Assembly (NCBI GenBank): GCA_004297735.1
Contig: SCTI01000002.1
Coordinates: forward strand, 417,578 to 481,577
DNA: 64,000 nucleotides
From: Patescibacteria group bacterium
Lineage (GTDB): Bacteria > Patescibacteriota > Saccharimonadia > UBA4664 > SCTI01
Direction: 5' to 3'
Part shown: one piece after another, positions 1 to 64,000 of the stretch
How positions within the stretch are numbered: the stretch's first letter is position 1
Layout: every line of letters begins with the position of its first letter
The notes under the pieces: generated by a model
Seen by the model: the letters and a program-made list of their open reading frames with translations, nothing else
Databases searched by the model: none
Told to the model about the DNA's origin: nothing
Program-made: the position numbers and the translations under genes

Positions 1-1215
1 GTTGAGCTATATAACGCCAGTAGTCAGCCGGTATCGGTTGATGGGTGGACTATTGAATATAAATCAGCGACCTCAACCGATGTAGCGAGTAGTTGGTCGC
101 GCAAAGCCACATTGTCGGGCTCAGTGGCGGGGTTTGGCTATTATTTAGTGGCATCAAGCCAACTATATCCTGAGTCTGACAGTGAATGGAGCTCTACTCT
201 ATCTAGCACCGGCGGCCATGTAAGGGTTAAAGATGGTGCTGGCAAGGTAAGTGATTTGGTCGGTTATGGCACCACGGCTAACGCTGCTGAGGGGACGCCA
301 ATGCCGGCACCCGCCAGCGGTAAAAGCATCGAGCGAATGCCGGGTGCACTTAACCCGCTAGCCGGTAATGGCGTCGATACCGGCAATAATGTGCTTGATT
401 TTATGGTTCGGGATGAGCCGCAGCCCCAATCCACTCAATCTGCCATAGAGACTTTTGATCCGATCATACCGGTTCCGGAGGCGGACCCAATTGAGACGCC
501 TGCAGTGCCTACATTACCAACGGCTTATCCTGCTTTAGAAATCACTGAACTGCTGGTTAATCCAGCCTCACCGCTAAGTGACGACCAGGATGAGTTCATT
601 GAGTTATATAACCCAAATTCTTTTCCAGTGAATGTTCAGGGCTACCAGCTACGCACGGGGAGCAATTTTACAAGCAGTTACGTTATACCGCCCTTGCAAA
701 TCGGGCCGTATGAATATGCTGCTTTTAAGTCGGAGCAGACGGGTTTAAGTCTGACTAATAGCGGTGGCGCCGTTCGGCTACTTGATCCGTCTGGAGCAAT
801 GACTGATCAAACCGAAACATACGGTCAGGCCCCTGACGGCCAATCTTGGGCTAAGTTTGTTGATGGATGGAGGTGGACGCTGGAAACAACTTTCGGTAAG
901 CCAAATATTGCGGTAGGGTTGGTAGCTACAGTGAAGCCCAAAAAAATCGCCGCCAAAAAGACGACCGCCAAGAAGCCGGCGGAGGTAAAAGTAGCTAAGG
1001 CTAAGAGCTCCAAAGCTCCAAAAAATACTAAAAAGAAGACCGGATCATCATCTCCGGTGCAAGTCGCAGGGGCTCGCTTGCAACCCGCAACTTGGTTGAT
1101 TATCCTCCTAGCTATCCTTACCATAGGATATGCAACCTATGAATTCCGTAACGACATTCGAAACCTCTTCTATCGACTTAAAAGCCGTTTCGCGGCTGGC
1201 CGGCCTGATCGCTAA
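1..1215 (+). CDS. Lamin-tail-domain (LTD) protein, 5'-partial; C-terminal lysine-rich basic tail followed by a single TM anchor
   Basis: Frame is open from nt 1; the 112..1215 ORF continues upstream. It translates as VELYNASSQPVSVDGWTIEY, and later ITELLVNPASP...DEFIELYNPNSFPVNVQGYQLRTGS, which are classic LTD motifs. The tail is KPKKIAAKKTTAKKPAEVKVAKAKSSKAPKNTKKK, then the hydrophobic TWLIILLAILTIGYATY. Confidence 0.7.
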   Translation, partial: VELYNASSQPVSVDGWTIEYKSATSTDVASSWSRKATLSGSVAGFGYYLVASSQLYPESDSEWSSTLSSTGGHVRVKDGAGKVSDLVGYGTTANAAEGTPMPAPASGKSIERMPGALNPLAGNGVDTGNNVLDFMVRDEPQPQSTQSAIETFDPIIPVPEADPIETPAVPTLPTAYPALEITELLVNPASPLSDDQDEFIELYNPNSFPVNVQGYQLRTGSNFTSSYVIPPLQIGPYEYAAFKSEQTGLSLTNSGGAVRLLDPSGAMTDQTETYGQAPDGQSWAKFVDGWRWTLETTFGKPNIAVGLVATVKPKKIAAKKTTAKKPAEVKVAKAKSSKAPKNTKKKTGSSSPVQVAGARLQPATWLIILLAILTIGYATYEFRNDIRNLFYRLKSRFAAGRPDR

Positions 1216-1630
1216 GCACCTCGCTGGCGGCGATGTGCTGGAGCTGGTTGGTGATCTTGGAGCCGGCAAGACCACCTTTGTGCAGCTGCTCCTTAAGAAT
1301 CTTGGCTACGAGGGCGAGGTTTCTAGCCCAACCTTTACGGTTCATCGCAGTTACCCGATTCCGGCAGGTAAGCAGGTTCATCATCTCGACTTCTACCGGA
1401 TCGGCGGCCAGGATGTGGTGACGCAAGAGGTTCAGGAGCTGATGGGTAGGTCGGACGAAATTGTTTGTATTGAATGGGCCGATCAAGGGGCGGGAGAACT
1501 ACCGGATAAGCGGCTGAGGATCGAACTTGAATATGGTGAAACCGCTGACCTCCGGGTGGTAAAAGTGAGCGATATGGGCGGTCACTATACTCAATTAATG
1601 CAGGAGCTAAAAGATGTATTTGGCACTTAG
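1130..1630 (+). CDS. tsaE: tRNA t6A37 biosynthesis protein TsaE (YjeE family P-loop ATPase)
   Basis: VLELVGDLGAGKTTFVQ Walker A in the TsaE context, about 160 aa. It overlaps the end of the LTD gene by about 80 nt. The alternative start is the ATG at 1139. Confidence 0.8.
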   Translation: MQPMNSVTTFETSSIDLKAVSRLAGLIAKHLAGGDVLELVGDLGAGKTTFVQLLLKNLGYEGEVSSPTFTVHRSYPIPAGKQVHHLDFYRIGGQDVVTQEVQELMGRSDEIVCIEWADQGAGELPDKRLRIELEYGETADLRVVKVSDMGGHYTQLMQELKDVFGT

Positions 1631-2006
1631 AACCGATTCCGAAATCACCAAAATGTACTTACTCAACGATTCAGGCGAGGAGATAAAACAGGAGGAATGG
1701 CTGTCTGAGAGACGATTGGCCGATGAGTTGCTTGGACGGCTGGAGGGCTTCTTGAAGTCGGCCAATCAGACGTGGGATGACGTGACTGGCCTGGTTGTTT
1801 TTTTGGGACCTGGTTCGTTTACTGGTCTCCGCATTGGAATTACGGTAATGAATACAATCGCTTTTACAAAGCACATTCCTATTGCTGGCACAAAGCATGA
1901 CGACTGGCTGGTTGACGGTGCTTCGCAGCTGGCAAACGGCGAAGATGACAAGCAATGCGTGCCCTTTTATGGGGCGGAGCCGAATATTACCAAACCAAAG
2001 CGCTAA
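1614..2006 (+). CDS. tsaB: TsaB/YeaZ-like (inactive Kae1 paralog), short 130-aa form
   Basis: MYLALRTDSEITKMYLL...GLVVFLGPGSFTGLRIGITVMNTIAF is the conserved TsaB N-terminal core. Its start overlaps the tsaE stop. Confidence 0.75.
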   Translation: MYLALRTDSEITKMYLLNDSGEEIKQEEWLSERRLADELLGRLEGFLKSANQTWDDVTGLVVFLGPGSFTGLRIGITVMNTIAFTKHIPIAGTKHDDWLVDGASQLANGEDDKQCVPFYGAEPNITKPKR

Positions 2007-2169
2007 GTTGCCTTGACGAAGCCGTTGCGGGCGAGCTTAAATAGAGGTATTGAATTTTAACGTGCTGACTTTGCAGACTATCGACGCACGCTGATATACA
2101 ATCTGGTTTTTGATGAATCTGTATCCGCATTCGACGGGTCTGCGCTCAGCGCCTACATGGGAGGGCGTT

Positions 2170-3687
2170 ATGGAGATTTTGGTATTGTTGGCTGGCATTG
2201 GGCTGGGGAGCGCCGGAGGTTATGGGGTTCAAACCTATGTTTCGCGCCGCAAGACAGACACGGCGGCATCTAAGGCTAAAGCGTTGGTTGATGAGGCTAA
2301 GCGTAAGGCGCAGGATGTGACGCTTGAAGCCAAGGAACAGGCCTTAAAGATTGCCGAAGAGGCGAAGGCTGAAGAAAAGGATCGCCGTCAGAGACTAAAC
2401 GATTTAGAAACCAGACTGGCTCAGCGCGAAAGCACGCTTGATCGTAAGTTGGATGACTTAGATAAGCGATCGGAGAACCTTCGGGCCAGTGAGGCTGGAC
2501 TGGCGGACTTAAAGGAGGATTTAAAAAAGTTGCGCGCCAAGCAAGAGCAAAATCTGGAAAAGATTGCCAAGCTCAGCCAAAAAGAGGCCAAAGAAAAGTT
2601 GATGAAGATGGTCGAAAAAGATACCAAAGATGATCTGACCGCCCTCATTGCCAAGCTACAGTCGGAGGCCAAAGAACAGGCCGAGGAGGATGGCAGGATG
2701 GTGCTGGTAACCGCCATGGAGCGAATCGCGTCGGAGCAGTCGGCCGAACGCACCGTTACCACGGTTCCGCTGCCTAGCGATGAGCTCAAGGGTCGAGTAA
2801 TTGGCAAAGAGGGCCGCAACATTCAGGCGATTGAGAGGCTGACCGGCGTTGACGTCCTGGTTGACGACACCCCAGGCGTGATTGTGCTATCGAGCTTTGA
2901 CCCAATTCGTCGTCAGATTGCCAGGGTTACCCTAGAGAAGCTGCTGTCCGATGGTCGAATTCACCCAGCTCGAATTGAAGAGGTGGTCGAAAAGGCTAAA
3001 AAAGAGATCGATAAAACCACCAAAGAGGCAGGTGAGCAGGCGGTTAAGGATGCTGGCGTGGTTGGGCTGCCGGTGGAGCTGGTTAAGCTGCTGGGCCAAC
3101 TGCGTTACCGCACCTCGTATGGTCAGAATGTGCTTAAGCACTCGGTTGAGATGGCCAATCTTGCTGGTATGATTGCAGCCGAGGTTGGCGCCGACCAGCG
3201 GGTGGCAAAAACCGCATCGCTGCTGCATGACTTGGGTAAGGCTCTGACTCATGAGATTGAAGGTCAGCATCATCACATCTCGCGCGACTTAGCGGCTAAG
3301 TATGGTTTGGATGAGGCTGTCTGTCATGCGATTGAGGCCCACCATGACGACATTGAGCCAACCACACCCGAGGCGGTAATTGTACGAGTGGTTGACGGGC
3401 TGAGCGGTGCTCGGCCAGGTGCTCGGGGTGACAGTTTTGAAAATTACGCCAAGCGCATGACCGAGCTAGAAAACTTGGCCAACACCTTTAAGGGTGTCCA
3501 AAAAAGCTACGCTGTTTCGGCCGGGCGCGAGCTGCGCGTACTGGTAGTACCAGAGGCAATTGATGACCTAACTGCCATTAAGTTGGCTCGCGATATCGCC
3601 ACCAAGGTAGAGGCAACGCTTAAATATCCAGGCGTCATTAAGGTTAATGTGATTCGCGAAACTCGTGCCATTGAGTACGCCAAGTAG
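2170..3687 (+). CDS. rny: Ribonuclease Y (N-terminal TM, coiled coil, KH and HD domains)
   Basis: N-terminal TM MEILVLLAGIGLG, KH motif VIGKEGRNIQAIE, HD motif LLHDLGKA...HH. A GGGAGGG RBS lies 5 nt before the ATG at 2170. The ORF track starts the frame at 2110. Confidence 0.9.
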   Translation: MEILVLLAGIGLGSAGGYGVQTYVSRRKTDTAASKAKALVDEAKRKAQDVTLEAKEQALKIAEEAKAEEKDRRQRLNDLETRLAQRESTLDRKLDDLDKRSENLRASEAGLADLKEDLKKLRAKQEQNLEKIAKLSQKEAKEKLMKMVEKDTKDDLTALIAKLQSEAKEQAEEDGRMVLVTAMERIASEQSAERTVTTVPLPSDELKGRVIGKEGRNIQAIERLTGVDVLVDDTPGVIVLSSFDPIRRQIARVTLEKLLSDGRIHPARIEEVVEKAKKEIDKTTKEAGEQAVKDAGVVGLPVELVKLLGQLRYRTSYGQNVLKHSVEMANLAGMIAAEVGADQRVAKTASLLHDLGKALTHEIEGQHHHISRDLAAKYGLDEAVCHAIEAHHDDIEPTTPEAVIVRVVDGLSGARPGARGDSFENYAKRMTELENLANTFKGVQKSYAVSAGRELRVLVVPEAIDDLTAIKLARDIATKVEATLKYPGVIKVNVIRETRAIEYAK

Positions 3688-3690
3688 CAT

Positions 3691-4515
3691 TTGAGTCAAA
3701 AAAGCGCTACAGTAAAGCCCATGAAGATTTTGTACGTTGGTGATATTACCGGCAAGCCAGGGCGGGAGACAGCTCAGGCGGTATTGCCAGATTTAATTAA
3801 AAAGCACAGCGTTGACTTGGTTATCGCCCAGGGCGAAAACGTTTCTCATGGCAAAGGTTTGCAGGTTAATCATGCCGATGAGCTAGAGCAGGCCGGCATT
3901 CAAGTTTTTACTGGCGGCAATCATTCGTTGATGCGACTGGATGCGCTTAGTCAAAAAGCTAACGTAATTCGCCCTGCTAATCTGACCGAGGGTACACCTG
4001 GCAAGGGCTACACTACCGTTGAGACCAGTTTTGGAACGGTGCTGGTTGTGAGTCTGCAGGGGCAGATCGTGGGTCGTGATGCCGACAAAGAGGTGCTCAA
4101 CCCGTTGACGACCATTGATCAGATACTGGAGCAGCACCGTGGTCAGAAACTGGCTGCAACCATAATTAACTTTCACGGCGACTACTCCAGCGAAAAGGTG
4201 GTGATTGGGCAGTATCTTGATGGCAAGGCCACTGCGGTGATTGGCGACCATTGGCATGTACCAACGGCCGATGCCCAGGTTCTGCCGGGCGGCACAGCTC
4301 ACATTAGCGATGTTGGAATGGTGGGTGCCCTGGACTCTTCGCTGGGGGTGGAGACTGATATTATCGTTCAGCGCTGGAAGAATGCCGAAACAAAGGTGCG
4401 CAACGAAATGGAAGAAGGCGGTCGCCGTCAGTTTAACGCAGTGTTAATCGATGTTGACACCTCAACCGCTTTGGCGCGATCAATTGAATTGATTCGCCAG
4501 GTTATCCCCGCATAA
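3691..4515 (+). CDS. ymdB: YmdB-like metallophosphoesterase (2',3'-cyclic nucleotide phosphodiesterase, TIGR00282 family)
   Basis: MKILYVGDITGKPGRE...VIAQGENVSHGKG...NFHGDYSSEKV. It is the conserved partner immediately downstream of rny. The probable start is the ATG at 3721. Confidence 0.85.
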   Translation: MSQKSATVKPMKILYVGDITGKPGRETAQAVLPDLIKKHSVDLVIAQGENVSHGKGLQVNHADELEQAGIQVFTGGNHSLMRLDALSQKANVIRPANLTEGTPGKGYTTVETSFGTVLVVSLQGQIVGRDADKEVLNPLTTIDQILEQHRGQKLAATIINFHGDYSSEKVVIGQYLDGKATAVIGDHWHVPTADAQVLPGGTAHISDVGMVGALDSSLGVETDIIVQRWKNAETKVRNEMEEGGRRQFNAVLIDVDTSTALARSIELIRQVIPA

Positions 4516-4519
4516 TTTG

Positions 4520-4795
4520 TTAATCTATAAATAAGCGCCATCTTGAGTCTGGCGGCAGCTTAGACGAAAATCTTTTTATTAAAAAATATATTACTATCCA
4601 TCCTGCAATAAAAACTCCCAGGGCTAATAAGCTTGGTGGCTCACCATTAACTCGACCGTCGATTAAGTAATGTACAAGGAATGAGAGAATAAGAGCTGCG
4701 ATAGCTGAAAGATAATAGGTCTTCCTGTAGGACTCCCTATGTATCGCTATTCGTGTCTGTCGAACATCTTCTTTTTTAGTAGATGACATACTCAC
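4520..4795 (-). CDS. Small hypothetical membrane protein
   Basis: 91-aa ORF with two hydrophobic helices (LSAIAALILSFLVHYLI, LALGVFIAGWIVIYFLI). AT-rich. Confidence 0.4.
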   Translation of the reverse strand: MSMSSTKKEDVRQTRIAIHRESYRKTYYLSAIAALILSFLVHYLIDGRVNGEPPSLLALGVFIAGWIVIYFLIKRFSSKLPPDSRWRLFID

Positions 4796-4875
4796 ATATT
4801 AACTCAACATAATCGCTTGGTATAGGCTCTAAATATCTGTTAAACTAGATCTTAGTAAGGGGAGGGCGGAGAGCA

Positions 4876-5166
4876 ATGACCAAGCAGAAATTGATCGACA
4901 CTCTAGCGCGCGAAACCTCGCTTAGCAAGCGAGAGGTGGAACAGGTCTTAGTTAAGCTCACCAACATCGTTGGTAAAACGATAAAGGAGGGTGAGAAGGT
5001 TTCGATTACCGGTTTTGGTACCTTTGATCTTGGTAAGCGCGCGGCACGTCGTGGCGTGAACCCACAAACCGGCGAGGAGATTCACATACCGGAGATGCCA
5101 ATGCCGCGATTTCGGGCCGGCAAAAGACTCAAAGAGGTGGTACGACCCGGCTCCTCACAGGTGTAA
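4876..5166 (+). CDS. hup: HU/IHF-family DNA-binding protein
   Basis: MTKQKLIDTLA...GFGTFDLGKRAARRGVNPQTGEEIHIP...RFRAGKRLKE is a canonical HU fold sequence. A GGGGAGGG RBS lies upstream. Confidence 0.9.
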   Translation: MTKQKLIDTLARETSLSKREVEQVLVKLTNIVGKTIKEGEKVSITGFGTFDLGKRAARRGVNPQTGEEIHIPEMPMPRFRAGKRLKEVVRPGSSQV

Positions 5167-5218
5167 AAGATTGCCTTTTAGCCTGCTGGCGGCTATAATA
5201 CCTCAGTTCTCACACCGT

Positions 5219-5295
5219 CGGGGTGTGGCGCAGTTGGCTAGCGCGCCTGCTTTGGGAGCAGGAGGTCGAAGGTTCAAGTCCTTTCACCCCGACCA
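5219..5295 (+). tRNA. tRNA-Pro (anticodon TGG)
   Basis: Cloverleaf with acceptor cggggtg/caccccg, anticodon loop tttggga, T-arm ggttcaagtcc, encoded CCA. Confidence 0.8.
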
Positions 5296-5301
5296 GAATA
5301 T

Positions 5302-5376
5302 GCGGGTGTCGTATAGTGGCTATTATGTCAGCCTTCCAAGCTGAAGACAGGGGTTCAATTCCCCTCACCCGCTCCA
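5302..5376 (+). tRNA. tRNA-Gly (anticodon TCC)
   Basis: Acceptor gcgggtg/cacccgc, anticodon loop cttccaa, T-arm ggttcaattcc, encoded CCA. Confidence 0.8.
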
Positions 5377-5489
5377 GGAATTATTTTATTACCGATAATC
5401 TGGCAAACCGGTTGTTATAACCAAGCATAAGCGTTACAATATACATATCTACCGAAGGGTGGAGAGTTCGATATTTTTGGAGATGCTGG

Positions 5490-8400
5490 TTGGAAGACAA
5501 AAGCTTGCAACAACCTGGACTGACAGGTAGTCAACCCCAGCGAACATCTGGCCCGCCTCAAACGGGTGGTTTAGTGTACCAAAGCGACATTACTCGACCG
5601 CAGCAATTATTGGGCCAACAGGTTGGGGGATTGGCGCAGTCGTTGGGCGCACCAGAACCGTCTAGCGTACCGGCGGAGTCAAGTGTTGCGCCTGAAACGA
5701 CGCCAGCAGTATCAGAGCCTGAGGTTGAAAGTAACCCAGAACCAACTCCCATTCCGGTTACCAACGATGTAACTCCACCTCCAGTGGCAGCTGATCCCGA
5801 ACCTACTCCAGCGGTTGCCGCGCCAGAACCGGTAGCTGGATCCTTAACCGGCGCCCTGGGTTCAGCCGAGGCAATTTCGCCACCGCTACCACCAGCCAAA
5901 TCCGAGGTTGCCAGCCCCTCGCCGACCGGTCCGTCGCGCCCCCGCCTGGGCCGTTTACGAATTGTACTTATCTTGCTGGTAGGACTGTTAATTATTGCCA
6001 TGCTAGCCCCGATTGCTTATCTGGGTTTTGCTAATTTACGCTCTAAGTCGGGTAGCGCTAATAACAAGGTTAATGGGGACTATACCGTTACCACCATACC
6101 GCTAAACGACTTGGTTAAAAGCGGGGACATTTCGTTTGATGCTTCGCGGCGAGTAAACATCAACGGCCAGCTTAAGATTAATAACTCGTTTGTGCTGACG
6201 CCTTCAGATACCCCTGACAATCCGCTGATTGGGCAGTTTTACCTTAACAACCAGAACACCACGCTGTACTACTACAACGGCAACTCATTTGTCGACTTAG
6301 TGACCGGCACACAGCTGGCGCAACTGACCACTACCGTAAATCAGACTCAGGCAATTGCCAATCAGGCTGCCTCCCAGACCATAACTTTGCCTCAAGACTT
6401 GGCAGTGACCGCCACACCAACCTTTGCCGGGTTGAATTTAAGTCAGCCGCTACCAATTGCAAGTGGCGGTACCGGAGCAACTACCGCAGCAGGTGCGCTT
6501 ACAAATCTTGGGGCGGCAGCTAGTGGCGCTAACAGCGACATCACCAGCTTGAACGCGCTGACTGCAATCAGCCCAACTACTGGAGTAACCTACCAGTTTG
6601 CGCCAGCAGTTGCCGGCACCTACGACCTGTGTTCGACCGCGGGTAACTGCGCTGGTGTGGGTGGTGGTGTGACAACCATCGGAGGCACTCCTGGCAGAAT
6701 TGCCAAGTTTAGCGCCGCCCAGGGCATTGTTGACTCGCTGTTGAGCGAAAGCGGGAGCACTGTCACCGCTAATGGAGATCTGGCTGTGACCGGCGGCGAT
6801 CTGGATTTGGGTAACGGAGTTAATCTTGATAGCGCGGTGGCCGATAGTCTGCATGTTGACGCCTCGCTGAACGTGGAAGGTACAATAACCAGCTTCTTGC
6901 AGATCTATTCATCTGAAAGTATTGTTGCGCGAAATGGGTCGAGTAATAAGGTGAGGATCGGTAATGTGGGTCCAAGTAATGAGGCGGGAATTACCTTTAG
7001 TAGCCTGGAGGACGTTAGTATTTACCGCAGTACGGCCGGTACGCTCAAGACCAACGGCAACTTCATTGTTCAGCCAGGTACGAACTCAACCACGGCTTTC
7101 CAGGTTCAAAATGCGGCTGGTACCAGTAACCTACTGGTGGCGGACACTACAAATACGCGCATTGGTATTGGGACGGCGGGGCCAAACTACACCCTAGATG
7201 TTGACGGAGACATTAATACCGGCAGTACCTACCGGATTAATGGAACCTCAATCTGTATATTGAGTGGCTGTGTGCCGTCTTCTGGGTCAAGTGCTTACAT
7301 TCAGAACGGCACGGTGCCGCAAGATGCCAACTACTACTTGCGCAGTGCCGCCGCCAACCAGATCACCGGTATACTGCAGGGCGCGGTTGGCCAGACGGCT
7401 GATCTGATTCAACTACGTAATCAAGCGGGCGGAATTGTTACTAGTGTGGGGGCTGACGGTAACGCTACCTTTACCACCACCAGCAACTCGGCGACCGCCT
7501 TCCAGATTCAGAATTCCAGCGGCCAAAATCTACTGGTGGCCGACACCAGCAACCAGCGATTGGCAATTGGCCCAGCCGCCTCACCGGCAAACAGCGTGTT
7601 GACTGTGGGCTCAAACACGACCGCGGCTAGCGGGGGAATTACTTTTGGGACCGATACTAATTTGTATCGTAGTGCCGCTAATCGGCTAAAGACCGACGAT
7701 AGCTTACAGGTTACAGGTGCTGGTGCATTTGGGAGTTCAGCAACCATACACGATATTGGTGCTATCCGGTCAACGATCAGCGCATCCGAAACCTATAGTG
7801 ATGCTTCCGCAGCAAGCTACATAACTGGCATTGATAATGAGTTGCATTTGAATTCTGACGCTAACGCCACGACCACAATCACGGGTATAGGTAACAGCGT
7901 TTTTCTGAATGGCTCCGGGTCTTACTCTAACTCTGCTGTATCGAGTCAAAATATTCTTTATAACTATAGTACTTCTGCCAGCGCATTAACTGGAGTTGAT
8001 AATAGAGTGGTAAACGAAGGGGACGTGGGCACGGCAATCGGGGGCTACAACGTGTACTCCACAAGTTATGGCACCACCAATCTTGCTCAAGGCTTGGTGT
8101 CGCAAATTTTAGCCACCAGTGAGGCTAATATAACTTCGGCTACGGGGGTATCGGCCGGTATTTCGAATCTTGGAACGGGTACCATAAACAACGGCTATGG
8201 CCTGCTTGTTACAACTGCGGTTAATTCGGGTGGTGGTGTCTTCCAAAACAACTACGGTATGTATATACAAGACCAGTCAGGGGTCGGTTCAACCAATAGC
8301 TACAACTTGTATTCGGCTGGGGTGAACGCAAAGAACTACATTGCTGGACTGCTCCAAGTTGGCACAACCAGCACGCCAACTCAGGCTGGAACAAACTTAC

Positions 8401-9023
8401 TAGCAAGCAATGTTGAGATAGGTGGAGCGTTAAGAGTGGGAGACGCAACCAACAACGTTCAGTTTGACGGAACTACTAAAAAGCTCATCTACAACGGTAC
8501 GGCTCGTCAGAATGTACGAGTGAGTATGAATCCGGAATACCAAGGAGCTGTGTTGACCGGTGATGGCTCGAATAACACCGGCACCATGACCACCGATTTC
8601 TGTTCTGGTTCGTCCCGCCTAAGCATCAACACCAGCGTCTGTGGTGCCACCGATGAGTACAACTACTACTCCTGGATAGGCTCTGGCGGAACCACCGATT
8701 ACGACGTGTATGTGCGCTGGCAGGTGCCAAGTAACTTCTCGGCCTTTAAAGACGCTAACGCAATCAATTTGCGTGGTTGGCGTTCAACTTCGAGCGAAAA
8801 GGTTGAGCTGGCCATGTTCCAGCAAAACGGCACCCAGTGTGGTAGCACCACCGAGGTTAACAGTAGTAACACTACCTGGCAGAGCACCAATATGACCGGC
8901 GACGAAACCGCTTGTAGTGTGAGCGCTGATGATGTGATAACCTTCCGCATTCGACTTACAGCCAGTTCGAGTGGCTACGCTCGGGCCGGATTGTTGGAAA
9001 TTAATTATCTGAGCAAGTTCTAA
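5490..9023 (+). CDS. Giant membrane-anchored surface protein with tail-fibre-like repeats (1177 aa)
   Basis: TTG start with a GGAG RBS. Pro/Thr/Glu-rich N-terminus, single TM (LRIVLILLVGLLIIAMLAPIAYLGF), then a Ser/Thr/Asn/Gly-rich ectodomain. It carries the motif IASGGTGATTAAGALTNLGA and repeated NLLVADT.N.R.GIG...P...L.V.GD units that resemble phage tail-fibre or hemagglutinin repeats. Confidence 0.6.
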   Translation: MEDKSLQQPGLTGSQPQRTSGPPQTGGLVYQSDITRPQQLLGQQVGGLAQSLGAPEPSSVPAESSVAPETTPAVSEPEVESNPEPTPIPVTNDVTPPPVAADPEPTPAVAAPEPVAGSLTGALGSAEAISPPLPPAKSEVASPSPTGPSRPRLGRLRIVLILLVGLLIIAMLAPIAYLGFANLRSKSGSANNKVNGDYTVTTIPLNDLVKSGDISFDASRRVNINGQLKINNSFVLTPSDTPDNPLIGQFYLNNQNTTLYYYNGNSFVDLVTGTQLAQLTTTVNQTQAIANQAASQTITLPQDLAVTATPTFAGLNLSQPLPIASGGTGATTAAGALTNLGAAASGANSDITSLNALTAISPTTGVTYQFAPAVAGTYDLCSTAGNCAGVGGGVTTIGGTPGRIAKFSAAQGIVDSLLSESGSTVTANGDLAVTGGDLDLGNGVNLDSAVADSLHVDASLNVEGTITSFLQIYSSESIVARNGSSNKVRIGNVGPSNEAGITFSSLEDVSIYRSTAGTLKTNGNFIVQPGTNSTTAFQVQNAAGTSNLLVADTTNTRIGIGTAGPNYTLDVDGDINTGSTYRINGTSICILSGCVPSSGSSAYIQNGTVPQDANYYLRSAAANQITGILQGAVGQTADLIQLRNQAGGIVTSVGADGNATFTTTSNSATAFQIQNSSGQNLLVADTSNQRLAIGPAASPANSVLTVGSNTTAASGGITFGTDTNLYRSAANRLKTDDSLQVTGAGAFGSSATIHDIGAIRSTISASETYSDASAASYITGIDNELHLNSDANATTTITGIGNSVFLNGSGSYSNSAVSSQNILYNYSTSASALTGVDNRVVNEGDVGTAIGGYNVYSTSYGTTNLAQGLVSQILATSEANITSATGVSAGISNLGTGTINNGYGLLVTTAVNSGGGVFQNNYGMYIQDQSGVGSTNSYNLYSAGVNAKNYIAGLLQVGTTSTPTQAGTNLLASNVEIGGALRVGDATNNVQFDGTTKKLIYNGTARQNVRVSMNPEYQGAVLTGDGSNNTGTMTTDFCSGSSRLSINTSVCGATDEYNYYSWIGSGGTTDYDVYVRWQVPSNFSAFKDANAINLRGWRSTSSEKVELAMFQQNGTQCGSTTEVNSSNTTWQSTNMTGDETACSVSADDVITFRIRLTASSSGYARAGLLEINYLSKF

Positions 9024-18213: not shown

Positions 18214-19068
18214 TTGCCCTATAATAAAACCATGAGTGAACCCTGGTACCCTGCTCCTTTTCTTGGACCGGTTTTTGAACCTGGTGTTGAACCGGTGATA
18301 GCCACCGGCTACAAATACCATCCGGCCGAGATCGCGCTTCATGGAGTTGAGTCGCATAAGGCGATTGATTTTGATGCGCCACGGGGGACTAAAATTTTAG
18401 CTCCCGCCGACGGCTACTATGTGGCAACCTATGGTGAGTTTGCGTTGACCAATGAGGATGGCTCGCCCAAAACGTTGAGTCTTGAGGGGGCCTTAAAGGG
18501 TAACCCGCGCAATACCGACTTGAAAGCACCGGCTGGCAAGGGCGAGTTCCCGATCTTTTTTGGCAGCTATGTGATTCAAGGTTGGCACGGCAAGGGGCGG
18601 TACACGCAGTTTGCGCACGTTGATTGGGTGAATCCAAAGATTCCTTTTTACAAGTCGGTTGAGCTCAAGGATGAGCAAGACAAGCCGACCGGAGATCTGG
18701 CGTTTTCGCCGGTGCTGCGGGCGGTGGTCAGTGAGTATAGGAAGCCATCGGTAGCGGTAAAGCTCAAAGCCGGCGAGGTGATTGGCGAGCTTGGTATGAC
18801 CGGTTGCGGCTGGGGTCAGCGTTGTATGAAGTTTGCTAAGATCGGCAAGGATGGCCGGCCGGACTTTCGTGGCATGGATTACACCTACTACACCGAGCCG
18901 CATCTGCACTTTATGACGTTTGGTAAGCGAGTGCCGCGTAGCCGTAAGCCTTCGGCGATTTGGGATCCGTTTGGCCTGTATGGGCAGTATGATGGCGGAT
19001 ATCCCCAGGCGGTTAAAGATTGGGGTAATAAGCTAGAAGGGGCCAAGCATAACCCGTTGTGGCTTTAA
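18214..19068 (+). CDS. M23-family (LytM-like) metallopeptidase
   Basis: HKAIDFDAPRGTKILAPADGYY (HxxxD plus the APADG motif), GELGMTG, PHLHF (HxH). Confidence 0.7.
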   Translation: MPYNKTMSEPWYPAPFLGPVFEPGVEPVIATGYKYHPAEIALHGVESHKAIDFDAPRGTKILAPADGYYVATYGEFALTNEDGSPKTLSLEGALKGNPRNTDLKAPAGKGEFPIFFGSYVIQGWHGKGRYTQFAHVDWVNPKIPFYKSVELKDEQDKPTGDLAFSPVLRAVVSEYRKPSVAVKLKAGEVIGELGMTGCGWGQRCMKFAKIGKDGRPDFRGMDYTYYTEPHLHFMTFGKRVPRSRKPSAIWDPFGLYGQYDGGYPQAVKDWGNKLEGAKHNPLWL

Positions 19069-19385
19069 AAAGTAAATCCATCAAAGATATGCTCTGACCC
19101 ATAGCCGAGCCAGGCGTATACTGCAACTATCCATAGCAAAGCTATAATTGACAAAACTCGAACGGTGCCTCGGGTAAGTATGATGGCTAGTACTGCAAGA
19201 ACCGCTAGGGCAATGAGGCCGTAAGCTGCGAACGCAAAACCACCAAGACCAAAGTAAGGAATAAAGGGCAATGAGAGGCAGATTAGCGGCCCAACAGCCA
19301 ATAGTGCAATAAGGGCTATCTGGCTATTTCGGTTGAGCTTGATCATAACTATAGTGTAGCAGGAGTCGAAGCAAACTTTCAGCAA
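19065..19385 (-). CDS. Small hypothetical integral membrane protein
   Basis: 106 aa, three hydrophobic helices. Confidence 0.4.
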   Translation of the reverse strand: MLKVCFDSCYTIVMIKLNRNSQIALIALLAVGPLICLSLPFIPYFGLGGFAFAAYGLIALAVLAVLAIILTRGTVRVLSIIALLWIVAVYAWLGYGSEHIFDGFTF

Positions 19386-19400
19386 ACCCTCAGCTACCAG

Positions 19401-20093
19401 GTGTACAATTGGATTATGCGAATTCTGGTAGTTGAAGACGAAAAAAAGATTGCGGACGCTATTAAAAAGGGACTCGAGCAGGAGTCTTTTGCGGTTGATG
19501 TTGCCTACGATAGCGACGAGGGATTGTCGATGGCGACGGTTGAGCAGTACGACGTAATGATTTTTGATCGAATGCTCCCCGGTCTACTTGAGGGGGTGGA
19601 TATCGTTAAGGAACTCCGTCGGCAACAAATTCACACCCCAGTACTGTTACTGACGGCCAAAGACGGAGTCGGTGATCGAGTTGGCGGGTTGAATGCCGGC
19701 GCCGACGACTATTTAGTAAAGCCGTTCGCGTTTGAGGAACTGGTGGCCCGGGTGCGGGCACTGATGCGCCGACCGCAAGAAAGCACCGGCACGGTTTTAA
19801 AGATTGATGATCTAACGCTGGATACCTCAACCTATGAGGTTAAACGGGCGGGCAAAAAGGTGGAGCTGACGACTAAGGAGTTTGCGCTGCTAGAGTATAT
19901 GATGCGCAACCAAAACCAGACTTTAACCAAAAACAACATCATTCAGCATGTATGGGATTTTGATTCCGATGTGCTGCCAAATACGGTTGAGGTGTACGTT
20001 GGCTACTTGCGTAATAAGATAGATAAACCGTTTAAAGGTCCAAATTTAATCCATACCTCCAGGGGGTTTGGCTATAAGTTGGCGGTGGAGTAA
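19401..20093 (+). CDS. OmpR-family response regulator (REC + winged-helix)
   Basis: MRILVVEDE...D...LPG...LLLTAK, C-terminal LTKKEFALLEYMMRN...GYLRNKID. The likely start is the second ATG at 19416. Confidence 0.9.
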   Translation: MYNWIMRILVVEDEKKIADAIKKGLEQESFAVDVAYDSDEGLSMATVEQYDVMIFDRMLPGLLEGVDIVKELRRQQIHTPVLLLTAKDGVGDRVGGLNAGADDYLVKPFAFEELVARVRALMRRPQESTGTVLKIDDLTLDTSTYEVKRAGKKVELTTKEFALLEYMMRNQNQTLTKNNIIQHVWDFDSDVLPNTVEVYVGYLRNKIDKPFKGPNLIHTSRGFGYKLAVE

Positions 20094-20096
20094 GCA

Positions 20097-21125
20097 ATGT
20101 TTCGTTCGGCCATTGTTAAGCTAACCGCCGCCTACCTGGGCATCTTAATGATTATTAGTCTTGGTTTTAGCGCGGCGGTATACCAGGTTTCGTATAACGC
20201 CCTGGATGAAAGTTTACGCTTGCAAATTGAGGCAATTCAGCACCAGCCGCGGTTTCGCTACCTGCCACCGACGGCTGATTTTTTGCAGATTCACGACGAA
20301 CAGTTGGAGCAGGGGCGAGACCGCATTGCCTTTAAACTTTTACTGGTAAACCTGATTGTTTTAGTTGTTGGAGGGGTTGGTAGTTACTGGTTGGCTGGTC
20401 GCACTTTGCGTCCGATTGAGGACGCGCTGGAGTCTCAGACGCGTTTTGCGGCCGATGCCTCACATGAACTACGGACGCCGCTAACGGCCATGCGAACCGA
20501 AATCGAGGTGGCATTACGCGACAAAAGCCTCAGGGTCGCGGACGCCAAAAACTTATTAGAAAGTAATCTTGAGGAGATCGATAAGCTGCGCAGTTTGGCG
20601 AACAGTCTACTAACTTTGTCGCGTTACCAGGCCGGCGGTCGAGTGGTATTTACCCAAACCGATACCAAGACGGTACTGGATATTGCGGTTAAGCGAGTGG
20701 AGGCCATAACCAAGGAGACCGGTGCCGTAATCAAGGTGGTCGGCGACAAGGTGAGCTTGCGGGGTGAACAGGAAAGTCTGGTGGCACTGGTGGTGATCTT
20801 ACTCGAAAATGCGATGAAATATCGTCAGGCCAAACCCAAGATAGAGGTAGCGGTGCGGCGGGTGGGTCGTCGCGCTGAGATCGAGGTTAAGGATAATGGC
20901 ATTGGTATAAAAGAGCAGGACTTGCCTAAAATTTTTGATCGCTTTTACCGAGCCGATGCCTCTAGGTCTAAATCGGTTGAAGGCTATGGGCTTGGCCTAT
21001 CGATTGCTAAACAGATAGCCGCTATGCATCACGGGACGATCACGGCTAGCAGCAAGACCGGCAAGGGTACGACCATGGTGGTAGCTTTACCGCTCAACCA
21101 GCCCAAACAAAGTTTGCCGGTTTAA
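20097..21125 (+). CDS. Sensor histidine kinase (2 TM, HisKA + HATPase_c)
   Basis: H-box SHELRTPLTAM. N/G boxes VKDNGIGI, GYGLGLSIAKQIAAMHHG. Sits 4 nt after the response regulator. Confidence 0.9.
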   Translation: MFRSAIVKLTAAYLGILMIISLGFSAAVYQVSYNALDESLRLQIEAIQHQPRFRYLPPTADFLQIHDEQLEQGRDRIAFKLLLVNLIVLVVGGVGSYWLAGRTLRPIEDALESQTRFAADASHELRTPLTAMRTEIEVALRDKSLRVADAKNLLESNLEEIDKLRSLANSLLTLSRYQAGGRVVFTQTDTKTVLDIAVKRVEAITKETGAVIKVVGDKVSLRGEQESLVALVVILLENAMKYRQAKPKIEVAVRRVGRRAEIEVKDNGIGIKEQDLPKIFDRFYRADASRSKSVEGYGLGLSIAKQIAAMHHGTITASSKTGKGTTMVVALPLNQPKQSLPV

Positions 21126-21183
21126 GCATTTTCTCAGACTCAATTTGTAGTATGGCTATGTCATTAAGGCATAAGGAGGAACC

Positions 21184-21714
21184 ATGCGCGTACGAAAAAC
21201 CATGGTGGCGGCAGGGGCGGCTACCGTTATTGGGCTAGGCTCGATGGTGGGCGTGGCATCGGCGCAGACCAGCACTACCGGTACTAGCTTGGTAGATAAG
21301 ATTTCTCAGCGTTTTAACGTTGATAAGAACGAGGTCCAAAAGGTGTTCGATGAGGACCATACTGCGCGGGAGGCGGAGCGTGAGCAGCGTTATGAACAGC
21401 GGCTAACGCAGGCGGTTAAGGATGGTAAATTAACCGAGGATCAAAAGGCGAAGATTCTAGCCAAGCACAAAGAGCTTGAGGCTCAAATGGAGCAAAAGCG
21501 AGGATCAATGAAGGCGGAAAGAGATGCGATGGACGGCAAAACCGAAGCCGAGCGTCAGCAGCTGATGGAGCAACGTAAGGCCGAGATGGATAAGCTCAAG
21601 TCGGATATTGAGGCCTGGGAGAAAGCCAACGGCATACCAACCGGTTACTTGATGATGGGAGGTCCTGGCGGCGGTATGCGCGGTCACGGCGGCCCGGGAG
21701 GTGCCAACCTTTAA
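21184..21714 (+). CDS. Secreted LTXXQ-motif (Spy/CpxP-like) extracytoplasmic stress protein with Gly-rich C-terminus
   Basis: Signal peptide MVAAGAATVIGLGSMVGVASA, KLTEDQKAKI (LTXXQ), helical charged body. Immediately downstream of the two-component pair. Confidence 0.55.
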   Translation: MRVRKTMVAAGAATVIGLGSMVGVASAQTSTTGTSLVDKISQRFNVDKNEVQKVFDEDHTAREAEREQRYEQRLTQAVKDGKLTEDQKAKILAKHKELEAQMEQKRGSMKAERDAMDGKTEAERQQLMEQRKAEMDKLKSDIEAWEKANGIPTGYLMMGGPGGGMRGHGGPGGANL

Positions 21715-21756
21715 CTACCCTACTACTAACGAAAGATGACCTTCACCCAAATAAAA

Positions 21757-21783
21757 ACGGCCCCCTGGAGGGGTCGTTTTTAT
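21757..21783 (+). terminator. Rho-independent terminator
   Basis: acggcccc-ctgga-ggggtcgt hairpin followed by TTTTTATT, and preceded by an A-run (so possibly bidirectional). Confidence 0.75.
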
Positions 21784-21872
21784 TGAGGCTTGTGGTCAAT
21801 ATGCCAATGCTTTAAGCTACCACTAGTGTGGTTTTTAAGGATATCCTCAGTTTTGGGTTGTAGGTTGTTTGT

Positions 21873-23051
21873 ATGAGTAAGACTCAAGGCAGCAGCCGAA
21901 TTTTAGCATTGGATTTATTGCGCGGTTACTTATTGGTGGTTATTTTAATTGACCATTTGGCGCTGTTTCCGGGTGGGTTTGAACTTATAACCGGTAAGGG
22001 CTGGCTGTGGGCCTCGGCCGCCGAAGGGTTCTTTATTATTTCGGGAATGATGATTGGATTGATTCGCGGCAAAGAGTTACGTAAGCGGCCTTTTAACGAG
22101 GTGCGGAACAAAATTTGGCAGCGAGCGGCTCAGCTGTATTTGTGGGCGGTTGGTTTAACGCTGGCCTTTACCGCGATCGGCTTACTCTTTATCGGTCACG
22201 CCGACTTAAAACCCGGACTGGCGGTTGGCCAATCCTGGCCGACCTTAATTTGGCAGTCGCTCAGCTTTCAGTACCTTTACGGGTGGGCCGACTTTTTGTC
22301 GCACTACGCGATCTGTATGGCACTGGCTCCACTGGCGCTGTACGCCTTGCATAAAGGTTGGTGGCGTCAGCTAATTGCCGGTTCGTTACTAATTTGGTGG
22401 TTCCGCGGTAGCAACTTTGTGGCGGCCTGGCAGCTGTTGTTTGCAGGCGGAATGATAGCCGGCTACTATCTTAAACCACTAGAAGCATGGGTGAGCAACT
22501 GGTCATCAATTACCCGTCGACAGGTGCGGCAATCGATGGTGGCGTTGAGCGTCATAACTGTAAGTCTGAGCGTGCTGGTGGTTCATGTCCGGCCATGGCT
22601 ACATCAATCCCCACCGGCGAGCGGCTTAAGCGCTCAGTTGGTTGGCGGTCTGCAAGGTCTAGCCACGCTAACCGGCGACTGGTTCGATAAGCTGTCTTTG
22701 GCGCCTGGAAGAATCTTGATGGCTGCGCTCTGGTTCGCCACCATTTACGTCTTGTTCCGTAAGTACGAAACCGCAATCGATCGTTGGCTTGGCTGGTTGC
22801 TGCTGCCGATGGGGCGCAACAGCCTGTTTGTGTATATCGCTCAAAGTATATTGGTGTTCCTGGTGCCACTGTTTTTGCCAACCACCACCAACCTACTGGT
22901 TAATCTTGGCTTAAACGCGCTGGCCATACTGTTTATTTGGCGAATCACACTGCTGTATAGCCATGAGCAAAAGGCAAAGCAAAGAGCCGACCAGGCCGCC
23001 AACCTCAACCCAGCACCAATTGGTACTACCGGTCTTAATCTGGAATCATAA
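21873..23051 (+). CDS. OpgC-family integral membrane protein (putative glucan/acyl modification)
   Basis: LDLLRGYLLVVILIDHLALFP...ASAAEGFFIISGMMIGL matches the OpgC N-terminal signature. At least 8 TM segments. Confidence 0.55.
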   Translation: MSKTQGSSRILALDLLRGYLLVVILIDHLALFPGGFELITGKGWLWASAAEGFFIISGMMIGLIRGKELRKRPFNEVRNKIWQRAAQLYLWAVGLTLAFTAIGLLFIGHADLKPGLAVGQSWPTLIWQSLSFQYLYGWADFLSHYAICMALAPLALYALHKGWWRQLIAGSLLIWWFRGSNFVAAWQLLFAGGMIAGYYLKPLEAWVSNWSSITRRQVRQSMVALSVITVSLSVLVVHVRPWLHQSPPASGLSAQLVGGLQGLATLTGDWFDKLSLAPGRILMAALWFATIYVLFRKYETAIDRWLGWLLLPMGRNSLFVYIAQSILVFLVPLFLPTTTNLLVNLGLNALAILFIWRITLLYSHEQKAKQRADQAANLNPAPIGTTGLNLES

Positions 23052-23076
23052 GCGCTATTACTGATATAGTAGTAGC

Positions 23077-23667
23077 ATGAAACCGCTTGGCAATCTGAAC
23101 CAAACCCTCAAGCGCATCTTTATACCAACCCCGCTTCAGGTTTTTGTGAGCCTGGGCGTGGCCGTGGCAATAATGGTGATCGCTTACCGTAATTTATTGG
23201 TAGCCCTAGCCGCTCAAGGCTCTTATGTGCCGGAGTCCGACATTAGCCAGACGCTAAATGACCAATTGGTACAACTCAGCTCGCTGCCTTTTATTGAAAA
23301 ACTGTCGGTTGGCCTGTTTTGGGCGGCGGTGGCTTGTGTGGCCTACATTGGCTACATCGCGGTGAGCAACGTTTTAATATCGATGCGAAACAACTATGTT
23401 ATTGATACGCAGTTTCTTAACGAAGAAGGCAGCTGGCGCCACCGTGCCCACTCGTTGGTGGTTAAGGCTGGTTGGCTGGTCTTACTGCTGGGGACGGTGG
23501 TGCTAACCTTAACGGTGCTTTTGCCGTTGTGGCTGAGCATGTTTGGCGACCCGTTGCTGGTCGGGGCCGAGCTCCCGATTATATACGTCCCCTTGGGCTT
23601 ACTGGGGCTAACAGTAAACGTTTATGTGGTTTGGATGTTGATTCTTGCAATTAAGTACTCTGAGTAG
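23077..23667 (+). CDS. Hypothetical integral membrane protein
   Basis: 196 aa, 4-5 hydrophobic helices. Confidence 0.45.
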   Translation: MKPLGNLNQTLKRIFIPTPLQVFVSLGVAVAIMVIAYRNLLVALAAQGSYVPESDISQTLNDQLVQLSSLPFIEKLSVGLFWAAVACVAYIGYIAVSNVLISMRNNYVIDTQFLNEEGSWRHRAHSLVVKAGWLVLLLGTVVLTLTVLLPLWLSMFGDPLLVGAELPIIYVPLGLLGLTVNVYVVWMLILAIKYSE

Positions 23668-23675
23668 CGGCTGAT

Positions 23676-25367
23676 ATGAATGGCGAGGTGAGATCAGCTG
23701 GTTTAGAAACAACCGAATGGTGGAAGGGCGGACTAATCTACCAGATTTACGTGCGCTCTTTTTTTGACAGCAACGATGACGGAATTGGCGATTTGCAGGG
23801 CGTAATTGCTAAACTGGACTACCTGCAAGAACTGGGCGTGGACGGAATTTGGCTGTCCCCCATAACGGTGAGCGCCAACGCCGATTGGGGCTACGACGTG
23901 ATTGATTATTACAATGTTGATCCCGATTTGGGAACGCTGGAGGACTTTGATCAGCTCATTGCCGAAGCTCACAGCCGTTCGATCAAGGTCATTACCGACT
24001 TTGTACCTAATCACACCAGTACTAAGCACCCATGGTTTCAAAACGCTCTTACCGGCCGAGGAGCAACCTATCGGGATTGGTATATCTGGGCCGATCCAAA
24101 GTATGGGCGGCGGCCGCCGTCAAACTGGCGCTCCGCATTTGGCGGTGGAGCCTGGAAGTACCATCCATCAACCAAGCAGTACTACTTACACAACTTCCTT
24201 ACCGATCAAGCTGACCTAAACTGGCGCAATCCAAAAGTGCGCCAGGAGTTTGAGAAAATTATGAAGTTTTGGTTTGGTCGTGGCGTTGATGGGTTCAGGA
24301 TAGATGTGTTTAACATGCTGATTAAGGACGATCGCTTTAGGGACAATCCAGGTGTTCGCGATAACGACGGGCTAGAGGTTAAACTACTGGGGCAGCGGCC
24401 GGTTTATAACATTTCGCGGCCGGAATTACATGACATCCTAAAGTCCTGGCGCGACATTGCGGAATCGTACAAAGAGCACAAGCTGCTGCTGGGCGAGAGC
24501 ACTCTGTTGTACAACGTGCGTCAGCTCGCCTCCTACTACGGCTCGCACGATGAGCTGCAACTAGCCTTTAACTTGATGTTTATTCACACCCCGTTTAGGG
24601 CTAAAGACTTGCGCCGAGTGGTTGAGCGAACCGAAGCGGCGATTGTGGCCCCGGATTGGCCGGTATGGACCGGTTCAAACCATGATCAGCCAAGATTCCC
24701 GAGTCGTTGGGCCGCCGGCGATCCGCGGCGAGCGCGTCTGGCACTCATGATGCTGTTGACCTTACGGGGAACCCCGGTGCTTTATTACGGTGATGAGATT
24801 GGCTTGGTTAACACCAACGTACCGCCATGGAAGTTAAAGGATCCGGTAGGGAGGCGACTGTGGCCAATCTACCCTGGGCGAGATCGAGCTCGTACCCCGA
24901 TGCCGTGGGCCGATGTTGCTGGCGGCGGCTTTACCGATCCTGATGTCACGCCGTGGTTGCCGTTTGGTGATCTAAACAAATACAGCGTGGGTACACAGTG
25001 GCAGCTCAAGGACTCAACCTGGAACTTTACCAGAGATTTAGTGGCTTTGCGCCGTCGTTTGCCCGACTTGCAGACCGGCCGTTATGGTTCGTTGTCGGTC
25101 GCGCCAAACGTGTGGGCCTGGGAGCGTGGCAAGGCGACCAAGGTGGTATTAAATATGTCATCACAGCCACAGGATATAAACGGTTTGGTTGGTCAGGTTG
25201 AGATTGGAACCAACCGTCAACGCGATGGCGAAATCATCACCCAGCACCTCTACCTAGAGCCGTGGGAGGGCGTAGTATTAACGGCGGTTCCTGGTGCAAA
25301 AACCGGTAAACAGCCGGCCAGCAAGGCAAAGTTAAAAGTTAGTCGGTCGAAAAGTCGGCACCGATAG
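23676..25367 (+). CDS. GH13 alpha-glucosidase / oligo-1,6-glucosidase-like alpha-amylase family enzyme
   Basis: WWKGGLIYQIYVRSFFDSNDDGIGDL, DGIWLSPI, DFVPNHTS, GVDGFRIDV. The C-terminal tail is lysine-rich. Confidence 0.85.
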   Translation: MNGEVRSAGLETTEWWKGGLIYQIYVRSFFDSNDDGIGDLQGVIAKLDYLQELGVDGIWLSPITVSANADWGYDVIDYYNVDPDLGTLEDFDQLIAEAHSRSIKVITDFVPNHTSTKHPWFQNALTGRGATYRDWYIWADPKYGRRPPSNWRSAFGGGAWKYHPSTKQYYLHNFLTDQADLNWRNPKVRQEFEKIMKFWFGRGVDGFRIDVFNMLIKDDRFRDNPGVRDNDGLEVKLLGQRPVYNISRPELHDILKSWRDIAESYKEHKLLLGESTLLYNVRQLASYYGSHDELQLAFNLMFIHTPFRAKDLRRVVERTEAAIVAPDWPVWTGSNHDQPRFPSRWAAGDPRRARLALMMLLTLRGTPVLYYGDEIGLVNTNVPPWKLKDPVGRRLWPIYPGRDRARTPMPWADVAGGGFTDPDVTPWLPFGDLNKYSVGTQWQLKDSTWNFTRDLVALRRRLPDLQTGRYGSLSVAPNVWAWERGKATKVVLNMSSQPQDINGLVGQVEIGTNRQRDGEIITQHLYLEPWEGVVLTAVPGAKTGKQPASKAKLKVSRSKSRHR

Positions 25368-26649
25368 CGGATAGCTTATCGGTAACGGTTGGGCCGTACC
25401 CGCGGATTAAATGTTCAACCCCACTTAGGCGAGAGGTTCCTGGCGCGACCAGGGCGGCGATGACGTAGGCCATGCCGGCCCTAATGTCGGGCATCTCAAT
25501 ATCGGTTGCAGTTAGAGGGGTGGCGCCACCAATAATAGCGCTGTGCTTGTAGCCTTTGCCCTTAAAGCGACAGTGCAACTCCCCCAGGCACTTAGAAAAC
25601 ACCCCAATATTGGCGCCCATTTGCCGCAGCGCTTCGGTATAGCCAAAGCGATCCTCAAACACCGTCTCGTGAATCACCGACATACCTTGAGCCTGAGTTA
25701 GCAGTACCACCATGGGCTGCTGCCAGTCGGTCATAAAGCCAGGATGAGTGTCGGTTTCGAGTTCAATACCGCGTAACGGCTGGTTGCCGCGCGCAAACCG
25801 AATGCCATCACTTTCGATTTGGTAGCTTGCACCCACTCGCCGCAAAGTGTTAAGAAAGGTGATCATATCATCCTGCTTGGCGCCCTTAACCAGGATATCT
25901 CCTCCGGTAGCAATAGCGGCGACCGCGTAGGAGGCGGCCTCCATGCGGTCGGGCATAACCGTAAAATCAACGCCGCCAAGGCGCTCAACCCCATCAATAA
26001 TAATCACGCGATTGGCACGGAACTCAATAATGGCTCCCATCTGCTGCAGCATCTTAATTAAATCTACAATCTCCGGTTCGATCGCGGCATTGTGAATATA
26101 GGTCCGACCCTTAGCTAGAGTGGCGGCCAGAATAATGTTTTCGGTACCCATAACGGTAGGGAAGGGCAGATGAATCGTAGCCCCGTGTAGGCCGGTGGTT
26201 TGGGCGTCGTACTCACCCTGCTTTTCTTCAAACGTCGCTCCCATTTGTTTGAGGGCGTTAATATGAAAGTTGACCGGGCGTGGCCCAATGTTGTCGCCGC
26301 TAGCCAGCGGCAGCTCGGCGTGACCGGCGCGGTGCAGCAGGGGCGAAATCGCTAACACGCTGAGTCGATTTTGGCGGCTCTGTTTAGCCACCTTGGTGTT
26401 GGTGATTTTGGGGGTGTGTATGTTAAGCTCATTACCGTCACGAATCACCCTAGCGCCAACCGCTTCAAGAATGTCGGCCGTAATATCGACCTCGCTAATG
26501 TCCGGTACATTGCGGAGGGTGACCGGCTGATCGGTTAGTAGGCTAGCGATCATCATCTTGCTAATCGCGTTTTTGGCGCCACCAATTGTGACTGTGCCAT
26601 GTAGGGGCTTGCCGCCGGTGATCGATATGGTATTCTTCATCGCTACCAT
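25339..26649 (-). CDS. murA: UDP-N-acetylglucosamine 1-carboxyvinyltransferase
   Basis: KNTISITGGKPLHGTVTIGGAKNA...LRNVPDISEV is the MurA N-terminus, length about 430 aa. Its 3' end overlaps the GH13 gene by 29 nt (convergent). Confidence 0.9.
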   Translation of the reverse strand: MVAMKNTISITGGKPLHGTVTIGGAKNAISKMMIASLLTDQPVTLRNVPDISEVDITADILEAVGARVIRDGNELNIHTPKITNTKVAKQSRQNRLSVLAISPLLHRAGHAELPLASGDNIGPRPVNFHINALKQMGATFEEKQGEYDAQTTGLHGATIHLPFPTVMGTENIILAATLAKGRTYIHNAAIEPEIVDLIKMLQQMGAIIEFRANRVIIIDGVERLGGVDFTVMPDRMEAASYAVAAIATGGDILVKGAKQDDMITFLNTLRRVGASYQIESDGIRFARGNQPLRGIELETDTHPGFMTDWQQPMVVLLTQAQGMSVIHETVFEDRFGYTEALRQMGANIGVFSKCLGELHCRFKGKGYKHSAIIGGATPLTATDIEMPDIRAGMAYVIAALVAPGTSRLSGVEHLIRGYGPTVTDKLSAIGADFSTD

Positions 26650-26725
26650 TGTAGCGCGCCAAACGGTTTCGTACTAGCGCAACATAAGCAATATGGTATG
26701 ATAGGGGCAATAAGAAAGAAAACCT

Positions 26726-27532
26726 ATGGCAACGGCAAAAACCACCAAAAATCCGATCCCAGTAAAGTACGAGTCAAACCCATTTAATTTAATAACCGCG
26801 TCGCTGGAGGCCTACAAGCTCAACATTCGTGGCTTGGTGTTCGCAATAGTTTCGCTTTTTGTGATAGCGCTCTTCTTTGTGATCGCGGTGATTGTGGCGG
26901 CCGGCATGGTTTATAGCGGTTTGAGCGGGGGTGCGGCGTTGTTCGGAGGGCTTTTATTGCTGCTTTTACTGTTCTCGCTGTATGCTCTTTATATTCAGAA
27001 TTTCCTGCTGGTGATTATGCTGGCGGCGGCGCAGGGTCAGCGATTAAGTATCGGTGAAGGCAGTAAGCGAGCGATTCGGCTAATTCCTAAACTGTTTGTA
27101 GTCGGTTTGCTCTACGCCTTAGCGGTGATAGGCGGATTCATCTTGTTTATCATCCCAGGCTTCATCTTTATGGCTTGGTTTGCGCTGGCATCCCTCGCCG
27201 CAATTCACGAAGATCTTGGTCCGGTCGCGGCGTTAAAGCGGAGTCGCCAGCTAGTGCGCGATCATCTTATTGAAACCTGGGGGCTCTTGGGCCTGCAAAG
27301 CACCATTCTTGGTATAGTCATGCTTGCCTCGATGCCAGTTCGTTATCTCCAGCTGGTTCAGCTTAAAGACGGTAAGCTGGATAAGGCTGAGCTGCACTGG
27401 GCTAACTATGTTGCAATCGTAATTGGTATGGTTTCGGGTATAACCCTCAATATTCCGCAGGAAAAACCCCAAAAGCCGTACCAGCCCCCGGCTCCTCATT
27501 ACGAAGTCGGTAACGGCGGCCCGTCACTTTAG
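26726..27532 (+). CDS. Hypothetical polytopic membrane protein
   Basis: 268 aa with at least 6 hydrophobic helices and a Pro-rich C-terminus. Confidence 0.45.
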   Translation: MATAKTTKNPIPVKYESNPFNLITASLEAYKLNIRGLVFAIVSLFVIALFFVIAVIVAAGMVYSGLSGGAALFGGLLLLLLLFSLYALYIQNFLLVIMLAAAQGQRLSIGEGSKRAIRLIPKLFVVGLLYALAVIGGFILFIIPGFIFMAWFALASLAAIHEDLGPVAALKRSRQLVRDHLIETWGLLGLQSTILGIVMLASMPVRYLQLVQLKDGKLDKAELHWANYVAIVIGMVSGITLNIPQEKPQKPYQPPAPHYEVGNGGPSL

Positions 27533-27567
27533 ATTATTACTTAACCTAGATATAATGAGGCGGTTGT

Positions 27568-27644
27568 GCGCCCGTAGCTCAGTTGGATAGAGCGTTGGTT
27601 TCCGGTACCAAAGGCCGGGGGTTCGAGTCCCTCCGGGCGCACCA
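27568..27644 (+). tRNA. tRNA-Arg (anticodon CCG)
   Basis: Acceptor gcgcccg/cgggcgc, anticodon loop ttccggt, T-arm gggggttcgagtccc, CCA encoded. Confidence 0.8.
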
Positions 27645-27753
27645 GCAATAATTACTGAATAATACTTGTGTTTTTAAAGTAAATATGTTATTATATGCAA
27701 TCTCGTAATTAAATAGCGGGACAACGCACCTCGACTTTAGAAAGTGGGTCATC

Positions 27754-28140
27754 ATGGCCAAGCAGTCCAAGGTGAAGCTTCGCGAGAAGCCGAAGCAGAC
27801 TCGAAAGAGCGAGCAGGCCAAGACTGAGGCGGTGGCGATCACCAAGGCGCTCGGTCATCCGCAGCGGCGACAGGTGATCATCTGCCTTTCGGTCGGCGAC
27901 AAGGCGATGAGCAGCCCCAGCAAGGTGGCTGACTTCATCGACGAACCGCTCGGAACCGTCAGCTACCACGCGCGAAAGCTCCTCGAACTGGGGATGATCG
28001 CCGAGTTCGACACGACGCCGGCTCGGGGCGCCATCGAGCACCACTACCGGCTCACCGCACTCGGCAAGCGGGCGTTCGAGCGCATCACGCTCGACAACCC
28101 CGAGGAGGTCGATGCTTTGCTCGAGCCCGACGAGTCGTAA
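27754..28140 (+). CDS. ArsR/SmtB-like winged-helix transcriptional regulator (foreign, high GC3)
   Basis: HPQRRQVIICL...MSSPSKVADFIDEPLGTVSYHARKLLELGMI. About 63% GC with strong GC3 bias, unlike the flanking genes. Confidence 0.55.
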   Translation: MAKQSKVKLREKPKQTRKSEQAKTEAVAITKALGHPQRRQVIICLSVGDKAMSSPSKVADFIDEPLGTVSYHARKLLELGMIAEFDTTPARGAIEHHYRLTALGKRAFERITLDNPEEVDALLEPDES

Positions 28141-28346
28141 GGCTCACAACCGGTTCCGATAGACGAAAGTCCGTCGGAACCGGCCAACGCAATTATTTTT
28201 AATGCTACAATACAGCAACGTAGTTCATGTAAAACTCAACTTAAGGCTGGTCTATCCTGAAAACATCGATTGAACCCACCGATGCAGATCGGCAGCTCAA
28301 GGATGACTTTGACGCTGTCCACGCCAAGTTTGCCGGACGCGATCCG

Positions 28347-28640
28347 TTGTGGTTGCGAGCGGTTGGTGATGACCGTTGGCTGCTGATGATCAACAGTTAT
28401 GGCGTCAGCATGCGAACTCGGCCGGGAGTGTTGCCTCCGGAGATTCATTCCTTTCACCTGAGCGAGGTCGGCGATCAAGGTCCGGTGTGGCTTGCGATCA
28501 CACAAAGTGCTCGAACCAGTCGGGATCACCAACTGCCCCTACTCGCGGACCTGTGTCATGAGGCCACGACGGCAGATGGCTGGTTTGATGTTTGTGATAC
28601 CGCCAACCTGCCGGACGAGCTCCGCAGCGAGAACTACTAA
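28347..28640 (+). CDS. Hypothetical protein (GC-rich island)
   Basis: The ORF is open from 28245. The start is uncertain (TTG at 28347, no in-frame ATG). GC3-biased codon use. Confidence 0.35.
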   Translation: MWLRAVGDDRWLLMINSYGVSMRTRPGVLPPEIHSFHLSEVGDQGPVWLAITQSARTSRDHQLPLLADLCHEATTADGWFDVCDTANLPDELRSENY

Positions 28641-28733
28641 AAGATGGCGACGGTTTGACTGTCGCCATCGCCCACTTGCACTTATGCTTGCATTATCGTA
28701 GAATTATCGCCGTCCCCTACTAGGAGGAAGCAC

Positions 28734-29225
28734 GTGATGGGTTTGCTCCAAAGATTGGAAGCCCTCCGGCGCAGGAAGAACTGCGATTTTGGTGACGAGC
28801 GCACGGTGTTGCTCGTTACAGCCATTGGTCCAGATGGCGACATCGACGGGCTGTACAACGACATTGTGTGGAACATGGACGCACCGCGCATTCTGGTGGT
28901 CTACACCAAGGAGTTGTACGCCAGCGAGACCGTCACCGGTCTATGTGAAAGGTTCGGTTTGGAGGCCCCTGTCTGCAAACTCCAGGTTCCGTACATCGCC
29001 GGTCACCGCCACAACTTCATTGTCGAAGCTGAGCGTCAGCTGGTCGGCTATGCCGGCTTCGATCTGGTGATCGTCTGCGAGGATTTTCAGGCAGCTCCGA
29101 GTCTGGCCAACTTCCTCGACTGTCGCATCCAGCAGACGCCCAGTCCTCGCCCTGGTGATGTTTACCGACTACAGGTTGAGTCGGAGCTGTGCGAGCTGGT
29201 TGGTAGCCGCCTGATAGCCGCGTGA
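28734..29225 (+). CDS. Hypothetical protein (GC-rich island)
   Basis: 163 aa, GGAGGAAG RBS, GC3-biased. Confidence 0.45.
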   Translation: MMGLLQRLEALRRRKNCDFGDERTVLLVTAIGPDGDIDGLYNDIVWNMDAPRILVVYTKELYASETVTGLCERFGLEAPVCKLQVPYIAGHRHNFIVEAERQLVGYAGFDLVIVCEDFQAAPSLANFLDCRIQQTPSPRPGDVYRLQVESELCELVGSRLIAA

Positions 29226-29328
29226 AATCAAAAGCCCTAACGATCATTGCACACGTTGCGATGGTCGTTGGGGCTGGTCAAACTCATCAATAAGTGGTAT
29301 TATTTCTCGGTCTAAGGACGCGCTACGA

Positions 29329-29404
29329 GCGCTCGTAGCTCAGTGGATAGAGCACTTGGCTTCGGACCAAGGTGTCGGGAGTTCGAATCTCTCCGAGCGC
29401 GCCA
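29329..29404 (+). tRNA. tRNA-Arg (anticodon TCG)
   Basis: Acceptor gcgctcg/cgagcgc, anticodon loop cttcgga, T-arm gggagttcgaatctc, CCA encoded. Confidence 0.8.
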
Positions 29405-29411
29405 TTTACAT

Positions 29412-29488
29412 GGGCCATTAGCTCAGTTGGTTAGAGCAGAAGACTCTTAATCTTCGTGTCCTGGGTTCGAATCCCAGATGGCCCTCCA
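29412..29488 (+). tRNA. tRNA-Lys (anticodon CTT)
   Basis: Acceptor gggccat/atggccc, anticodon loop ctcttaa, T-arm ctgggttcgaatccc, CCA encoded. Confidence 0.8.
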
Positions 29489-29585
29489 GGAATTATACTT
29501 GCTATTTTATACAACTTATGCTATAATATATGACGCTAAACCAGGTATGAGTTTAGTGAAACTCGCATTCCGATAAGGAGACTCG

Positions 29586-30029
29586 TTGCTTAACGCCCGA
29601 TGTATTTCGGTAGTCGCGGCTGCTTTGCTGTCGCTGATCGTGAGCCAGGCTAATGCTGGCGGTGCGCCAGCGGTCCCGGACGGGATCAACCTGTACTACG
29701 ATGTTCCTACTCACGTGGTGTATGTCCAGGTCGGCTTTCCGCTCGCCGACCAAGAAGAGCATCACTGCAAGCTGGAGTTGCAGCGTCGGTTCAGGGGTAA
29801 GGGCTGGGTCGCTGTGGCGGAAGGCTATGCGGACTCCGGTCCGTCCGTCGGTCGCTGTGAGGCTTACGGCAAGTTTGCAATTAGCTCGCTTCGGAGGATG
29901 GCGAAGAGTCGTCCGCTTCGAATTCAGGGCTACGTGGATGGGGACATGTTCTACAGCCGTCGGCTGACGCGCAAGATGCTCCGCCACCCGACGGAGTACA
30001 TGACTCCCTCCTATGGCCCTTCGGGCTAA
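29586..30029 (+). CDS. Hypothetical secreted protein (signal peptide; GC-rich)
   Basis: MLNARCISVVAAALLSLIVSQANA signal peptide, four Cys, GC3-biased. Followed by a 10-bp-stem hairpin (gaccccgatg...catcggggtc) at about 30047-30079. Confidence 0.5.
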   Translation: MLNARCISVVAAALLSLIVSQANAGGAPAVPDGINLYYDVPTHVVYVQVGFPLADQEEHHCKLELQRRFRGKGWVAVAEGYADSGPSVGRCEAYGKFAISSLRRMAKSRPLRIQGYVDGDMFYSRRLTRKMLRHPTEYMTPSYGPSG

Positions 30030-30135
30030 ACACTTCACGACCCCGATGCGGCTCCGGCCCATCGGGGTCGCATCACTTTAAGTAATTATTTTTGATATCA
30101 TGTAGGTAAATTATTAACCCAAGAATGGTTGGCCT

Positions 30136-30417
30136 ATGTCATTTCAAGCCTATTTAGACAACATTGAACAAAAAACCGGCAAAACGCCAAATGAGTTGAT
30201 TGAGCTAGCTCAGGCCAAAGGCTTTGACAAAGATACTAAAGCGGGGGAGATAGTAGACTGGTTAAAGCAAGATTTTGATCTTGGACGTGGGCACGCGATG
30301 GCCTTGGTTCACGTTATTAAAAAGGGTCCGATGATTGGCGATAAGCACGTTGGGAGCGGTGGCTCTCACAATGACGATAGCAATGAGCTACGCCTTGATG
30401 GTATTAAAAACCGATAA
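30136..30417 (+). CDS. DUF4287-family small protein
   Basis: MSFQAYLDNIEQKTGKTPNELIELAQAKGF...GEIVDWLKQDFDLGRGHAMALVHV. Confidence 0.7.
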   Translation: MSFQAYLDNIEQKTGKTPNELIELAQAKGFDKDTKAGEIVDWLKQDFDLGRGHAMALVHVIKKGPMIGDKHVGSGGSHNDDSNELRLDGIKNR

Positions 30418-30439
30418 GTAAAAAGTTAGTAACGATAAT

Positions 30440-31783
30440 TCAACGCAACCGGCCGGTGATAGCGCCCCACATTTGTTGGAGCATTGTTAATTTAAATATG
30501 CTGCCAGGACGAGGACGGTCGCCTTCGGCTGGGACATAAAGCCTGAGTGCCTTTGGCAAGCAGGTAACGGTAATTGGAGCGTTGTAGGTTTCGCGTTCGC
30601 CATCAACACCAACTACGATCGAGTAATTGGAGCTGTTAATTTTAAAGCTGGATAGCTCGACTTGTTGTAGGCTGGAGTTTGCGCCATTGTTGGAAAGTTG
30701 TTTAAGTCCAATATTCCGGAGCAGCTGGCGGACCATAGCGTCATCGATTGTTGGTACAACATTAATTTGAAGCACGCCACCATCGAGCTGCTGGCGATGG
30801 CCAAGCTCAAATAAGCTCATAGTGTTGTAGCGGTTGACTCCGATTAAAACCACTACGGCTTGTGAGTACCGCTTTTTACCCATGGTAAATTTTAAATCGT
30901 AAGCCGGTTTTTTGCCGGTTAATAAATCTTGAAGCACATTCCTGGCGGCCTGTATCTTATGGGCGCGGTATTGAGGTTGATCAACCATATCCGCGTAAAT
31001 ACCAAACGAGGCGTTGTTTAAAAATATTCGGTTGTTAATTTTAGCGACATCAATTCTTCGCTCAACCCCATAAAAACCCGCTAGGGCGTCAACCAACCGG
31101 TTCGGGTCCAGACCAATATCGCGAGCAAAATGACAACGAGTTCCGCCTGGTAGAACCACCAGGGGCAGGTTGTTGCTGATCGCGATTTGAGCGATTGCGC
31201 CAATACTGCCATCTCCTCCAGAAATACCGAGCACATCGGCGCCGTCATCAACCGCTGCTTGTGCGAGCTGCTCGATTTTACTTCCTGGCGTGGTGGTAAC
31301 CACCTTTATGCCCTGCTTTTCGGCCGCGGCGGCAAGTCCGGCTTTAACGGCCCGGCCATCGCCGGACTTGGGGTTGATTATTAGAACCGGCTTTTTAAAA
31401 GGAGATTGGCGCTGCGATTCTCCTTGAAGTCTACGTTCTTGCCAATATTGCCTGCGTAAAGCCGCAAATAGACCAGAATAAAATAGGCCCATAATTACGG
31501 TTATGGCCAAAACGCGGGTGTTGCCTGGCTCCCGTGCAAAGGCAACCAGTTCGACTATCAATAAAATAGCGCTAATGCCGGCTAAACCAAGCCCGCCGCG
31601 GAACCGGCCACCATGACCGGTAAACATTAGCCATCCGGCGTACGATAGAACCAGCGTGGTAGCAATAAATAACGACATGAACACTATATTAAAAAGCACC
31701 AAATAAAACAGTGCAAAAAAGGTGAGGAGATAAAAGATTACACCCAGTAAGGCGAGTAGACGCCAGCGTATAGAAAATTGCAT
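30440..31783 (-). CDS. Membrane-anchored diacylglycerol-kinase-catalytic-domain lipid kinase (YegS/BmrU-like)
   Basis: N-terminal TM helices, then KKPVLIINPKSGDG...GADVLGISGGDGSIGAIAQ...PLVVLPGGTRCHFARDIGL. Confidence 0.75.
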   Translation of the reverse strand: MQFSIRWRLLALLGVIFYLLTFFALFYLVLFNIVFMSLFIATTLVLSYAGWLMFTGHGGRFRGGLGLAGISAILLIVELVAFAREPGNTRVLAITVIMGLFYSGLFAALRRQYWQERRLQGESQRQSPFKKPVLIINPKSGDGRAVKAGLAAAAEKQGIKVVTTTPGSKIEQLAQAAVDDGADVLGISGGDGSIGAIAQIAISNNLPLVVLPGGTRCHFARDIGLDPNRLVDALAGFYGVERRIDVAKINNRIFLNNASFGIYADMVDQPQYRAHKIQAARNVLQDLLTGKKPAYDLKFTMGKKRYSQAVVVLIGVNRYNTMSLFELGHRQQLDGGVLQINVVPTIDDAMVRQLLRNIGLKQLSNNGANSSLQQVELSSFKINSSNYSIVVGVDGERETYNAPITVTCLPKALRLYVPAEGDRPRPGSIFKLTMLQQMWGAITGRLR

Positions 31784-31838
31784 AATAACTCCCCTTTGAA
31801 CCTAGTATATAATGATTTACCAATGATTAAGTTATTGC

Positions 31839-32327
31839 ATGTTCAAATCCAAAGTTAAATCAGCTATACGTCCGCACCACGTTGTCGACTCCGTCCTGCA
31901 CATTGATGTCGCTATGCTACGCCAATCCGGCGTGCGCTACGTGGTTTTTGATGTTGATGAAACATTGGTGCAGAGTCGTAAAAATCAGATTGCAGCGCTT
32001 AAAGTTCAGCATATTAATAGTTTGCGTCAGGCCGGCCTGAATATTTTAATTGGTAGCAATTCTCGACGCGATCTTAGTGCTATTGCCGAGTCGATTGGAG
32101 CCGTAGTAGTGCCCGCCAGTCGGGTGGTCCAAAAACCTCGAAAAAAATATTACCATCGTATTACTGAGGCAGCAGCAGTACCTCCCCACCAAATCATGAT
32201 GGTGGGCGATAGGCTGCTAAACGATGTGGTTGCCGCCAAACGCGCCGGGCTAAAGACGACCCTAGTAAGGCCGGTCAAGCGGCGACCAGGGATGGTGTTT
32301 TTATTTTTGCGCCGGCGATACGGTTAA
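31839..32327 (+). CDS. HAD-superfamily phosphatase, YqeG-like (subfamily IIIA)
   Basis: VVFDVDETLV motif I, MVGDRLLNDVVAAKRAGL motif IV. Confidence 0.7.
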   Translation: MFKSKVKSAIRPHHVVDSVLHIDVAMLRQSGVRYVVFDVDETLVQSRKNQIAALKVQHINSLRQAGLNILIGSNSRRDLSAIAESIGAVVVPASRVVQKPRKKYYHRITEAAAVPPHQIMMVGDRLLNDVVAAKRAGLKTTLVRPVKRRPGMVFLFLRRRYG

Positions 32328-32387
32328 AGTAGAGCAATAATTGCGGGTTGCCCCGGCGCAACCGTTAGGTCGTACCGGGACAGTAGT

Positions 32388-32927
32388 TCAGGCCGCGAGA
32401 GGAGGAGTGGTTTTCAGCTCCGCACCAATCTCTTCAATGTCTGTGCTGGCTTCGTCGTGTTCAAGTAGGAGGTCTTGAAGGCTGACCACGCTCTTATGGA
32501 GCAGTTCCCCCAGCTTATTGACGAGGGCCTGCGCCAGGTTCGGGTTGACCTCAAGCAGATAAATGAGCTCCTTACCACTGAGGGTCCGGAAGCTGTGCCG
32601 GTAGGCATCATCTATGCCCTCCAGTGGGGTGCGCGCCCAAACGGCTAGCTTCCCATTGGTATCGAGGACCATCTCGTAGAGCTCACCCCTGTTCGCTGAT
32701 TCCGGCTCGTAGTGGAAGCCGTTAACAGCTGTAACCGTGAATAGCTGAGTTCCAGTGCTGAGGGGCGGATCGATTTTGCCCTTGATGCTGTGAGGGTTCT
32801 TGCCCAGCTCCATTAGATCGATGATCTTTTGGCTGTCGGGTAGGTGTTGCAGTAGGGGTCGGCACTTCTCGATCGCCCGCTTGACAACAGCGAGCTGCTG
32901 TTCGGGCGTTGAAGTATTGGTGGACAC
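32388..32927 (-). CDS. Hypothetical protein
   Basis: The frame is open to 33143, but that region overlaps the DUF1801 gene. The likely start is a GTG at 32927 with a GAGAGGA RBS (VSTNTSTPEQQ...). Confidence 0.4.
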   Translation of the reverse strand: MSTNTSTPEQQLAVVKRAIEKCRPLLQHLPDSQKIIDLMELGKNPHSIKGKIDPPLSTGTQLFTVTAVNGFHYEPESANRGELYEMVLDTNGKLAVWARTPLEGIDDAYRHSFRTLSGKELIYLLEVNPNLAQALVNKLGELLHKSVVSLQDLLLEHDEASTDIEEIGAELKTTPPLAA

Positions 32928-33070
32928 CGTACTGTCCTCTCGGGTTGAGGTGTTAAAAAGGCAAGGTACAGCCGGGCCGGCTGAGATCGTTATACTACAT
33001 TTTAGGAGCGCGGCATAGAGTTTATATTTTTGATGCCCACCGAGCTTGGTGATTATGCCATAATACAGAC

Positions 33071-33421
33071 ATGGGAGTTGTTGCCGACTACTTAAAAGAC
33101 CTACCGGAGCCACAGCAAACCGAGCTGCGGCGGGTTCAGGCAATTATTGTTAAAACTGCACCCGAGGCCGAGGAGGTAATAACCTATGGCATGCCAGGGT
33201 ATAAATACAAAAAGAAATATTTAGTGAGCTTTGCAGCTTTTAAGGACCACATGAGTTTGTTCCCGGGCGCTATGCCGGTTGAGGAGTTGGCAGATGAACT
33301 GCAGGAGCACAAAACATCAAAGGGAACGGTTCAGTTTACGGTCGAAAAACCGCTCTCAGAAGATTTAATCACTAAACTTGTCGGTCTCAGTCGTGATAGA
33401 ATCGACGGAAAGCTGAGGTAA
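33071..33421 (+). CDS. DUF1801 (YdhG-like) domain protein
   Basis: DYLKDLPEPQQTELRRVQAIIVKTAPEAEEVITYGMPGYKYKKKYLVSFAAFKDHMSLFP. Confidence 0.7.
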   Translation: MGVVADYLKDLPEPQQTELRRVQAIIVKTAPEAEEVITYGMPGYKYKKKYLVSFAAFKDHMSLFPGAMPVEELADELQEHKTSKGTVQFTVEKPLSEDLITKLVGLSRDRIDGKLR

Positions 33422-33423
33422 CT

Positions 33424-34422
33424 GTGAATTCGCCCGAAAATCCAACCAAACCAGGAGTAGAGCAGCAGCTGCCGAGTCGCCCGGAGGGCGCCAAGACGGT
33501 AGAGGATATAGTTGAAGCGCTTGATCATGATAGGGATAAAGCTGATAGGGCGGCATTAGAGCATGGCCCAAGCCGAGAGTTGGCGGCTGCGCTGGCAGCG
33601 GAGATTGGCACACAGGTCCAGCTTGATCAAAGGGTCTCGCAGGAGCAGGGAATAACATATGCGGAGTGGCAAAAACGGTCAGCGGAAGAGGCGCGGGATG
33701 ATATTGACCCGCTGACACTTTCGATGGAGCTGGCTGACTACGCGGCTGGAAAAGGTGAATTAAGCAGTAGAGCCCAGCAGGAATTAGAGAATCGAGTTGA
33801 TCAAATTAACGCTGAGCTTGATGAGCTAGAGGATACTGGTTTTAGTACCCAAACCATTCAGAGGTTACGTGGCGCTGACGAGCCTTACGATGTCACCATG
33901 ATAGCGGAGCGCTACCGTGCACTTTCGGAGCTGCGCAAGGGTGAGAGTCAGCTGCCAGATTCGTCCGAAGCAGCTAAAGGTCAACAGGACCAGGAGCGGC
34001 AGGCATCCAAGGCTGAAGGGGATGCCTTTAAGGCAGCCTATGAGGCGGCAGGTATTGAGGGAGAGCTCCGTGGCGAGTCGGGATACACCGACAGTAAGGG
34101 AATCGAACTGGTGGTTGAAGCGATGCGCGAACAAGGCATGAGCGAGGGCGAGATGGCTGGTTTCGCGCGGAGGCTAGCTGCAAAATATGAACAGTTTTTA
34201 GATTCTGCCAAGACGATTCATGCCGATAAATCGCCACAGACTCAGGGTATGTGGGCTGAAAATCAGACCTGGAGCACGCTTAACCGGGATCCGGTGTGGC
34301 AAAAAATCGATTCAAAGATAGACCAGTATGGCGATACTCTGGCCGGCATGGGCTCGCGAATTAGCCGCGATAAGGTAATGAGTAGCTTCTTGATTTTTGC
34401 ACTTCAGGCAAATCGTCGCTAA
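33424..34422 (+). CDS. Hypothetical acidic, coiled-coil-rich protein
   Basis: 332 aa, highly charged, predicted helical. Confidence 0.45.
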   Translation: MNSPENPTKPGVEQQLPSRPEGAKTVEDIVEALDHDRDKADRAALEHGPSRELAAALAAEIGTQVQLDQRVSQEQGITYAEWQKRSAEEARDDIDPLTLSMELADYAAGKGELSSRAQQELENRVDQINAELDELEDTGFSTQTIQRLRGADEPYDVTMIAERYRALSELRKGESQLPDSSEAAKGQQDQERQASKAEGDAFKAAYEAAGIEGELRGESGYTDSKGIELVVEAMREQGMSEGEMAGFARRLAAKYEQFLDSAKTIHADKSPQTQGMWAENQTWSTLNRDPVWQKIDSKIDQYGDTLAGMGSRISRDKVMSSFLIFALQANRR

Positions 34423-34617
34423 CTACTTACCAGCCAAAAAACCAATTAGGTCGTAAATCACAAAAGCTGGCCAGACCAGAGCCTGAAAGACCCCAACGAT
34501 AAAGCCCCAAATGCCCTCGGAATGCTGGACGTAGTAAACTAGCGCCCCAATTAAACCTAAGCCGTAGACCGCGTTACCACCACCATTAGCCGCGGCGTTA
34601 TATTTGTTGCTAGCCAT
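34423..34617 (-). CDS. Small hypothetical membrane protein (64 aa)
   Basis: Gly-rich N-terminus and two hydrophobic helices. Good RBS. Confidence 0.4.
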   Translation of the reverse strand: MASNKYNAAANGGGNAVYGLGLIGALVYYVQHSEGIWGFIVGVFQALVWPAFVIYDLIGFLAGK

Positions 34618-34706
34618 ATCACCTCTCCCTTTATGCCTTTATTATGCGCCAAATTGGTTGCCTAGACAAACCGGAGTAAAATAGAGATATAAGCGGAGGG
34701 CTCACC

Positions 34707-35318
34707 ATGAAGGTCGATTTTAAGAAGAGTTTGGATTCATACAAGGCAAAACACGGTGAGTTCCGAGTGCTCGAGGTGCCATCAATGCAGTACTTAATGG
34801 TTGATGGTCATGGCGCGCCTGAAGCACCCGATTTTGCGCATGCAATTGAGGCGGTTTACCCGGTGGCTTACACGCTCAAGTTTATGAGCAAGCAGCAGCT
34901 GGATAAGGATTACGTGGTCCCGCCAATGGAGGGGCTGTGGTGGGCAGATGATATGTCGGTGTATGCGTCTGGCGACAAAAGCCAGTGGGACTGGACGGTG
35001 CTACTGATGGTGCCGGACTGGATTACCGACGAAATGTTTGAAGCGGCTAAGCAAAAAGTTGCGAGCAAGAAAGAAGTACCGGTGCATTTGGATAAGATTC
35101 GACTAGAAACTTTGGCTGAGGGTACATGCGTACAGACGCTACACATTGGATCATTTGATAACGAAGGCCCGGTGCTAAGTGAGATGCACAACACCTACAT
35201 CCCGGAGCACGGTTACAAGATGACCGGTAGGCATCACGAAATTTATATGAGTGATATGCGCCGCGTACCGGAAGACAAGTTGAAGACGATTTTGCGTCAG
35301 CCGGTAGAGAAGATTTAG
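34707..35318 (+). CDS. GyrI-like small-molecule-binding domain protein
   Basis: YKAKHGEFRVLEVPSMQYLMVDGHGAP...YTLKFMSK...PMEGLWWADD...DWTVLLMVPDWIT is typical of the GyrI-like/AraC-effector fold. Confidence 0.65.
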   Translation: MKVDFKKSLDSYKAKHGEFRVLEVPSMQYLMVDGHGAPEAPDFAHAIEAVYPVAYTLKFMSKQQLDKDYVVPPMEGLWWADDMSVYASGDKSQWDWTVLLMVPDWITDEMFEAAKQKVASKKEVPVHLDKIRLETLAEGTCVQTLHIGSFDNEGPVLSEMHNTYIPEHGYKMTGRHHEIYMSDMRRVPEDKLKTILRQPVEKI

Positions 35319-35321
35319 CGC

Positions 35322-35708
35322 ATGAAGAGTGTCGTGTTTTCGGGCTCATTACGGTATGCGGATCAGATGTCACAGTGGGTTCAGGAGTTACAGGGTCGTG
35401 GCGTTAAGGCGTATGCGCCACAACAAAAGCAGCCTCAAGACTGGAACCAGCTGCCCGATGCGGATCGCCGCAAGTTGCAGCTTAGGTTTATTAACGAGCA
35501 TAATCAAGCAATAGACGATTATGATGTTTTATTTGTGTTTAATCCTGAGGGGAGAGTCGGCAATAGTGTAACGCTGGAGGTTGGTTACGCCCTGGCTAAA
35601 GCCAAGCCGGTATATGCGATGACACGTGATAGCGAGCTTGGTCGCGATGTGTTGTACGCTGGGTATTGCAAATCTGTTGAGGGGCTCATTCAGCAATTAT
35701 CTGTTTGA
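35322..35708 (+). CDS. Nucleoside 2-deoxyribosyltransferase-like fold protein
   Basis: MKSVVFSGSL...DVLFVFNPEGRVGNSVTLEVGYALAKAKPVY resembles the PF05014/DNPH1 motif pattern. Tentative. Confidence 0.45.
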   Translation: MKSVVFSGSLRYADQMSQWVQELQGRGVKAYAPQQKQPQDWNQLPDADRRKLQLRFINEHNQAIDDYDVLFVFNPEGRVGNSVTLEVGYALAKAKPVYAMTRDSELGRDVLYAGYCKSVEGLIQQLSV

Positions 35709-35908
35709 CATTCAAAACGGCAGCGTGCTAGGCTGCCTGCAATGAATACAGTAACCAACCACAAGTTTTGGCATTTTGGACTCGCTCTGGACGGCGAGCC
35801 GGTGGTTGGTGTTACTCAAAATTAAGCAATCGTAAAGCTTTAAACACAAACCACCCGCCCGCTCTCCAGAGCGGGTTCTTTGTACCTACGACCAAAGGAG
35901 GTGAGCTC

Positions 35909-35947
35909 ATGCCGCACGGCTTCGAGTTCGATCCGCACAAGTGGTAG
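35909..35947 (+). promoter_or_regulatory. 12-codon leader-like ORF (MPHGFEFDPHKW) with a perfect Shine-Dalgarno, inside a 360-bp structured leader
   Basis: AAGGAGGTG sits 6 nt upstream of the ATG. The stop is embedded in the palindrome ggtagcagctacc. Hairpins flank it at about 35715-35735, 35858-35880 and 36018-36052. Confidence 0.35.
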
Positions 35948-36070
35948 CAGCTACCACCTTGTAGTAACGTAGGACATCTCGGTTAACTTGAGTTGGTTTG
36001 GGTTGGCCGACTGGGTGGGGCGCGTTTATAGCGCGCTCCACCCACAACATAAGGTAATATAGGAAATATC

Positions 36071-37393
36071 ATGTTTAAGACTTACGCAAAGCTATTAAAA
36101 GAGTTTGTCGCGCTTAAAAGCATCTCTACCGACGAGCGGTTTTTACCGGAAATGGATAAGACGGTGAAGTGGCTTAAGGATTTGTTTGAGCAAAATGGCT
36201 TTACGGTAACGTTGCTTACAGACAAGGAGTGTAGCCCGGTGGTGGTGGCGCGATACGACGCCGGAAAGCCGCGAACAACTCTGGTTTACGGCCACTACGA
36301 CGTGCAGCCCGCCGAGGTCAGCCAGGGATGGAACGGCGATCCGTTTGATCTGCGCGAGGACAAGGGGCGACTGATTGGTCGCGGATCGGTGGATAATAAA
36401 GGGCAGATACTGGCTCACATGGTGGCGGTATTTGAGCGCATCAAGGATGGTTCGTTAGACGCAAACACAATCTTTTTGATTGAAGGTAATGAAGAGACCA
36501 CCAACCCTTGCCTAGACAGAATGATTGAGCAGAACAAAGAGCTGTTGGCTTGCGATGAGCTGTTGGTATCGGATGGCGACATGACCAACAATCGACCGAC
36601 GCTCGAAGCGACCTTGCGCGGTGGTTACAACCTGCGGGTTAAAGTGCGGACCGCTCGCACCGATATGCACTCCGGCTTGGTTGGAGGCGCGGTACCGAAT
36701 GCAGCCAAGGTGCTTGCAGACGCCTTGGCGAGCTTGACCGATCAGCGAGGGCGCGTTTTGGTAGATGGTTTTTACGATGGCATGGTTGAGCCGACCGAAG
36801 CGATCCGCTTGGCCAACGCCAAAATCGCTAAGACCATGAATGCCGATCAGCACTTTGGTGTAAAGCAGCTGGTAACGGCCAACGAAGTTGATTTCTACAC
36901 TCAAACCGGCCTGTATCCGACCCTGCAGATAAGTGGCATTAACTCCGGTTATACCGGCGTTGGTTATGCCAACATTGTGCCTGCCACCGCTGAAGGTAGA
37001 GTTAATGTTCGCACGGTGGTAGGCCAGGATGTGTTGAAAAATGCACAGGCGGTTAAGTCGCACCTACTCGCGGCGCTGCCAGATTATACCGTGGCAACCA
37101 TTGATTGGACCGGCGAGCATGGCGCGGTTGAGCTCAACCTAAAAACAGAGGCGGCTCAGCGATCCCGCGGCTTGCTAGCCGAGACGTATGGCGGGGAGGT
37201 GGTCACCTCTTACGTTGGTGGCGCGATCCCAATTGTGGCCGATTTTCAACGACTGCTGGGAGTTGACCCCCTACTTGTGCCGTTTGCAAACGATGATTGC
37301 AACATGCACGGGGCCAACGAGAACTTTCGGATTGATCTGGCGCGCAAGTCGCTCGAGTTTAGCTACAGTTGGTTTGGCGCCCCGGCAGAGTAG
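36071..37393 (+). CDS. M20-family metallopeptidase (dipeptidase/ArgE/DapE superfamily)
   Basis: LVYGHYDVQPAE...WNGDPFDL.EDKGRLIGRGSVDNKGQ, LIEGNEE. Confidence 0.8.
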   Translation: MFKTYAKLLKEFVALKSISTDERFLPEMDKTVKWLKDLFEQNGFTVTLLTDKECSPVVVARYDAGKPRTTLVYGHYDVQPAEVSQGWNGDPFDLREDKGRLIGRGSVDNKGQILAHMVAVFERIKDGSLDANTIFLIEGNEETTNPCLDRMIEQNKELLACDELLVSDGDMTNNRPTLEATLRGGYNLRVKVRTARTDMHSGLVGGAVPNAAKVLADALASLTDQRGRVLVDGFYDGMVEPTEAIRLANAKIAKTMNADQHFGVKQLVTANEVDFYTQTGLYPTLQISGINSGYTGVGYANIVPATAEGRVNVRTVVGQDVLKNAQAVKSHLLAALPDYTVATIDWTGEHGAVELNLKTEAAQRSRGLLAETYGGEVVTSYVGGAIPIVADFQRLLGVDPLLVPFANDDCNMHGANENFRIDLARKSLEFSYSWFGAPAE

Positions 37394-37411
37394 CTTGCTA
37401 TACTGGTAGGC

Positions 37412-37969
37412 ATGAAGAACGCTTTGATTTTACATGGTACCGATGCCGACCACACCAGCCACTGGTTTAGCTGGCTGGGGGAGCAGCTGGAGCAAGCGGG
37501 CTACAAGGCCTGGGTGCCAGATCTGCCGGGTGCAGATTATCCTTCGATTGAGCGCTATAATGATTTTTTGCTGAGCTCAGAGTTTGAGTTCAGTCAGGAG
37601 ACCATTATCGTTGGCCACTCTTCGGGTGCGGTTGAGGTGTTGGGGCTTTTAAATGATGAGCGGTTTAAGGCCGTAGTAAAGGCCTGTTTTATGGTCGGAG
37701 TCTTTGAAGGTGATCTGGGATGGGACAAGCTGGTTGGCATGAAAGCGGATTTTGATTATGAGGCCATTAAGTCTAAGTCAAAACGGTTTGTGGTGATCCA
37801 TTCCGATAACGACCCGCACTGTCCGCTTGAAGGGGCCAAACGAATTGCCGGCAAGCTGGAGGCTGAGTTTATTATGATTCCGGGCCAGGGCCACTTTTCA
37901 GCTAAAGATAACGCGGAGTATGTTAAGTTCCCTAAACTACTTAAGATCGTTGAAGAAACAGTCCTATAG
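37412..37969 (+). CDS. Alpha/beta-fold serine hydrolase (RBBP9/YdeN family)
   Basis: MKNALILHGTDADHTSHWFSWL...VGHSSGAV...VIHSDNDPHCP. Confidence 0.65.
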   Translation: MKNALILHGTDADHTSHWFSWLGEQLEQAGYKAWVPDLPGADYPSIERYNDFLLSSEFEFSQETIIVGHSSGAVEVLGLLNDERFKAVVKACFMVGVFEGDLGWDKLVGMKADFDYEAIKSKSKRFVVIHSDNDPHCPLEGAKRIAGKLEAEFIMIPGQGHFSAKDNAEYVKFPKLLKIVEETVL

Positions 37970-37973
37970 AGGT

Positions 37974-38267
37974 TTAGTGACGAACTATTCGAATAAGTCT
38001 GAAGACGAGATATATTGCGCCTGTAATAACCACGAGGTCAAATAGGCTAATTATTAGGTTAATAGCCGAGATGATAACAGCGCTTTTAACCACTGGCTCA
38101 GCTAAATTGGTGTAGGCAATAAGTGGTAACGGAAGACCGCCGATATAGTTGGCGGTAGCAAGCCAAGAACTGGTGGCTTCGGGATGATAAAGAATAACCG
38201 ATAATAAAAATACCCCAACCCCAAAAGTAAACGCGCGCTTAAAATTCATTACTTTGTGATGTCTCAA
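37974..38267 (-). CDS. Small hypothetical membrane protein
   Basis: 97 aa, three hydrophobic helices. Confidence 0.4.
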   Translation of the reverse strand: MRHHKVMNFKRAFTFGVGVFLLSVILYHPEATSSWLATANYIGGLPLPLIAYTNLAEPVVKSAVIISAINLIISLFDLVVITGAIYLVFRLIRIVRH

Positions 38268-39063
38268 TATTTAAAGTATGTTGCCCTTCGCCGCCGTGAG
38301 TATGTGGCATGAATACACTGATTAAAACAATAGTGCCGATTCCAACTAAAAAGGGCAGAGTCAACTTGCCGCCACTGTGGCGTCGGTGCTGCAAGTCGGG
38401 AATAATATCGGCGGCGGCAATGTACAAAAACATACCGGCGGCCAGACCAAGTAAGAGGCCTTGAGTTGGCTCGGTAATCTCCCCCACTAGGATAACCATC
38501 ACAGCTCCTAATACAGCGGTAAGCCCAGATAGCCCATTTAAGACTAGAGCCCGCATCTTGCTCATGCCAGCCTTAGTGAGGATGGCGTAATCGGCCACTT
38601 CTTGGGGAATTTCGTGAGCGGCAATTGCCAGAGTGGCGGCAAAACCCAGGGCTGGATCGGCCAAAAAGGCAATCGCAATGGCAATACCATCAACCAAGTT
38701 GTGTAGTCCGTCGCCAACCACAACCAGCCACCCGGCCGGCCGCACGTGGTCTTTGTGAGGGTGACCTGACCCGTCATCGGTTTGAGGGTGGTGGTGCAGA
38801 CGGCTAAACAGACGGTCTAGGTAAAAGAAGGTTACAAATCCAAATAAAGCGGCGTAGAGGGGTGCCGGACTACCTGGATTAGCCTCGATCGCTTCTGGTA
38901 CAAATTGCAGAATGGAACTGGTTAATAAAACTCCGCCGGCAAAGCTCAAAAAGTACAGCTCATGCTGCCTGACCCAGCGTTGCGGAATGGCTACAATTAC
39001 CAAAACCGCAATTAGGCTAACGGCGGTAGTGGCAAGTAGGGCGTAAAGGGCGTTAATGTCCAT
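38239..39063 (-). CDS. ZIP-family divalent metal transporter (ZupT-like)
   Basis: HEIPQEVADYAIL, GLAAGMFLYIAAADIIP, His-rich loop HHHPQTDDGSGHPHKDH. Confidence 0.8.
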   Translation of the reverse strand: MDINALYALLATTAVSLIAVLVIVAIPQRWVRQHELYFLSFAGGVLLTSSILQFVPEAIEANPGSPAPLYAALFGFVTFFYLDRLFSRLHHHPQTDDGSGHPHKDHVRPAGWLVVVGDGLHNLVDGIAIAIAFLADPALGFAATLAIAAHEIPQEVADYAILTKAGMSKMRALVLNGLSGLTAVLGAVMVILVGEITEPTQGLLLGLAAGMFLYIAAADIIPDLQHRRHSGGKLTLPFLVGIGTIVLISVFMPHTHGGEGQHTLNIETSQSNEF

Positions 39064-39087
39064 GATGAAACTATAATATCATGGCTA

Positions 39088-39753
39088 TCAGATACGGTGG
39101 TGTTTCCCTAGCTTGAAGGACAGGTCTAGAATCTTCTGCGCAGTTAAATTTTGGGCCGATACCGGTTGGCCAATTACCACGCTGCACTGGCGAATCCAGC
39201 CACGTTTATGCCATAAAACGCTAGCTGGCAGGATATCGCAGTCAACATTTTGGGCTAGTACTGCAACTCCAGATCTGGCCGGCCTGCCCCGCCACGGCGA
39301 TCGCTTGCCTTCTGGAAAAATAAAAATGGTTTGGCTTTTTAATAGCAATTGTTCGGCAACTCGTAAGCCGTAAGGCAGGCGTTTGTGCTGAAAGGCTGGA
39401 AAGCTACCGCACAGTAACAAAATAATATTGAGTGGAAAAAAGAAAAGGTCGTTAGCGGTAAAAAAACGATACGGCATTAGCTTAAAGTAGGCTCGCCAGG
39501 GCAAGCTGCTTAAGACCAAGAAGTGGTCCATACGACACTGGTGGTTGGACGATATGATTAAGGGGCGGTCACGATTAATATGGGTTGGTTGCCAGAGCGA
39601 TTGGGACTTGCGGACAAACAGAGGCGCGACCATGCGAGTTGGTAGCCAAAGAATGGACTGGGTGATAACCACCATAGCAACAAACCACCGGCTCTCAAGC
39701 AGTGATTCAGGGGCGGGGTCGGTAATGGTGTTTGATTTGCTACGGTTCATCAA
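39088..39753 (-). CDS. PlsC-family lysophospholipid acyltransferase (OlsA-like candidate)
   Basis: SNHQCRMDHF (HX4D motif) and IFPEGKRS (FPEGT-type motif). Confidence 0.65.
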   Translation of the reverse strand: MMNRSKSNTITDPAPESLLESRWFVAMVVITQSILWLPTRMVAPLFVRKSQSLWQPTHINRDRPLIISSNHQCRMDHFLVLSSLPWRAYFKLMPYRFFTANDLFFFPLNIILLLCGSFPAFQHKRLPYGLRVAEQLLLKSQTIFIFPEGKRSPWRGRPARSGVAVLAQNVDCDILPASVLWHKRGWIRQCSVVIGQPVSAQNLTAQKILDLSFKLGKHHRI

Positions 39754-39762
39754 GCTGTTATT

Positions 39763-40542
39763 ATGATCATAGATTTAGAAGCAAAACGCAAACCTCTTAT
39801 GAAGCGACTTTTCTACAGCCGACTGCATCGCCATATCCTGGGTAAGCCCGAGCAGCGTTTGCGATCCTACATTACCGATCACCCTGGCCATCTAGATGCC
39901 GCCCAGCGACTTCATGCCGAGGTTTATTTGGCGAAGGGCTACATTTATGAACAAGATGTTAATGGCGACGGAAAAATAAATGATATAGCTGATCCACATA
40001 AAGACGGTTCAACCTATTTTGTGACCACACGCATAAACGAAGGTGGCAAAGAGGAGGTGGTAGCTTCTGCTCGTCATATTCGTAGTCATAAAAAAGGTGG
40101 TAGTGACCTTCCCCTGCTTCAACAAGCTAGTATTGAGCAAAAATATCGCCAAGAAATTCAGGGTTATCTGCCGTCACAATGTGTAGAGGTGTCGGCCTTG
40201 GTTAAGAGGCGGGGCTTTGGCATGGTGGCTAGCTTACTGCTTTATCGCGAAATGTGGCGACATAGCCGCGATCGAGGGGATAAGCTATGGCTGATGGCTT
40301 GTAGTCCGGCCTTACTAAAGCGACTGCAGCAGCTGTTTGGCTCAACTCTAATCCAGATTGGACCACCCACGCCGTATACCGGTGAAGAAATCATTCCGGT
40401 TATGCTTAAAGTAGAGGAGGGGGAGGCGCGGTTGCGGCGCGAGGCCCGCCGCAGTTGGCATCCGGGGCGACGATTTTTGTATCGCGAGCTACTAGCCTTC
40501 TTTACCGCTGACGATCATTTTTTGCTGAGGCAGTATGACTGA
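39763..40542 (+). CDS. GNAT-fold N-acyl amino acid synthase / LuxI-FeeM-OlsB-like N-acyltransferase (tentative)
   Basis: About 250 aa. CVEVSALVKRRGFGMVASLLLYREMWRHSRDRGDKLWLMACSPALLKRLQQLFG resembles the Acetyltransf_5/autoinducer-synthase core. Divergently adjacent to the PlsC-family gene. Confidence 0.4.
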   Translation: MIIDLEAKRKPLMKRLFYSRLHRHILGKPEQRLRSYITDHPGHLDAAQRLHAEVYLAKGYIYEQDVNGDGKINDIADPHKDGSTYFVTTRINEGGKEEVVASARHIRSHKKGGSDLPLLQQASIEQKYRQEIQGYLPSQCVEVSALVKRRGFGMVASLLLYREMWRHSRDRGDKLWLMACSPALLKRLQQLFGSTLIQIGPPTPYTGEEIIPVMLKVEEGEARLRREARRSWHPGRRFLYRELLAFFTADDHFLLRQYD

Positions 40543-41506
40543 TTGGATGATTGCTTTAGGATTTGCGGTGGCATGGGTTGTTACCTTTAAGCCGGCTTGG
40601 AGGTTGCTAATTCGCTTGGTGGTAGCGGCAAGCCAGCCAGACTTCCGCTTAACCAATGGTCGATTTTGGCTTGATTTTGCACTCTACCGGCTGATTATTT
40701 TTGTTCCTTACGTCATACCGCTAGTATTTGCTAGTAGGCTACCAAATTTATTGGTTCAACTAATATGGGCCTGGATCGGTTTGAGCATTATCGTATCGTT
40801 TGGTCGAATCGTTGGGGTCAAACAACTGGTTTCAGGATTGTGGCAGGTATACGGTTTGGTTTACGACGGTTTACTCAACCTCTATCCTTATCGGCATTTG
40901 CTTGAGCTGACGCGAGACCGGTTAGAACTGAGTAGTGCCAACAGGCTTTTAGATGTTGGTTGCGGTACCGGTAATTTATTGCAGTTGGTCGAGCCGACCG
41001 AGGGTGCAGAATTGGTTGGGGTGGATAGTTCGAGCGTGATGCTGTCGCGAGCTCGGCGCAAGCTGGGCGGAAGAGCCGAGCTGGTTAATAGTGAGCTGAT
41101 TGAGTTTTTAGGTTTACAGCCCGACGCATCATATGATCGAGTGGCTCTAGTAAATGTGGCCTACGCGGTACCGAATCGTGAAGAGTTGTGGCGGCAGTGC
41201 TTGCGGGTGGTTAAGCCAACCGGTCGGATTGTCATGACCACCTCGATCGCGCCGGGTAGTAAGGTGATTGTGCAGGAGCATCTACGCCATGACCGTTGGT
41301 GGCGCCTGCTCCACCCCAAGTTATTAATGGTCGGGCTGGTCGACTTACTAATAAGTGAGCTGTCTCGTTCGGCGGTGTTTGAGTTCCCACCCCAAAAGCA
41401 GTTGATAGGCGAGATTCAACGCGCGGGTGGCCGCTGCAGCCAGATTGAACGCTGCTACGGCGGCCGAGAACAAGGCGTCAACATCATCTGCACCATTACC
41501 CGCTAG
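40535..41506 (+). CDS. Membrane-anchored class I SAM-dependent methyltransferase
   Basis: Three N-terminal TM helices, then LLDVGCGTGNLLQLV (motif I). Its start overlaps the previous gene by 8 nt. Confidence 0.7.
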   Translation: MTDWMIALGFAVAWVVTFKPAWRLLIRLVVAASQPDFRLTNGRFWLDFALYRLIIFVPYVIPLVFASRLPNLLVQLIWAWIGLSIIVSFGRIVGVKQLVSGLWQVYGLVYDGLLNLYPYRHLLELTRDRLELSSANRLLDVGCGTGNLLQLVEPTEGAELVGVDSSSVMLSRARRKLGGRAELVNSELIEFLGLQPDASYDRVALVNVAYAVPNREELWRQCLRVVKPTGRIVMTTSIAPGSKVIVQEHLRHDRWWRLLHPKLLMVGLVDLLISELSRSAVFEFPPQKQLIGEIQRAGGRCSQIERCYGGREQGVNIICTITR

Positions 41507-41533
41507 ACACCTGAAATATGCTAATATGAGCAT

Positions 41534-43666
41534 GTGCTAAGCATAAGCTCAATATTGACGGTATTGGTGGTGCTGTCGCTGGTGGTACTGGGCGTTTTTA
41601 CGGTTCAAACCAACCCTCGTCAGCGGGCCAATCAGTATTTTGGCCTAGTCTGTTGTTTTATCACCATTTGGGTGTCTGTAAATTACTTGGCCGACTCAGA
41701 CCCTTCTCGTGCTCTGCTATGGACCCGCCTGGCTTTTTGGTCGGCAGCTCTGGCAATGGGCAGTTTTGTGCTGTTCGCCAACGTGTTTCCTCGGCGCGTA
41801 TTCCGCGGCCGGTGGTTCATGGTGGCGGTGAGCGTGGTAACAATGGGCGCAGCGGTTATTACTTTGTTGCCGGACTTTGTACCCGAAGCGGTGTATGACG
41901 GCACCACGTCTAACGTTATTACCGGGCCACTGTACCCACTATTTATTTGGTACTTTATTGGCTCAATGCTCCTGGCCTTTGCGCTATTGATTAGAGCAGA
42001 GCGCCGCGAACGAGGAGCGGCTCGCGAAAGAGTGCGGTTTGTGTTTGCCGGGGTCTTATTGATGGTGGCAGCCACCTCACTGACCAATCTGTTTTTACCG
42101 TTAATAATTGGATCCAACCCCTGGGCCCGCTATGGCTCATTCTTTACCGTGGCCTTTGTGGCCTTTACCTCATATGCCATAGTTAAGCACCGATTGTTTA
42201 ACGTGCGAGCGGTGGTGGCGCGGTCGGTAGCATACACCTTGCTGATCTTTACTCTCGCTGGTGGTTACAGTCTAGCGGTGTTTGGGGTGTCAATTTACCT
42301 GTTTCCAGAAAACCAAAATAGCTTAGAACAAAATCTTACCTATATTGTGCTGGCGGTGTTACTGGCGGTGACCTTCCAGCCGCTTAAGGCCTTTTTTGAA
42401 CGTGTCACCGACCGCTTTTTGTTCCGTGATCACTACGACAGTCAGGAGCTAATCAACCACCTTGGCAACGTTATGGTGGGTGAGCTTGAGCTGGAGCGGC
42501 TGATGTCTAAGTCACTCAAAATCCTGGGCGAGCACCTTAAGGTGGCGCACGCTCATTTGTACGTCTTTGACGACAACCGAATCTACCGGGTGGCGCACTA
42601 CGGTAGTATCCCTCAGCGACTACCAACCGCTGCCAGGTTGCAGCTGCTACGCCATCGCTTGGCGGTAGCCGACGAGCTGGAGCGAGGTAAAGAAAAGGAG
42701 ATTTTAGAAACCTTTAATATGCGCGTGTCGCTGCACTTAAGAACCAAAGGCGAGTTCGTTGGGTACCTGCTGCTGGGCGACAAACTTAATGGCGACATTT
42801 ACATTCAACAAGACATCCAGGTGCTTGAGATTATTGGGCAGGAGCTGGCGGTAGCCATAACCAACGCCAAGGCCTACGACGAGATTGCTCACTTTAACGC
42901 CACCTTGCAGCAAAAAGTCGATAGCGCTACCGCTCAGCTGCGTTCGGCCAACGCCCGCCTCAAAGAGCTGGACTCGGCTAAGGACGAGTTTATCTCGATG
43001 GCCTCACACCAGCTGCGCACGCCACTTACCACCATTAAGGGGTATCTGTCGATGGTGGTTGAAGGCGATGCCGGCAAGCTTAGCCGACAGCAAAAGGAGT
43101 TTTTGGGGTACGCCTATGACAGCTCTCAGCAGATGTCGAGCTTAATTGCCGATCTGCTTAATGTATCAAGAATGTCGGCCGGCAAGTTCTTTATTGAAAA
43201 AACCGCTACCAATCTAGTTAAACTGGTTGAAGAAGAGGTGAGGCAGCTGCAGTCGCAAGCTAAGACCAAGGGTCTTGAGTTGATCTTTGAACGGCCAAAG
43301 GGTGACATGCCGACGATGCAGCTAGACGATAGTAAGACTCGCCAGGTGGTAATGAACTTTATTGATAATGCTATTCATTACACCAAGGCTGGGTCGGTTC
43401 GGGTGGTCTTGGAGCGGCATAAAAACCAGGTTAAGCTGACGGTGGTCGATACCGGTATTGGGGTGCCGGCAGCGGCTCGGCCAAAGCTGTTTTCTAAGTT
43501 TTATCGTGCTCAAAATGCTCAGAATGTCCGACCAGATGGTACCGGCCTGGGTTTGTTCCTGGCCAAACGGGTAGTTGAGGACCAGGGTGGTACAATAATA
43601 TTTGAGAGTACCGAGGGTAAGGGTAGTACCTTTGGGTTCACGTTACCAATTTCAGAATCTAAGTGA
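41534..43666 (+). CDS. Sensor histidine kinase with large polytopic N-terminal membrane domain
   Basis: About 7 TM helices, GAF-like middle region, H-box SMASHQLRTPLTTIKGY, ATP-lid GTGLGLFLAKRVVEDQGGTI. Confidence 0.85.
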   Translation: MLSISSILTVLVVLSLVVLGVFTVQTNPRQRANQYFGLVCCFITIWVSVNYLADSDPSRALLWTRLAFWSAALAMGSFVLFANVFPRRVFRGRWFMVAVSVVTMGAAVITLLPDFVPEAVYDGTTSNVITGPLYPLFIWYFIGSMLLAFALLIRAERRERGAARERVRFVFAGVLLMVAATSLTNLFLPLIIGSNPWARYGSFFTVAFVAFTSYAIVKHRLFNVRAVVARSVAYTLLIFTLAGGYSLAVFGVSIYLFPENQNSLEQNLTYIVLAVLLAVTFQPLKAFFERVTDRFLFRDHYDSQELINHLGNVMVGELELERLMSKSLKILGEHLKVAHAHLYVFDDNRIYRVAHYGSIPQRLPTAARLQLLRHRLAVADELERGKEKEILETFNMRVSLHLRTKGEFVGYLLLGDKLNGDIYIQQDIQVLEIIGQELAVAITNAKAYDEIAHFNATLQQKVDSATAQLRSANARLKELDSAKDEFISMASHQLRTPLTTIKGYLSMVVEGDAGKLSRQQKEFLGYAYDSSQQMSSLIADLLNVSRMSAGKFFIEKTATNLVKLVEEEVRQLQSQAKTKGLELIFERPKGDMPTMQLDDSKTRQVVMNFIDNAIHYTKAGSVRVVLERHKNQVKLTVVDTGIGVPAAARPKLFSKFYRAQNAQNVRPDGTGLGLFLAKRVVEDQGGTIIFESTEGKGSTFGFTLPISESK

Positions 43667-44103
43667 GGCTAAATATGACTAGAATGAGCAATCCCCAGGA
43701 TAGCCAAGCGCTACCACAGCAAGCCGAACAAAACGGCAAACGCATTTTAATCGTTGAAGATGATCCGTTTATCTCGCGCATGTATACGGCCAAGTTGCAA
43801 ACGGCCGGATTTGTAATTGAACTTTCGAGTAATGGCCGAGATGCTTACGAAAAGCTTAAATCGCAGGAATATGACCTGTTGCTAATGGACATTAACATAC
43901 CGGAGCTAACCGGTTTTGAGGTACTAAAGGCGCTAAAAAATGACGGTCGATCCGACATTGCTAAAAAGGCTATCGTGCTCACAAACTCAGCCAACCCCGA
44001 GGATCATGGCTTGGCAGATCAGCTCGGGGTTGAGTATATGGTCAAGTCTGAGCTGACGCCGCACCAGGTGCTGGAGCGGATCAACCAGAAACTTGGCTTA
44101 TAG
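43663..44103 (+). CDS. Stand-alone receiver-domain response regulator (CheY-like)
   Basis: KRILIVEDDPFI...DLLLMDINIPELTGFEVLKALK...AIVLTN. Overlaps the kinase stop by 4 nt. Confidence 0.85.
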   Translation: MRLNMTRMSNPQDSQALPQQAEQNGKRILIVEDDPFISRMYTAKLQTAGFVIELSSNGRDAYEKLKSQEYDLLLMDINIPELTGFEVLKALKNDGRSDIAKKAIVLTNSANPEDHGLADQLGVEYMVKSELTPHQVLERINQKLGL

Positions 44104-44589
44104 CTGAGTTGTCGGAGGGGTTTGTGGAGGAGTCGGCTGAGTTGGGGCGGCTGGCTGAGCTGGTGTTGCCTGTGCGGCTACCGGACCAACGTATTGGGAC
44201 TTACCGAAGCCGATAATAAGGTATCCGATTGGTGAAAACAGGAAGTTACCCAAGATGCCAAACAAAGCATCTTTACCAAAGGCCTTGGCGGTATCAAGCG
44301 CGATCACTACGGCAATGACGATGTTAACAAACGGGATGAAGAACAGTAGTAGCCACCAGCCCGGGCGACCAATTATCTGCAGCATTACGTAGACGTTATA
44401 AATCGGAACGATTGATGCCCAGCCCGGTTTTCCGGCCTTGGTAAACATCTTCCACATTGCCACAATTGCAACAACGGTAATTGCTACTGCAAAGATAGTC
44501 CAAAACATTAGCATGGCGGTAACAGCGCCGTCTACTTGCGGAGTAGCGGTTGCGTAGCTACTGGTGTCATAGGTAGTAGTTGATTCCAT
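44098..44589 (-). CDS. Hypothetical membrane protein with Pro/Thr/Gln-rich C-terminus
   Basis: Three hydrophobic helices. The motif SIVPIYNVYVMLQIIGRPGWW recurs in a widespread small-membrane-protein family. Confidence 0.45.
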   Translation of the reverse strand: MESTTTYDTSSYATATPQVDGAVTAMLMFWTIFAVAITVVAIVAMWKMFTKAGKPGWASIVPIYNVYVMLQIIGRPGWWLLLFFIPFVNIVIAVVIALDTAKAFGKDALFGILGNFLFSPIGYLIIGFGKSQYVGPVAAQATPAQPAAPTQPTPPQTPPTTQL

Positions 44590-44788
44590 TGGGTATTCCT
44601 AACTTTTAGTAATCTAAAATAAGCATAACCATAATATGGGGTTATGGCAAGTTTAACCAAGATTTTGACTTGTATTAATTTATCAACTAGGTTATCTTTT
44701 TATGGATGAAAAACTATCCGCCCAAGCGAATAGACCAAGCCGCCTAGGGGCGGCTTTTTTCTTGCCCATTCACAACCGAGAGGACAAA

Positions 44789-45280
44789 ATGAGGTCAAAC
44801 CTGGTGCGCTGGGATTTTGAAGTAAGCGTCGATATTCAGGCAAAGGCGGTTAATCGAGCGAGTATTCAGTACACCCTGTTGGTGCGCTGCCCGCTCTGCT
44901 CAAGCTTGCATCAGCAGCTTAGTCCGGTCTTTTCCGCCCTTAATCGGGCCAACTACCGGCATGTTGATGAGCGAATGAAGTATCGCATGGTCATTAAGGA
45001 TGATGACGGCGACATCGTTGAGGTGATCGAATGGGTGACTCGCCAGAACATCGGTCACGAAACTCGTAACTTTATGACCGGTACCTGGAATTGCTCCGAT
45101 TGTGGCATCAACTTTGGTCTGACCGCGACCGAGCAGCGCCAGGTGCTCAAGGATGTAACCGATAAGGTTACGGTAGAGGCAATTGACGAAGAGATCATTC
45201 GTCTCGAAAAAGCCATATCGGGCGATCCGGCGACATCGAGAGGTCACAAAAAGCGCTACTGGTACCTCATGACAACTTAG
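44789..45280 (+). CDS. Hypothetical Zn-ribbon protein
   Basis: CPLCSS...CSDCG (four Cys). GAGAGGA RBS before the ATG at 44789. The ORF track starts the frame at 44702. Confidence 0.45.
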   Translation: MRSNLVRWDFEVSVDIQAKAVNRASIQYTLLVRCPLCSSLHQQLSPVFSALNRANYRHVDERMKYRMVIKDDDGDIVEVIEWVTRQNIGHETRNFMTGTWNCSDCGINFGLTATEQRQVLKDVTDKVTVEAIDEEIIRLEKAISGDPATSRGHKKRYWYLMTT

Positions 45281-45444
45281 TCCCCGTGGGGTCCCTACGG
45301 GGACTCCATCGATTAAACGGTTGTTTTTGGGGTTATCATGCTATAATCAAGCTGCAGAAAGATTCGTAGTTATGAGTTCGTGAGTTTGTATCGCAGTTCA
45401 GCCGCTACGCATAGGTCGAGCTGCGTGATAAAGAAGGAAAACTC

Positions 45445-45699
45445 ATGGCAAACAAGCTATACGTAGGTAACCTATCCTACAGCATGACCTCAGATGACCT
45501 ACGCGAGACCTTTTCGGCTCATGGTACGGTTCAGTCGGCCGACGTGATCAGCGATCGCGACTCCGGTCGGTCAAAGGGCTTTGGTTTTGTAGAGATGTCA
45601 TCGGACGAAGAGGCTGAGGCCGCCATCAAGGCGCTCAACGGTCAGGACGTTCAAGGCCGTCAGCTGACGGTTAGCATCGCTCGCCCAAAGGCTAACTAA
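45445..45699 (+). CDS. RRM-type RNA-binding protein (RbpA-like)
   Basis: KLYVGNLSY (RNP2) and KGFGFVEM (RNP1). 84 aa. Confidence 0.85.
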   Translation: MANKLYVGNLSYSMTSDDLRETFSAHGTVQSADVISDRDSGRSKGFGFVEMSSDEEAEAAIKALNGQDVQGRQLTVSIARPKAN

Positions 45700-45763
45700 A
45701 CCTCAACTGCTCCCTCGTGGAGCGTTGCAATTATAGATTTATATAGCTAAACCAAGTCATAAA

Positions 45764-46126
45764 ATGTTAACATGGCCCCAGTGTAGGCACCTATTCAGCT
45801 GTACCGGAGGAGATATGTTTCGTGAAGAGCAGCCGCGCCAAGTGATGCTGGCGCTGGCTGCGCAGCACGACAAAGGCAGCCAGGGTTGGGTTAGTAGCTC
45901 GATTCTTAGCCAGGAGGTCGGGATCCCACCCGGGGAGCTGCAGATCATCCTGTGGGTGATGTGGCGCAAGGGCAAACTGGAAGCCCGAATGCACCCAGAT
46001 GGCTCCTGTAGCTGCACCGATCGTCAGTACCGAATTTCCTCGGCCGAAGTGGATCGAGTTATTCGGGGGATTGAGCTTTCTGAAGCGCATCGGGTTGCAA
46101 AACCAGATCTGAAAGCTGCCGCCTGA
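45764..46126 (+). CDS. Hypothetical protein, possibly winged-helix; first gene of the GC-rich island
   Basis: The likely start is the internal ATG (MFREEQPRQ...). GC3-biased. Convergent with the tail-fibre operon. Confidence 0.35.
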   Translation: MLTWPQCRHLFSCTGGDMFREEQPRQVMLALAAQHDKGSQGWVSSSILSQEVGIPPGELQIILWVMWRKGKLEARMHPDGSCSCTDRQYRISSAEVDRVIRGIELSEAHRVAKPDLKAAA

Positions 46127-46178
46127 CCACTGGGTCTACGAGAGAGGTTTACGACTTCACTCGTGGGCCTCTTTCTTT

Positions 46179-48086
46179 TTAATCGGCGGTACGGTTGGTG
46201 GGCTGAACTGTACCTAACGGTATGGTCGCTCCAGTGTCATCCCAGAGGTTGCTGGTCCAGGTGATTTGAGCTTGGGCGCTTTGTGAATACTGAAACACGC
46301 CATACTGCGATCCCAGCGACCAGATATTACGCATAAAGCGATTATTTTGAATGACGATATTGGTAAGTGTATTTGCTCCAACCGGGTGGGCATAGACGGT
46401 GTAGCTGCCCGCACCCTGAAGCAGGTTGTTTTCGACGGTTACGTTTGAGATCGCACCGTCATCGGCCTTAATGATTACGCACGAGGTGCCGTTGTTGGTG
46501 TGTGCACCGGTGTAGTACCAGCTGCGCGGGTCGATGTAATTGCCTCTTATGGTGACGTTATCTCCCATTACTAGCTGAATTCCGTCACAGTGGTTGGTGC
46601 TCACCCCATCACCCTTTAAGTAGGCGTAAAGATCGTGAATATAGCAATCTTCGATGGTGGCGTTACCGGCCGCTTTAAAAGCGTCACCAAATCCGTAAAT
46701 ATTCACTCGCCGGGCGGTAAAGTCGCTATAGCCAATGCCGAAATCAAGGGCGATACCGTTGCCGGTGGGTTGGCCATCGACGTCAAACCATTGGCTGTCG
46801 GGCGGCGCGACGGTGCAATCTTCAATAATGGGCGAATTGCCGTTGGAGCGAATGTAGTTTTCGACCCGACAGAACCGAATCATCACGTCGGTATGCTGTA
46901 CCTCGATGTAGCCCTTAACGTTGAGGTTTTCAATCACCTGCCCATTGTAGGAGGTGGTGAGGTTGCCGTTATAGGTGCTCAGGGTGGTTCCCGCTGGAAC
47001 ACCGGTGGTATAGGCGCTTGGGTACACGTAACCGCCCGGACTGGCGGAGCCCCAGCTTGAGCCATTATGAATTGAGGAGTTGGAGTTCTGCCAGCGGCTG
47101 CCATTCCAGACCGCTACGCCTTCAACGCTGGGTCGCGCATTAACGGTAATGGTGACGGTATCGGTGTGGGTGGCTGTTCCGGAATCGGTCACGGTAACCT
47201 GGAAAACATAGGTGCCGGTAGTGGTAATGTACACCTGGGCTTTTTGAATATTGGCATTTTTAATGGTTGGGCTAGAGGGTCCAGAAATTTGAGTCCATGC
47301 ATAGGTGAGGACGCGACTAGAATCGGCGGCTCCGCTTGTGTCTTCGGCGTCTAGCGAAGCGCTGGCATCAAGCACCACGGTGGTTTTGGAGTAAACGGTC
47401 TGGTCGGCGCCAGCGCTGGCCACCGGGTTGACATTAACAATGTCTGGGGCCGGTTTAAGTGCAACATGTACGGCCGAAGAGTTACCGGTTAGATTGCTGG
47501 TTAATGTGACTGTGCCGGTGGCTCCAGCGGTAGCGTAGAGTTTTTCAAAAACAGCATGGTTGATTTGAGTGTTTAAGCCATAGTCGGCGCGCTCGGTTTG
47601 ATCGCCTGGTGCGGTAAAATCACTAGCAACACCGCCGTTACCGCCATTGTTGTTTTGACTACCAATTGCTAGTACTACAGCGTTGTTGGTAAGTGTGGTG
47701 ATCGATGGGGCGGTTAGGCTGGCGGTCGTAGTCCCACCACTAGCCTCAACCGGAGTGGTCGTATCAACCCCAGAATAACGCAGCATAAAACCGGCAGCCG
47801 GTGTACTTCCTCCGCTAACTACAAAGTCGTATGAAGCCGGTTCGCTGCCGGTAGCAAGCTTGGTATAAACGATGGTTTGATCGCTAGAGTTTGAGGTACC
47901 AAATCCACCCTGGGCGCGCTGAGTGAATCCGCTAGGCACGCTTGAAATTGTTCTGGTGTTACGAATTGAGACAACGGCAACCAGAGTGTCGTTAGCAACG
48001 ACGCCACTGGGCTTGGTGATTGTGAGGGTGGTAACGAAAGCGCCGTTATTGGTTGACGTTCCAACGCTGCGGTATTGAATAGCCAT
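46179..48086 (-). CDS. Phage-type tailspike/receptor-binding protein: N-terminal adaptor, PKD/Ig-like domain, right-handed parallel beta-helix (pectin-lyase fold)
   Basis: YAWTQISGPSSPTIKNANIQ...YVFQVTVTDSGTATHTDTVTITVNA is the Ig-like domain. Repeated beta-helix rungs: IRFCRVENYI, IEDCTVAPPD, ATIEDCYIHDL, NVTIRGNYIDP, NVTVENNLL, NIVIQNNRF. Confidence 0.6.
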   Translation of the reverse strand: MAIQYRSVGTSTNNGAFVTTLTITKPSGVVANDTLVAVVSIRNTRTISSVPSGFTQRAQGGFGTSNSSDQTIVYTKLATGSEPASYDFVVSGGSTPAAGFMLRYSGVDTTTPVEASGGTTTASLTAPSITTLTNNAVVLAIGSQNNNGGNGGVASDFTAPGDQTERADYGLNTQINHAVFEKLYATAGATGTVTLTSNLTGNSSAVHVALKPAPDIVNVNPVASAGADQTVYSKTTVVLDASASLDAEDTSGAADSSRVLTYAWTQISGPSSPTIKNANIQKAQVYITTTGTYVFQVTVTDSGTATHTDTVTITVNARPSVEGVAVWNGSRWQNSNSSIHNGSSWGSASPGGYVYPSAYTTGVPAGTTLSTYNGNLTTSYNGQVIENLNVKGYIEVQHTDVMIRFCRVENYIRSNGNSPIIEDCTVAPPDSQWFDVDGQPTGNGIALDFGIGYSDFTARRVNIYGFGDAFKAAGNATIEDCYIHDLYAYLKGDGVSTNHCDGIQLVMGDNVTIRGNYIDPRSWYYTGAHTNNGTSCVIIKADDGAISNVTVENNLLQGAGSYTVYAHPVGANTLTNIVIQNNRFMRNIWSLGSQYGVFQYSQSAQAQITWTSNLWDDTGATIPLGTVQPTNRTAD

Positions 48087-48089
48087 ATG

Positions 48090-48593
48090 TTATGGCCCGG
48101 AGGTGTTTATCCAGATGTCTCCCGAGGCCAGCGTAACGCCCACCGATGCCGGATCAACCGTCCCGCGAAAGATGCGGCTGCTTGACGTTACAACATAACT
48201 ATTGGTACCGGAATCGTAGGTGTAGACCGCCGCCGCTGTGTCGGCTCGTGTCAGGCTGGTTTGGGTGCTGGAGTCCAGCTTGGTTCGAGCTATTGCCGCC
48301 CCACTGGCCACCTCGGTGTTGGTGATAGCTAGGCTGAGCTTGCTTTGGGCAATTGCTGCACCCGAAGCCACCTTGGCATTGGTAATTGCACCGTCCGCAA
48401 CGGTGGTGTCGTTGAGCTTGGTCTGAACAGCTGTTGCCAGCTTGGTTTCTGTAATAATGCCGTCTTGAATCTGACCGGCACCAACCGTATTTGATTTAAG
48501 CTCTCCAGTGTCGGATAGGCTTTGCGATAAGTACTCATTTAAAATATCACCCCATGAGCCGTTGTCTTGGCCGGGAATAGGTAGTCGAGCCAT
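48090..48593 (-). CDS. Phage tail-fibre N-terminal/repeat protein
   Basis: MARLPIPGQDNGSWGDILNEYL, then the tail-fibre repeat pattern I.DG.IT..KLA..AV...KL. Its stop lies 3 nt from the tailspike start. Confidence 0.6.
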   Translation of the reverse strand: MARLPIPGQDNGSWGDILNEYLSQSLSDTGELKSNTVGAGQIQDGIITETKLATAVQTKLNDTTVADGAITNAKVASGAAIAQSKLSLAITNTEVASGAAIARTKLDSSTQTSLTRADTAAAVYTYDSGTNSYVVTSSSRIFRGTVDPASVGVTLASGDIWINTSGP

Positions 48594-48693
48594 TTAATTG
48601 TGCCTCACGGTATAACTCATGTCGCTTATGATTATTGTGTATACGTTACCTTTGGTCAACAGCTAAATAACAGGTTTATCAATTTAACGAAAA

Positions 48694-48742
48694 ACCCGCC
48701 GGTGCGACCGGGGCCACACCTTGGTGCGGGTTTCCGTGTCGC
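48694..48742 (-). terminator. Rho-independent terminator (minus strand) between the small-gene pair and the tail-fibre operon
   Basis: On the minus strand, aaacccgc...gcgggtttt is followed by a T-run, with inner ccggtgcgaccgg and caccttggtg hairpins. Confidence 0.6.
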
Positions 48743-48756
48743 CCCAGCGGGGGGAT

Positions 48757-49113
48757 TTAGGACTGAAATACAGCGATCTCGCCGTAGAACATGTATTCAA
48801 TTTGGTAGACCTCGCGTAATTCCGCGTTCAGCCTCTCTCTTTCGGTGAGCGAGAATGGAATAGGTGGGAGCAACTTCTCCAGCTCCCCAAAAGCCCTAAG
48901 CAGCTTCTGGGTCGACTGCTTGCTCCCGTCGAGCGCGTAGTAGCTGCTATTCTGGGTTGGATCATGTCCAGTTTTGAGCGCCACAACTTGATTTTGGTGG
49001 GAGTGAAAACCCCCGCTGCTCAGCTGTTTTACGCCCGTTGGAATGGCTTGCCGAATTTCTTCGACAATATCCGATACCTCTAGATGCAGCATTGCTAATT
49101 CTCGGAAGCTCAT
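48757..49113 (-). CDS. Hypothetical protein
   Basis: 118 aa. Sits 7 nt downstream of the next gene on the same strand. Confidence 0.45.
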   Translation of the reverse strand: MSFRELAMLHLEVSDIVEEIRQAIPTGVKQLSSGGFHSHQNQVVALKTGHDPTQNSSYYALDGSKQSTQKLLRAFGELEKLLPPIPFSLTERERLNAELREVYQIEYMFYGEIAVFQS

Positions 49114-49120
49114 AGCTAGC

Positions 49121-49492
49121 TCAGTAGAAAGGGATGATCATGAGATCTAGCTTGATCTCTGGCTTAGATACGTCGGGCAGAAGCTTTTTGACCGCCGCCT
49201 CCAGCTCGTGCTTAAAGGAGTTTACGGCGCCGCTACAGAGCTTTGCCGGAACCCAAACTCGCACCTGAACGTCGAAGCGGGCGCTGTCACTGTTATTGGT
49301 GAAGTAGAACAGGTAGTTGACCGCTCCGGGCAGCTGAATTCCCAGCTCCTCAAGGTCAAACATATTTGCCGCTACGCTGATCACGACATCTTTCAGGTTG
49401 TCGGGTAGATCTTTCATGGCGTAGCCATACCGCTCATGGGCCGTATGTCGCATGAAAACCTCGATATTCCAGTCCGACATAACTATCTCCAA
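49121..49492 (-). CDS. Hypothetical protein
   Basis: 123 aa. Its 5' leader contains the perfect palindrome ggttgagcc-a-ggctcaacc. Confidence 0.45.
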   Translation of the reverse strand: MEIVMSDWNIEVFMRHTAHERYGYAMKDLPDNLKDVVISVAANMFDLEELGIQLPGAVNYLFYFTNNSDSARFDVQVRVWVPAKLCSGAVNSFKHELEAAVKKLLPDVSKPEIKLDLMIIPFY

Positions 49493-49635
49493 TTTCGGGG
49501 TTGAGCCAGGCTCAACCAGGTGCTTTCAAGAGAATATGCTATTTTGGCATTCACAAGCTATAAAATGCAAGCATAAAAACAAAGAACGCCCCGCGGTAAC
49601 GGCAGCCCAAAGGGCGTTCTTGTTACTGCGGGGCG

Positions 49636-50311
49636 CTAGACCAGGTGGGCGTAGCTCCCGACGACGTGAACTACTAGCTCCTCGAAATCGACTCCGAGGA
49701 TTGAGCAGACCGCCGCTGCCGTTGCCGGATCAAGGCGTTCACGATCCTTGATGAGTTCGGCGGCTAACCGACACTGTTCGGATTTGTTGGGGGTGTACCT
49801 TTCGACGTCATCTTTTACGACGCTAAGAAGTTGGCGCTCAAAGGCAGCATCCTCTTGTCTGCCGACCTCGCGGGCCGCCTCGAGATGAGCCTGATCCTCC
49901 TGGTTCTGACGGTTGAACTCGATCTGCTCGGCGCTTGCTTTGCGCTGCTGGCGTAGACCCTGATCCTCGTCGAGCGAGTAGAGCGTCATGCCGGCCGCTA
50001 GCTGAGTGACCACGCCCTCGGGAGTGCCTTCGGGGCACAGGACAAAGTGAAGGCGCGGACGTGGCAGGTGCTGTTGCTCGAAGAACAGCACCGAGTCAGC
50101 CAGCCGGATGGTTGTATTATCTGGCAGCTCGGTCGGCCAGACCGCGCAGAACACAGATCATCTGACTGGTTTTTTCCTCGCTGCGTAGCGGGGAGGCGAG
50201 CAGCACGGGTTTGACTTGGGGTAGCTCGCTCCGGCTTTCTGCAATGGCCTCGGCGCACTCAAGGAGCGAGGTATACAGTTCGCCATTGAGCCCATTGTGA
50301 GTGGAAGTCAT
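49636..50311 (-). pseudogene. Frameshifted paralog of the 50449..50886 gene (two overlapping ORFs, 50117..50311 and 49636..50154)
   Basis: MTSTHNG...LRSEEKTSQ in one frame continues as ...TELPDNTTIRLADSVLFFEQQHL in another. The intact paralog reads through contiguously (EEKSSQTLTVLPADPALFQWHTY). The frames change around the homopolymer at 50170-50175 (plus-strand TTTTTT). Confidence 0.5.
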
Positions 50312-50448
50312 GTGGCCTCTCGGTGGTTGGTATTTCAAGGAAAGCAATATTGTACAATAAATCATAAGATTATCAATAATAAGAGCTAATAAAAGCAAAA
50401 CGCCCGCCGACCACATGGCCGGTCTTACGGCGTTTGCGGTCAGCGGGC

Positions 50449-50886
50449 TTAGGCGGCCAGCGGTGTATCTCGAAGCCGAGTCCGGTTACGGCCCACCTGC
50501 CAGCTGGGCGCAGCGGGCGCCAGGATCAGGCCGTGAGGGCCTGGGTGAACCTGGTGAAGCCGAATTCCGGTCTGAAGCTCTCGGATGACCCTTGCAGCCG
50601 TCTCGTATGGGCAGGTCGCCAGGTAGAGGCAGTTGAGCCCGTAGGTGTGCCACTGAAACAGGGCCGGGTCGGCCGGGAGGACGGTCAGAGTCTGGCTCGA
50701 CTTTTCCTCCACCTGTTCGCGAAGGTAGGTGCTCATCAGTTCGAGCTTGTGAGGGAACCCGAATTCCCACTTGAGCGAACTCAGGTTGATCCCAGTGCCA
50801 CCGTTTCCTAGCCGCATAAACCCGGCGCACTGTTCGAGTAGATCCAAAGTGCGACGGTCTAGCAGGCTGGCTGCTGTGGAGGTCAT
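50449..50886 (-). CDS. Hypothetical protein, paralog family MTST...
   Basis: 145 aa. It has its own promoter (TTGATT-17-TAAAAT) and its own intrinsic terminator at about 50398-50440. Confidence 0.5.
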   Translation of the reverse strand: MTSTAASLLDRRTLDLLEQCAGFMRLGNGGTGINLSSLKWEFGFPHKLELMSTYLREQVEEKSSQTLTVLPADPALFQWHTYGLNCLYLATCPYETAARVIRELQTGIRLHQVHPGPHGLILAPAAPSWQVGRNRTRLRDTPLAA

Positions 50887-51009
50887 GTAACTCCTTTTTT
50901 CGGTTCAAAGAACAGATTATATTTTACAATAAAACAGATGAATAATCAATATAAAAAGTCAATAAAAACGAAAACCCCCAAGCGGGGGCTTTCGCCTCTA
51001 CCTGAGGGT

Positions 51010-51732
51010 CTAATCGATGAGCGATGGTGGGACGTGAGGCGCCAGGTTGACTGCCTGCGCCAGCATGTGCGGCGTGTCGAGCACCAGCGGTGCGTGATCC
51101 GGCGCGTGAATGGTGCCAGTGGCCAACAGGCGAACGACTCGGGTATTTCTGGGGTCGTGTCGCGGTGACTCCACAACCTCGACGATGTCGCCATCAAGTA
51201 GGTGGCGAGTTCCAAAAAGGGAGTGCCAGCCTCGCCGACTCTCTCCCATGGACTGCATTCCGTAGTAGGGGTGCGATTCGAAGAAGGTCTCCTGGAAGGC
51301 ATCGAACATACACACCGGTTCACCATCTTCGCTCAGCACTGGGTAGGCGAAGATGTCGCCTTGACGCCGAGTGTGTTCGTGACCGAACTCCTCTTCGCTC
51401 CACTTGATGAAGTCTGGCTTGAGCGCCTCGAACAAGGCCTGTTCGCCGTCTCGCTCAAGCACATCCTTGAGCTGCCCGCGGACGGACACCAAAAAAGGCT
51501 GTTCGTCGGTGCCACCGAAATAGAGAGCACCGGTTTGATAGTTCGGCCGCCGTCCTTCGAAGAACAGGAACTGCTCCCCGCCGAGAAGCGGATGGAACTC
51601 TGCGCCCTTGCCTGGGCGCAGGATGATGCTTGACTTAATCCGCTGAGCCCCTTCTGCATATTCGTTCGAGGGGTGAGTGCTCAACTGAGCCAGTCCCGCC
51701 GTCTGGGGGAGCTTCTTCATGTCAACGATCAT
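51010..51732 (-). CDS. Hypothetical protein (possible cupin/double-stranded beta-helix-like His motifs)
   Basis: 240 aa with FGHEHTRRQGD and TGTIHAPDHAP. An intrinsic terminator lies downstream at about 50967-50995 (cccccgcttggggg plus a T-run on the minus strand). Confidence 0.4.
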   Translation of the reverse strand: MIVDMKKLPQTAGLAQLSTHPSNEYAEGAQRIKSSIILRPGKGAEFHPLLGGEQFLFFEGRRPNYQTGALYFGGTDEQPFLVSVRGQLKDVLERDGEQALFEALKPDFIKWSEEEFGHEHTRRQGDIFAYPVLSEDGEPVCMFDAFQETFFESHPYYGMQSMGESRRGWHSLFGTRHLLDGDIVEVVESPRHDPRNTRVVRLLATGTIHAPDHAPLVLDTPHMLAQAVNLAPHVPPSLID

Positions 51733-51916
51733 TACCGTAACCTCTTTCGGTTTTTGTTCGGTTACTTGTATCTAGGATAGATGGGCCGACGGAAAAGTGC
51801 AAGGGGCAATATAGCCGCATTCTTTCAGTGAGCAAAGGTCTTAAGCTTTTATTTTTATGCCTAAAATGGTAAACATATAACGATTTAGCCATTGGACATT
51901 GACAAGGAGGTACGAG

Positions 51917-53248
51917 GTGTACGGAACGAAAGATCTTGCCCTGCAGCCTTCATTGGTGAATATTTGGGCGTGGGCAGTGGAGGGTGATCTGACTCACCGG
52001 CCTCATCCGTGTGTGGGTATTGACGATGCGCTGGTCGGCTGGGAGCCATGCGAAACAATTGGTGAGTTTATTTCGCTCCTGCAAGAGGAAATGAGACGAG
52101 CGGAGGACCTCACGAGCGAAATCCCGGACGTAGCTCGTAAAAGGGTAGAATTTTTTATCCGCCGAGTGGCGCGCAAGGTGCCCGAGAGCTTGGTGAGCGG
52201 ACTTTGGATAGTGAGAAACGTGTTGCGTTTCGAATCACCTGAGTTTTCGGAGCACTGGTTCGATATAGTAGGCGTGTTCATTAAAACTGTTCATACTCTA
52301 GCCGGGACTGAGCATCGTCTTCTGGTTGGGACAAAAGATCATAAGCCTGCTTGGTGCAAGCTTGATCCACCCGTAAGAACGATGGACGATTGGTGTGATC
52401 TAATCGACAGCGCATTCTTTGATGATGCACAGATCATGCCCTTTATCAGCGAGGATGATACCGATCTAATCCCTCACCCCCTAGAATGGGTGCCATCAAA
52501 AACGCTTACCAAGATGTGGAAATCCTTTCCGGATGTTGACCGTTCAGTGGTCGAAGGGGTTTTTGAGAGCGCTTACTACAACCAACACTTCACCCCTTAT
52601 CCTCACGGAATGGTGGTTAGAATTGAGGGACATACATGGATTAAGCAGCTTACCTTAAAGGTCAATAAGGGCGTTCAGGATGCTAACTACCTGGACTTTC
52701 TTGCCCGTATCCAAACCGTCGACGGCGAATTGACCTATATGGTGAATGGAGCTGATATTACGCATGAAATAAGCACGATGACGGTATCCTCCATTGGGAC
52801 TAACTATCTAGACCTTCTGATTGCGCAAATCTTCCACGATCTTGTAACCGTGAGGCGGCAACATAGTGTGGCCGGGGGAGTTCAGCTAGTTGGCGAGGGG
52901 AAGCCGGAGGAGCTGAACGGCGTTAGCTGGATTTACATACCTCGGACCCATCGCTTAAAAAATAATGCTGAGATCCGTCTTCCAAGTACTAACTCAGAGC
53001 CTCGGTCGCCACATAGGGTTCAGGGGCACCCTCGCAAAGGCAATATGTCAGAGGAGCAACGCTTTAGAATTGAGGAATTTGAGGCTTCTACCGGACTAGA
53101 GGTTCTTAGGCATCTTCCAGAGGGACACACCTATGTGCGCCCCCACGTATCACCGCTGTCGGACGTTGACGAGCTTAGCCTCCTGCCAAAGTTTGTGCGA
53201 ACTCGTCTTCAGAATGACTTGATCCGGATTATGCAGACACTGCCCTAG
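51917..53248 (+). CDS. Hypothetical 443-aa protein
   Basis: GTG start 5 nt after AAGGAGGT (the ORF track's TTG start at 51899 includes the SD itself). No recognisable catalytic motif. Confidence 0.45.
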   Translation: MYGTKDLALQPSLVNIWAWAVEGDLTHRPHPCVGIDDALVGWEPCETIGEFISLLQEEMRRAEDLTSEIPDVARKRVEFFIRRVARKVPESLVSGLWIVRNVLRFESPEFSEHWFDIVGVFIKTVHTLAGTEHRLLVGTKDHKPAWCKLDPPVRTMDDWCDLIDSAFFDDAQIMPFISEDDTDLIPHPLEWVPSKTLTKMWKSFPDVDRSVVEGVFESAYYNQHFTPYPHGMVVRIEGHTWIKQLTLKVNKGVQDANYLDFLARIQTVDGELTYMVNGADITHEISTMTVSSIGTNYLDLLIAQIFHDLVTVRRQHSVAGGVQLVGEGKPEELNGVSWIYIPRTHRLKNNAEIRLPSTNSEPRSPHRVQGHPRKGNMSEEQRFRIEEFEASTGLEVLRHLPEGHTYVRPHVSPLSDVDELSLLPKFVRTRLQNDLIRIMQTLP

Positions 53249-53461
53249 TCGAAACCTGGCACCTTGCGTATAGCAATAAGAGCTACAGTTTAGGCTGTAG
53301 TAATTCGCTATTCGCAGGGTGCCCCTAATTTAATGAAATTATAATTCCTTGGTGGACCGCCGGGTATCGAATTGGAATTTATTAATACAAGTTATGCCGG
53401 GGTTGCGTACCCGGCACCTTCTCTAGGAAGGACGGCTCGTTCAGGATGAACTTCCATCTGC

Positions 53462-54970
53462 TTATGGCCGTCGGATTCGTCCAACAAACCACGGAGGCGT
53501 CTCTTCGGCAGGCGGAACTCCGCGACGGGCTTTGCGTTTGAGACAGCGCTCAACCTCGGTGCGCAGCAGCGGGCCGTCGGGATGGGCGTCACTGATGACC
53601 TCGGGGTCACCCGACACCTTGACCCGAACTAGGAGCTGGATGTCATGGGGAAGTACCGGGAAGGTCGACTTAACGCCGCAATCCTCGCGGTTCTTCTTGT
53701 AGGTGACCAGCGGTACAGTTACCACGCCAACCGGCTTGAGCTCACCGTCCACCCGGTCAAAGAAGTACTCAACCGGGTAGCTGGTGGGCTTCTTGTTGCC
53801 GGCGATCTCCACCGTCATGGGTGCCAGATCGTACAGCCCCTGCTCCATCATCTCCTCGATGAGCTCGCGATCGTCGGGTAGCCGTAGATCGGTGGTCAGG
53901 AGCTTATCGGCAGCGACTCCTTCGAGCCGCTGACGGTAGTGCTCCCGAACCGTCTCTTCGGTGTAGCGATCGATATCTCCGCCCGACCGGATGCTGAACA
54001 GGTCGTAGGCGGCGATGAGCTCGTTGTTGAACCTGACGTCCGGGTGGGTGATCCGCCCAGACAACAGCTCCTCTAACAGCGACTCAGAGACGTCCTGGCT
54101 GGTGAGCCGTTCGATCTCCTTTTCGACCTCTCGAATCGCCTGCACTGCGCTGTCGCGTGAATGACCGTAGCGCCGCCCGCGGGAGTCGATGTGGTGCGGC
54201 ATAAAGTCGTCCCACACCACTAGCGAAAGGCTGTCGGAGTACTCCCACTGGAAGGCGTCCGCCACTGTTCGCTGGGCGTGACGGAGGAGTCGTTCGAGCG
54301 TGTCGGTTGGTATGCCGACCGCTTCGAGCTCCGCCAGCTTGACCTGCAGCTCTTTGAGCCGCGTGTCCCAGCTGCGCCGGTCATGGTTGCGCTTCTCCTC
54401 AGTCCTATAGCGGCGGTAGTTGTCCCGCATGCTCTCGAGCGAGTAGCCACGTCCGACGATGTCGCCTTTGGCGTCAATCACCTCAAAGCCAGTGATTTCG
54501 GCGTTGTGCGGCGTTGACGGCCAAGTCGTGAGGTTGAACACGTCGTTGATCGACACCTGAATGGTGGCGGTGACGTACCCCGGGTAGTAGCTGATGGTGT
54601 AGACCGCGTACAGCCAGACACCTTCGTGCTCAAAGCGGTCGGGTTCTGGCGTGGCCGGGACCGGAGGGGTCTCATAGGTCCAGTCGGCCGGCTGGTCAAA
54701 CGACGGCTCAACCGGCGCATAGCGCTGATCGGCCAGCCAGCGGTCAAGATCACGACGTAGACCCTCATCCTTGAGGACGTCGTAGGCCTCGGTCGCCTCG
54801 TTAAACAGCGAACCAGCCTCGGCGAGCTCTTCGGGTGTCGCATCCGGTCCGAGTCGGTCCGGATGTAGCTCCTTGGCGCGATCGCGGTAGGCCCGCTTGA
54901 TGTCGCTGGTGGTGGCCTCGCGGGGCACACCAAGAACAAGGTAGTGATCCTTGAGAATCAACTTTGGCAT
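53462..54970 (-). CDS. J-domain (DnaJ-like) protein with a ~430-aa uncharacterised C-terminal region
   Basis: DHYLVLGVPREATTSDIKRAYRDRAKELHPDR is a canonical J-domain with the HPD tripeptide. No Gly/Phe-rich region and no Zn-finger repeats follow it. Confidence 0.6.
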   Translation of the reverse strand: MPKLILKDHYLVLGVPREATTSDIKRAYRDRAKELHPDRLGPDATPEELAEAGSLFNEATEAYDVLKDEGLRRDLDRWLADQRYAPVEPSFDQPADWTYETPPVPATPEPDRFEHEGVWLYAVYTISYYPGYVTATIQVSINDVFNLTTWPSTPHNAEITGFEVIDAKGDIVGRGYSLESMRDNYRRYRTEEKRNHDRRSWDTRLKELQVKLAELEAVGIPTDTLERLLRHAQRTVADAFQWEYSDSLSLVVWDDFMPHHIDSRGRRYGHSRDSAVQAIREVEKEIERLTSQDVSESLLEELLSGRITHPDVRFNNELIAAYDLFSIRSGGDIDRYTEETVREHYRQRLEGVAADKLLTTDLRLPDDRELIEEMMEQGLYDLAPMTVEIAGNKKPTSYPVEYFFDRVDGELKPVGVVTVPLVTYKKNREDCGVKSTFPVLPHDIQLLVRVKVSGDPEVISDAHPDGPLLRTEVERCLKRKARRGVPPAEETPPWFVGRIRRP

Positions 54971-55275
54971 GGTGTGCCTTTCTGGTTGTAGAGGTGCTTG
55001 TGGCTATGCCACCATCGTCGCAGCAAGCGATTAAACATTATAACATAAAATTCTAAATAAGTCCAATGGTGAACTACCGTGTATCGAATTGGAACCAAAT
55101 CAAGAGGGAGCTGGTGTCGTGGAGTAAATCTTTATCTGGAGAACAACTATTAAAGACTACGACCGGGTAATGGAATCAGCATGATCTTGCTGATATTATT
55201 GGCTTATGGTGTTCAAAGGATTCTAATTTACTCCATACGTCGAAACAAAGCGTCCAGCGAGGCGCAAATTTAACT

Positions 55276-55785
55276 ATGGAGAAAATTATGAATAAGAATG
55301 AATTAGACCCCAAAGTAAGCAGCACGTTAAGCTCAGCCAATATGGCATATGAGATTCTAGACTGCAGCGATGAGCTTGCCGATACAGCAGCTTTCTGCGA
55401 ACACTACAAAGTCTCGTTAGATCAGGCCGCGAATACATTACTGGTGGCATCAAGGAAAATTGAACCAACTCGGTATGCGGTTTGCGTAGTTCTTGCCACT
55501 ACGAGGTTGGATGTTAATAAAAAGGTTTCAGAGCTACTCGGTGCAAAGAAACTATCTTTCGCAGATGGCGAGACAACTCAGCGACTGACCGGGATGATGA
55601 TCGGTGGCGTTACAGCGGTTGGTATCAAAGATCTGCCTATCTATGTTGATACTGAGGTGATGCAGCGCGATAAGGTGGTGATGGGTGGTGGCAACCGAGT
55701 CACTAAAATCCTCATTAGTCCTCAAGAACTACTTAAGCTCAAAGAGGTTCAGGTTGTGCAGGGTCTAGCGAAAACAAGAGCGTAG
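55276..55785 (+). CDS. YbaK/ProX-type aminoacyl-tRNA deacylase domain protein
   Basis: 169 aa, ...KKLSFADGETTQRLTGMMIGGVTAVG...GGGNRV. Host-like AT-richer composition. Confidence 0.5.
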   Translation: MEKIMNKNELDPKVSSTLSSANMAYEILDCSDELADTAAFCEHYKVSLDQAANTLLVASRKIEPTRYAVCVVLATTRLDVNKKVSELLGAKKLSFADGETTQRLTGMMIGGVTAVGIKDLPIYVDTEVMQRDKVVMGGGNRVTKILISPQELLKLKEVQVVQGLAKTRA

Positions 55786-55876
55786 GCCAGATAAAACGGG
55801 TACATGGGGCGGGATATGAATCTCGCCCCACCCTGTTGGTTTCAAAAATAATAGATTTACAAAAACTATAATTCCT

Positions 55877-55951
55877 TGGTGACCCCACGGGGATTCGAAC
55901 CCCGGTTGCCAGGATGAAAACCTGGTGTCCTAACCCCTAGACGATGGGGCC
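55877..55951 (-). tRNA. tRNA-Glu (anticodon TTC)
   Basis: Reverse complement: acceptor ggcccca/tggggtc, anticodon loop ttttcat, T-arm cggggttcgaatccccg, CCA encoded. Confidence 0.8.
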
Positions 55952-56047
55952 ACGCTGCTAAAAGGACCGGGTTATAGTAGCCTATTTTGGGCTTTTTCTC
56001 AAGGGTATTGGGCCGTGATAGACTGGTAGGGATAATAAGGGGACGGG

Positions 56048-57346
56048 TTGATGCAGCACGAAGTTAGTGAACATGAGCTAGCTGGGGGCGCTCGCCTGCT
56101 TTTTATCCGTATCCCTAATACCATTACCTTCTACTGGGGAAGCTATTTCCGAGCTGGATACCGTTTTGTAAACAAGATTCAGGATTACGAACTGCCTCAT
56201 TTAGCGGAGCATCTGGCATTTGAGGGCACAAAACAATATCCGGATGACATTAAATTCAAGGTTGAGGTTGAGCGTGACGGGGCTTATTACAATGCGACGA
56301 CCGGCTTCAACCTTGTAAAGTACTACTTTGAGGGTGGCCGAGATGAGCTAAGGCGTATTATATCGTTGAACATGAGTCAGATCTATGAACCGCTCTTAAG
56401 GCCGAATGATATGGCGCAGGAAAAGCAGGTGATAACAAGAGAGCTGGGTCAGAAAAAAGAAAACGATAACATCCAGGCTCGCTATGTTGGCTATAACACA
56501 ATTATTCCCAAGATGAACCCTGATATTAGCCAGCGTATTGAGTGGTTGCAGGGTGTCTCGCTCGATGACATGAAGCGGTACCGTCGAGAGTTTTACGGCA
56601 CCGCAAACACCATGTTCTTATTAGCCGGGGATTATTCTGATGCGGAGCTTGCAGGGATCATCGCTCATATTAACGATGAGCTTGTGGGTAAGCCAAAAGG
56701 GTCTTTGCGCCCGGTGGTGCCCGCAAAAATTGGCGATTTTGGTGGCAAAATCATTACCCCACGGCCGTTTAGGGACAATCAAAGCATCTTTTATCTCACC
56801 TTTGTTCATGCTGGTCGAGACTTGGTCCACGAACCGGCTCTGTCAATACTGGATGCACTGTGCACCGGCGGTTTAAGTGGGCGGGTTCACGACAAGGCAC
56901 GTAAGGCCGGTTTGGCTTATGGGGTTGGGTCGGGCTTTGAGGTGGACTCCGACACTTCAGAATTTTATCTGGGTAGCCAGACCGATATTGGCCAGCTCGA
57001 ACCGCTTTTTGAACTGGTGGTTCGGGAGCTAGCCGAGATTAGGGCGGGTAATTTTGATGATTCAGAGCTTGATTGGGCTAAGGGCTATAAGATTGGCAGA
57101 GTAAGAAGAGGTGGTCAAACCCCAGCTGATTTTGCAGACTGGTATGGAAACTTGGCGGCCCTAGGACTATCAAACGAAAACCCAGAAGAGTGGGTTGGTA
57201 AGCTGAGGGCGGTTGATCGACAGGCAATCATGCGAGCGACCCAGAAGTATCTTCGCCATGACGTAAGCCTACTATCTTTAGTCGGCAAGGGCTTGGAGCA
57301 AAATCACACAGCCTATCAGGGAATCCTTTCTAAATACCTTGCATAA
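56048..57346 (+). CDS. M16-family (insulinase/pitrilysin-like) zinc peptidase
   Basis: Inverted zinc motif LPHLAEHLAFEGT (HxxEH). Confidence 0.75.
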   Translation: MMQHEVSEHELAGGARLLFIRIPNTITFYWGSYFRAGYRFVNKIQDYELPHLAEHLAFEGTKQYPDDIKFKVEVERDGAYYNATTGFNLVKYYFEGGRDELRRIISLNMSQIYEPLLRPNDMAQEKQVITRELGQKKENDNIQARYVGYNTIIPKMNPDISQRIEWLQGVSLDDMKRYRREFYGTANTMFLLAGDYSDAELAGIIAHINDELVGKPKGSLRPVVPAKIGDFGGKIITPRPFRDNQSIFYLTFVHAGRDLVHEPALSILDALCTGGLSGRVHDKARKAGLAYGVGSGFEVDSDTSEFYLGSQTDIGQLEPLFELVVRELAEIRAGNFDDSELDWAKGYKIGRVRRGGQTPADFADWYGNLAALGLSNENPEEWVGKLRAVDRQAIMRATQKYLRHDVSLLSLVGKGLEQNHTAYQGILSKYLA

Positions 57347-57391
57347 GCGGTATGGGTCGGTAGACTAAAGGGTAGATACAGGAGCCTCCTC

Positions 57392-58567
57392 ATGAAATAC
57401 AAAACCGTTAAAGATTTAGATTTAAAAGGCAAACGAGTGTTGGTGCGAGTCGATTATAATGTGCCGATTGATGATGGCGAGGTGGGCGATACGCTGCGAA
57501 TTGAGGCTTCATTTGAGACATTGAATTATTTGCTAGGTCAGGGGTGCTCGCTGGTGTTAATAAGCTCGGCGGGCCGGCCAGGGGGCAAGGTGGTGCCGGA
57601 ACTAAGCTTGGCACCGATTGCTAAAAAGGCAGCTGAGTTACTGGGTAAGCCAATCGCGTTTATCCCCGAAAGTGTTGGACCGCAAGCGGTGGCGGCGGCT
57701 AAAGCACTCCGCCCGGGGGACATTATGATGCTGGAGAATCTGCGGTTTCATGAAGAAGAGGAGGCCAACTCCCCTGCTTTTGCGCGTCAGCTGGCCGACT
57801 TGGGCGAGGTGTATGTGGACGATGCGTTTGCTAACATCCACCGCAAGCATGCTTCGATGGTGGGTATCCCGGAGTTTTTGCCTGGAGGCATTGGGTTCTT
57901 GGTAGAAAAGGAGATTCAGCACATTGGTGGCGCGCTGGATAAGCCGGTGCGGCCGTTGGTAGCAATTATTGGCGGCGCTAAGGTTTCAACCAAGATCGAG
58001 GTACTTGATAACTTAATGAAGTACGTTAATAAGTTGGTGATTGGCGGAGCGATGGCCAACACCTTTTTGGCGGCACAGGGCCACGAGGTGGGTAAGAGTA
58101 AGCAAGATAAGGATGATTATGAGATTGCGCTTCGAGTTATAGGTGACGCTCAAGAGGTGGGTGTTGAGATGGTTTTGCCGGAAGACGTGCTGGTGAGTAA
58201 AAGTGTCGAGAAAGGTCCAGCTAAGCTGGTTGACATTAAAGAGGTGGGTAAGGACGACTATATTGTTGACCTTGGACCCAAGACGGTGGCAAAGATGGTT
58301 AATCCGCTCGATTTTAAGGGGAGCGTGATTTGGAACGGTCCGCTGGGAATTACCGAGGTACCGGAGTTTGCCAAGTACACTCACCTGCTGGCTGAAAACA
58401 TTATTGAGTCGGGCGCTCCGTGTATTGTGGGCGGCGGCGACACGGCGGCGTTTGTGGATGAGGCCGGCTTGCACGATAAGTTCACTTGGGTGAGTACCGG
58501 TGGCGGTGCCAGCCTTGAGCTGATGTCCGGTCGCGAACTGCCCGGTTTAGAAGTGCTGGAGGCGTAA
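57392..58567 (+). CDS. pgk: Phosphoglycerate kinase
   Basis: [12 protein letters not shown]...; 391 aa, colinear with Pgk. Confidence 0.9.
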
Positions 58568-58580
58568 AAAGCGAAGGCTA

Positions 58581-59126
58581 ATGAGGGTATTAATTATTGG
58601 CCCCAGCGGTAGCGGCAAAAGCTATCTTGCTCGTAAGCTCTCCCAAATTTACCAAGCTCCTCATATCGAGCTCGATAAAATATGGCTCAAATATGGTGGC
58701 CGCAGCCTGTATAGGACAAAGCCAGATGAGCTAATTGCCGAGAAAGACTCTCTGCGAGACAATATTTTGGGCGAAGTAAAGAGTTTAACCAAGGGTAAGG
58801 ATTGGGTTGTTGATGGGAATTATAGCTATGTCCGAGATGCTTTATTGGATAAGGCCGACAGGGTTATTCTAATTAACTTTACCAAGAGTACTGCCATCGG
58901 GAACCTCATTAAAAGACAATTAAGGGGCGAGAATAGGCGGCGTGGATATAATTTAAGCGACTTCGTCTTTCACCTTCCTAGGGCACTAAAAAATCACAGT
59001 AGGTCGAGTCAGAAATTGCAGCAATCGATCGCATCGCACAAAGATGTGGTGGTGTTAACTGATAAAACAGAAATAAATTCTTATATAGCTTTTGAAAGGC
59101 ATAACCGTGATAATATAAAGCCATGA
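58581..59126 (+). CDS. P-loop NTPase, adenylate-kinase-like / FlaR topology-modulation family
   Basis: [20 protein letters not shown] Walker A at the N-terminus. 181 aa. Confidence 0.6.
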
Positions 59127-59887
59127 AGCACTACAGTATTGTGGGCAACTGGAAGATGCACGAGACGCCGGATCAGGCGGTCAAGTTGGTTGAGCGGCTG
59201 CAAAAGCAGCTCAAGCCGCATACTCATGTAACAACGGTGGTCTGTCCCCCATTTGTTGACCTGCACCAGGTTAAGGATATGTTGGAGCCGGACCTGCTTA
59301 AGTTGGGCGCCCAAAACCTTTACGAAAAAGATGAGGGGGCGATTACCGGTGAGGTGTCCGGCCCAATGTTAAAGCCTTTGGTGGATTATGTAATCGTGGG
59401 GCATTCCGAGCGCCGCAAGTACGCTCATGAGCGCGACATCCAGATTGCCGATAAGCTGGCGGCGGCGGTCCGAAACGACCTCAAGCCAATTTTGTGCGTT
59501 GGCGAAAAGCTATCTGATCGCGAGGAGGGCCACAGTCGCCGAGTGGTGGTCGACCAGCTACACGTTGACTTAAGTCAGCTAACCGATGATGATGTTCGCA
59601 GTCTGACGGTCGCCTACGAGCCGATCTGGGCGATTGGCACCGGTGAGTTTGCTAAGCCCAGCCAGGTTACTCCGGTGGTGGCGGTGATCCGCGAAACCCT
59701 GGTGGAGCTGTTTGGCAAAGAGGTCGGTAGCCAGGTTGAGATTTTATATGGCGGCAGCGTTGATGCCGATAATGCCTCGGCGTATCTAGAGCTTGACGAT
59801 GTTAATGGTCTGCTGGTGGGTGGCGCCAGCTTGAACTACCAAACCTTTGCCAAAATTGTTGAATTGGCCCAAAAGCAAGCCGAATAA
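59123..59887 (+). CDS. tpiA: Triosephosphate isomerase
   Basis: VGNWKMH, VGHSERR, AYEPIWAIGTG. Confidence 0.9.
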   Translation: MKHYSIVGNWKMHETPDQAVKLVERLQKQLKPHTHVTTVVCPPFVDLHQVKDMLEPDLLKLGAQNLYEKDEGAITGEVSGPMLKPLVDYVIVGHSERRKYAHERDIQIADKLAAAVRNDLKPILCVGEKLSDREEGHSRRVVVDQLHVDLSQLTDDDVRSLTVAYEPIWAIGTGEFAKPSQVTPVVAVIRETLVELFGKEVGSQVEILYGGSVDADNASAYLELDDVNGLLVGGASLNYQTFAKIVELAQKQAE

Positions 59888-59905
59888 TTACAGTTAAAGA
59901 GTTGA

Positions 59906-59937
59906 GGGCACGGTCCCTCGGGGGAAGGACCGTGCCC
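59906..59937 (+). terminator. GC-rich 11-bp-stem hairpin after tpiA (no U-tract)
   Basis: gggcacggtcc-ctcgggggaa-ggaccgtgccc. Confidence 0.4.
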
Positions 59938-60258
59938 TGATATGTGACGCTGACACCGGGGGGAATGATTGGCATCAGCGCCGCGCGAAGTATTTGTGGA
60001 GGTGCGGTGGTGGGCCATCCGCCACCGCACCTCCGTGCCCAGGATGAAGGAACAACCTTTGGGCTGCGATCATAGCATGTCCCGCTGTGATCACCGGCGC
60101 GACGTGACGCGCACCTTATATGTTGACACCCATCACGAAGGGAGCCTATGTGGTAATTCGGAACGCGGTGAGGCGACAGGCGACAAGGCCGGCCGCGGCC
60201 ACGCTCTACCCAAACCTTAACACATGTTATTTGGTGATAATAGAGCTATTTTTAACGC

Positions 60259-62415
60259 TTGGTCGACTGGTACAATAAGGTGATGAAAGATTTGTTGAGC
60301 GAACTAAACGAACCGCAGCGCCAGGCGGTGTTGGCAACCGAGGGCCCGGTGCTGATGCTGGCCGGTGCCGGTAGCGGTAAAACCAAGGCGCTAACGCATC
60401 GGGTGGCTTACTTGGTCCGCGAAAAAAAGGTGTCACCGAGCAATATTTTAGCGGTGACCTTTACCAATAAGGCCGCCGGTGAGATGAGGCATCGAGTTTT
60501 GGCACTGCTGGGGCGTCCGGTTGAAAACAAAGGTTATTTGCCGTTTATGGGAACCTTTCATGCGATTTGTTTACGGATACTACGACGCGATGGCGCTCAC
60601 ATTGGGTTGAGCAGCAGTTTTACGATTTTTGATGCCCAAGATAGCTTAAGTTCAATCAAGCAAGCTATGCGCCAGCTTGGGATTGATGAAAAGCAGTACG
60701 CCCCTAATTATATTGCGGCGCTAATATCTTCAGCCAAGAACGAACTGTTAACGGCCGCTGCTTACGGCCAGTACGCTCGCGGGGGTGCGCAACAGGTGGC
60801 GGCTCAGGTCTATCCGTTGTATCAGCAGATTCTAACCCAGGCGGGCGCGGTCGATTTTGACGATATTATTATGAAGACGGTTCAGCTGTTTAAGCACCCG
60901 GATATTCTGGAACATTGGCAGCGCCAGTTTAGCTACATCATGATTGACGAGTACCAAGACACCAATCATGCTCAGTACCGGCTGGTTAAGCTGTTGGCCA
61001 CGGCTCATCGCAACATTTGTGTGGTGGGGGACGACTGGCAGGCAATTTATTCCTGGCGCGGGGCTAACTTTCAAAACATTCTGGATTTCGAGAAGGACTA
61101 TCCAGACGCCCAGGTGATCAAGCTCGAGCAAAACTATCGTTCGACCAAGAATATTTTAGATGCGGCGCACGCGGTGATCGCTCATAACACCGTCCGGTCT
61201 AACAAGAAGCTGTGGACCGACCGCGATGGCGGCGAGGGCGTTAATATTATTACCGCCTTTGACCAAGACCAGGAAGGCGATATTATCTGCCAGACGGTTG
61301 AGCGGTTGGTGGCAACCAAGCAGATTCAGCTACGCGATGTGGCGATCCTGTACCGAGTTGGCGCCCAGTCTCGTACCCTGGAGGAGGCGCTCCTGCGACA
61401 CAATCTGCCGTATAAGATTGTGGGCGGGACTCGGTTTTATGAGCGCAAAGAGATCAAGGACGCAATGGCCTACCTTAGGTTGATTCATAACCCAGAGGAT
61501 ATTGTGAGTTTTAACCGCGTAATCAATCTGCCACCACGAGGGCTAGGCGATAAAAGCTTGGAGCGACTGATGCAGTTCCGGCGTAGTCGCAATGTTACTT
61601 TACTGGAGGCCCTAGCGGCTTCGGCTGAGGTTGAGGGCTTAACCGCTAAGGCGCGGGCGGCTTTATTGCAGTTTTACGGCTTAATCCACAGTTTGCGCCT
61701 AGAGGCCGATCGACTGCCGGTTGCCTCGCTGTTAGAGCGAGTGTTGCATCAAAGTGGCTATATGGCCCACCTGGATGACGGCAGCGTGACCGCCGGTGAC
61801 CGGATCGAAAATGTTAAGGAGCTGTTAAGTGTGGCCGAAACCTATCAAGAGCTTGGTCTAGACGGCTTTCTTGAGGAGGTGGCGTTGGTGTCGGATATCG
61901 ACAACTACTCAACCGATACCGAGGCGGTTACCTTAATGACCATGCACGCAGCCAAGGGGTTGGAGTTCCCGCTGGTGTTCATTCCGGGTATGGAGGAGGG
62001 TATTTTCCCTCACAGCCGTACCTTTACCGAGGCCTCGGAGCTCGAAGAGGAGCGCCGGCTGTGTTACGTGGCCATGACTAGAGCCAAGCATCAGCTTTAC
62101 CTGCTGCACACCCAGTCTCGGTTGTTATATGGTGGGGTACAGTACAACCCACCCTCACGCTTTTTGCAGGACATTCCATTAGAGGTCCAGACCACCCAGT
62201 ACCGTGGCATGGGTTCGCCGCAGCCGGCGACCGAGGTATCGCACATGGCCGAGGATAAGGCCGACTTGCAGCCTGGCGATAAGGTGCGTCACGCCAAGTT
62301 TGGGCAGGGTATCGTGACGGCGGTTGAGGGGGATGAGGTGACAGCGGCCTTTGAAGGTCTTGGCACCAAGCGGCTGAGCTTATCCTTTGCTCCACTTGAA
62401 AAACTTGAAAATTGA
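60259..62415 (+). CDS. pcrA: ATP-dependent DNA helicase PcrA/UvrD family
   Basis: LNEPQRQAV...LAGAGSGKTKALTHRVAYL (motif I), DEYQDTN (motif II), VGDDWQAIYSWRGA. 718 aa. Confidence 0.9.
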   Translation: MVDWYNKVMKDLLSELNEPQRQAVLATEGPVLMLAGAGSGKTKALTHRVAYLVREKKVSPSNILAVTFTNKAAGEMRHRVLALLGRPVENKGYLPFMGTFHAICLRILRRDGAHIGLSSSFTIFDAQDSLSSIKQAMRQLGIDEKQYAPNYIAALISSAKNELLTAAAYGQYARGGAQQVAAQVYPLYQQILTQAGAVDFDDIIMKTVQLFKHPDILEHWQRQFSYIMIDEYQDTNHAQYRLVKLLATAHRNICVVGDDWQAIYSWRGANFQNILDFEKDYPDAQVIKLEQNYRSTKNILDAAHAVIAHNTVRSNKKLWTDRDGGEGVNIITAFDQDQEGDIICQTVERLVATKQIQLRDVAILYRVGAQSRTLEEALLRHNLPYKIVGGTRFYERKEIKDAMAYLRLIHNPEDIVSFNRVINLPPRGLGDKSLERLMQFRRSRNVTLLEALAASAEVEGLTAKARAALLQFYGLIHSLRLEADRLPVASLLERVLHQSGYMAHLDDGSVTAGDRIENVKELLSVAETYQELGLDGFLEEVALVSDIDNYSTDTEAVTLMTMHAAKGLEFPLVFIPGMEEGIFPHSRTFTEASELEEERRLCYVAMTRAKHQLYLLHTQSRLLYGGVQYNPPSRFLQDIPLEVQTTQYRGMGSPQPATEVSHMAEDKADLQPGDKVRHAKFGQGIVTAVEGDEVTAAFEGLGTKRLSLSFAPLEKLEN

Positions 62416-62589
62416 ATAAAAAATGTGCTCATTATGGCTAATTTTTGGCAATTATCTTGACATTCACTCCTGATAAGCTAAAATTAAGCACAAGGATTTC
62501 GAGGTATTGGAGTCCAAAAACACAAAGCCCAAAAGCAGTCCGTTTTTCTGCTAATTCGTGAGGCTGATATTACTAAACCGCTATCAAAC

Positions 62590-63720
62590 ATGTTGCAGGC
62601 CCCGGCCGGACATTTGTTTAGAACGATTATTTTTGGGATTGCCATGACCACCCTGGCCGTTGTGGTTATTGGCTTAGTTATTGGAGTTATACCCCCGCCA
62701 AAAAGCGCTTTAGCCGACTCGTCACGAATAGTCAGCGTGTATGCCGACGGTCATAAAAAGGTGATTACAACCGAATCAACCACAGTCCGAGCGTCCTTGG
62801 GCGCGGCTGGGATTGAGGTGCACGAGGGCGATTTGGTTGAGCCGAATCTAGACACCGACATACCGGCCGGTTTCTTTAATGTAAACGTTTATCGGTCGCG
62901 ACCGGTGGTGGTGGTTGATGGTGCAAAGAAGATGCTGGTGCAGACGGCGCTACAAAGCCCCAAGCTGATTGCCGAGGCGGCTGGGCTAAAAACCTACCCC
63001 GAGGATACCTTTACGCTCAACACAATTGCCGATCCAACCAACGTTGGTACGGTTGGGCAGCAGGTCGTAATTGACCGTGCTACGCCAGTTTTGATTGAAG
63101 CCGATGGCAAGCAGACGGTGGTGCGTACGCAACAGGCCACCGTGGGTGCGCTGCTGGCTGAGCGCGACGTCGCTTTGGGCCCGCAAGACACAGTTGATAC
63201 CCCGCGTGAGGCCGTCATCACTCCTAATCTGGTAATTAAGGTTAACCGAGTTAAGATTGTGATTGCTCGCGAGGAGACCAAGATTGAGCGCGCAACCGAG
63301 ACGGTTAAGGATCCACAGCTTGAGGCCGGCAAGACTGAGGTCCGCGAAGAGGGTAAAGACGGCGTTAAGGTAGCTATGTACCGCGTTAACTACAACAACG
63401 GAGTTGAGGCTGGTCGCCAGCTGCTCAGCCAGCAGGTAACCGAGCAGCCGGTAACCAAGGTGATCGTGGTTGGCACCAAGCAGGATGACGCTTGGTACAA
63501 GTTGCGTCTGTGTGAGTCGGGTAATAATTACGGCAACAAGCGCAATCCATTCTACCGCGGCGCCTACCAGTTTTCGTACGGTACGTGGTCGGCTATGGGC
63601 GGTAGCGGCGACCCAGCCGACGCCTCGCCATCCGAGCAAGATATGCGGGCAAAGAAGTTATTTGAACGTAGTGGTGCCAGCCAGTGGCCAATCTGCGGCC
63701 GGTTTTTATCGAATTCATAG
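62590..63720 (+). CDS. RpfB-like resuscitation-promoting factor (TM anchor, DUF348/G5-like repeats, C-terminal Rpf transglycosylase-like domain)
   Basis: C-terminus WYKLRLCESGNNYGNKRNPFYRGAYQFSYGTWSAMGG...SPSEQDMRAKKLFERSGASQWPICG matches the Rpf lysozyme-like domain. The alternative start is the ATG at 62644. Confidence 0.7.
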   Translation: MLQAPAGHLFRTIIFGIAMTTLAVVVIGLVIGVIPPPKSALADSSRIVSVYADGHKKVITTESTTVRASLGAAGIEVHEGDLVEPNLDTDIPAGFFNVNVYRSRPVVVVDGAKKMLVQTALQSPKLIAEAAGLKTYPEDTFTLNTIADPTNVGTVGQQVVIDRATPVLIEADGKQTVVRTQQATVGALLAERDVALGPQDTVDTPREAVITPNLVIKVNRVKIVIAREETKIERATETVKDPQLEAGKTEVREEGKDGVKVAMYRVNYNNGVEAGRQLLSQQVTEQPVTKVIVVGTKQDDAWYKLRLCESGNNYGNKRNPFYRGAYQFSYGTWSAMGGSGDPADASPSEQDMRAKKLFERSGASQWPICGRFLSNS

Positions 63721-63743
63721 CCGTCTATTGACTGTAGCTGAAA

Positions 63744-64000
63744 TTAGGCCTGCTGGAGATAAAAAGAGTCGGAAGTAACGCGAAGTCCCTGGCTCTTGAT
63801 ATAGTCTAGTTTCTCAGTAGGGCCCTTTTTGCGAAGGTCCATTGGTAATCTGGTATTCAAATATTCAAAAAGGTCATTACTGATAACTTTCTTTTTATTG
63901 TCAGTGGGGATGATGCCAATCTTTTTCCAGGTCTCTAAAGGAATCGATTCGGAAAGCTCAAAAACAAACTTTCCGTTAAAGGTAATTGTGCCAAAGTCCA
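63744..64000 (-). CDS. Hypothetical protein, 5'-partial (continues beyond the window end)
   Basis: Open frame on the minus strand ending ...KKGPTEKLDYIKSQGLRVTSDSFYLQQA*. AT-rich. Confidence 0.35.
   Translation of the reverse strand, partial: DFGTITFNGKFVFELSESIPLETWKKIGIIPTDNKKKVISNDLFEYLNTRLPMDLRKKGPTEKLDYIKSQGLRVTSDSFYLQQA

Follow-up and report, generated by a model that had tools for sequence, protein, structure and literature searches.

A Saccharibacteria-type gene module joining a protein resembling N-acyl amino acid synthases, two putative tailoring enzymes, and a 7TM histidine kinase: a candidate system for making and sensing a lipoamino acid

Known systems and how the locus compares

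CPR bacteria (Patescibacteria), ultra-small episymbionts, can synthesize very little on their own; among them, the Saccharibacteria live as episymbionts of Actinomycetota. To our knowledge, CPR bacteria generally do without fatty-acid synthesis. Little is known of how they perceive partner cells or gauge their own density, and the gene module described here offers a concrete, cloneable handle on this question.

LuxI-like GNATs encoded beside sensor kinases have been reported in silico in 18 CPR genomes, 2 of them Saccharibacteria, and the adjacencies were put forward as candidates for complete quorum-sensing systems (Bernard et al. 2020, mSystems, PMC7567580, Table S4). Its authors searched with LuxI profiles and labeled the proteins AHL synthases, whereas 0 of 84 members of the family studied here match the LuxI Pfam model. 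The survey deals with neither methyltransferase and acyltransferase partners nor fusions, a 4-TM partner, or structural or residue analysis, and the word "methyltransferase" does not occur in its supplements. The LuxI-like/kinase adjacency in CPR bacteria was already noted there; what is new here is the methyltransferase and acyltransferase partners and the fusions.

Comparable in gene logic are the PhcB methyltransferase and the PhcS kinase, an established quorum-sensing pair (PMC8578825). In the PhcB/PhcS/PhcR(Q) system of Ralstonia, a SAM methyltransferase makes a methylated lipid signal, methyl 3-hydroxymyristate, and a membrane histidine kinase encoded alongside senses it (PMC8578825, PMC11960443); the substrate of PhcB, however, is a free 3-hydroxy fatty acid, and the system has no GNAT synthase or PlsC-like enzyme. 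N-acyl amino acids capped as methyl esters (NAMEs), which resemble AHLs in structure, are one kind of product that a synthase acting with a methyltransferase might make; their producers are Alphaproteobacteria, unlike the CPR host of our locus, for whose methyltransferase O-methylation is a candidate activity.

The locus shares with the OlsB/OlsA plus OlsG, GlsB/GlsA, and OlsF systems the joint encoding of a GNAT N-acyltransferase, a PlsC O-acyltransferase, and a SAM methyltransferase, and its methyltransferase, like OlsG, which has been reported as a relative of phospholipid N-methyltransferases, is distantly similar to those enzymes. Unlike OlsB/OlsA/OlsG, it comes with a linked kinase and receiver, and some of its relatives do without the acyltransferase and the methyltransferase. 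Set against FeeM/TIGR03694 synthases, the synthase-like protein of the locus falls under both curated cutoffs, has at its C terminus an additional helical extension (about residues 205 to 247), occurs in CPR bacteria, and is partnered with a methyltransferase, a PlsC-like acyltransferase, a 7TM kinase, and a receiver; the exosortase and PEP-CTERM genes of TIGR03694 systems are absent from the gene tables of every sampled flank.

Gene organization

The window, by which we mean the whole 64-kb stretch of DNA analyzed, comes from a Patescibacteria/Saccharibacteria-type bacterium, so that its description as DNA of a reduced-genome organism in an earlier note holds. The open reading frames listed in that note are all present at the positions given there (Table 1), and its middle frame, 39763-40542, is a real gene whose start, however, most likely lies at 39799 (247 aa), not at 39763. 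Position 39799 is the NCBI start call and also the start in all close homologs; a start at 39763 would lengthen the protein by 12 codons, and the ATG there falls within a conserved extended -10-like element.

Table 1. Features of the locus and the loci that share the module
Feature	Position or loci	Strand	Description
AT (PlsC-family acyltransferase)	39088..39753	-	221 aa, PF01553
Divergent control region, short	39737..39798	+	Promoter-like element and conserved AAAACGCAAAC box
NAS (N-acyl amino acid synthase-like GNAT, FeeM/LuxI fold)	39799..40542	+	247 aa
MT (class I SAM-dependent methyltransferase)	40535..41506	+	323 aa, Methyltransf_11/12/25
Sensor histidine kinase (HK)	41534..43666	+	710 aa, HisKA_7TM, HisKA, and HATPase_c
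Stand-alone receiver-domain response regulator (RR)	43663..44103	+	146 aa, Response_reg
Module loci	window, L001, L002, L004-L008, L010-L014, L019, L020		AT(-), NAS, MT, 7TM-HK and receiver

As the earlier note had it, NAS and MT overlap, by 8 bp (ATGACTGA), and the kinase and receiver genes follow directly, the former after a 27-bp gap and the latter with a 4-bp overlap between the kinase stop and its own start, which gives junction distances of -8, +27, and -4 bp along NAS-MT-HK-RR. NAS and MT are translationally coupled through their overlap. A promoter scan of the region between AT and NAS returned a promoter-like TTGCTA-16-TATTAT with an extended -10 TG, in a stretch whose site count is not above shuffle expectation. 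The conserved box AAAACGCAAAC stands immediately 5' of ATG 39799, and the CTGTTATTATGATCATAGATTT...AAAACGCAAAC stretch is kept in the window, L005, L004, and L001, while the proteins are only 52-67% identical. In a motif scan, which covers the 64-kb window and says nothing on the remaining genome, neither an ACP nor an adenylate-forming enzyme, a PlsY, or a CDP-alcohol transferase turned up, and none of the five genes of the module encodes an exporter.

The synthase

By profile and residue comparison, NAS is probably a synthase of N-acyl amino acids with the FeeM/LuxI fold. The window protein aligns to Pfam FeeM (PF21926), a FeeM/LuxI-type GNAT, over profile positions 1-147 of 158 at 17.4 bits (E=0.004), below the gathering threshold of 27 bits; within the family, which comprises at least 476 sequence clusters, FeeM is matched at E<=0.01 by 28 of 84 members (best 1e-8), among them P0081 at 41.7 bits. 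TIGR03694 (PEP-CTERM/exosortase-associated acyltransferase) is matched, on E-values, by 70/84 members (best 2.9e-13) and by the window protein at 31.4 bits over its C-terminal third only, under the cutoff of 111.95 bits. The LuxI model Autoind_synth (PF00765), in contrast, has no match at E<=0.01 among the 84 members and none at E<=0.1 to the window protein, which likewise fails to match Acetyltransf_5 and the OlsB models NF052554 and NF052555 at E<=0.1. Searches with the autoinducer-synthase and OlsB/Acetyltransf_5 profiles were the check that the earlier note proposed. Its likening of the core to LuxI, FeeM, and OlsB stands, at the level of fold, for FeeM and LuxI and is not supported for OlsB. 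Across the family, Acetyltransf_5 matches 6/84 members (best 3.8e-4) and each of the two OlsB models a single one (1/84, E about 0.003). Judged by sequence, the family is closer to N-acyl amino acid synthases than to LuxI.

Profile searches against the PDB, made with two family alignments and with P0081, gave nothing relevant, and residues were therefore mapped through LuxI, using authentic sequences taken from plasmids. An hhalign comparison of NAS with 6 such proteins reached a probability of 71% (E=3.6e-5). Within the LuxI invariant set compared (R23, F27, W33, D44, D47, R70, E101, S103, and R104), NAS retains D44 as D65, R70 as R92, E101 as E130, and S103 as S132; F27 is replaced by Y43 and R23 by H39, D47 and R104 are not retained, and W33 is ambiguous in this alignment. 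D65, R92, and E130 are invariant throughout the NAS family, E130 lying within an E-x-S motif on strand beta-4.

The putative tailoring enzymes

AT is a PlsC-family protein with HX4D and FPEG motifs, as the earlier note held: it matches PF01553 at E=9.4e-10, and both motifs (NHQCRMD, with N70-H71-x4-D76, and FPEGKRS, with P147-E148-G149) are invariant across 11 orthologs. It scores 29.1 bits against TIGR00530 (PlsC/LPAAT), under the cutoff of 102.95, and E=1e-3 against Thermotoga maritima PlsC (5kym), whose FLDR stands opposite FPAF in AT; the family consensus at block II is G-x-F-P-A, with no Arg. In GPAT and LPAAT enzymes the block II Arg binds phosphate, and its absence from AT makes a non-phospholipid acceptor plausible. 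AT is also rare: 5.8e9 proteins include only 7 homologs, and these share their contigs with NAS homologs. Membership in the PlsC superfamily, the HX4D motif, and genetic linkage to an N-acyltransferase in 14 loci liken AT to OlsA as to the kind of function, without implying orthology; nothing in AT marks it as OlsA, and TIGR00530 is its sole NCBIfam match.

The assignment of MT to the class I SAM methyltransferases, likewise made before, is upheld by Methyltransf_11 (E=2.7e-15), the matches to Methyltransf_11/12/25 ranging from about 1e-14 to 1e-15. The "three-TM" label given to MT needs loosening: a hydropathy scan yields 2-3 hydrophobic N-terminal helices, which make up a membrane domain of about residues 1-100, and a conserved LWxVYGxVYDGL...PY motif lies N-terminal to the Rossmann core. 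The nearest solved relatives are MitM (1.7e-9), the bacterial PE N-methyltransferase 8ys9 (E=2.5e-8), and phosphoethanolamine N-methyltransferases (2e-7); UbiG, LahSB, and others score like the PE enzyme, and the Legionella PmtA model gives 30 bits against a cutoff of 390. The resemblance to PE and phosphoethanolamine N-methyltransferases thus stays at the generic class I level and does not bear out the OlsG-type N-methylation suggested earlier. An AF2 model of MT from the single sequence has a pLDDT of about 41. Every AT-containing locus has a specific MT ortholog, and so does an actinobacterial contig (Kineosphaera).

The kinase and the receiver

The kinase matches HisKA_7TM at 43.9 bits (cutoff 28.6), as well as HisKA and HATPase_c. 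A TM scan places its polytopic 7TM sensor at about residues 1-290 and shows no extracytoplasmic domain of any size; the cytoplasmic middle part, which in relatives is GAF-like, leads to HisKA and HATPase_c. Wherever the contig of a CPR-type locus extends to the kinase gene, the clade lacking AT and MT included, the 7TM domain is orthologous (29-79% identity); it diverges much faster than the catalytic part (31% versus 64% in L002). The receiver matches Response_reg at E=3.3e-18, and no other domain was found in the 146-aa regulator; lacking an output domain, it gives no basis for a transcriptional autoinduction loop. All CPR-type loci sampled but L016 have a receiver-only gene, placed after the kinase, beside AT on the minus strand, or both. 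The earlier note rightly had the kinase and receiver adjoining but, in treating them as a downstream add-on suggestive of regulated envelope remodeling, underweighted what are the most constant partners of the synthase. A synthase beside a histidine kinase with a polytopic membrane sensor, in the same operon, is the layout known from synthase/membrane-kinase autoinducer circuits.

Conservation, fusions, and distant relatives

Genomic context was sampled at about 18 distinct loci out of 476 NAS family clusters; a search of contigs with a narrower family alignment yielded 5 metagenome loci. The five-gene unit, with AT on the minus strand facing away from NAS, MT, the 7TM histidine kinase, and the receiver, recurs in 14 distinct Saccharibacteria-type loci at 34-100% identity and in several unrelated flank contexts, so the divergent arrangement of AT and NAS proposed for the window holds in all 14. 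NAS and MT are fused in four proteins: P0023 (= L007), P0048, P0070, and P0087. Conserved synteny, translational coupling, these fusions, and an AT that shares both the rarity and the contigs of NAS bear out the claimed functional linkage of the three enzymes, which in turn makes an acylated amino-acid lipid product plausible.

Three distant relatives, L015-L017 (27-31% identity), have neither AT nor MT and yet keep an orthologous 7TM kinase, with the receiver retained in L015 and L017. All three encode a 4-TM partner protein, which is fused to NAS in about 32 of 149 top cluster representatives. The possibility that the TM domain of MT is a diverged form of this protein found no support: BLASTP gave no match, and hhalign a probability of 1.9%, then 6% with 36 sequences. 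On the Kineosphaera contig, within a lower-GC island, a NAS-MT pair without AT has an EAL protein on one side and, on the other, an 8-TM GGDEF-EAL protein, whose membrane domain has no BLASTP similarity to the 7TM domain of the kinase. The sensor type swaps in this actinobacterial relative, and a membrane sensor still stands beside the synthase. Because distant and actinobacterial relatives alike keep the synthase-sensor pairing, we regard synthase plus membrane sensor as the constant core.

Proposed function and alternatives

We posit, at a probability of roughly one-half, that the product of the module is a tailored lipoamino acid, which is sensed through a dedicated two-component system. 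NAS, to judge from its fold and invariant catalytic residues, would take a fatty acyl group, probably a scavenged fatty acid, from acyl-ACP or acyl-CoA as the thioester donor and attach it to an amino acid at the amine. Membrane-anchored MT, linked to NAS by fusions and translational coupling, would methylate the product, either capping the carboxylate as a methyl ester or N-methylating a side-chain amine. AT, which strictly co-occurs with NAS in the clade of the window, may O-acylate an acceptor other than a phospholipid; a hydroxyl on the same lipoamino acid would be the simplest candidate. The 7TM kinase, invariably associated with the synthase in the CPR-type loci that reach it and devoid of an extracytoplasmic domain, could detect this hydrophobic product inside the membrane and phosphorylate the receiver-only regulator, which would act through protein-protein contacts or a relay, not through DNA binding. 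The circuit logic would be that of the synthase/membrane-kinase autoinducer pairs LuxM/LuxN, CqsA/CqsS, and PhcB/PhcS. Mono-acyl amino acids do not form bilayers; the clade without AT and MT is limited to such a product, which argues for a signal or effector, and its retention of the 7TM kinase and receiver makes a produced-and-sensed molecule likelier than a bulk membrane lipid. Counting against a signal are the poor diffusion of a doubly acylated product and the combination of a PlsC-type acyltransferase with a membrane methyltransferase, the classic make-up of a membrane-lipid pathway. Membrane kinases adjoining lipid enzymes can, moreover, be homeostatic sensors, as DesK is. Weighing against our reading, too, are a regulator devoid of an output domain, a module that encodes no exporter, the lack of ACP and adenylate-forming enzymes among the motif matches of the 64 kb, and NAS scores under the FeeM and TIGR03694 cutoffs.

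These objections lead to the serious rival, a regulated membrane aminolipid pathway that generalizes the ornithine-lipid reading of the earlier note and that we consider possible but rather doubtful. The synthase would use a 3-hydroxy fatty acid to N-acylate an amino acid, the PlsC-like enzyme would, like OlsA or GlsA, supply the "piggy-back" acyl chain, MT would N-methylate the head group like OlsG, and the 7TM kinase would sense the state of the membrane and tune production as DesK/DesR does with des. An N-acyltransferase, an O-acyltransferase, and a methyltransferase do fit a two-step aminolipid logic with a tailoring step (PMC11631085, PMC12971839), as do the strict AT/NAS co-occurrence, an AT whose missing block II Arg leaves room for a non-phospholipid acceptor, a membrane-anchored MT with PE and phosphoethanolamine N-methyltransferases among its best solved relatives, and a kinase sensor wholly buried in the membrane. 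Yet NAS carries no OlsB signal (1/84 for each OlsB model versus 70/84 for TIGR03694), the matches of MT stay at the generic class I level, the regulator lacks a DNA-binding domain for gene control, the clade confined to a single-chain lipoamino acid retains kinase and receiver, and the actinobacterial version dispenses with AT while being paired with c-di-GMP signaling proteins. The ornithine-lipid pathway in its specific form, with no OlsB match and no specific OlsA or OlsG link for AT and MT, finds no backing.

The product might instead be a secreted bioactive lipoamino acid (a surfactant, an antimicrobial, or a host-directed effector) aimed at hosts or competitors, the two-component system then controlling or protecting the producer instead of serving as a cognate quorum receptor. 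We think this unlikely: it leaves unexplained why a polytopic membrane sensor is the most conserved neighbor across clades and sensor types, and the module conserves neither an exporter gene nor one for immunity. It gains from the episymbiosis of Saccharibacteria on Actinomycetota, combined with the homologous NAS-MT pair in a lower-GC actinobacterial island, and from the long-chain N-acyl amino acids, antibacterial or biofilm-modulating, that FeeM-/TIGR03694-type synthases make (PMC7293339, PMC11072679). N-acyl tyrosines, stieleriacines, and commendamide-type molecules exemplify the product classes concerned. That the neighborhood is fortuitous, AT being a housekeeping lysophospholipid acyltransferase and MT an unrelated enzyme brought together by chance in a compact genome, is highly improbable. 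Adjacency alone is weak evidence in gene-dense CPR genomes, and AT does belong to the PlsC superfamily; but a gene order kept in 14 loci with differing flanks, even at 34% identity, the NAS-MT fusions, the overlapping genes, and a mere 7 detectable AT homologs, all tracking NAS, effectively refute a housekeeping PlsC placed there by chance.

Implications

Whatever its purpose, the module devotes five genes, in a compact and conserved arrangement, to what would be the making and sensing of one lipid-like molecule. Because N-acyl amino acid synthases of the NAS fold are usually active in Escherichia coli, the product should be directly identifiable. Should it be a signal, the module would add a new autoinducer chemistry and a new family of 7TM receptor kinases; should it be a structural aminolipid, CPR bacteria would remodel scavenged lipids into phosphorus-free ones under the control of a sensor.

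More tentatively, Saccharibacteria, together with related CPR lineages that have the simpler NAS/4-TM/kinase version, may possess an endogenous circuit of the autoinducer type that belongs to a new chemical class and in which the signal would be a methylated and possibly O-acylated N-acyl amino acid built from a scavenged fatty acid, sensed in the membrane by the 7TM kinase and relayed by the receiver to a non-transcriptional output, e.g., pili or attachment. If so, the NAS-MT pair in the lower-GC actinobacterial island would hint at a chemical language shared by symbiont and host, and NAS-MT would be the first genetic model for the biosynthesis of methyl esters of N-acyl amino acids. Whichever reading holds, the ornithine-lipid annotation is corrected. 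The literature searched contains no description of a methyltransferase and a 4-TM domain as recurrent fusion partners of NAS, and it is with these two partners that the NAS family is now defined.

A five-gene unit in Saccharibacteria-type loci

The bacterium that supplied the window belongs to the Patescibacteria; Saccharimonadales are its nearest relatives. [quoted passage not shown] The NAS ORF is real, but most probably begins at 39799, since the NCBI call and every close homologue start there and ATG 39763 sits within a conserved extended -10-like element, TGTTATTAT. NAS and MT overlap by 8 bp (ATGACTGA). MT, described earlier as a membrane protein with three transmembrane (TM) helices, is a class I SAM methyltransferase with a hydrophobic N-terminus, in which we count 2-3 helices within residues ~1-100.

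Features of the module, of related loci and of the remaining window (locations are in the window unless a locus is named)
Feature	Location	Strand	Description
AT	39088-39753	minus	221 aa; PlsC superfamily, PF01553 E=9.4e-10; NHQCRMD (HX4D) and FPEGKRS
AT/NAS intergenic region	39737-39798		45-60 bp (window, L001, L004, L005)
NAS ORF	39763-40542	plus	247 aa from the most probable start
MT	directly after NAS ORF	plus	323 aa; class I SAM methyltransferase, Methyltransf_11 E=2.7e-15
HK	27-bp gap after MT	plus	710 aa; HisKA_7TM, HisKA and HATPase_c
RR	overlaps HK stop by 4 bp	plus	146 aa; receiver-only
Four-TM protein	L015 7858-8253; L016 6013-6411; L017 7799-8185		between synthase and kinase; conserved PY and APYAY motifs
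Kineosphaera NAS-MT region	L009 7038-11651		NAS-MT pair between EAL protein and eight-TM GGDEF-EAL protein
Second kinase	L006 10068-11465		soluble GAF-HisKA-HATPase, immediately after 7TM kinase
PLP-dependent enzyme	L020 3631-4791	minus	386 aa; Aminotran_1_2 / DegT class, between receiver and AT
Two giant ORFs	5490-13646	plus	1177 and 1540 aa, adjoining; downstream of tRNA-Pro/tRNA-Gly pair
Membrane acyltransferase	21873-23051	plus	OpgC/Acyl_transf_3
Diacylglycerol-kinase domain protein	30440-31783	minus	447 aa; catalytic domain
Putative hydrophobic ORF	37974-38267	minus	97 aa; 29-bp overlap with start of ZIP transporter gene
ZIP transporter gene	38239-39063
DUF5684 membrane protein	44098-44589	minus	convergent with receiver gene, overlapping its end
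RRM-type RNA-binding protein	45445-45699	plus	84 aa; just downstream

Neighbourhoods were sampled for NAS relatives whose identity ranged from 100% to 27% and annotated by Pfam and by comparison with the window proteins. The unit was found in 14 distinct Saccharibacteria-type loci (window, L001, L002, L004-L008, L010-L014, L019, L020), a few of whose contigs stop inside it, with AT on the minus strand followed by NAS, MT and a 7TM kinase on the plus strand; a receiver-only regulator follows the kinase, adjoins AT, or is present at both positions. Flanking genes vary: close relatives of the window have ZIP transporter and M20 peptidase genes, L002 has Mur ligase and FolD, and L019 has cytochrome oxidase genes, so that what is conserved is the five-gene unit and not the surrounding region. 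MT is a specific orthologue at every MT-carrying locus (36-70% identity), its N-terminal TM domain being present in some loci and absent from others, and NAS and MT are joined in one 485-aa protein in L007; three further NAS-MT fusions are among the top cluster representatives. The enzyme classes proposed earlier hold, and so does their linkage, which is upheld by this strict co-occurrence, the fusions and the operon junctions.

Some loci carry additional genes. The PLP-dependent enzyme of L020 may be a further tailoring or amino-substrate-supplying enzyme. Receiver-only regulators flank the module on each side in L006, L010, L019 and L020, and these pairs, together with the extra L006 kinase, hint at phosphotransfer that branches or runs as a relay.

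Family of the synthase

The earlier note had likened the NAS core to LuxI, FeeM and OlsB. Scanned singly, 84 diverse family members matched TIGR03694 in 70 cases and FeeM in 28, and the three invariant residues align with LuxI counterparts; the OlsB likeness did not hold, with six matches to Acetyltransf_5 (the OlsB-type Pfam family) and one to each NCBIfam OlsB model, and Autoind_synth matched none of the 84. The window NAS itself scores below cut-off against FeeM (17.4 bits; cut-off 27) and TIGR03694 (31 bits; cut-off 112), and its AlphaFold model, built from seven homologues, is confident (pLDDT 87, pTM 0.84). Exhaustive HMMER searching recovered 476 clusters at E<=1e-3 and 99 at E<=1e-30, a family far larger than word-indexed search had indicated. 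Only D65, R92 and E130 are invariant in the 84-member alignment, S132 nearly so. Profile-profile alignment with six LuxI proteins (LasI, verified as 100% identical to annotated lasI, and five from annotated plasmid genes) gave E=3.6e-5 over 161 columns and equates these residues with LuxI D44, R70, E101 and S103; LuxI F27 and R23 become Y43 and H39, and D47 and R104 are lost. Judged by these sequence comparisons, NAS is neither OlsB nor a canonical LuxI.

Acyltransferase and divergent control region

The HX4D and FPEG motifs are invariant in the AT family. AT is module-specific and not the cell's general PlsC, since only seven homologues are detectable among 5.8 billion proteins and several share contigs with NAS homologues. 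In GPAT/LPAAT motifs, the block II arginine binds the acceptor's phosphate; the AT family has 'FPA' in place of the T. maritima PlsC block II 'FLDR', and loss of this arginine suggests a non-phospholipid acceptor. The AT/NAS intergenic sequence, CTGTTATTATGATCATAGATTT...AAAACGCAAAC, is conserved well above the flanking coding sequence. No Shine-Dalgarno is evident in this region before the NAS start codon, and the AAAACGCAAAC box immediately 5' of that codon could serve in regulation or in translation initiation.

A constant core of synthase and membrane sensor

Three loci at 27-31% identity (L015, L016, L017) carry neither AT nor MT and are arranged as RR on the minus strand, NAS, a ~130-aa four-TM protein and a 7TM-(GAF)-kinase whose sensor is orthologous to that of the window HK; in L016 the flank that was sampled contains no receiver gene. 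The four-TM protein matches no Pfam family and has no detectable relationship to the MT TM domain. It is fused to the NAS C-terminus in ~32 of the best 149 cluster representatives (P0044, P0084, P0092 and P0121 among them) and to the N-terminus in one, and is an obligate partner that possibly serves as anchor, exporter or donor-presenting domain.

The NAS-MT pair of a Kineosphaera sp. MAG (Actinomycetota, the phylum hosting Saccharibacteria) is accompanied by neither AT nor kinase. Its lower GC (61-66% versus 73-75% in adjoining DNA) suggests horizontal acquisition. Taken with the loci that lack AT and MT, this c-di-GMP variant identifies the association invariant in all versions as that of the synthase with a polytopic-membrane signal-transduction protein; AT and MT belong to a single clade, in which they act as tailoring enzymes. 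The earlier note thus underestimated the kinase, whose sensor is constant where AT and MT are absent.

Signal or membrane lipid

We infer, with a probability of about 0.5, that the module makes a tailored lipoamino acid that is then sensed by the 7TM kinase. With an acyl-thioester as donor, NAS would N-acylate an amino acid, and membrane-anchored MT would methylate the product on oxygen or nitrogen; the nearest solved relatives of MT are MitM, bacterial PE N-methyltransferase and phosphoethanolamine N-methyltransferases, with O-methyltransferases scoring just below. AT would O-acylate a non-phosphorylated acceptor, most simply the NAS/MT product itself, and the kinase would detect this hydrophobic molecule within the membrane and signal via the receiver-only regulator. 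Of this scheme, the data themselves give the synthase fold, the conserved catalytic residues, the fusions, the strict co-occurrence, the operon junctions and the constant sensor; donor, amino acid, methylation site, AT acceptor, kinase ligand and output are inferred. The main rival, a regulated membrane aminolipid pathway, is the earlier interpretation stripped of its ornithine-lipid label, which fails. This rival agrees with the enzyme make-up but accounts less well for the clade lacking AT and MT, the c-di-GMP variant and a regulator unable to bind DNA; we consider it rather unlikely. A secreted effector is less probable again, and chance adjacency of the genes very improbable.

The idea of a synthase-kinase pair already has survey-level precedent: Bernard et al. 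2020 list 18 'LuxI homolog / sensory kinase' adjacencies in bacteria of the candidate phyla radiation (CPR, Patescibacteria), two of them in Saccharibacteria, as candidate quorum-sensing systems (PMC7567580); their tables do not mention a methyltransferase. FeeM-type and exosortase-linked synthases yield bioactive N-acyl amino acids (PMC7293339, PMC11072679), and in the PhcB/PhcS system a lipid ester made by a methyltransferase is the quorum signal sensed by a kinase. Ornithine-lipid reviews treat OlsB/OlsA/OlsF as well as OlsG, with no mention of Patescibacteria or of FeeM-type synthases; our literature search found nothing joining Saccharibacteria with N-acyl amino acid synthase, or linking FeeM to both histidine kinase and N-acyl. 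Neither the five-gene architecture nor the pair of fusion partners appears to have been described, and the same holds for moving the family out of LuxI/OlsB and into the N-acyl amino acid synthase group. The module is compact and conserved, lends itself to direct testing, and bears on partner sensing by CPR bacteria.

Other genes of the window

The giant ORFs have no Pfam match whatever, and the 97-aa hydrophobic ORF matches no family. The OpgC/Acyl_transf_3 and diacylglycerol-kinase domain proteins are lipid/envelope-related; motifs for ACP, an acyl-activating enzyme, PlsY or a CDP-alcohol transferase were absent from the 64-kb window. The DUF5684 gene has the same arrangement in L001, L004 and L005, and the RRM-type gene recurs in L004; because this synteny is limited to close relatives, both probably lie outside the module.

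Follow-up and report, generated by a model that had tools for sequence, protein, structure and literature searches.

Two adjacent genes of a Saccharibacterium encode a module built from parts of phage receptor-binding proteins, namely a tail-fibre motif with repeats, a beta-sandwich like that of minor tail proteins, a PKD domain and a beta-helix. Every part of the module has phage relatives, and its ancestry is phage. The pair lies among cellular genes, both ORFs are intact and under strong purifying selection, and its N-terminal motif defines a large family in Saccharibacteria. These are conserved cellular genes, whose products probably bind or cut surface sugars of the bacteria on which the parasites live. 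The explanation that we favour, with a little less than even confidence, is that they form a domesticated, split receptor-binding or depolymerase module, made of an anchor and a branch, which is directed against host (Actinobacteria-type) envelope glycans and is analogous to the MAT fibres of Bdellovibrio.

The gene pair and its domains

The features of the locus are given below in coordinates of the window, that is, the whole stretch of 64,000 nucleotides, out of a contig of 494,657 bp, that was analysed.

48699..48711, minus strand: small GC hairpin with a T-run behind it, in the interval from the upstream gene to the promoter-like site
48631..48659, minus strand: promoter-like site TTGACC-17 nt-AATAAT, 10/12 matches
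48090..48593, minus strand: gene (ORF) of the 167-aa fibre-like "anchor" protein, exact match to TAK89259.1
48489..48593, minus strand: codons 1-35, N-terminal motif MARLPIPGQDNGSWGDILNEYLSQSL, with columns invariant in 76 family members
48264..48488, minus strand: codons ~36-110, tail-fibre-type repeats, from phrog_2012 matches and DNA alignment
48093..48263, minus strand: codons ~111-167, C-terminal domain ending GDIWINT, kept in orthologues
46179..48086, minus strand: gene (ORF) of the 635-aa three-domain protein, exact match to TAK89258.1
47442..48086, minus strand: residues 1-215, beta-sandwich of ~200 aa, matched by no Pfam model
47142..47414, minus strand: residues 225-315, K319L-like PKD/Ig domain, Pfam PF22352 (E 1.8e-18)
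46182..47021, minus strand: residues 356-635, beta-helix (right-handed, parallel) that keeps the polar residues conserved in its family
46140..46175, no strand assigned: hairpin with a 15-bp stem, directly 3' of the large gene, T-run on the plus strand only

The two-gene unit on the minus strand, as given in the preliminary description, was confirmed: 3 nt separate the stop codon of the small gene (TAA, 48092-48090) from the ATG of the large one (48086-48084). The same description had credited the unit with its own promoter region and a downstream hairpin. Candidates for both are indeed present, the promoter-like site being 38 nt 5' of the ATG of the small gene, but the counts of such sites and of hairpins did not exceed those in shuffled sequence, and they are therefore weak evidence. 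Because its T-run is found on the plus strand only, the hairpin at 46140-46175 may be a terminator shared with a convergent plus-strand ORF. The GC content of the module (0.52-0.53) showed no anomaly compared with the window mean (about 0.51).

The 167-aa protein matched the PHROGs family phrog_2012 ("minor tail protein") in three stretches, with an E value of 1.2e-13. Over its first ~35 residues it follows the consensus MARLPxPGxDxxxWGxxLNxYL, the signature residues in the alignment of 76 members being R3, L4, P5, G8, D10, W14, G15, L18, N19 and L22. Tailspikes on 17 IMG/VR contigs begin with the same motif, their N-termini being 41-59% identical to residues 1-35, in keeping with the tail-fibre N-terminus and repeats that had been read from the sequence. 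On one of the viral contigs (L023), a major head gene is followed by the genes for major tail and tape measure and, directly after these, by that of a motif-bearing tailspike, which belongs to phrog_2234 (Pect-lyase_RHGA_epim). The motif relatives came from an alignment-based scan, and a scan of IMG/VR with either protein of the pair as a single sequence yielded no relative. When 50,697 cultured phage genomes were searched by tblastn, residues 1-66 of the small protein gave a weak partial match in two Streptomyces phages. DNA alignment with the orthologues in two related genomes (L001 and L003) indicated that the 5' and 3' ends of the small gene are kept while its centre is swapped, codons ~36-110 being a mosaic segment that is replaced by a DUF5907 segment in both orthologues. 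The C-terminal domain is also conserved with the 175-aa partner of a 724-aa homologue.

Full-length homologues of the 635-aa protein were only four in number (P0001-P0004). For structure prediction, its N- and C-domains were modelled separately. The closest structural relatives of the beta-sandwich in BFVD were ~220-aa Caudovirales proteins and actinobacteriophage "minor tail proteins", from Mycobacterium phages (TM 0.7-0.8, E down to 2.6e-12). The domain was also 36-37% identical to gp44 of a Ruegeria phage, which is encoded directly after tail proteins, and gave weak partial matches in 10 records of Ruegeria phages in the tblastn search of cultured phage genomes. The beta-sandwich that is common to these phage proteins also occurs in cellular ones, as tandem copies within RHS, LamG and metallophosphatase proteins. 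The preliminary description had proposed a PKD domain and a beta-helix for the large protein, and both assignments stood. The PKD (K319L-like) domain scored 66.8 bits with PF22352, for which the gathering cutoff is 27, and also matched the PKD domains of KIAA0319L in the PDB (E 1e-6 to 4e-4). The C-terminal part was predicted to be a right-handed beta-helix, a receptor-binding fold.

The beta-helix retains the family-conserved residues E422, D423, R460, D468, D480, H484, D485, H499, D501 and Q504. Among its neighbours in structure are epimerases (AlgG/AlgE) and alginate lyases; identity was only 10-20% with a comparison set of phage tailspike depolymerases and of cellular CAZymes and adhesins of the pectin-lyase fold (the Det7 tailspike 6f7k, the PL31 alginate lyase 6kfn, AlgE4/AlgG, PL6, GH110, GH87 and the pneumococcal PfbA), and the domain could be assigned to no CAZy family. 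The tblastn search of the 50,697 cultured phage genomes gave no match for this domain. Its family mostly comprises uncharacterised secreted proteins of 300-450 aa from Actinomycetota and Saccharibacteria, the stand-alone homologues in these groups carrying signal peptides or membrane anchors. It is also present on some viral contigs, so that the homologues are not confined to non-phage contexts. One stand-alone homologue adjoins genes for a polysaccharide pyruvyl-transferase, a PIG-L protein, a methyltransferase, an epimerase and a glycosyltransferase, and two GT4 glycosyltransferases are encoded near the 724-aa homologue.

Chromosomal context and the motif family

As had been noted previously, phage structural genes are lacking nearby. 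Among the sizeable ORFs from 33.4 to 63.7 kb, which extend over ~15 kb on either side of the pair, none matched a phage structural family in Pfam, PHROGs or PADLOC, and no sheath, tube, baseplate or spike gene was found. The same interval contained no integrase or att-like repeat near the pair. The ORFs tested either had a cellular function or matched nothing in these three collections. The cellular neighbours include a histidine kinase/response regulator, an RRM protein, DUF5684, DnaJ, a tRNA-editing protein, M16 and M20 peptidases, PGK, UvrD, Zip and a methyltransferase. A defence system was considered and set aside, PADLOC giving no match for the pair or its neighbours.

Comparison with related genomes placed the pair at the same chromosomal position, within the same surrounding gene order, in L001 and L003; the context is likewise cellular in these two and in L002. 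For the pair, the amino acid identities were 79% and 91%; those of two neighbouring proteins were lower, at 65-78% (the adjacent histidine kinase) and 72% (DnaJ). Omega was 0.038-0.059 for the pair, below the values of neighbouring genes, and about 0.02 for the beta-helix, all these values being approximate, with dS saturated.

The adjacent block at 48.7-53.3 kb holds strain-specific ORFs without a family. The hypothetical genes upstream on the same strand (48757-51732) were examined as a possible part of the module and rejected; they had no family matches and showed no homology to the ORFs at the corresponding place in L001 and L003.

The preliminary description had regarded the module as an orphan. 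This did not hold, the pair being syntenic in two genomes and belonging to a multi-copy family dispersed among the housekeeping genes of Saccharibacteria. The alignment-based scan of GTDB species-representative genomes returned 446 relatives of the N-terminal motif, and among the best 78 loci, 62 were labelled Saccharibacteria or Saccharimonadia. Up to 11 or more copies are present per genome of ~1 Mb, as in RIFCSPHIGHO2_12_FULL_44_22, which has no fewer than 11 motif ORFs, and a single 892-kb Microsaccharimonas contig (JBATAC010000002.1) carries 5 or more; this multi-copy status applies to Saccharibacteria in general. Oral Nanosynbacter-type genomes also hold members (L079, L092-L105), which in L092-L105 include a pair of genes for proteins of 127 aa and 254 aa.

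The motif is fused to or paired with pectate-lyase-like, SGNH esterase, collagen, lectin and PKD domains. A domain census of 76 members gave Pect-lyase (11), GDSL (7), Beta_helix (6), DUF2961, Collagen and PTR (5 each), DUF5907 (4), NosD and BppL_N (2 each), besides SASA, Phage_depo_C, Phage_tail_C and an endosialidase N-extension. Separately encoded partners carry PKD, LamG, GDSL, Kelch, DUF4082/DMFA2_C or GH71 domains. The gene pattern of an anchor and a branch, in which the partner starts with the N-domain and the gap between the genes is -19 to +5 nt, was observed in the window and at L001-L003, L002, L053, L061, L070 and L034. A strict rule by which a GD[IV]W..T ending goes with such a partner was tried and abandoned: P0170 and P0164 have this ending and Kelch or other partners, and the ending is absent at L034, L070 and probably L093, where the partner does start with the N-domain.

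No signal peptide or hydrophobic segment was detected in any of 90 family members, nor in either protein of the pair. The PHROGs matches listed for the 114 nearest large flanking ORFs at 71 loci belonged to housekeeping families, with no capsid, portal, terminase, tape-measure or sheath among them. When 1303 ORFs were compared by blastp with the ORFs of motif-bearing phage contigs, essentially the motif proteins alone matched. We also looked for a conserved chaperone or secretion gene beside the motif genes, and when 568 nearby ORFs were clustered, the only families to emerge were housekeeping ones. A link with type IV pili was similarly dismissed, the density of prepilin-like ORFs being 0.0149 per kb within 3 kb of motif genes and 0.0156 farther away.

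Possible roles of the module

Under the explanation that we favour, the pair would derive from phage, be fixed in the chromosome and function as a receptor-binding module that is split over two genes. Its anchor fibre would be the 167-aa protein, in which the adaptor (residues 1-35) is followed by repeats of the phage-tail type and by the small domain at the C-terminus. Translational coupling would link this anchor to the branch, the 635-aa protein, in which the beta-sandwich and the PKD/Ig spacer precede the pectin-lyase-fold beta-helix. The two proteins would form a complex, presumably trimeric, docked through the adaptor and located outside the cell, and the beta-helix would bind, and probably cleave or modify, a cell-envelope polysaccharide. 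Across the Saccharibacteria family, a single N-terminal adaptor would thus be combined with many different glycan-binding or glycan-degrading heads, a repertoire that the cell may use to recognise, hold or locally digest host surface glycans on Actinobacteria-type envelopes, in a role comparable to that of Bdellovibrio MAT fibres and phage tailspikes. In a cultivated Saccharibacterium, essential envelope proteins bind and degrade glycans (PMC10633639), and the host cell-wall polysaccharide is remodelled upon infection (PMC13622651). The Tn-seq supplements of PMC10633639 contain no "tail fiber" annotation, and our literature search found nothing relevant on tail-fibre- or tailspike-like proteins in Saccharibacteria, nor on DUF5907.

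A domesticated adhesin or depolymerase of an epibiont, one of the options in the preliminary description, is therefore the reading that we retain by inference; it leaves the absence of signal peptides unexplained. Since these were found in 0 of 90 members, a cell-surface role needs another export route. Assembly in the cytoplasm is the behaviour of virion proteins and counts against a place at the cell surface.

A further-reaching proposal, which we put forward more tentatively, is that the proteins with the motif make up an arsenal, found across Saccharibacteria, of fibres and depolymerases of phage derivation, which would be exported independently of a Sec signal and mounted on the cell surface, and whose heads would set the range of Actinobacteria to which the cells can attach and on which they can feed. 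The motif might then direct export as a signal of a new kind, or else plug the proteins into some shared structure of the surface, and the arsenal would be a domesticated "phage host-range system", derived in part from actinobacteriophage receptor-binding proteins, of which the split pair would be one cassette.

It is unlikely, though by no means negligible, that the pair and the motif family are instead the receptor-binding proteins of a phage-derived particle (a prophage, gene-transfer agent or tailocin) encoded elsewhere in the genome, the motif docking them to its tail tip after assembly in the cytoplasm; RcGTA, with tail-fibre and head-spike genes apart from its main cluster, would be a parallel. 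Such a particle would account for the viral contigs on which a tailspike begins with the motif and its gene comes right behind that of the tape measure, for the lack of signal peptides, as in virion proteins, and for a domain repertoire typical of tailspikes and depolymerases; synteny and purifying selection would suit a domesticated particle equally well. However, 11 or more dispersed copies per genome of ~1 Mb far exceed what is known of gene-transfer agents or tailocins, hallmark structural genes were found neither in the window, nor in the flanks of the 71 loci, nor by blastp against the proteomes of motif-bearing phages, and the papers that we searched contained no report of gene-transfer agents or tailocins in Saccharibacteria. 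Service to the cell's own envelope appears improbable to us. The beta-helix would in that case be a hydrolase, lyase or epimerase by which the cell trims or remodels the polysaccharide of its own wall, or its EPS, and the fibre protein would be the scaffold, a role to which the secreted or anchored stand-alone homologues (one of them beside polysaccharide-biosynthesis genes), the GT4 genes near the 724-aa homologue and the structural neighbours that act on self-made polymers (AlgG/AlgE, alginate lyases) lend some weight. Yet a self-maintenance enzyme would hardly need a phage tail adaptor, fibre repeats, mosaic swapping and diversified multi-copy heads, and no glycan-synthesis genes adjoin the module in the window.

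A prophage or tailocin remnant had also been suggested, and a decaying prophage remnant without current function is strongly disfavoured by our data. The phage ancestry of all parts and the strain-specific ORFs next to the pair would agree with decay, but the ORFs are intact, they occupy the same position in genomes whose neighbouring proteins are just 65-78% identical, omega (approximately 0.04-0.06) is lower than in neighbouring genes, the family-conserved polar residues are retained, no integrase, att-like repeat or phage gene is nearby, and the multi-copy family sits among housekeeping genes. Very improbable as well, and pure speculation, is a role as anti-phage decoys, in which copies of the adaptor would compete for the tail docking site or bind incoming phages. 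Phage tailspikes have this N-terminal adaptor in common with the motif proteins, which are cytoplasmic by sequence, and phage particles of actinobacterial hosts bind a Saccharibacterium (PMC13578794); against this, no PADLOC defence model matched, elaborate conserved heads of a catalytic type would be superfluous in a decoy, and the idea is without precedent.

So far, the leads on host recognition in Patescibacteria/Saccharibacteria are limited to type IV pili and to a small number of envelope proteins that bind glycans (PMC10633639). The motif family, which is conserved and multi-copy and has diversified heads on one adaptor, adds concrete candidates for host-range determinants. The idea is directly testable, because members occur in Nanosynbacter-type genomes, a group with cultivable strains. 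If correct, it would add to Bdellovibrio MAT a second, independent instance of a bacterial parasite or predator domesticating phage receptor-binding modules, and it raises the mechanistic puzzle of export without signal peptides and of the docking partner of the adaptor. An unrecognised phage-derived particle in Saccharibacteria, should that explanation be the true one, would also be of interest.

Comparison with known systems

The MAT fibres of Bdellovibrio bacteriovorus (Caulton et al. 2024, PMC10769870) are, like the motif family, multi-copy, cell-encoded proteins resembling phage fibres and tailspikes, and their bearer likewise lives at the expense of other bacteria. Both combine an invariant end, for retention, with a variable one (beta-helix, lectin-like, TNF-like and similar), and both are mosaic, with swapped tips and glycans as presumed targets. 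MAT proteins differ in having a signal peptide and a beta-rich N-domain of ~130 aa, and many end in an S74 chaperone-protease (PMC10769870). The motif family has instead ~35-75 conserved residues of a different character, signal peptides in 0 of 90 members and, often, a split into two genes; the Pfam families listed for its 76 members did not include Peptidase_S74. The likeness is one of architecture, with surface display presumed for the motif family.

Branched receptor-binding complexes are known from phages, as in G7C gp66/gp63.1, CBA120 TSP1-4, the adaptor and tailspikes of K1-5/SP6, and KP32 gp37/gp38. They share with the present pair a first protein with a conserved particle-binding N-terminus, an adjacent, coupled second protein with an enzymatic beta-helix, and modular, swappable parts. 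No T4 gp10-like domain was detected in the pair. The phage complexes are encoded inside phage genomes and dock to a known tail, whereas no phage surrounds the present pair and its two proteins would presumably dock to each other.

The tail-fibre, head-spike and tailspike genes of the gene-transfer agent RcGTA, whose tailspike is described as detachable in a preprint, lie outside its main cluster. These accessory genes are, as here, receptor-binding genes of phage origin that stand alone among cellular genes and are kept by selection. The two cases differ in that those genomes contain a GTA structural cluster, of which none was seen here, and in that the copy number is much higher in the present family.

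The two-gene module and its chromosomal position

The MAG that contains the window is labelled 'Patescibacteria group bacterium', and the contig measures 494,657 bp. The module and its neighbours were as follows.

48090..48593, minus strand: small gene, ORF of 167 aa, identical to NCBI TAK89259.1
46179..48086, minus strand: large gene, ORF of 635 aa, identical to NCBI TAK89258.1
33.4-63.7 kb: cellular neighbours, among them histidine kinase/response regulator, DUF5684, RRM protein, J-domain protein, tRNA-editing domain, M16 and M20 peptidases, PGK, UvrD, Zip transporter, methyltransferase and G5/transglycosylase protein

Only 3 nt separate the stop of the small gene from the start of the large one, which confirmed the two-gene minus-strand unit of the preliminary description. 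Candidates for the promoter and downstream hairpin that it proposed were also present: 5' of the small gene, a short GC hairpin trailed by a T-run and next a TTGACC-17-AATAAT site, and 3' of the large gene, a 15-bp hairpin. However, the scan found no more such sites and hairpins than in shuffled sequence, so that they do little more than hint at an independent transcription unit. As had been noted, phage structural genes were lacking: no such family was found among the sizeable ORFs tested between 33.4 and 63.7 kb with Pfam, PHROGs and PADLOC, each of which was either cellular in function or without a match. The GC content of the module (0.52-0.53) was ordinary for the window.

The pair occupied the same slot in the related metagenomic genomes L003 (91% identity) and L001 (79%): the genes for RRM, DUF5684 and histidine kinase lay to one side of it, those for DnaJ and PGK to the other. 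The omega values of the large gene were 0.038 and 0.059, and about 0.02 for its beta-helix (Nei-Gojobori; dS was saturated, so that the ratios are approximate though their direction is clear). The identity of its protein exceeded that of the neighbours (78% and 65% for the histidine kinase, 72% for the DnaJ-like gene). The module had initially been considered an orphan; its presence at this slot in both relatives and its membership of a large Saccharibacteria family indicate otherwise. The suggestion of a prophage or tailocin remnant was not supported either, in view of the synteny, the low omega and the cellular surroundings, and decay of a remnant is all but ruled out.

Immediately upstream of this conserved module, at 48757-53248, lay a block of ORFs without Pfam, PHROGs or PADLOC match (118, 123, 172, 145 and 240 aa on the minus strand, 449 aa on the plus strand). 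Other genes stood at this position in L001 and L003, and the 240-, 172- and 123-aa ORFs shared only 21-24% identity with their positional counterparts in forced alignments; the block is therefore a strain-variable island. GC reached 0.55-0.56 at 50-52 kb, and its maximum in the window (0.615) in the region of a gene at 53462-54970 (minus strand). The product of this gene, 502 aa in length, has a J domain at the N-terminus and a long C-terminal stretch that lacks annotation; 72% identity was kept in L001 and L003. At 44702-45280 (plus strand), flanked by the genes for the DUF5684 membrane protein and for the RRM protein, lay a 192-aa ORF that has paired Cys motifs (CPLC, CSDC) and matched no family; the related genomes had only short ORFs at this place.

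The two proteins of the pair

The repeats of the 167-aa protein matched phrog_2012 ('minor tail protein'), in agreement with its earlier assignment as a tail-fibre-type repeat protein. The homologues of the protein shared a near-invariant N-terminus (MARLPxPGxDxGxWGxILNxYLSQ..DGxLK; hereafter the motif), matched by no Pfam model and followed by repeats and wholly variable C-terminal parts. On 17 IMG/VR contigs, this N-terminus was fused directly to proteins of 320-590 aa; the two that were scanned, from L023 and L014, were pectate-lyase-like tailspikes. The gene order in L023 was major head, major tail, tape measure and then the motif tailspike (phrog_2234; Pect-lyase_RHGA_epim). Given these tailspikes, this gene order and the wide GC range of the motif-bearing contigs (34 to 67%), the motif is a widespread phage tailspike N-terminus, presumably the portion by which the protein docks onto the tail. 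Compared with its L001 and L003 orthologues, the small gene had kept about 70 nt at its 5' end and about 300 nt at its 3' end (ends about 80% identical in DNA among close relatives), while the central third had been exchanged (48264-48488 versus L001:9470-9700 and L003:9470-9700). A DUF5907/BppL_N-like segment present in the centre of both orthologues was absent from the window gene. Such a swap is mosaic behaviour typical of fibre genes.

The PKD-like domain and beta-helix expected in the 635-aa protein were both recognized by Pfam (K319L-like PKD domain, 225-315; Beta_helix, 454-608), while no Pfam model matched the N-domain (beta-sandwich, residues 1-215). The beta-helix belongs to an uncharacterised family with 117 homologues detected, mostly of 300-450 aa and from Actinomycetota and Saccharibacteria. 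In most, the N-terminus consists of a signal peptide or membrane anchor plus a Pro/Ser/Thr linker, and one, from Micromonospora, adjoins polysaccharide-biosynthesis genes. The window protein retained the family-conserved polar cluster (E422, D423, R460, D468, D480, H484, D485, H499, D501, Q504). No match to this domain was found in cultured phage genomes; 16 IMG/VR contigs encode family members, most with signal peptides. Those of L111, L117, L119 and L121-L124 mostly had an N-terminal signal peptide or membrane anchor, which is unusual for virion proteins; the IMG/VR members may be phage-encoded enzymes destined for secretion, or else host genes lying where predicted proviruses end.

A family of motif proteins in Saccharibacteria

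Scanning GTDB genomes, one per species, with the motif yielded 446 relatives. Among the 78 best loci, 62 were labelled Saccharibacteria, Saccharimonadia or Nanosynbacter, and a few came from Actinomycetota (Gordonia, Mycolicibacterium, Galbitalea, Solirubrobacteraceae). Copies were numerous and dispersed within genomes: the loci returned included at least 11 motif ORFs from Candidatus Saccharibacteria bacterium RIFCSPHIGHO2_12_FULL_44_22, where four motif genes lay on one strand within 12 kb (L060:3840-15660; 425, 247, 584 and 523 aa), and at least 5 on one 892-kb Microsaccharimonas contig. In all of 90 motif ORFs (116 to 1588 aa) the motif was at the very N-terminus, and none had a signal peptide or strongly hydrophobic segment. 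Besides the motif they contained pectate-lyase-like beta-helices, SGNH/GDSL and SASA esterases, DUF2961, collagen, phage tail repeats, DUF5907, BppL_N, Phage_depo_C, Phage_tail_C and the endosialidase N-extension, a set of domains that constitutes the tool-kit of phage receptor-binding proteins.

When the motif protein was short, the next gene usually overlapped or began a few nt away, and encoded PKD, LamG, GDSL, Kelch, DUF4082/DMFA2_C, GH71 or the N-domain beta-sandwich (the last in the window, L001-L003, L002 included, L034, L053, L061 and L070). In L002, a 724-aa homologue of the large protein (42-44% identity) lay in an unrelated cellular context directly 3' of a 175-aa motif protein, again after 3 nt. 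Adjoining it was a further pair in convergent orientation (L002:12190-15198, minus strand), comprising a 296-aa motif protein (BppL_N, DUF5907) and a Ser/Thr/Gly-rich 705-aa protein (start MANRYWVGGTATWD) with no Pfam match. PHROG families listed for the 114 nearest large flanking ORFs (71 loci) were housekeeping, with no capsid, portal, terminase, tape-measure or sheath among them. Out of 1303 ORFs in motif loci, essentially the motif proteins alone matched motif-bearing phage contigs, and no consistently adjacent accessory gene was found.

Motif genes were also seen in L063, L068 (Chloroflexi MAG), L086 (Sulfuriferula MAG) and L090 (Bacillota MAG), at a GC of 0.46-0.51; because of their Saccharibacteria-like gene content, these may be mis-binned Patescibacteria contigs.

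A possible role in host-glycan recognition

Some phages have branched receptor-binding complexes with a short universal-adaptor protein and a translationally coupled second protein. The module would resemble these, with an adaptor and a coupled protein made of a minor-tail-type domain, an Ig spacer and a catalytic-looking beta-helix. Every piece has phage-tail ancestry, and the pair are long-resident, selected cellular genes of a lineage-wide, diversified family. Both the kinds of parts and the bacterial domestication of phage fibres are already known; in the literature that could be searched, we found neither the motif-defined family in Saccharibacteria nor the split pair described.

Saccharibacteria that have been cultivated live as obligate epibionts on Actinobacteria. 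Several envelope proteins that bind or degrade glycans are essential to them (PMC10633639), and their hosts remodel wall polysaccharide upon infection (PMC13622651). The closest cellular analogue of the motif family is the mosaic adhesive trimer (MAT) family of Bdellovibrio, 21 phage-fibre-like proteins whose N-terminal domain is invariant and whose tips vary, and which stand on the predator surface for prey recognition (PMC10769870). Because of this likeness and this epibiont biology, we tentatively favour a role in which the pair would recognise, hold or locally digest host envelope glycans. The concentration of beta-helix relatives in Actinomycetota, and the mycobacteriophage tail proteins among phage relatives of the N-domain, fit such a role without proving it.

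The main difficulty for host-glycan recognition is the missing signal peptides, which both MAT fibres and stand-alone beta-helix homologues possess. Either the motif itself would be an export or docking signal for a machine, or the proteins would join, by assembly in the cytoplasm, a phage-derived particle whose genes lie elsewhere. Virion proteins likewise lack signal peptides. The particle is the main rival, though less probable than the favoured role; as to export, motif genes showed no association with pilins and no conserved neighbour hinting at a machine. Remodelling of the cell's own polysaccharide, to which the surroundings of some beta-helix homologues point, is less probable still, as it leaves the fibre adaptor and the diversification unexplained. 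An anti-phage decoy would be pure speculation, and the PADLOC search was negative.

Motif-family members are found in genomes of the oral Nanosynbacter type, a group that includes cultivable strains, and through them the determination of host range in epibiotic Patescibacteria can be tested directly. Ten Saccharibacteria MAGs (L092, L094, L095, L099-L105) had a near-identical pair, in which a 127-aa motif protein was followed after 26 nt by a 254-255-aa protein (start MVGLRYKMGQD; no family detected); should cultivated strains prove to have this pair, experiments could well start from it. A related pair (135 aa and 252 aa) was found in L079, Candidatus Nanosynbacter by title.

Follow-up and report, generated by a model that had tools for sequence, protein, structure and literature searches.

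A tRNA-anchored plasticity zone with moron-like accessory genes as the best reading of a gene block in a Saccharimonadia chromosome

The block of mostly unannotated genes described here, from the chromosome of an ultra-small Saccharimonadia bacterium (Patescibacteria; the genome is a MAG), is best read as a tRNA-anchored plasticity zone with moron-like accessory genes. That it is such a zone, anchored at tRNA-Glu, and not one functional system is given a probability of about 0.6. It is an interesting case of an already known kind of hotspot and no new defence system. In the window, meaning the whole 64-kb stretch analysed, J502, u240, u145, u64/u172, u119, and u118 lie on the minus strand, while u443 lies alone on the plus strand, convergent with J502 and divergent from u240. 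The block is flanked by the tf167/PKD635 pair on one side and by YbaK and tRNA-Glu on the other. The genes are real and arranged as an earlier note on this DNA had claimed, and its flanking tail-fibre genes, YbaK, and tRNA-Glu are borne out by matches to phrog_2012 and PF04073 and by ARAGORN. The median same-strand intergenic gap is 130 nt inside the block vs 45 nt outside. The two close relatives available for comparison, L002 and L003, are both metagenomic contigs and share a syntenic frame (HK-RR-DUF5684 ... RRM ... J ... tRNA-Glu-PGK) within which the genes differ. As the earlier note stated, the block proteins gave no match to Walker A, nuclease, integrase, or transposase models; none of the unknown proteins matched phage, plasmid, defence, integrase, or transposase models, and searches of the block and its immediate surroundings revealed no integrase, excisionase, transposase, or phage core gene.

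The 3' end of tRNA-Glu (UUC; 55877-55951, minus strand; 61 bits with the Rfam tRNA model) points toward the island and is the insertion anchor. The gene adjoins PGK in L002, L014, and L015 too, and the cargo in the slot beside it differs in every relative examined (e.g., ArsR/Cu-ATPase/DUF305 in L014 and other genes in L015), which agrees with the earlier description of a tRNA-adjacent island. In the window, a YbaK-bearing segment with a GC of 0.46 (55095-55876; YbaK itself at 55276-55785, plus strand, tRNA_edit domain) lies between the live tRNA-Glu and an old tRNA 3' end. This segment is absent in L003, and L002 carries DUF5677/156-aa/NUDIX genes at its position, between the same conserved ends. 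The old end, scar b (55067-55094, minus strand), is a decayed copy of the tRNA-Glu 3' end that is common to the window and L002 and abuts the -35 of the J502 promoter; in the alignment, its position matches exactly the site of the true, live tRNA-Glu 3' end of L003. A second tRNA-3'-end-like copy with its flank, scar c (53328-53377, minus strand), is found where the window-specific u443/u240 segment begins and is not present downstream of the J-domain gene in L002 or L003. Scar b and positions 53350-53377 of scar c form a 28-nt direct repeat with 86% identity, and the two scars are closer in sequence to one another than to the live tRNA-Glu. The flank of scar c, in turn, resembles DNA downstream of the live tRNA-Glu (78% over 40 nt vs 55855-55894; family D1, also D3). 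Estimated by hand, without a tool, the chance matches expected in the region are ~0.002 for the 28-nt repeat and ~0.0004 for the 40-nt repeat. The scars record insertions, one of which set the YbaK segment between tRNA-Glu and J502, while the other accompanies u443 and u240. DNA has been inserted at or beside the tRNA-Glu 3' end on more than one occasion, and decayed copies of a tRNA 3' end remain from these events.

Next to scar b lies J502 (53462-54970, minus strand), a class-C-type J-domain protein with a novel C-terminal region of ~400 aa. The J domain proposed from its HPD (residues 36-38) is confirmed by PF00226 (E 1.2e-15), with P37 and D38 invariant in the family alignment and H36 present in 11/12 sequences. 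The family comprises 12 clusters among 5.8 billion proteins; its C-terminal region had no sequence or structural relative and matched no known fold. Both close relatives encode J502 at the same tRNA-Glu junction with 70-71% identity. The predicted promoter (55037-55065, minus strand; TGGACT-17-TG-TATAAT, then a conserved 5'UTR) is almost unchanged across the three genomes, and the predicted terminator hairpin (53394-53417, minus strand; -15.3 kcal/mol) is kept in L002 and L003. Because the same junction is occupied in both relatives, with conserved promoter and terminator, J502 is not recent cargo, and the foreign origin suggested for the island fails for this gene in that sense. Nor is it tied to u443, which is absent in L002, L003, and every other J502 context examined. 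J502 may act as a specialised Hsp70 co-chaperone, with the HPD-bearing J domain stimulating DnaK and the C-terminal region selecting the client or location.

The segment beginning at scar c, with u443 and u240, is present in the window only and absent from L002 and L003. Rather than being an orphan, u443 (51917-53248, plus strand) belongs to an unannotated family of ~450-aa proteins, for which phmmer gave 125 representative clusters, and alignments reveal a conserved basic C-terminal motif (W.YIPR ... PHRV.GH.R ... TFVRPH.SP ... LPRFIR.R.Q). It had no match in Pfam, PHROG, PADLOC, NCBIfam, or PDB and was not found in IMG/VR. Its relatives have no conserved neighbour gene. The composition of u443 is native-like (GC3 0.53), and neither a convincing promoter nor a terminator was found for it. 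The second gene, u240 (51010-51732, minus strand), represents a stand-alone family with the invariant motifs FGGTDE.PF, RQGD, TRH, and APDH and is followed by a predicted terminator with a 19-bp stem (50961-51002, minus strand; -27.5 kcal/mol). Double-stranded beta-helix His motifs had been suggested as a possibility for it, but u240 is not a cupin.

The small cassettes show the most turnover in structure and content. In a protein comparison with L003, u145 (50449-50886, minus strand) is a short paralog of a 221-aa family, termed MTS, sharing 56% identity with a 145-aa protein of that genome and 37% with its 221-aa protein (N-terminal part). Three-frame translation identifies u64 and u172 (49636-50311, minus strand) as one MTS gene split by a +1 frameshift, with one extra nucleotide near 50128-50140 compared with the 221-aa proteins of L002 and L003. 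Finally, u119 (49121-49480) and u118 (48757-49113), both on the minus strand, form a two-gene operon (48757-49480) with a 7-nt gap; u118 is 53% identical to a 124-aa protein of L003, and u119 has no relative in L002 or L003. The frameshift in the MTS gene is one sign of decay, and a second is a 39-aa fragment of u118 in L002. The operon and the split, pseudogene-like u64/u172 are thus two exceptions to the single-gene cassettes described earlier.

Predicted promoters of one type, P-a, precede u145 (50921-50949, minus strand; motif TTATTGTAAAAT) and u64/u172 (50349-50376, minus strand; 83% identical to the promoter of a 183-aa gene of L002). The extended -10 word TTATTGTAAAAT occurs at only two sites in the whole 64 kb (50921-50949 and 50349), both in the island, and an alignment of eight cassette promoters gives TTGATAAT-N-TTATTGTAAAAT-N-TATTCYTTGAAA, indicating that the small cassettes use one common, island-specific promoter design. 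A predicted promoter and 5'UTR module, P-b, lies before u119-u118 (49481-49573, minus strand); across 105 nt, it is 80% identical to the DNA upstream of an unrelated 128-aa gene of L002. Among the predicted terminators, all on the minus strand, T-b after u145 (50390-50435; -17.9 kcal/mol) is 89% identical to that behind the unrelated 183-aa gene of L002, T-a after u172 (49574-49635; -29.1 kcal/mol) is kept after the 221-aa gene of L002, and T-c after u118 (48686-48735; -25.1 kcal/mol) is 78-90% identical in L002 and L003. Taken together, predicted hairpin and T-tract terminators of -15 to -29 kcal/mol stand 3' of J502, u240, u145, u172, and u118, and -35/extended -10 promoter-like sites stand before J502, u145, u64, and tf167, with weaker ones before u119 and u240. 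A generic scan found 11 promoters vs 9.8 +/- 3.0 expected, hence no enrichment, and 21 terminators vs 13.5 +/- 3.7 expected, an enrichment of ~2 sd. The support for these units is not the generic scan, but their position, orientation, and conservation in relatives, the modules being 80-90% identical across genomes and homologous coding DNA ~69-75%. As judged from sequence, the block genes appear to be separate transcription units with their own conserved predicted promoters and terminators. The earlier claim of a promoter and terminator for every gene survives for most units; the exceptions are u443, the u119-u118 operon, and the split u64/u172.

Coding regions between these modules may be exchanged. 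The u119 protein does not align with the 128-aa protein of L002, and u145 has nothing significant in common with the 183-aa protein, yet the flanks are homologous in both cases. Cassettes have been shuffled between genomes, and in some slots unrelated ORFs stand between conserved flanks. Between close relatives, small cassettes have been duplicated or split, have changed order, or have been replaced by others.

Composition separates the block into layers. GC3 is 0.68-0.76 in J502, u240, u145, u172, and u119 vs ~0.55-0.60 elsewhere, so the bias reported earlier applies to these genes and not to u443 or u118 (0.60). In all three genomes, the J-domain gene and the P-a cassettes have a GC of 0.58-0.63 and a GC3 of 0.65-0.78, the core has 0.50-0.53, and the YbaK and DUF5677/NUDIX segments have a GC of 0.43-0.46. 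It is odd that GC3 is still high after ~30% protein divergence if acquisition was old, and gene-specific selection could be the alternative. The oldest layer would comprise J502 and the high-GC small cassettes, perhaps also the tail-fibre-like pair, as remnants of a mobile element (possibly a prophage) that had integrated before the three genomes diverged. The YbaK and u443/u240 segments would be later layers. Cassettes might turn over when the repeated promoter and terminator modules recombine with one another, possibly helped by natural competence, which Saccharibacteria possess (PMC10633639); genomic islands are common in Patescibacteria (PMC12455944). The remaining block proteins would be independent cytoplasmic accessory proteins.

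Vertical inheritance of fast-evolving, lineage-specific genes, with no horizontal transfer and with tRNA-like repeats and composition as incidental features, fits the data poorly and is improbable. It would account for J502 being syntenic with its promoter and terminator in three genomes, for its divergence (70%), which is similar to that of the neighbouring core HK and RR (64-78%), and for the plentiful unannotated genes of Patescibacteria genomes. However, homologous slots hold different, unrelated genes, tRNA 3'-end copies lie exactly at junctions of differing content, and there are three distinct compositional classes. An ICE-like element and a ribosomal protein operon both harbour relatives of u443, and u443, u240, u119, and YbaK are missing from close relatives. 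A single decayed prophage at tRNA-Glu is unlikely too, if somewhat less so. The last structural genes would then be tf167 and PKD635 (46179-48593, minus strand), a tail-fibre/tailspike-like pair that closes the co-oriented block on its distal side, and J502 and the cassettes might be its morons or genes for early host takeover, like the phage J-domain proteins that hijack DnaK. The only links to phages are the match of tf167 to phrog_2012 minor tail (E 1e-13) and a weak match of the PKD635 N-terminus to hypothetical proteins of Ruegeria phages, PKD635 otherwise having a PKD domain and a right-handed beta-helix. The tRNA-adjacent site, atypical composition, and moron-like units (PMC3594210) would suit a prophage, as would J-domain proteins in phages, since Rki of phage RB43 is functional (PMC3486835) and a PHROG profile search shows that J-domain PHROGs exist. 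Yet integrase, terminase, capsid, portal, and repressor genes are lacking, and 50,697 phage records held no match for the J502 C-terminal region, u443, u240, u145, u172, u119, or u118. J502, like u443, was not found in IMG/VR, and BFVD matched its J domain only. L002 retains the pair (62% identity for tf167, 79% for PKD635), but L003 lacks it while keeping J502 and cassettes, and the number of compositional layers (at least three) and of scars (two) points to several events, not one.

As improbable as purely vertical descent is a coherent conflict system for anti-phage defence or anti-defence with J502 at its centre, in which the J domain would recruit DnaK to an effector or sensor from the adjacent MTS-family (221/145-aa) genes and the exchanged cassettes would serve as modules that diversify specificity or immunity. 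MTS genes occur within ~10 kb of a J502 homolog in 4/6 distinct contexts (the window with two copies, L002, L003 with two copies, and the distant L004), but three of these four are close relatives and hence not independent, the family is absent at L007 and not among the called neighbour genes at L079, and the MTS gene in the window is frameshifted. In L004 and L007, the J502 homologs are surrounded by small unknown genes that form islands, the L007 island including ParE/RHH, an Rv2179c-like exonuclease, and a 2'-5' RNA ligase-like gene; the 59%-identical homolog of L079 is alone among metabolic genes. Cassette turnover and a common promoter would fit co-regulated, fast-evolving conflict genes, yet PADLOC matched no block protein, and cassettes in relatives include ordinary genes, e.g., a membrane thioredoxin and a multi-pass membrane protein. 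The plasmid collection likewise held no match for the unknown block proteins. Of the moron- or defence-island-type layout once proposed, the moron-like independent units remain, and nothing ties the block to defence or anti-defence.

The proposed tRNA-anchored plasticity zone can be compared with several known systems. In tRNA-linked islands with tandem accretion, elements insert at a tRNA 3' end and leave direct repeats. The block resembles these in lying 3' of a tRNA gene, in its atypical composition, in degenerate tRNA 3'-end direct repeats at junctions of differing gene content, and in the different cargo of relatives at the same site. It differs in having no integrase or excisionase, in decayed repeats (78-86% identity to each other or the tRNA region), in one repeat lying after J502, a gene itself conserved at the junction, and in its very small segments (~0.8 to 2.4 kb). 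Integron cassette arrays and recombinase-associated immunity-gene arrays (rAID) consist of co-oriented small, unrelated, exchangeable ORFs with recurring intergenic modules. The block shares this organisation, but has no IntI or Xer-type recombinase; its cassettes have their own promoters and ordinary intrinsic terminators (predicted) in place of attC sites, and it contains no toxin fragments or known immunity families. J502 shares with specialised class C/type III J-domain proteins, such as phage RB43 Rki (PMC3486835) and bacterial AtcJ (PMC6715715), an N-terminal J domain with HPD, the lack of a G/F region and zinc-finger/CTD modules, and a unique C-terminal region of presumed client specificity, and differs in that this region has no relatives and the family only 12 clusters. 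Phage morons are independent transcription units that have been added to prophage genomes (PMC3594210), and the block resembles them in the predicted promoter and intrinsic terminator of each unit. Like morons, the units differ in composition from their surroundings, are patchy among relatives, and lie beside tail-fibre-like genes. Unlike morons, they have no recognisable prophage around them and no homologs in phage collections, and several share one promoter design with apparent ORF exchange between conserved flanks.

The block at 48757-54970 lies, much as the earlier note had observed, between a tail-fibre/tailspike-like gene pair (tf167 and PKD635, 46179-48593) on one side and YbaK (55276-55785) with tRNA-Glu (55877-55951, minus strand) on the other. 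Its minus strand carries the gene of the J-domain protein J502 (53462-54970), followed by u240 (51010-51732), u145 (50449-50886), u64 (50117-50311), u172 (49636-50154, overlapped by u64), u119 (49121-49480) and u118 (48757-49113). The plus strand carries u443 (51917-53248), with a GTG start at 51917 and an AAGGAGG ribosome-binding site ahead of it. Identical genes and gene calls are found in the independent Logan assembly of run SRR8426595, and NCBI lists proteins of the block under 'Patescibacteria group bacterium' with the locus tags EPO04_04195 and EPO04_04200. With PGK as query, the closest GTDB genomes found belong to Saccharimonadia/Saccharimonadales. Apart from the J domain of J502, Pfam, PHROGs and PADLOC recognised no domain in any of the eight unknown proteins. 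The earlier description of the genes as single-gene cassettes applies to most units, but u119-u118 form a two-gene operon, and u64 and u172 are together one gene of the 221-aa family, split by a single extra base near 50128-50140 compared to the intact 221-aa proteins of two close relatives, L002 and L003. The extra base lies outside any homopolymer run, and the split is repeated in the SRR8426595 assembly; the gene may be a true pseudogene, vary within the population or be misassembled.

The gene content beside tRNA-Glu differs with the genome inspected. Two metagenomic contigs, L002 (JGI sample 3300025093) and L003 (Logan run SRR24975958), encode J502 orthologs of 70-71% identity and share the frame HisK-RR-DUF5684 ... 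RRM ... J502 ... tRNA-Glu, with the adjoining PGK visible in L002, whereas the genes between these anchors differ among the window, L002 and L003. PKD635 and tf167 are present in L002 and absent from L003, u192 is absent from L002 and present in L003, and u118 is reduced to a 39-aa fragment in L002 while being full length in L003. The 221-aa family is found in both relatives, u145 only in L003, and u119, u240, u443, u120 and YbaK in neither. In more distant Saccharimonadia, the tRNA-Glu/PGK slot contains an ArsR/YHS regulator, a copper P-type ATPase and DUF305 in L014 (4389-8416), which looks like a metal-resistance cassette, and a polysaccharide deacetylase, DUF2127 and unknown genes in L015. 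The slot beside tRNA-Glu is a hotspot, and the variable content among relatives, together with an atypical composition, agrees with the tRNA-adjacent island proposed earlier. J502 and the small cassettes form one compositional class in the window, L002 and L003 (GC 0.58-0.63, GC3 0.65-0.78), distinct from both the core (GC 0.50-0.53) and the tRNA-adjacent inserted segments (GC 0.43-0.46). The GC3 bias previously ascribed to the whole block is seen in J502, u240, u145, u172 and u119 (0.68-0.76 versus ~0.55-0.60 in the rest of the window), but not in u443 (0.53) and u118 (0.60), which are ordinary.

Overall, the block is read, with a probability of roughly 60%, as a plasticity zone that is anchored at tRNA-Glu, was assembled layer by layer and retains relic copies of the attachment site. 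The repeat search revealed two significant direct repeats on the minus strand, one of 28 nt with 86% identity (55067-55094 versus 53350-53377) and one of 40 nt with 78% identity (53328-53367 versus 55855-55894), where 55855-55894 spans the 3' end of tRNA-Glu and its downstream flank. The chance matches expected in the 12.6-kb region, estimated by hand without a tool, are ~0.002 and ~0.0004, respectively. The tRNA 3' site is hence accompanied by direct repeats of the tRNA 3' portion, as in tRNA-linked islands. In L003, the live tRNA-Glu 3' end (...GGTTCGAATCCCCGTGGGGTCACCA) is directly followed by the J502 promoter (TTGGACTTAT...TGTTATAATG), whereas the window and L002 display a decayed copy of the tRNA 3' end at this position (TTCCAATTCGATACACGGTAGTTCACCA in the window), the live tRNA-Glu being found 0.8 kb beyond it in the window and 2.1 kb beyond it in L002. 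The DNA between the live tRNA and the decayed copy encodes YbaK in the window versus DUF5677, a 156-aa protein and NUDIX in L002, and ~20 nt are conserved at each end of the inserted segments. Such an arrangement, seen in the J502 upstream alignment and regarded as decisive, bears the signature of an insertion into the tRNA 3' end by which the old end was displaced.

A further decayed copy (53328-53377) is located just past the conserved J502 terminator and is absent from L002 and L003. It precedes the window-only segment carrying u443 and u240, and its core resembles the decayed copy at 55067-55094, its flank the sequence after the live tRNA-Glu. As J502, its promoter and its terminator all lie between the 28-nt repeats, it is conceivable that a J502 mini-element was once excised and later reinserted. 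Rfam recognised no tRNA over the scar region other than the real tRNA-Glu, and recombinase and integrase models gave zero matches to ORFs at 44-57 kb, leaving the block without the integrase of a typical tRNA-linked island. In addition, a hairpin with a 13-nt arm (TCCCCGTGGGGTC) identical to part of the tRNA-Glu 3' end, inverted, is seen at 45281-45305, just past the u192 stop. Considered as another scar, this match (45281-45300) is probably coincidental, being within a terminator-like hairpin after u192.

J502 carries a J domain above the family-model threshold (PF00226, E 1.2e-15), with HPD at residues 36-38; P37 and D38 are invariant, and H36 is found in 11 of 12 family members, the remaining one showing YPD. 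PF00226 is the only Pfam match, the G/F-rich region, zinc-finger and DnaJ C-terminal domains being absent as in class C proteins, and PDB profile matches are limited to residues 1-113. A search of 5.8 billion proteins with the C-terminal 427 residues retrieved only 12 clusters, each of 487-513 aa and each with a J domain, and relatives were found neither in GTDB species representatives nor in IMG/VR. The family alignment displays many invariant positions along the whole C-terminal region, for which the AlphaFold model (mean pLDDT 77 for J502) predicts two beta domains, a small one at residues 111-175 and another at 386-452, with a long helical hairpin (178-237) and a helical bundle (272-376) between them. 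Based on J-domain function (PMC3486835, PMC6715715), J502 would recruit DnaK to a client or site set by its novel C-terminal region; the 64-kb window lacks a DnaK gene. Homologs of 35-38% identity in L004 and L007 are situated within 15-20-kb stretches of small unannotated genes, ~10 kb from tRNA-Arg and tRNA-Asp, respectively, and the L007 stretch also encodes a second J-domain protein, ParE/RHH, an Rv2179c-like exonuclease and a 2'-5' RNA ligase-like gene. The L079 homolog (59% identity) is surrounded by metabolic genes only, and likewise has a promoter and a terminator of its own. These varied contexts point to a monocistronic, lineage-restricted class-C J-domain protein without an obligatory neighbour. 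At the tRNA-Glu junction, J502 is an old, conserved resident and not recent cargo, and it has no tie to the 443-aa protein, u443 being absent from L002 and L003. The island part of the earlier interpretation stands, but on these two points it needs reshaping. A small hairpin is observed in the J502 5'UTR (window 54971-55036, GTGGC-ATA-GCCAC; L002 ~9935-10000; L003 ~68-133), with a compensatory change in L002 versus L003 (GTAG/CTAC versus GTGG/CCAC), and may be a conserved regulatory element.

Generic consensus scans detected 11 promoters versus 9.8 +/- 3.0 expected, which is no enrichment, and 21 terminators versus 13.5 +/- 3.7, a mild enrichment only. The relevant predicted sites are, though, found in the correct gaps and on the correct strand. 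Promoter-like -35/extended -10 sites lie upstream of J502, u145, u64 and tf167, with weaker candidates upstream of u119 and u240, and a hairpin with a T-tract is predicted as terminator after J502 (-15.3 kcal/mol), u240 (-27.5), u145 (-17.9), u172 (-29.1) and u118 (-25.1 kcal/mol). The own promoter and terminator around each gene, as in phage morons, are therefore seen as predicted sites, and the modules are conserved in the relatives. Between genes on the same strand, the median gap is 130 nt in the block versus 45 nt in the rest of the window.

The most unusual property of the small cassettes is the relation between ORFs and flanks. Using blastn between genomes, intergenic modules are 80-90% identical versus ~69-75% for homologous coding DNA. 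For instance, u145 is followed by a terminator with 89% identity to that of an L002 gene for a 183-aa membrane protein, although the proteins are unrelated, and the u119 promoter/5'UTR is 80% identical over 105 nt to the upstream region of an L002 128-aa gene, whose protein gives zero alignment to that of u119. Both of these 5'UTRs (window 49490-49520; L002 ~14375-14400) display a hairpin with compensatory changes (GTTGAG/CTCAAC versus GTCGAG/CTCGAC). Eight cassette promoters, taken from the window, L002 and L003, share a single design when aligned, TTGATAAT - N - TTATTGTAAAAT - N - TATTCYTTGAAA. Within the 64-kb window, the word TTATTGTAMAAT is limited to two occurrences, each of them in the array, and in L002 and L003 it is likewise seen only in the arrays. 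In L003, a ~90-nt module consisting of a hairpin (CCACCCACCGAGGTCT...AGACCTCGGTGGGTCTTCAATTTAAG) and a P-a type promoter is duplicated ahead of two different cassettes (2555-2600 and 3270-3320). The u145 protein is a short paralog of the 221-aa family, with 37% identity to the L003 221-aa and 56% to the L003 145-aa protein, and 221-type and 145-type units are ordered differently in the window, L002 and L003. The HMM of this family detected a 121-aa member 10 kb from the L004 J502 homolog and none in L007; an HTH regulator in the family was dismissed, as a sub-threshold HTH_26 match was seen in one member only. The window cassette proteins are soluble, mostly acidic and have zero hydrophobic segments, whereas in L002 a thioredoxin anchored in the membrane and a protein with several membrane passes are among them, making the array functionally heterogeneous. 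Outside the array, u192 (44702-45280), conserved in L003 (64% identity) and adjoining the highly conserved RRM protein, displays two CxxC pairs (CPLC ... CSDC), suggesting a zinc ribbon.

Judging from these alignments, the small cassettes are a set of common design that undergoes recombination. Natural competence is known from Saccharibacteria (PMC10633639), so ORF exchange through the conserved flanks would be a plausible mechanism. It could even be speculated, at long odds, that the array is an integrase-free gene-capture platform, in which the P-a/P-b promoter/5'UTR and T-a/T-b/T-c terminator modules would serve as fixed expression slots and homology arms, allowing naturally competent Saccharimonadia to swap unrelated ORFs by homologous recombination. 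If so, it would provide a co-regulated, strain-variable set of accessory proteins beside a conserved J-domain gene.

The family of u443 is broader than it appeared from a word-index search that matched only itself, as exhaustive phmmer gave 125 representative clusters (104 with E below 1e-10), mostly of 430-490 aa. Their conserved core includes YHDLVT, W.YIPR, PHRV.GH.R, FE.ETG, TFVRPH.SP and LPRFIR.R.Q, with zero significant matches in Pfam, PHROG, PADLOC, NCBIfam and PDB-sequence. One homolog (P0034, 38% identity; contig ERZ1426827, gene cluster at 599-5627) is found between S8-L6-L18-S5-(138 aa) and secY, a ribosomal protein operon being an unusual place for an extra gene. At another locus, two homologs stand in tandem close to a SocA-like gene and a large serine recombinase, and one homolog resides in an ICE-like element in L063, beside AbiEii and Mrr. 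In the latter element, ARAGORN calls tRNA-Ser and tRNA-Arg (2114-2207 and 15401-15477) overlap two large serine recombinase genes at their 3' ends. The family thus looks mobile or mobile-element-borne from its genomic neighbourhoods. That u443 itself is a tRNA-targeting recombinase or IS-like element is weak speculation. The homolog in L065 is bracketed by a 64-nt direct repeat of 75% identity (7591-7654 and 9165-9228), but consistent flanking direct repeats are seen at this locus only, terminal inverted repeats are lacking, tRNA genes are near homologs at few loci, and the remaining homologs lie among housekeeping genes without a conserved partner. Each L065 repeat copy is located inside a ~85-nt inverted-repeat structure, with a tRNA-Asn 850 nt downstream. 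As for u240, the 240-aa protein has a confidently folded model and enzyme-like invariant motifs with no fold match; the cupin/double-stranded beta-helix with metal-binding His motifs suspected earlier was not recovered, and an L002 242-aa protein was rejected as homolog (hhalign probability 0.4%).

Similarity to phages is seen at the block boundary, where tf167 matches the PHROG minor-tail family phrog_2012 (E 1e-13), and PKD635 combines a PKD domain with a right-handed beta-helix and an N-terminus with weak matches to hypothetical Ruegeria phage proteins. The oldest layer may derive from a prophage, yet phage similarity is confined to tf167 and the PKD635 N-terminus. The other block proteins, searched by tblastn as a 2,030-aa concatenate, gave zero matches in 50,697 phage and 72,556 plasmid records, and the J502 and u443 families were not found in IMG/VR, so that a phage or plasmid origin of the unknowns found no support in these collections. 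The block contains no integrase, terminase, capsid or repressor gene. A defence system was discarded: PADLOC returned nothing for the window proteins, which reach only noise level (E >= 0.016) against PADLOC-DB v2 component models, and 0 of 49 u443 relatives gave a meaningful match. Elsewhere in the window, two adjacent giant ORFs (5490-9023 and 9024-13646; 1,177 and 1,540 aa) without a Pfam match share with PKD635 a flat codon-position GC (~0.51/0.52/0.53) and lie between tRNA-Pro/Gly and tRNA-Arg/His clusters; they may encode large surface proteins or form another tRNA-flanked island.

In Patescibacteria, whose genomes are tiny and whose lifestyle is epibiotic, most of the genes that vary between strains are uncharacterised. 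The locus is a lead rather than a discovery, with no evidence yet of a new mechanism. It offers a concrete and dated example of gene turnover in a genome of this type, with a tRNA-Glu hotspot, relic insertion scars, layers that differ in composition, and cassettes that change in order or identity while the regulatory modules around them are conserved. Three unannotated protein families merit structural or genetic study, namely that of J502, a putative J-domain co-chaperone whose client-side region of ~400 aa is novel, the u443 family (~125 clusters, ~450 aa), with members in a ribosomal operon and on mobile elements, and the u240 family. Given their predicted transcription units, the block genes would be independently transcribed accessory genes comparable to morons (PMC3594210), as expected in Patescibacteria genomic islands (PMC12455944). 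Integrons, in contrast, combine an IntI tyrosine recombinase and an adjacent attI with promoterless cassettes ending in attC, whereas the cassettes of this integrase-free block have their own promoters and T-tract terminators.

Follow-up and report, generated by a model that had tools for sequence, protein, structure and literature searches.

Two neighbouring small genes in a Saccharimonadia (Patescibacteria) genome, here called P1 and P2, stand behind upstream regions that look alike, and the second gene is broken into two reading frames. An initial annotation read them as duplicated promoter-gene units, one copy of which had lost its frame at a homopolymer. This raises two questions: do the genes and the sequences in front of them share one history, and is the break a mutation, an error, or a form of recoding? 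We addressed both within a window of 64 kb, by which we mean the whole stretch of DNA analysed, and by comparison with related genomes. Overall, the locus is ordinary in kind: two paralogs that separated long ago, a promoter module used more than once, and in one of the copies a small inactivating insertion that relatives do not share.

P1 and P2 are part of a variable chromosomal island that reaches from dnaJ to a conserved gene cluster. Three metagenomic contigs (L001–L003) have the gene order of the window: dnaJ is followed by small genes that form a variable block, then by a DUF5907-like and a PKD/beta-helix gene, and finally by the cluster, which encodes RRM, DUF5684, response regulator, histidine kinase and methyltransferase proteins. 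Flank proteins are 69–91% identical between the window genome and these syntenic genomes. By exact-protein match, the minus-strand genes at 49636-50154 and 50449-50886 are TAK89262.1 (EPO04_04185) and TAK89263.1 (EPO04_04190) of a Patescibacteria group bacterium, from a MAG contig 494,657 bp long. We considered a phage origin and ruled it out: because megablast of 49000-52000 against a phage collection returned no match, the 64-kb window holds 8 tRNA genes, and synteny extends over housekeeping genes, the region is bacterial chromosome. Scans of IMG/VR with P1 and with the downstream part of P2 (P2b) found no relatives, and in 46000-55500 the sole Rfam match at E <= 1 was to ctRNA, below threshold and elsewhere in the region. 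Surface-protein genes adjoin P2 in the island.

The island is a chain of monocistronic units, each running from terminator to promoter to small gene to terminator. For all four intergenic regions examined, folding energies were between -28.5 and -40.3 kcal/mol (z -3.8 to -5.2 against shuffled sequence), and a T-run follows each hairpin. Read along the minus strand, the features are as follows.

51010-51732, minus strand: 240-aa gene.
50961-51002, minus strand: intrinsic terminator of the 240-aa gene, directly upstream of the P1 promoter (fold -28.5 kcal/mol, z -4.6, then U-run).
50904-50979, minus strand: putative type A promoter module of P1 (-35 TTGATT 50949-50944, 17 nt, -10 TAAAAT 50926-50921).
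50449-50886, minus strand: P1, short form, 145 aa, intact (TAK89263.1, EPO04_04190).
About 50393-50448, minus strand: intrinsic terminator after P1 (fold -36 kcal/mol, z -5.2, then U-run).
50334-50405, minus strand: putative type A promoter module of P2 (-35 TTGATA 50376-50371, 16 nt, -10 TACAAT 50354-50349).
49636-50311, minus strand: P2, long form, in two frames, restorable to 223-224 aa.
50117-50311, minus strand: P2a, 64-aa N-terminal fragment of P2, read in the original frame as far as TAA 50119-50117.
50170-50175, minus strand: A6 run (plus-strand T6), where the initial annotation placed the frameshift; not the site.
50128-50136, minus strand: frame-disrupting lesion, GAC[C]GAG (CC 50132-50131) or CCGA-CCGA (50136-50129).
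49636-50157, minus strand: P2b, the rest of the long form in the +1 frame, open from 50157 and annotated from GTG 50154 (172 aa, TAK89262.1, EPO04_04185).
About 49572-49637, minus strand: intrinsic terminator after P2 (fold -31.6 kcal/mol, z -4.2, then U-run).
49481-49571, minus strand: putative promoter/leader module of unit 3 (TTGCAT 49570-49565, 18 nt, CAAAAT 49546-49541; hairpin GGTTGAG-N5-CTCAACC).
49121-49480, minus strand: 119-aa gene, downstream of the unit 3 module.
48757-49113, minus strand: 118-aa gene.
About 48695-48751, minus strand: terminator.
48090-48593, minus strand: DUF5907-like gene.
46179-48086, minus strand: 635-aa PKD/beta-helix gene.

The terminators themselves have counterparts in the sister genomes. 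In sequence comparison, the one after P1 corresponds to the terminators after L2_145 and L1_183, and the one after P2 to those after L1_221 and L3_231.

That the two genes are paralogs, as the initial annotation supposed, is borne out, although the direct signal between them is weak. P1 against P2a gives only the MTST..LLECA match (E 2.2), P1 against P2b gives no pairwise match, and P1 against the restored, joined P2 reaches E 0.15. The relationship is established through relatives from other genomes. P0005, an intact 221-aa protein of L002, bridges the two, with matches to both P1 (E 4.5e-16) and P2b (E 2.4e-22), and the P2 orthologue P0002 matches the P1 orthologue P0004 (145 aa, 56% identical to P1) at E 2e-8. 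A further P1 orthologue of 143 aa lies at L003 7453-7884. On the strength of these bridging matches, we take P1 and P2 for the short and long forms of one family. Sequence comparison thus makes P1 (145 aa) and P2 (about 224 aa) adjacent paralogs within a lineage-restricted, uncharacterised family, the duplication behind them appearing to be old.

The family is narrow in distribution and consistent in form. A profile search collects 134 clusters (50% identity) at E <= 1e-3 and 86 at E <= 1e-10, while a word-indexed search finds only 7 family proteins among 5.8 billion. Lengths are bimodal, with about 49 short members of about 100-159 aa and about 79 long members of about 200-239 aa. A genome scan, run with the narrower alignment A5 because A3 was too diverse, yielded one GTDB locus (L007), in a genome named Candidatus Saccharimonadia. 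No Pfam, NCBIfam, PHROG or PADLOC model matches the family, and a PDB sequence profile search gave no match. The MTST N-terminus shared by P1 and P2 is a feature of the whole family, in which it reads MT(S/T) in the family alignment. The EEK(T/S)SQ core from which paralogy had also been argued is a match out of register: the family alignment sets YLREQVEEKSSQ of P1 opposite VLRGLADELPDN of P2, aligns YLREQVEEKSSQTLTV of P1 with VLRGLADELPDNT-TI of P2, and places EEKTSQ of P2 with PHKLELM of P1.

The frame of the gene that starts at 50311 is indeed broken, but not where it had been thought to break. Residues 1-55 of the orthologue P0002 (221 aa) align to frame 0 of P2 (E 6e-9), and residues 60-221 align to its +1 frame (54% identity, E 3e-54), so that one intact protein is matched consecutively in two frames. 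The break had been placed directly after EEKTSQ, at the A6 run; homology with intact orthologues in fact runs on in frame 0 to ...MICVLRGLAD, and the lesion lies at 50128-50136, about 40 nt (35-45) downstream of the run. Nucleotide alignment with three orthologues shows a single extra base at GAC[C]GAG (50134-50128); an equivalent reading of these bases is a tandem duplication of 4 nt, CCGA-CCGA (50136-50129). Repair in silico restores one open reading frame either way: removal of one C gives a 224-aa ORF (...VLRGLADELPDNTTIRLADSVLF...), and removal of one CCGA gives 223 aa. The two P2 frames overlap by 38 nt, and a +1 shift anywhere in 50157-50120 would restore full length. One lesion followed by 172 fully open codons is a pattern that fits equally a very recent mutation, a minority or majority variant of the population, or an error.

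Recent pseudogenisation, one of the three explanations offered by the initial annotation, is the best fit, given intact orthologues, a single lesion and a clean downstream frame of 172 codons. The long form exists as a single ORF in P0002, P0005, P0006, P0007 and P0008 (207-231 aa) and in L007 (217 aa). The orthologues checked at the DNA level (217-231 aa, on four contigs) are all uninterrupted, and in the profile search nearly all long family members match in one uninterrupted stretch. The initial annotation had also asked whether relatives share the frameshift position; they do not, as every orthologue examined is a single ORF. We infer that the lesion is recent and strain-specific and makes P2 a pseudogene or null allele, and that it reflects neither programmed frameshifting nor a homopolymer indel. 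We consider it likely that the mutation is real and inactivates the gene, and that it is fixed, or at any rate predominant, in the population sampled. The broken gene would then yield a 64-aa product ending at the TAA, and the 172-codon remainder would probably be translated poorly or not at all for want of a Shine-Dalgarno sequence.

The lesion could instead have arisen in the reads or in polishing, the true gene being intact. In favour of such a sequencing or consensus error are the origin of the sequence in a MAG, the single small indel followed by a clean downstream frame, and the intactness of all orthologues. Against it, an assembly of run SRR8426595 made independently by Logan agrees with the window at every position (100% identity) across 6519 nt and contains the same 64-aa and 172-aa ORFs, which argues against an artefact of the assembler. 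The Logan assembly is k-mer-based and probably shares its reads with the MAG assembly, so a systematic sequencing error could have entered both; an error of this kind is made less likely by the site, which has no long homopolymer and, as a CC dinucleotide or a two-copy CCGA, offers no typical context for indel errors. An intact, near-identical P2 allele was sought in the exact-protein index, and none was present. Taking these points together, we give error a small though real chance.

If P2 is instead a split gene whose 64-aa and 172-aa pieces function separately, the annotation of the 172-aa ORF as a protein by NCBI and the existence of N-terminally shorter family members, such as P0046 (172 aa), would be accounted for. 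However, the AlphaFold2 (AF2) model of P0002 puts the lesion site inside the N-terminal domain, between its last predicted helix (44-60) and its first predicted strand (65-70); no Shine-Dalgarno sequence precedes GTG 50154; and P0046, the only other member of 172 aa, has undergone an internal deletion, retains the helix motif of the N-terminus and has no comparable split. Tolerance of the split is improbable on these grounds. Matches confined to the C-terminal part (P0046, P0061, P0066 and others) were also considered as recurrent splits and rejected, being either this internal-deletion variant or apparent truncations whose N-terminal end points differ.

Programmed +1 ribosomal frameshifting, or another form of recoding that produces the full-length protein, would make use of the 38-nt overlap, anywhere in which a +1 shift suffices. 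The prfB-type motif consists of a slippery stop codon (CUU UGA) with an upstream Shine-Dalgarno-like stimulator. The overlap of P2 (CGC GGT CTG GCC GAC CGA GCT GCC AGA TAA) has no slippery stop or hungry codon accompanied by such a stimulator, and shifting at the stop codon itself would come too late, because the +1 frame already resembles the orthologue (ELPDN against QLPSD in P0002) ahead of the frame-0 stop. Since neither the orthologues nor the wider family show the split, and no known +1 slippage motif is present, the programmed slippage suggested earlier is highly improbable. Slippage at the A6/T6 run (50170-50175), whether as phase variation or as an indel error, has practically no chance despite the position of the run inside the gene: the +1 frame entered there reads AAA AAA CCA GTC AGA TGA and truncates the protein at TGA 50160-50158 after four codons, so that gaining or losing one base in the homopolymer, once proposed as the test of the break, cannot restore a single ORF, frame-0 homology to P0002 persists over the seven codons of MICVLR(G), and the extra base aligns to 50128-50134.

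The sequences upstream of P1 and P2 are homologous at about the level first claimed, 70-75%. Their local alignment (50979-50904 against 50405-50334) covers 77 columns with 58 matches, or 75.3% identity, rising to 81.7% without gap columns. Its score of 50 compares with 16.5 ± 2.5 for 1000 dinucleotide-preserving shuffles and was reached by none of them (0/1000); a repeat finder also picked up the similarity, as families D1 and D3. The aligned stretch spans the terminator tail, the -35 and the -10, and extends through a C/T-rich TTGAA element. The earlier promoter reading likewise stands: on the minus strand, TTGATT-17-TAAAAT (50949-50921) matches the sigma-70 hexamers TTGACA/TATAAT at 9/12 positions for P1, and TTGATA-16-TACAAT (50376-50349) matches at 10/12 for P2, both spacers falling within the 16-18 nt that we asked of a sigma-70 promoter. 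Both hexamers are kept across 6-7 modules in four genomes, with varying spacers. It is this agreement with the consensus, together with conservation, that suggests promoter function. Both units would accordingly carry one sigma-70-type putative promoter, type A (TTGAT[A/T], 16-17 nt, TA[A/C]AAT, C/T-rich TTGAA element).

The modules differ in detail. Downstream of its -10, the P1 module has a CTTTGAA element, and an extra TTGACT (50960-50955) lies upstream of its -35; the P2 module has a CCTTGAAA element downstream of the -10. A 10-bp palindrome, ATTGTACAAT, covers the -10 of P2 and was considered as an operator, then rejected, being absent from the other modules.

The promoter of the third unit is another matter. 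A weaker relative of the two modules had been reported at 49493-49570, but it has little in common with them beyond the terminator tail and the T-run, and its scores were reached by 4/1000 and 29/1000 shuffles. The region 49481-49640 is about 83% identical by column to the upstream regions of the corresponding L001 and L003 genes. The unit 3 module is of a different, separately conserved promoter/leader type and no close relative of type A.

Type A and the genes it precedes appear to have had separate histories. Within the 64-kb window, the module (TTGAT[A/T], about 17 nt, TTATTGTA[A/C]AATAT, about 8 nt, C/T-rich TTGAA) occurs only twice. In the sister genomes it is found upstream of a 183-aa membrane protein in L001, with a weaker copy upstream of the long form; upstream of both a 124-aa gene and the short form in L002; and upstream of the short form in L003. 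The long forms of L002 and L003 carry type B instead (TTGACT, 17 nt, TATGAT or TATGGC, then ATCCTTTTCCATAGGCGACTCCT). Neither the 183-aa nor the 124-aa gene shows similarity to the P1/P2 family, and yet the best relative of the P2 module is the module before the unrelated 183-aa gene (score 57, against 47 to the P1 module). A scan of metagenomes with a DNA pattern for the type A promoter returned 5 matches, all chance, on contigs of 23-35% G+C.

Two links follow. Because the P1 and P2 proteins are about 25-27% identical and their upstream modules about 75-82%, the similarity of the promoters does not date from the gene duplication. And because the long form has another promoter in sister genomes while type A stands before unrelated genes, promoter and gene histories differ. 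The original notion of a duplicated promoter-gene unit is right in that paralogs lie behind homologous upstream modules, but it oversimplifies: the duplication is old, short and long forms run through the whole family, and the promoters have a history of their own. The similarity of the type A copies reflects either promoter reuse or conversion, or else strong constraint on a shared regulatory sequence. We infer that type A is a reusable promoter whose copies may have arisen by spread or conversion, apart from the old gene duplication.

Predicted structure gives limited guidance on what the family does. The AF2 model of P0002 (mean pLDDT 87.4) comprises helices over 4-60, four strands over 65-121, then one long helix (126-170) and, at the C-terminus, three short ones. 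It describes an N-terminal alpha/beta domain, to which the long forms add the long helix and a small C-terminal helical bundle. Foldseek of the model against PDB and BFVD found no significant match. The C-terminal bundle gives a weak hint of an XRE-like fold, below every significance threshold, and Pfam HTH_26 reaches 13.8 bits against a cut-off of 22 bits (E 0.07, in 2/54 members), which does not make the family a member of the helix-turn-helix (HTH) group. Compared with XRE/Cro-C1 HTH regulators, the domain here is C-terminal and, on a reading of the sequence, its putative recognition helix lacks the basic or polar residues that would contact DNA. DNA binding by the long form is at most a weak lead.

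One can nonetheless imagine a larger scheme in which these elements work together. The region would be a cassette-like hypervariable island in which the type A, type B and unit 3 leader modules (the last including a hairpin) stay about 75-85% identical, while from one sister genome to the next the intervening small ORFs are exchanged, disappear or lose function. The MT(T/S) family might be the regulator that the island itself encodes for the shared promoters, the long form acting with its tentatively XRE-like C-terminus; the short form could modulate the long form, and in this strain the frameshift would serve to switch regulation off. That all of these parts hold jointly is a long shot.

In practical terms, the annotation of EPO04_04185 should change from a 172-aa protein to the 3' portion of a 224-aa gene that carries a frameshift, and the A6 homopolymer is irrelevant to the break in P2. 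The analysis also defines a Saccharimonadia-restricted family of about 134 clusters (50% identity), whose members come in a short and a long form and whose AlphaFold model, predicted with confidence, has no match among solved structures. The promoter/leader modules of the island are better conserved than the genes they would drive. Mapped promoters are, to our knowledge, almost lacking for candidate phyla radiation (CPR) bacteria, and conserved modules of this kind could help to recognise promoters and transcription units there.

How does this locus compare with known systems? It resembles a frameshifted pseudogene in that a single small insertion interrupts a reading frame which runs unbroken through every orthologue examined, and differs in that P2 has no second lesion and that NCBI annotates the C-terminal piece as an ordinary gene. 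It resembles the +1 frameshifting of prfB only insofar as a +1 shift is needed to join the P2 frames; P2 is without a conserved split, an in-frame stop at the shift site, or a Shine-Dalgarno-like stimulator. With contingency loci based on homopolymers or simple sequence repeats (SSRs), it shares a frame-disrupting indel in a gene of a variable island, but the lesion of P2 sits at a CC or a two-copy tetranucleotide and not in a long repeat tract.

For the type A module, the closest comparison is with putative mobile promoters, which are defined by at least 80% identity over 50-100 nt upstream (Matus-Garcia et al. 2012, PMC3488235). The two copies in the window differ from these in fronting paralogs, and their identity, 75% with gaps and 82% without, is borderline for the 80% criterion. 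We saw no transposable-element features in the type A modules. The likeness lies in the recurrence of a 70-90-nt module before different genes, which in L001 (183-aa gene) and L002 (124-aa gene) extends, as in mobile promoters, to positions upstream of non-homologous genes.

The 119-aa gene downstream of P2 (the frame-broken long paralog) is preceded by a terminator-promoter-leader region with counterparts in two sister genomes, L001 and L003:

Window 49481-49640, minus strand: terminator-promoter-leader region of the 119-aa gene
L001 11353-11500: counterpart of this upstream region
L003 8697-8856: counterpart of this upstream region

Identity by column is ~83% across the three genomes. Directly 5' of the SD, the leader carries a hairpin, GGTTGAG-N5-CTCAACC, in which the stem is conserved and the loop is variable, with one U.G pair in L001. 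An Rfam search returned no match here. The window's 119-aa protein shows no BLAST similarity to the downstream 128-aa and 121-aa proteins of the other two genomes. The region may be a conserved regulatory leader whose cargo gene has been exchanged or evolves very fast.

The promoter regions of the paralog pair carry two further features:

50955-50960 and 50944-50949, minus strand: tandem -35-like hexamers upstream of P1 (the short form)
50349-50358, minus strand: perfect 10-bp palindrome formed by the P2 promoter's -10 region

The upstream P1 hexamer is TTGACT; together with the bases on either side of it (TTTTATTGACTTTT[T/A]ATA), it matches the type B module preceding the L003 long form (score 39), so the P1 promoter region looks like a composite of type A (sigma-70-type) and type B modules. 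The P2 palindrome, ATTGTACAAT, is probably incidental, because the remaining module copies read ATTGTAAAAT or ATTGTAGAAT.

Between dnaJ and the pair lie two further ORFs:

51899-53248, plus strand: 449-aa ORF with a TTG start
51010-51732, minus strand: 240-aa ORF

Neither is present at the syntenic position in L001, L002 or L003, and neither matched Pfam, PHROGs, NCBIfam or PADLOC; both are insertions into the variable island that are specific to this genome.

Two adjacent genes lie beyond the 119-aa gene:

Window 48090-48593, minus strand: 167-aa DUF5907-related protein
Window 46179-48086, minus strand: 635-aa beta-helix protein that also has a K319L-like PKD domain
L001 13735-15642: counterpart of the 635-aa gene

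The window and L001 copies of the 635-aa product, a probable surface protein, share 91% identity, compared with 69-78% for DnaJ, the histidine kinase and the methyltransferase in the flanks, which suggests recent exchange or unusually strong constraint. The gene directly upstream encodes the 167-aa protein, which is related both to DUF5907 and to phrog_2012 (E 1e-13), a 'minor tail protein' family of PHROGs, and contains internal AxGAIxxxKL-type repeats; its L001 orthologue (198 aa, 61% identity) is longer by 31 residues. The two genes, which reside in a bacterial chromosome, are arranged similarly to those of a tail fibre.
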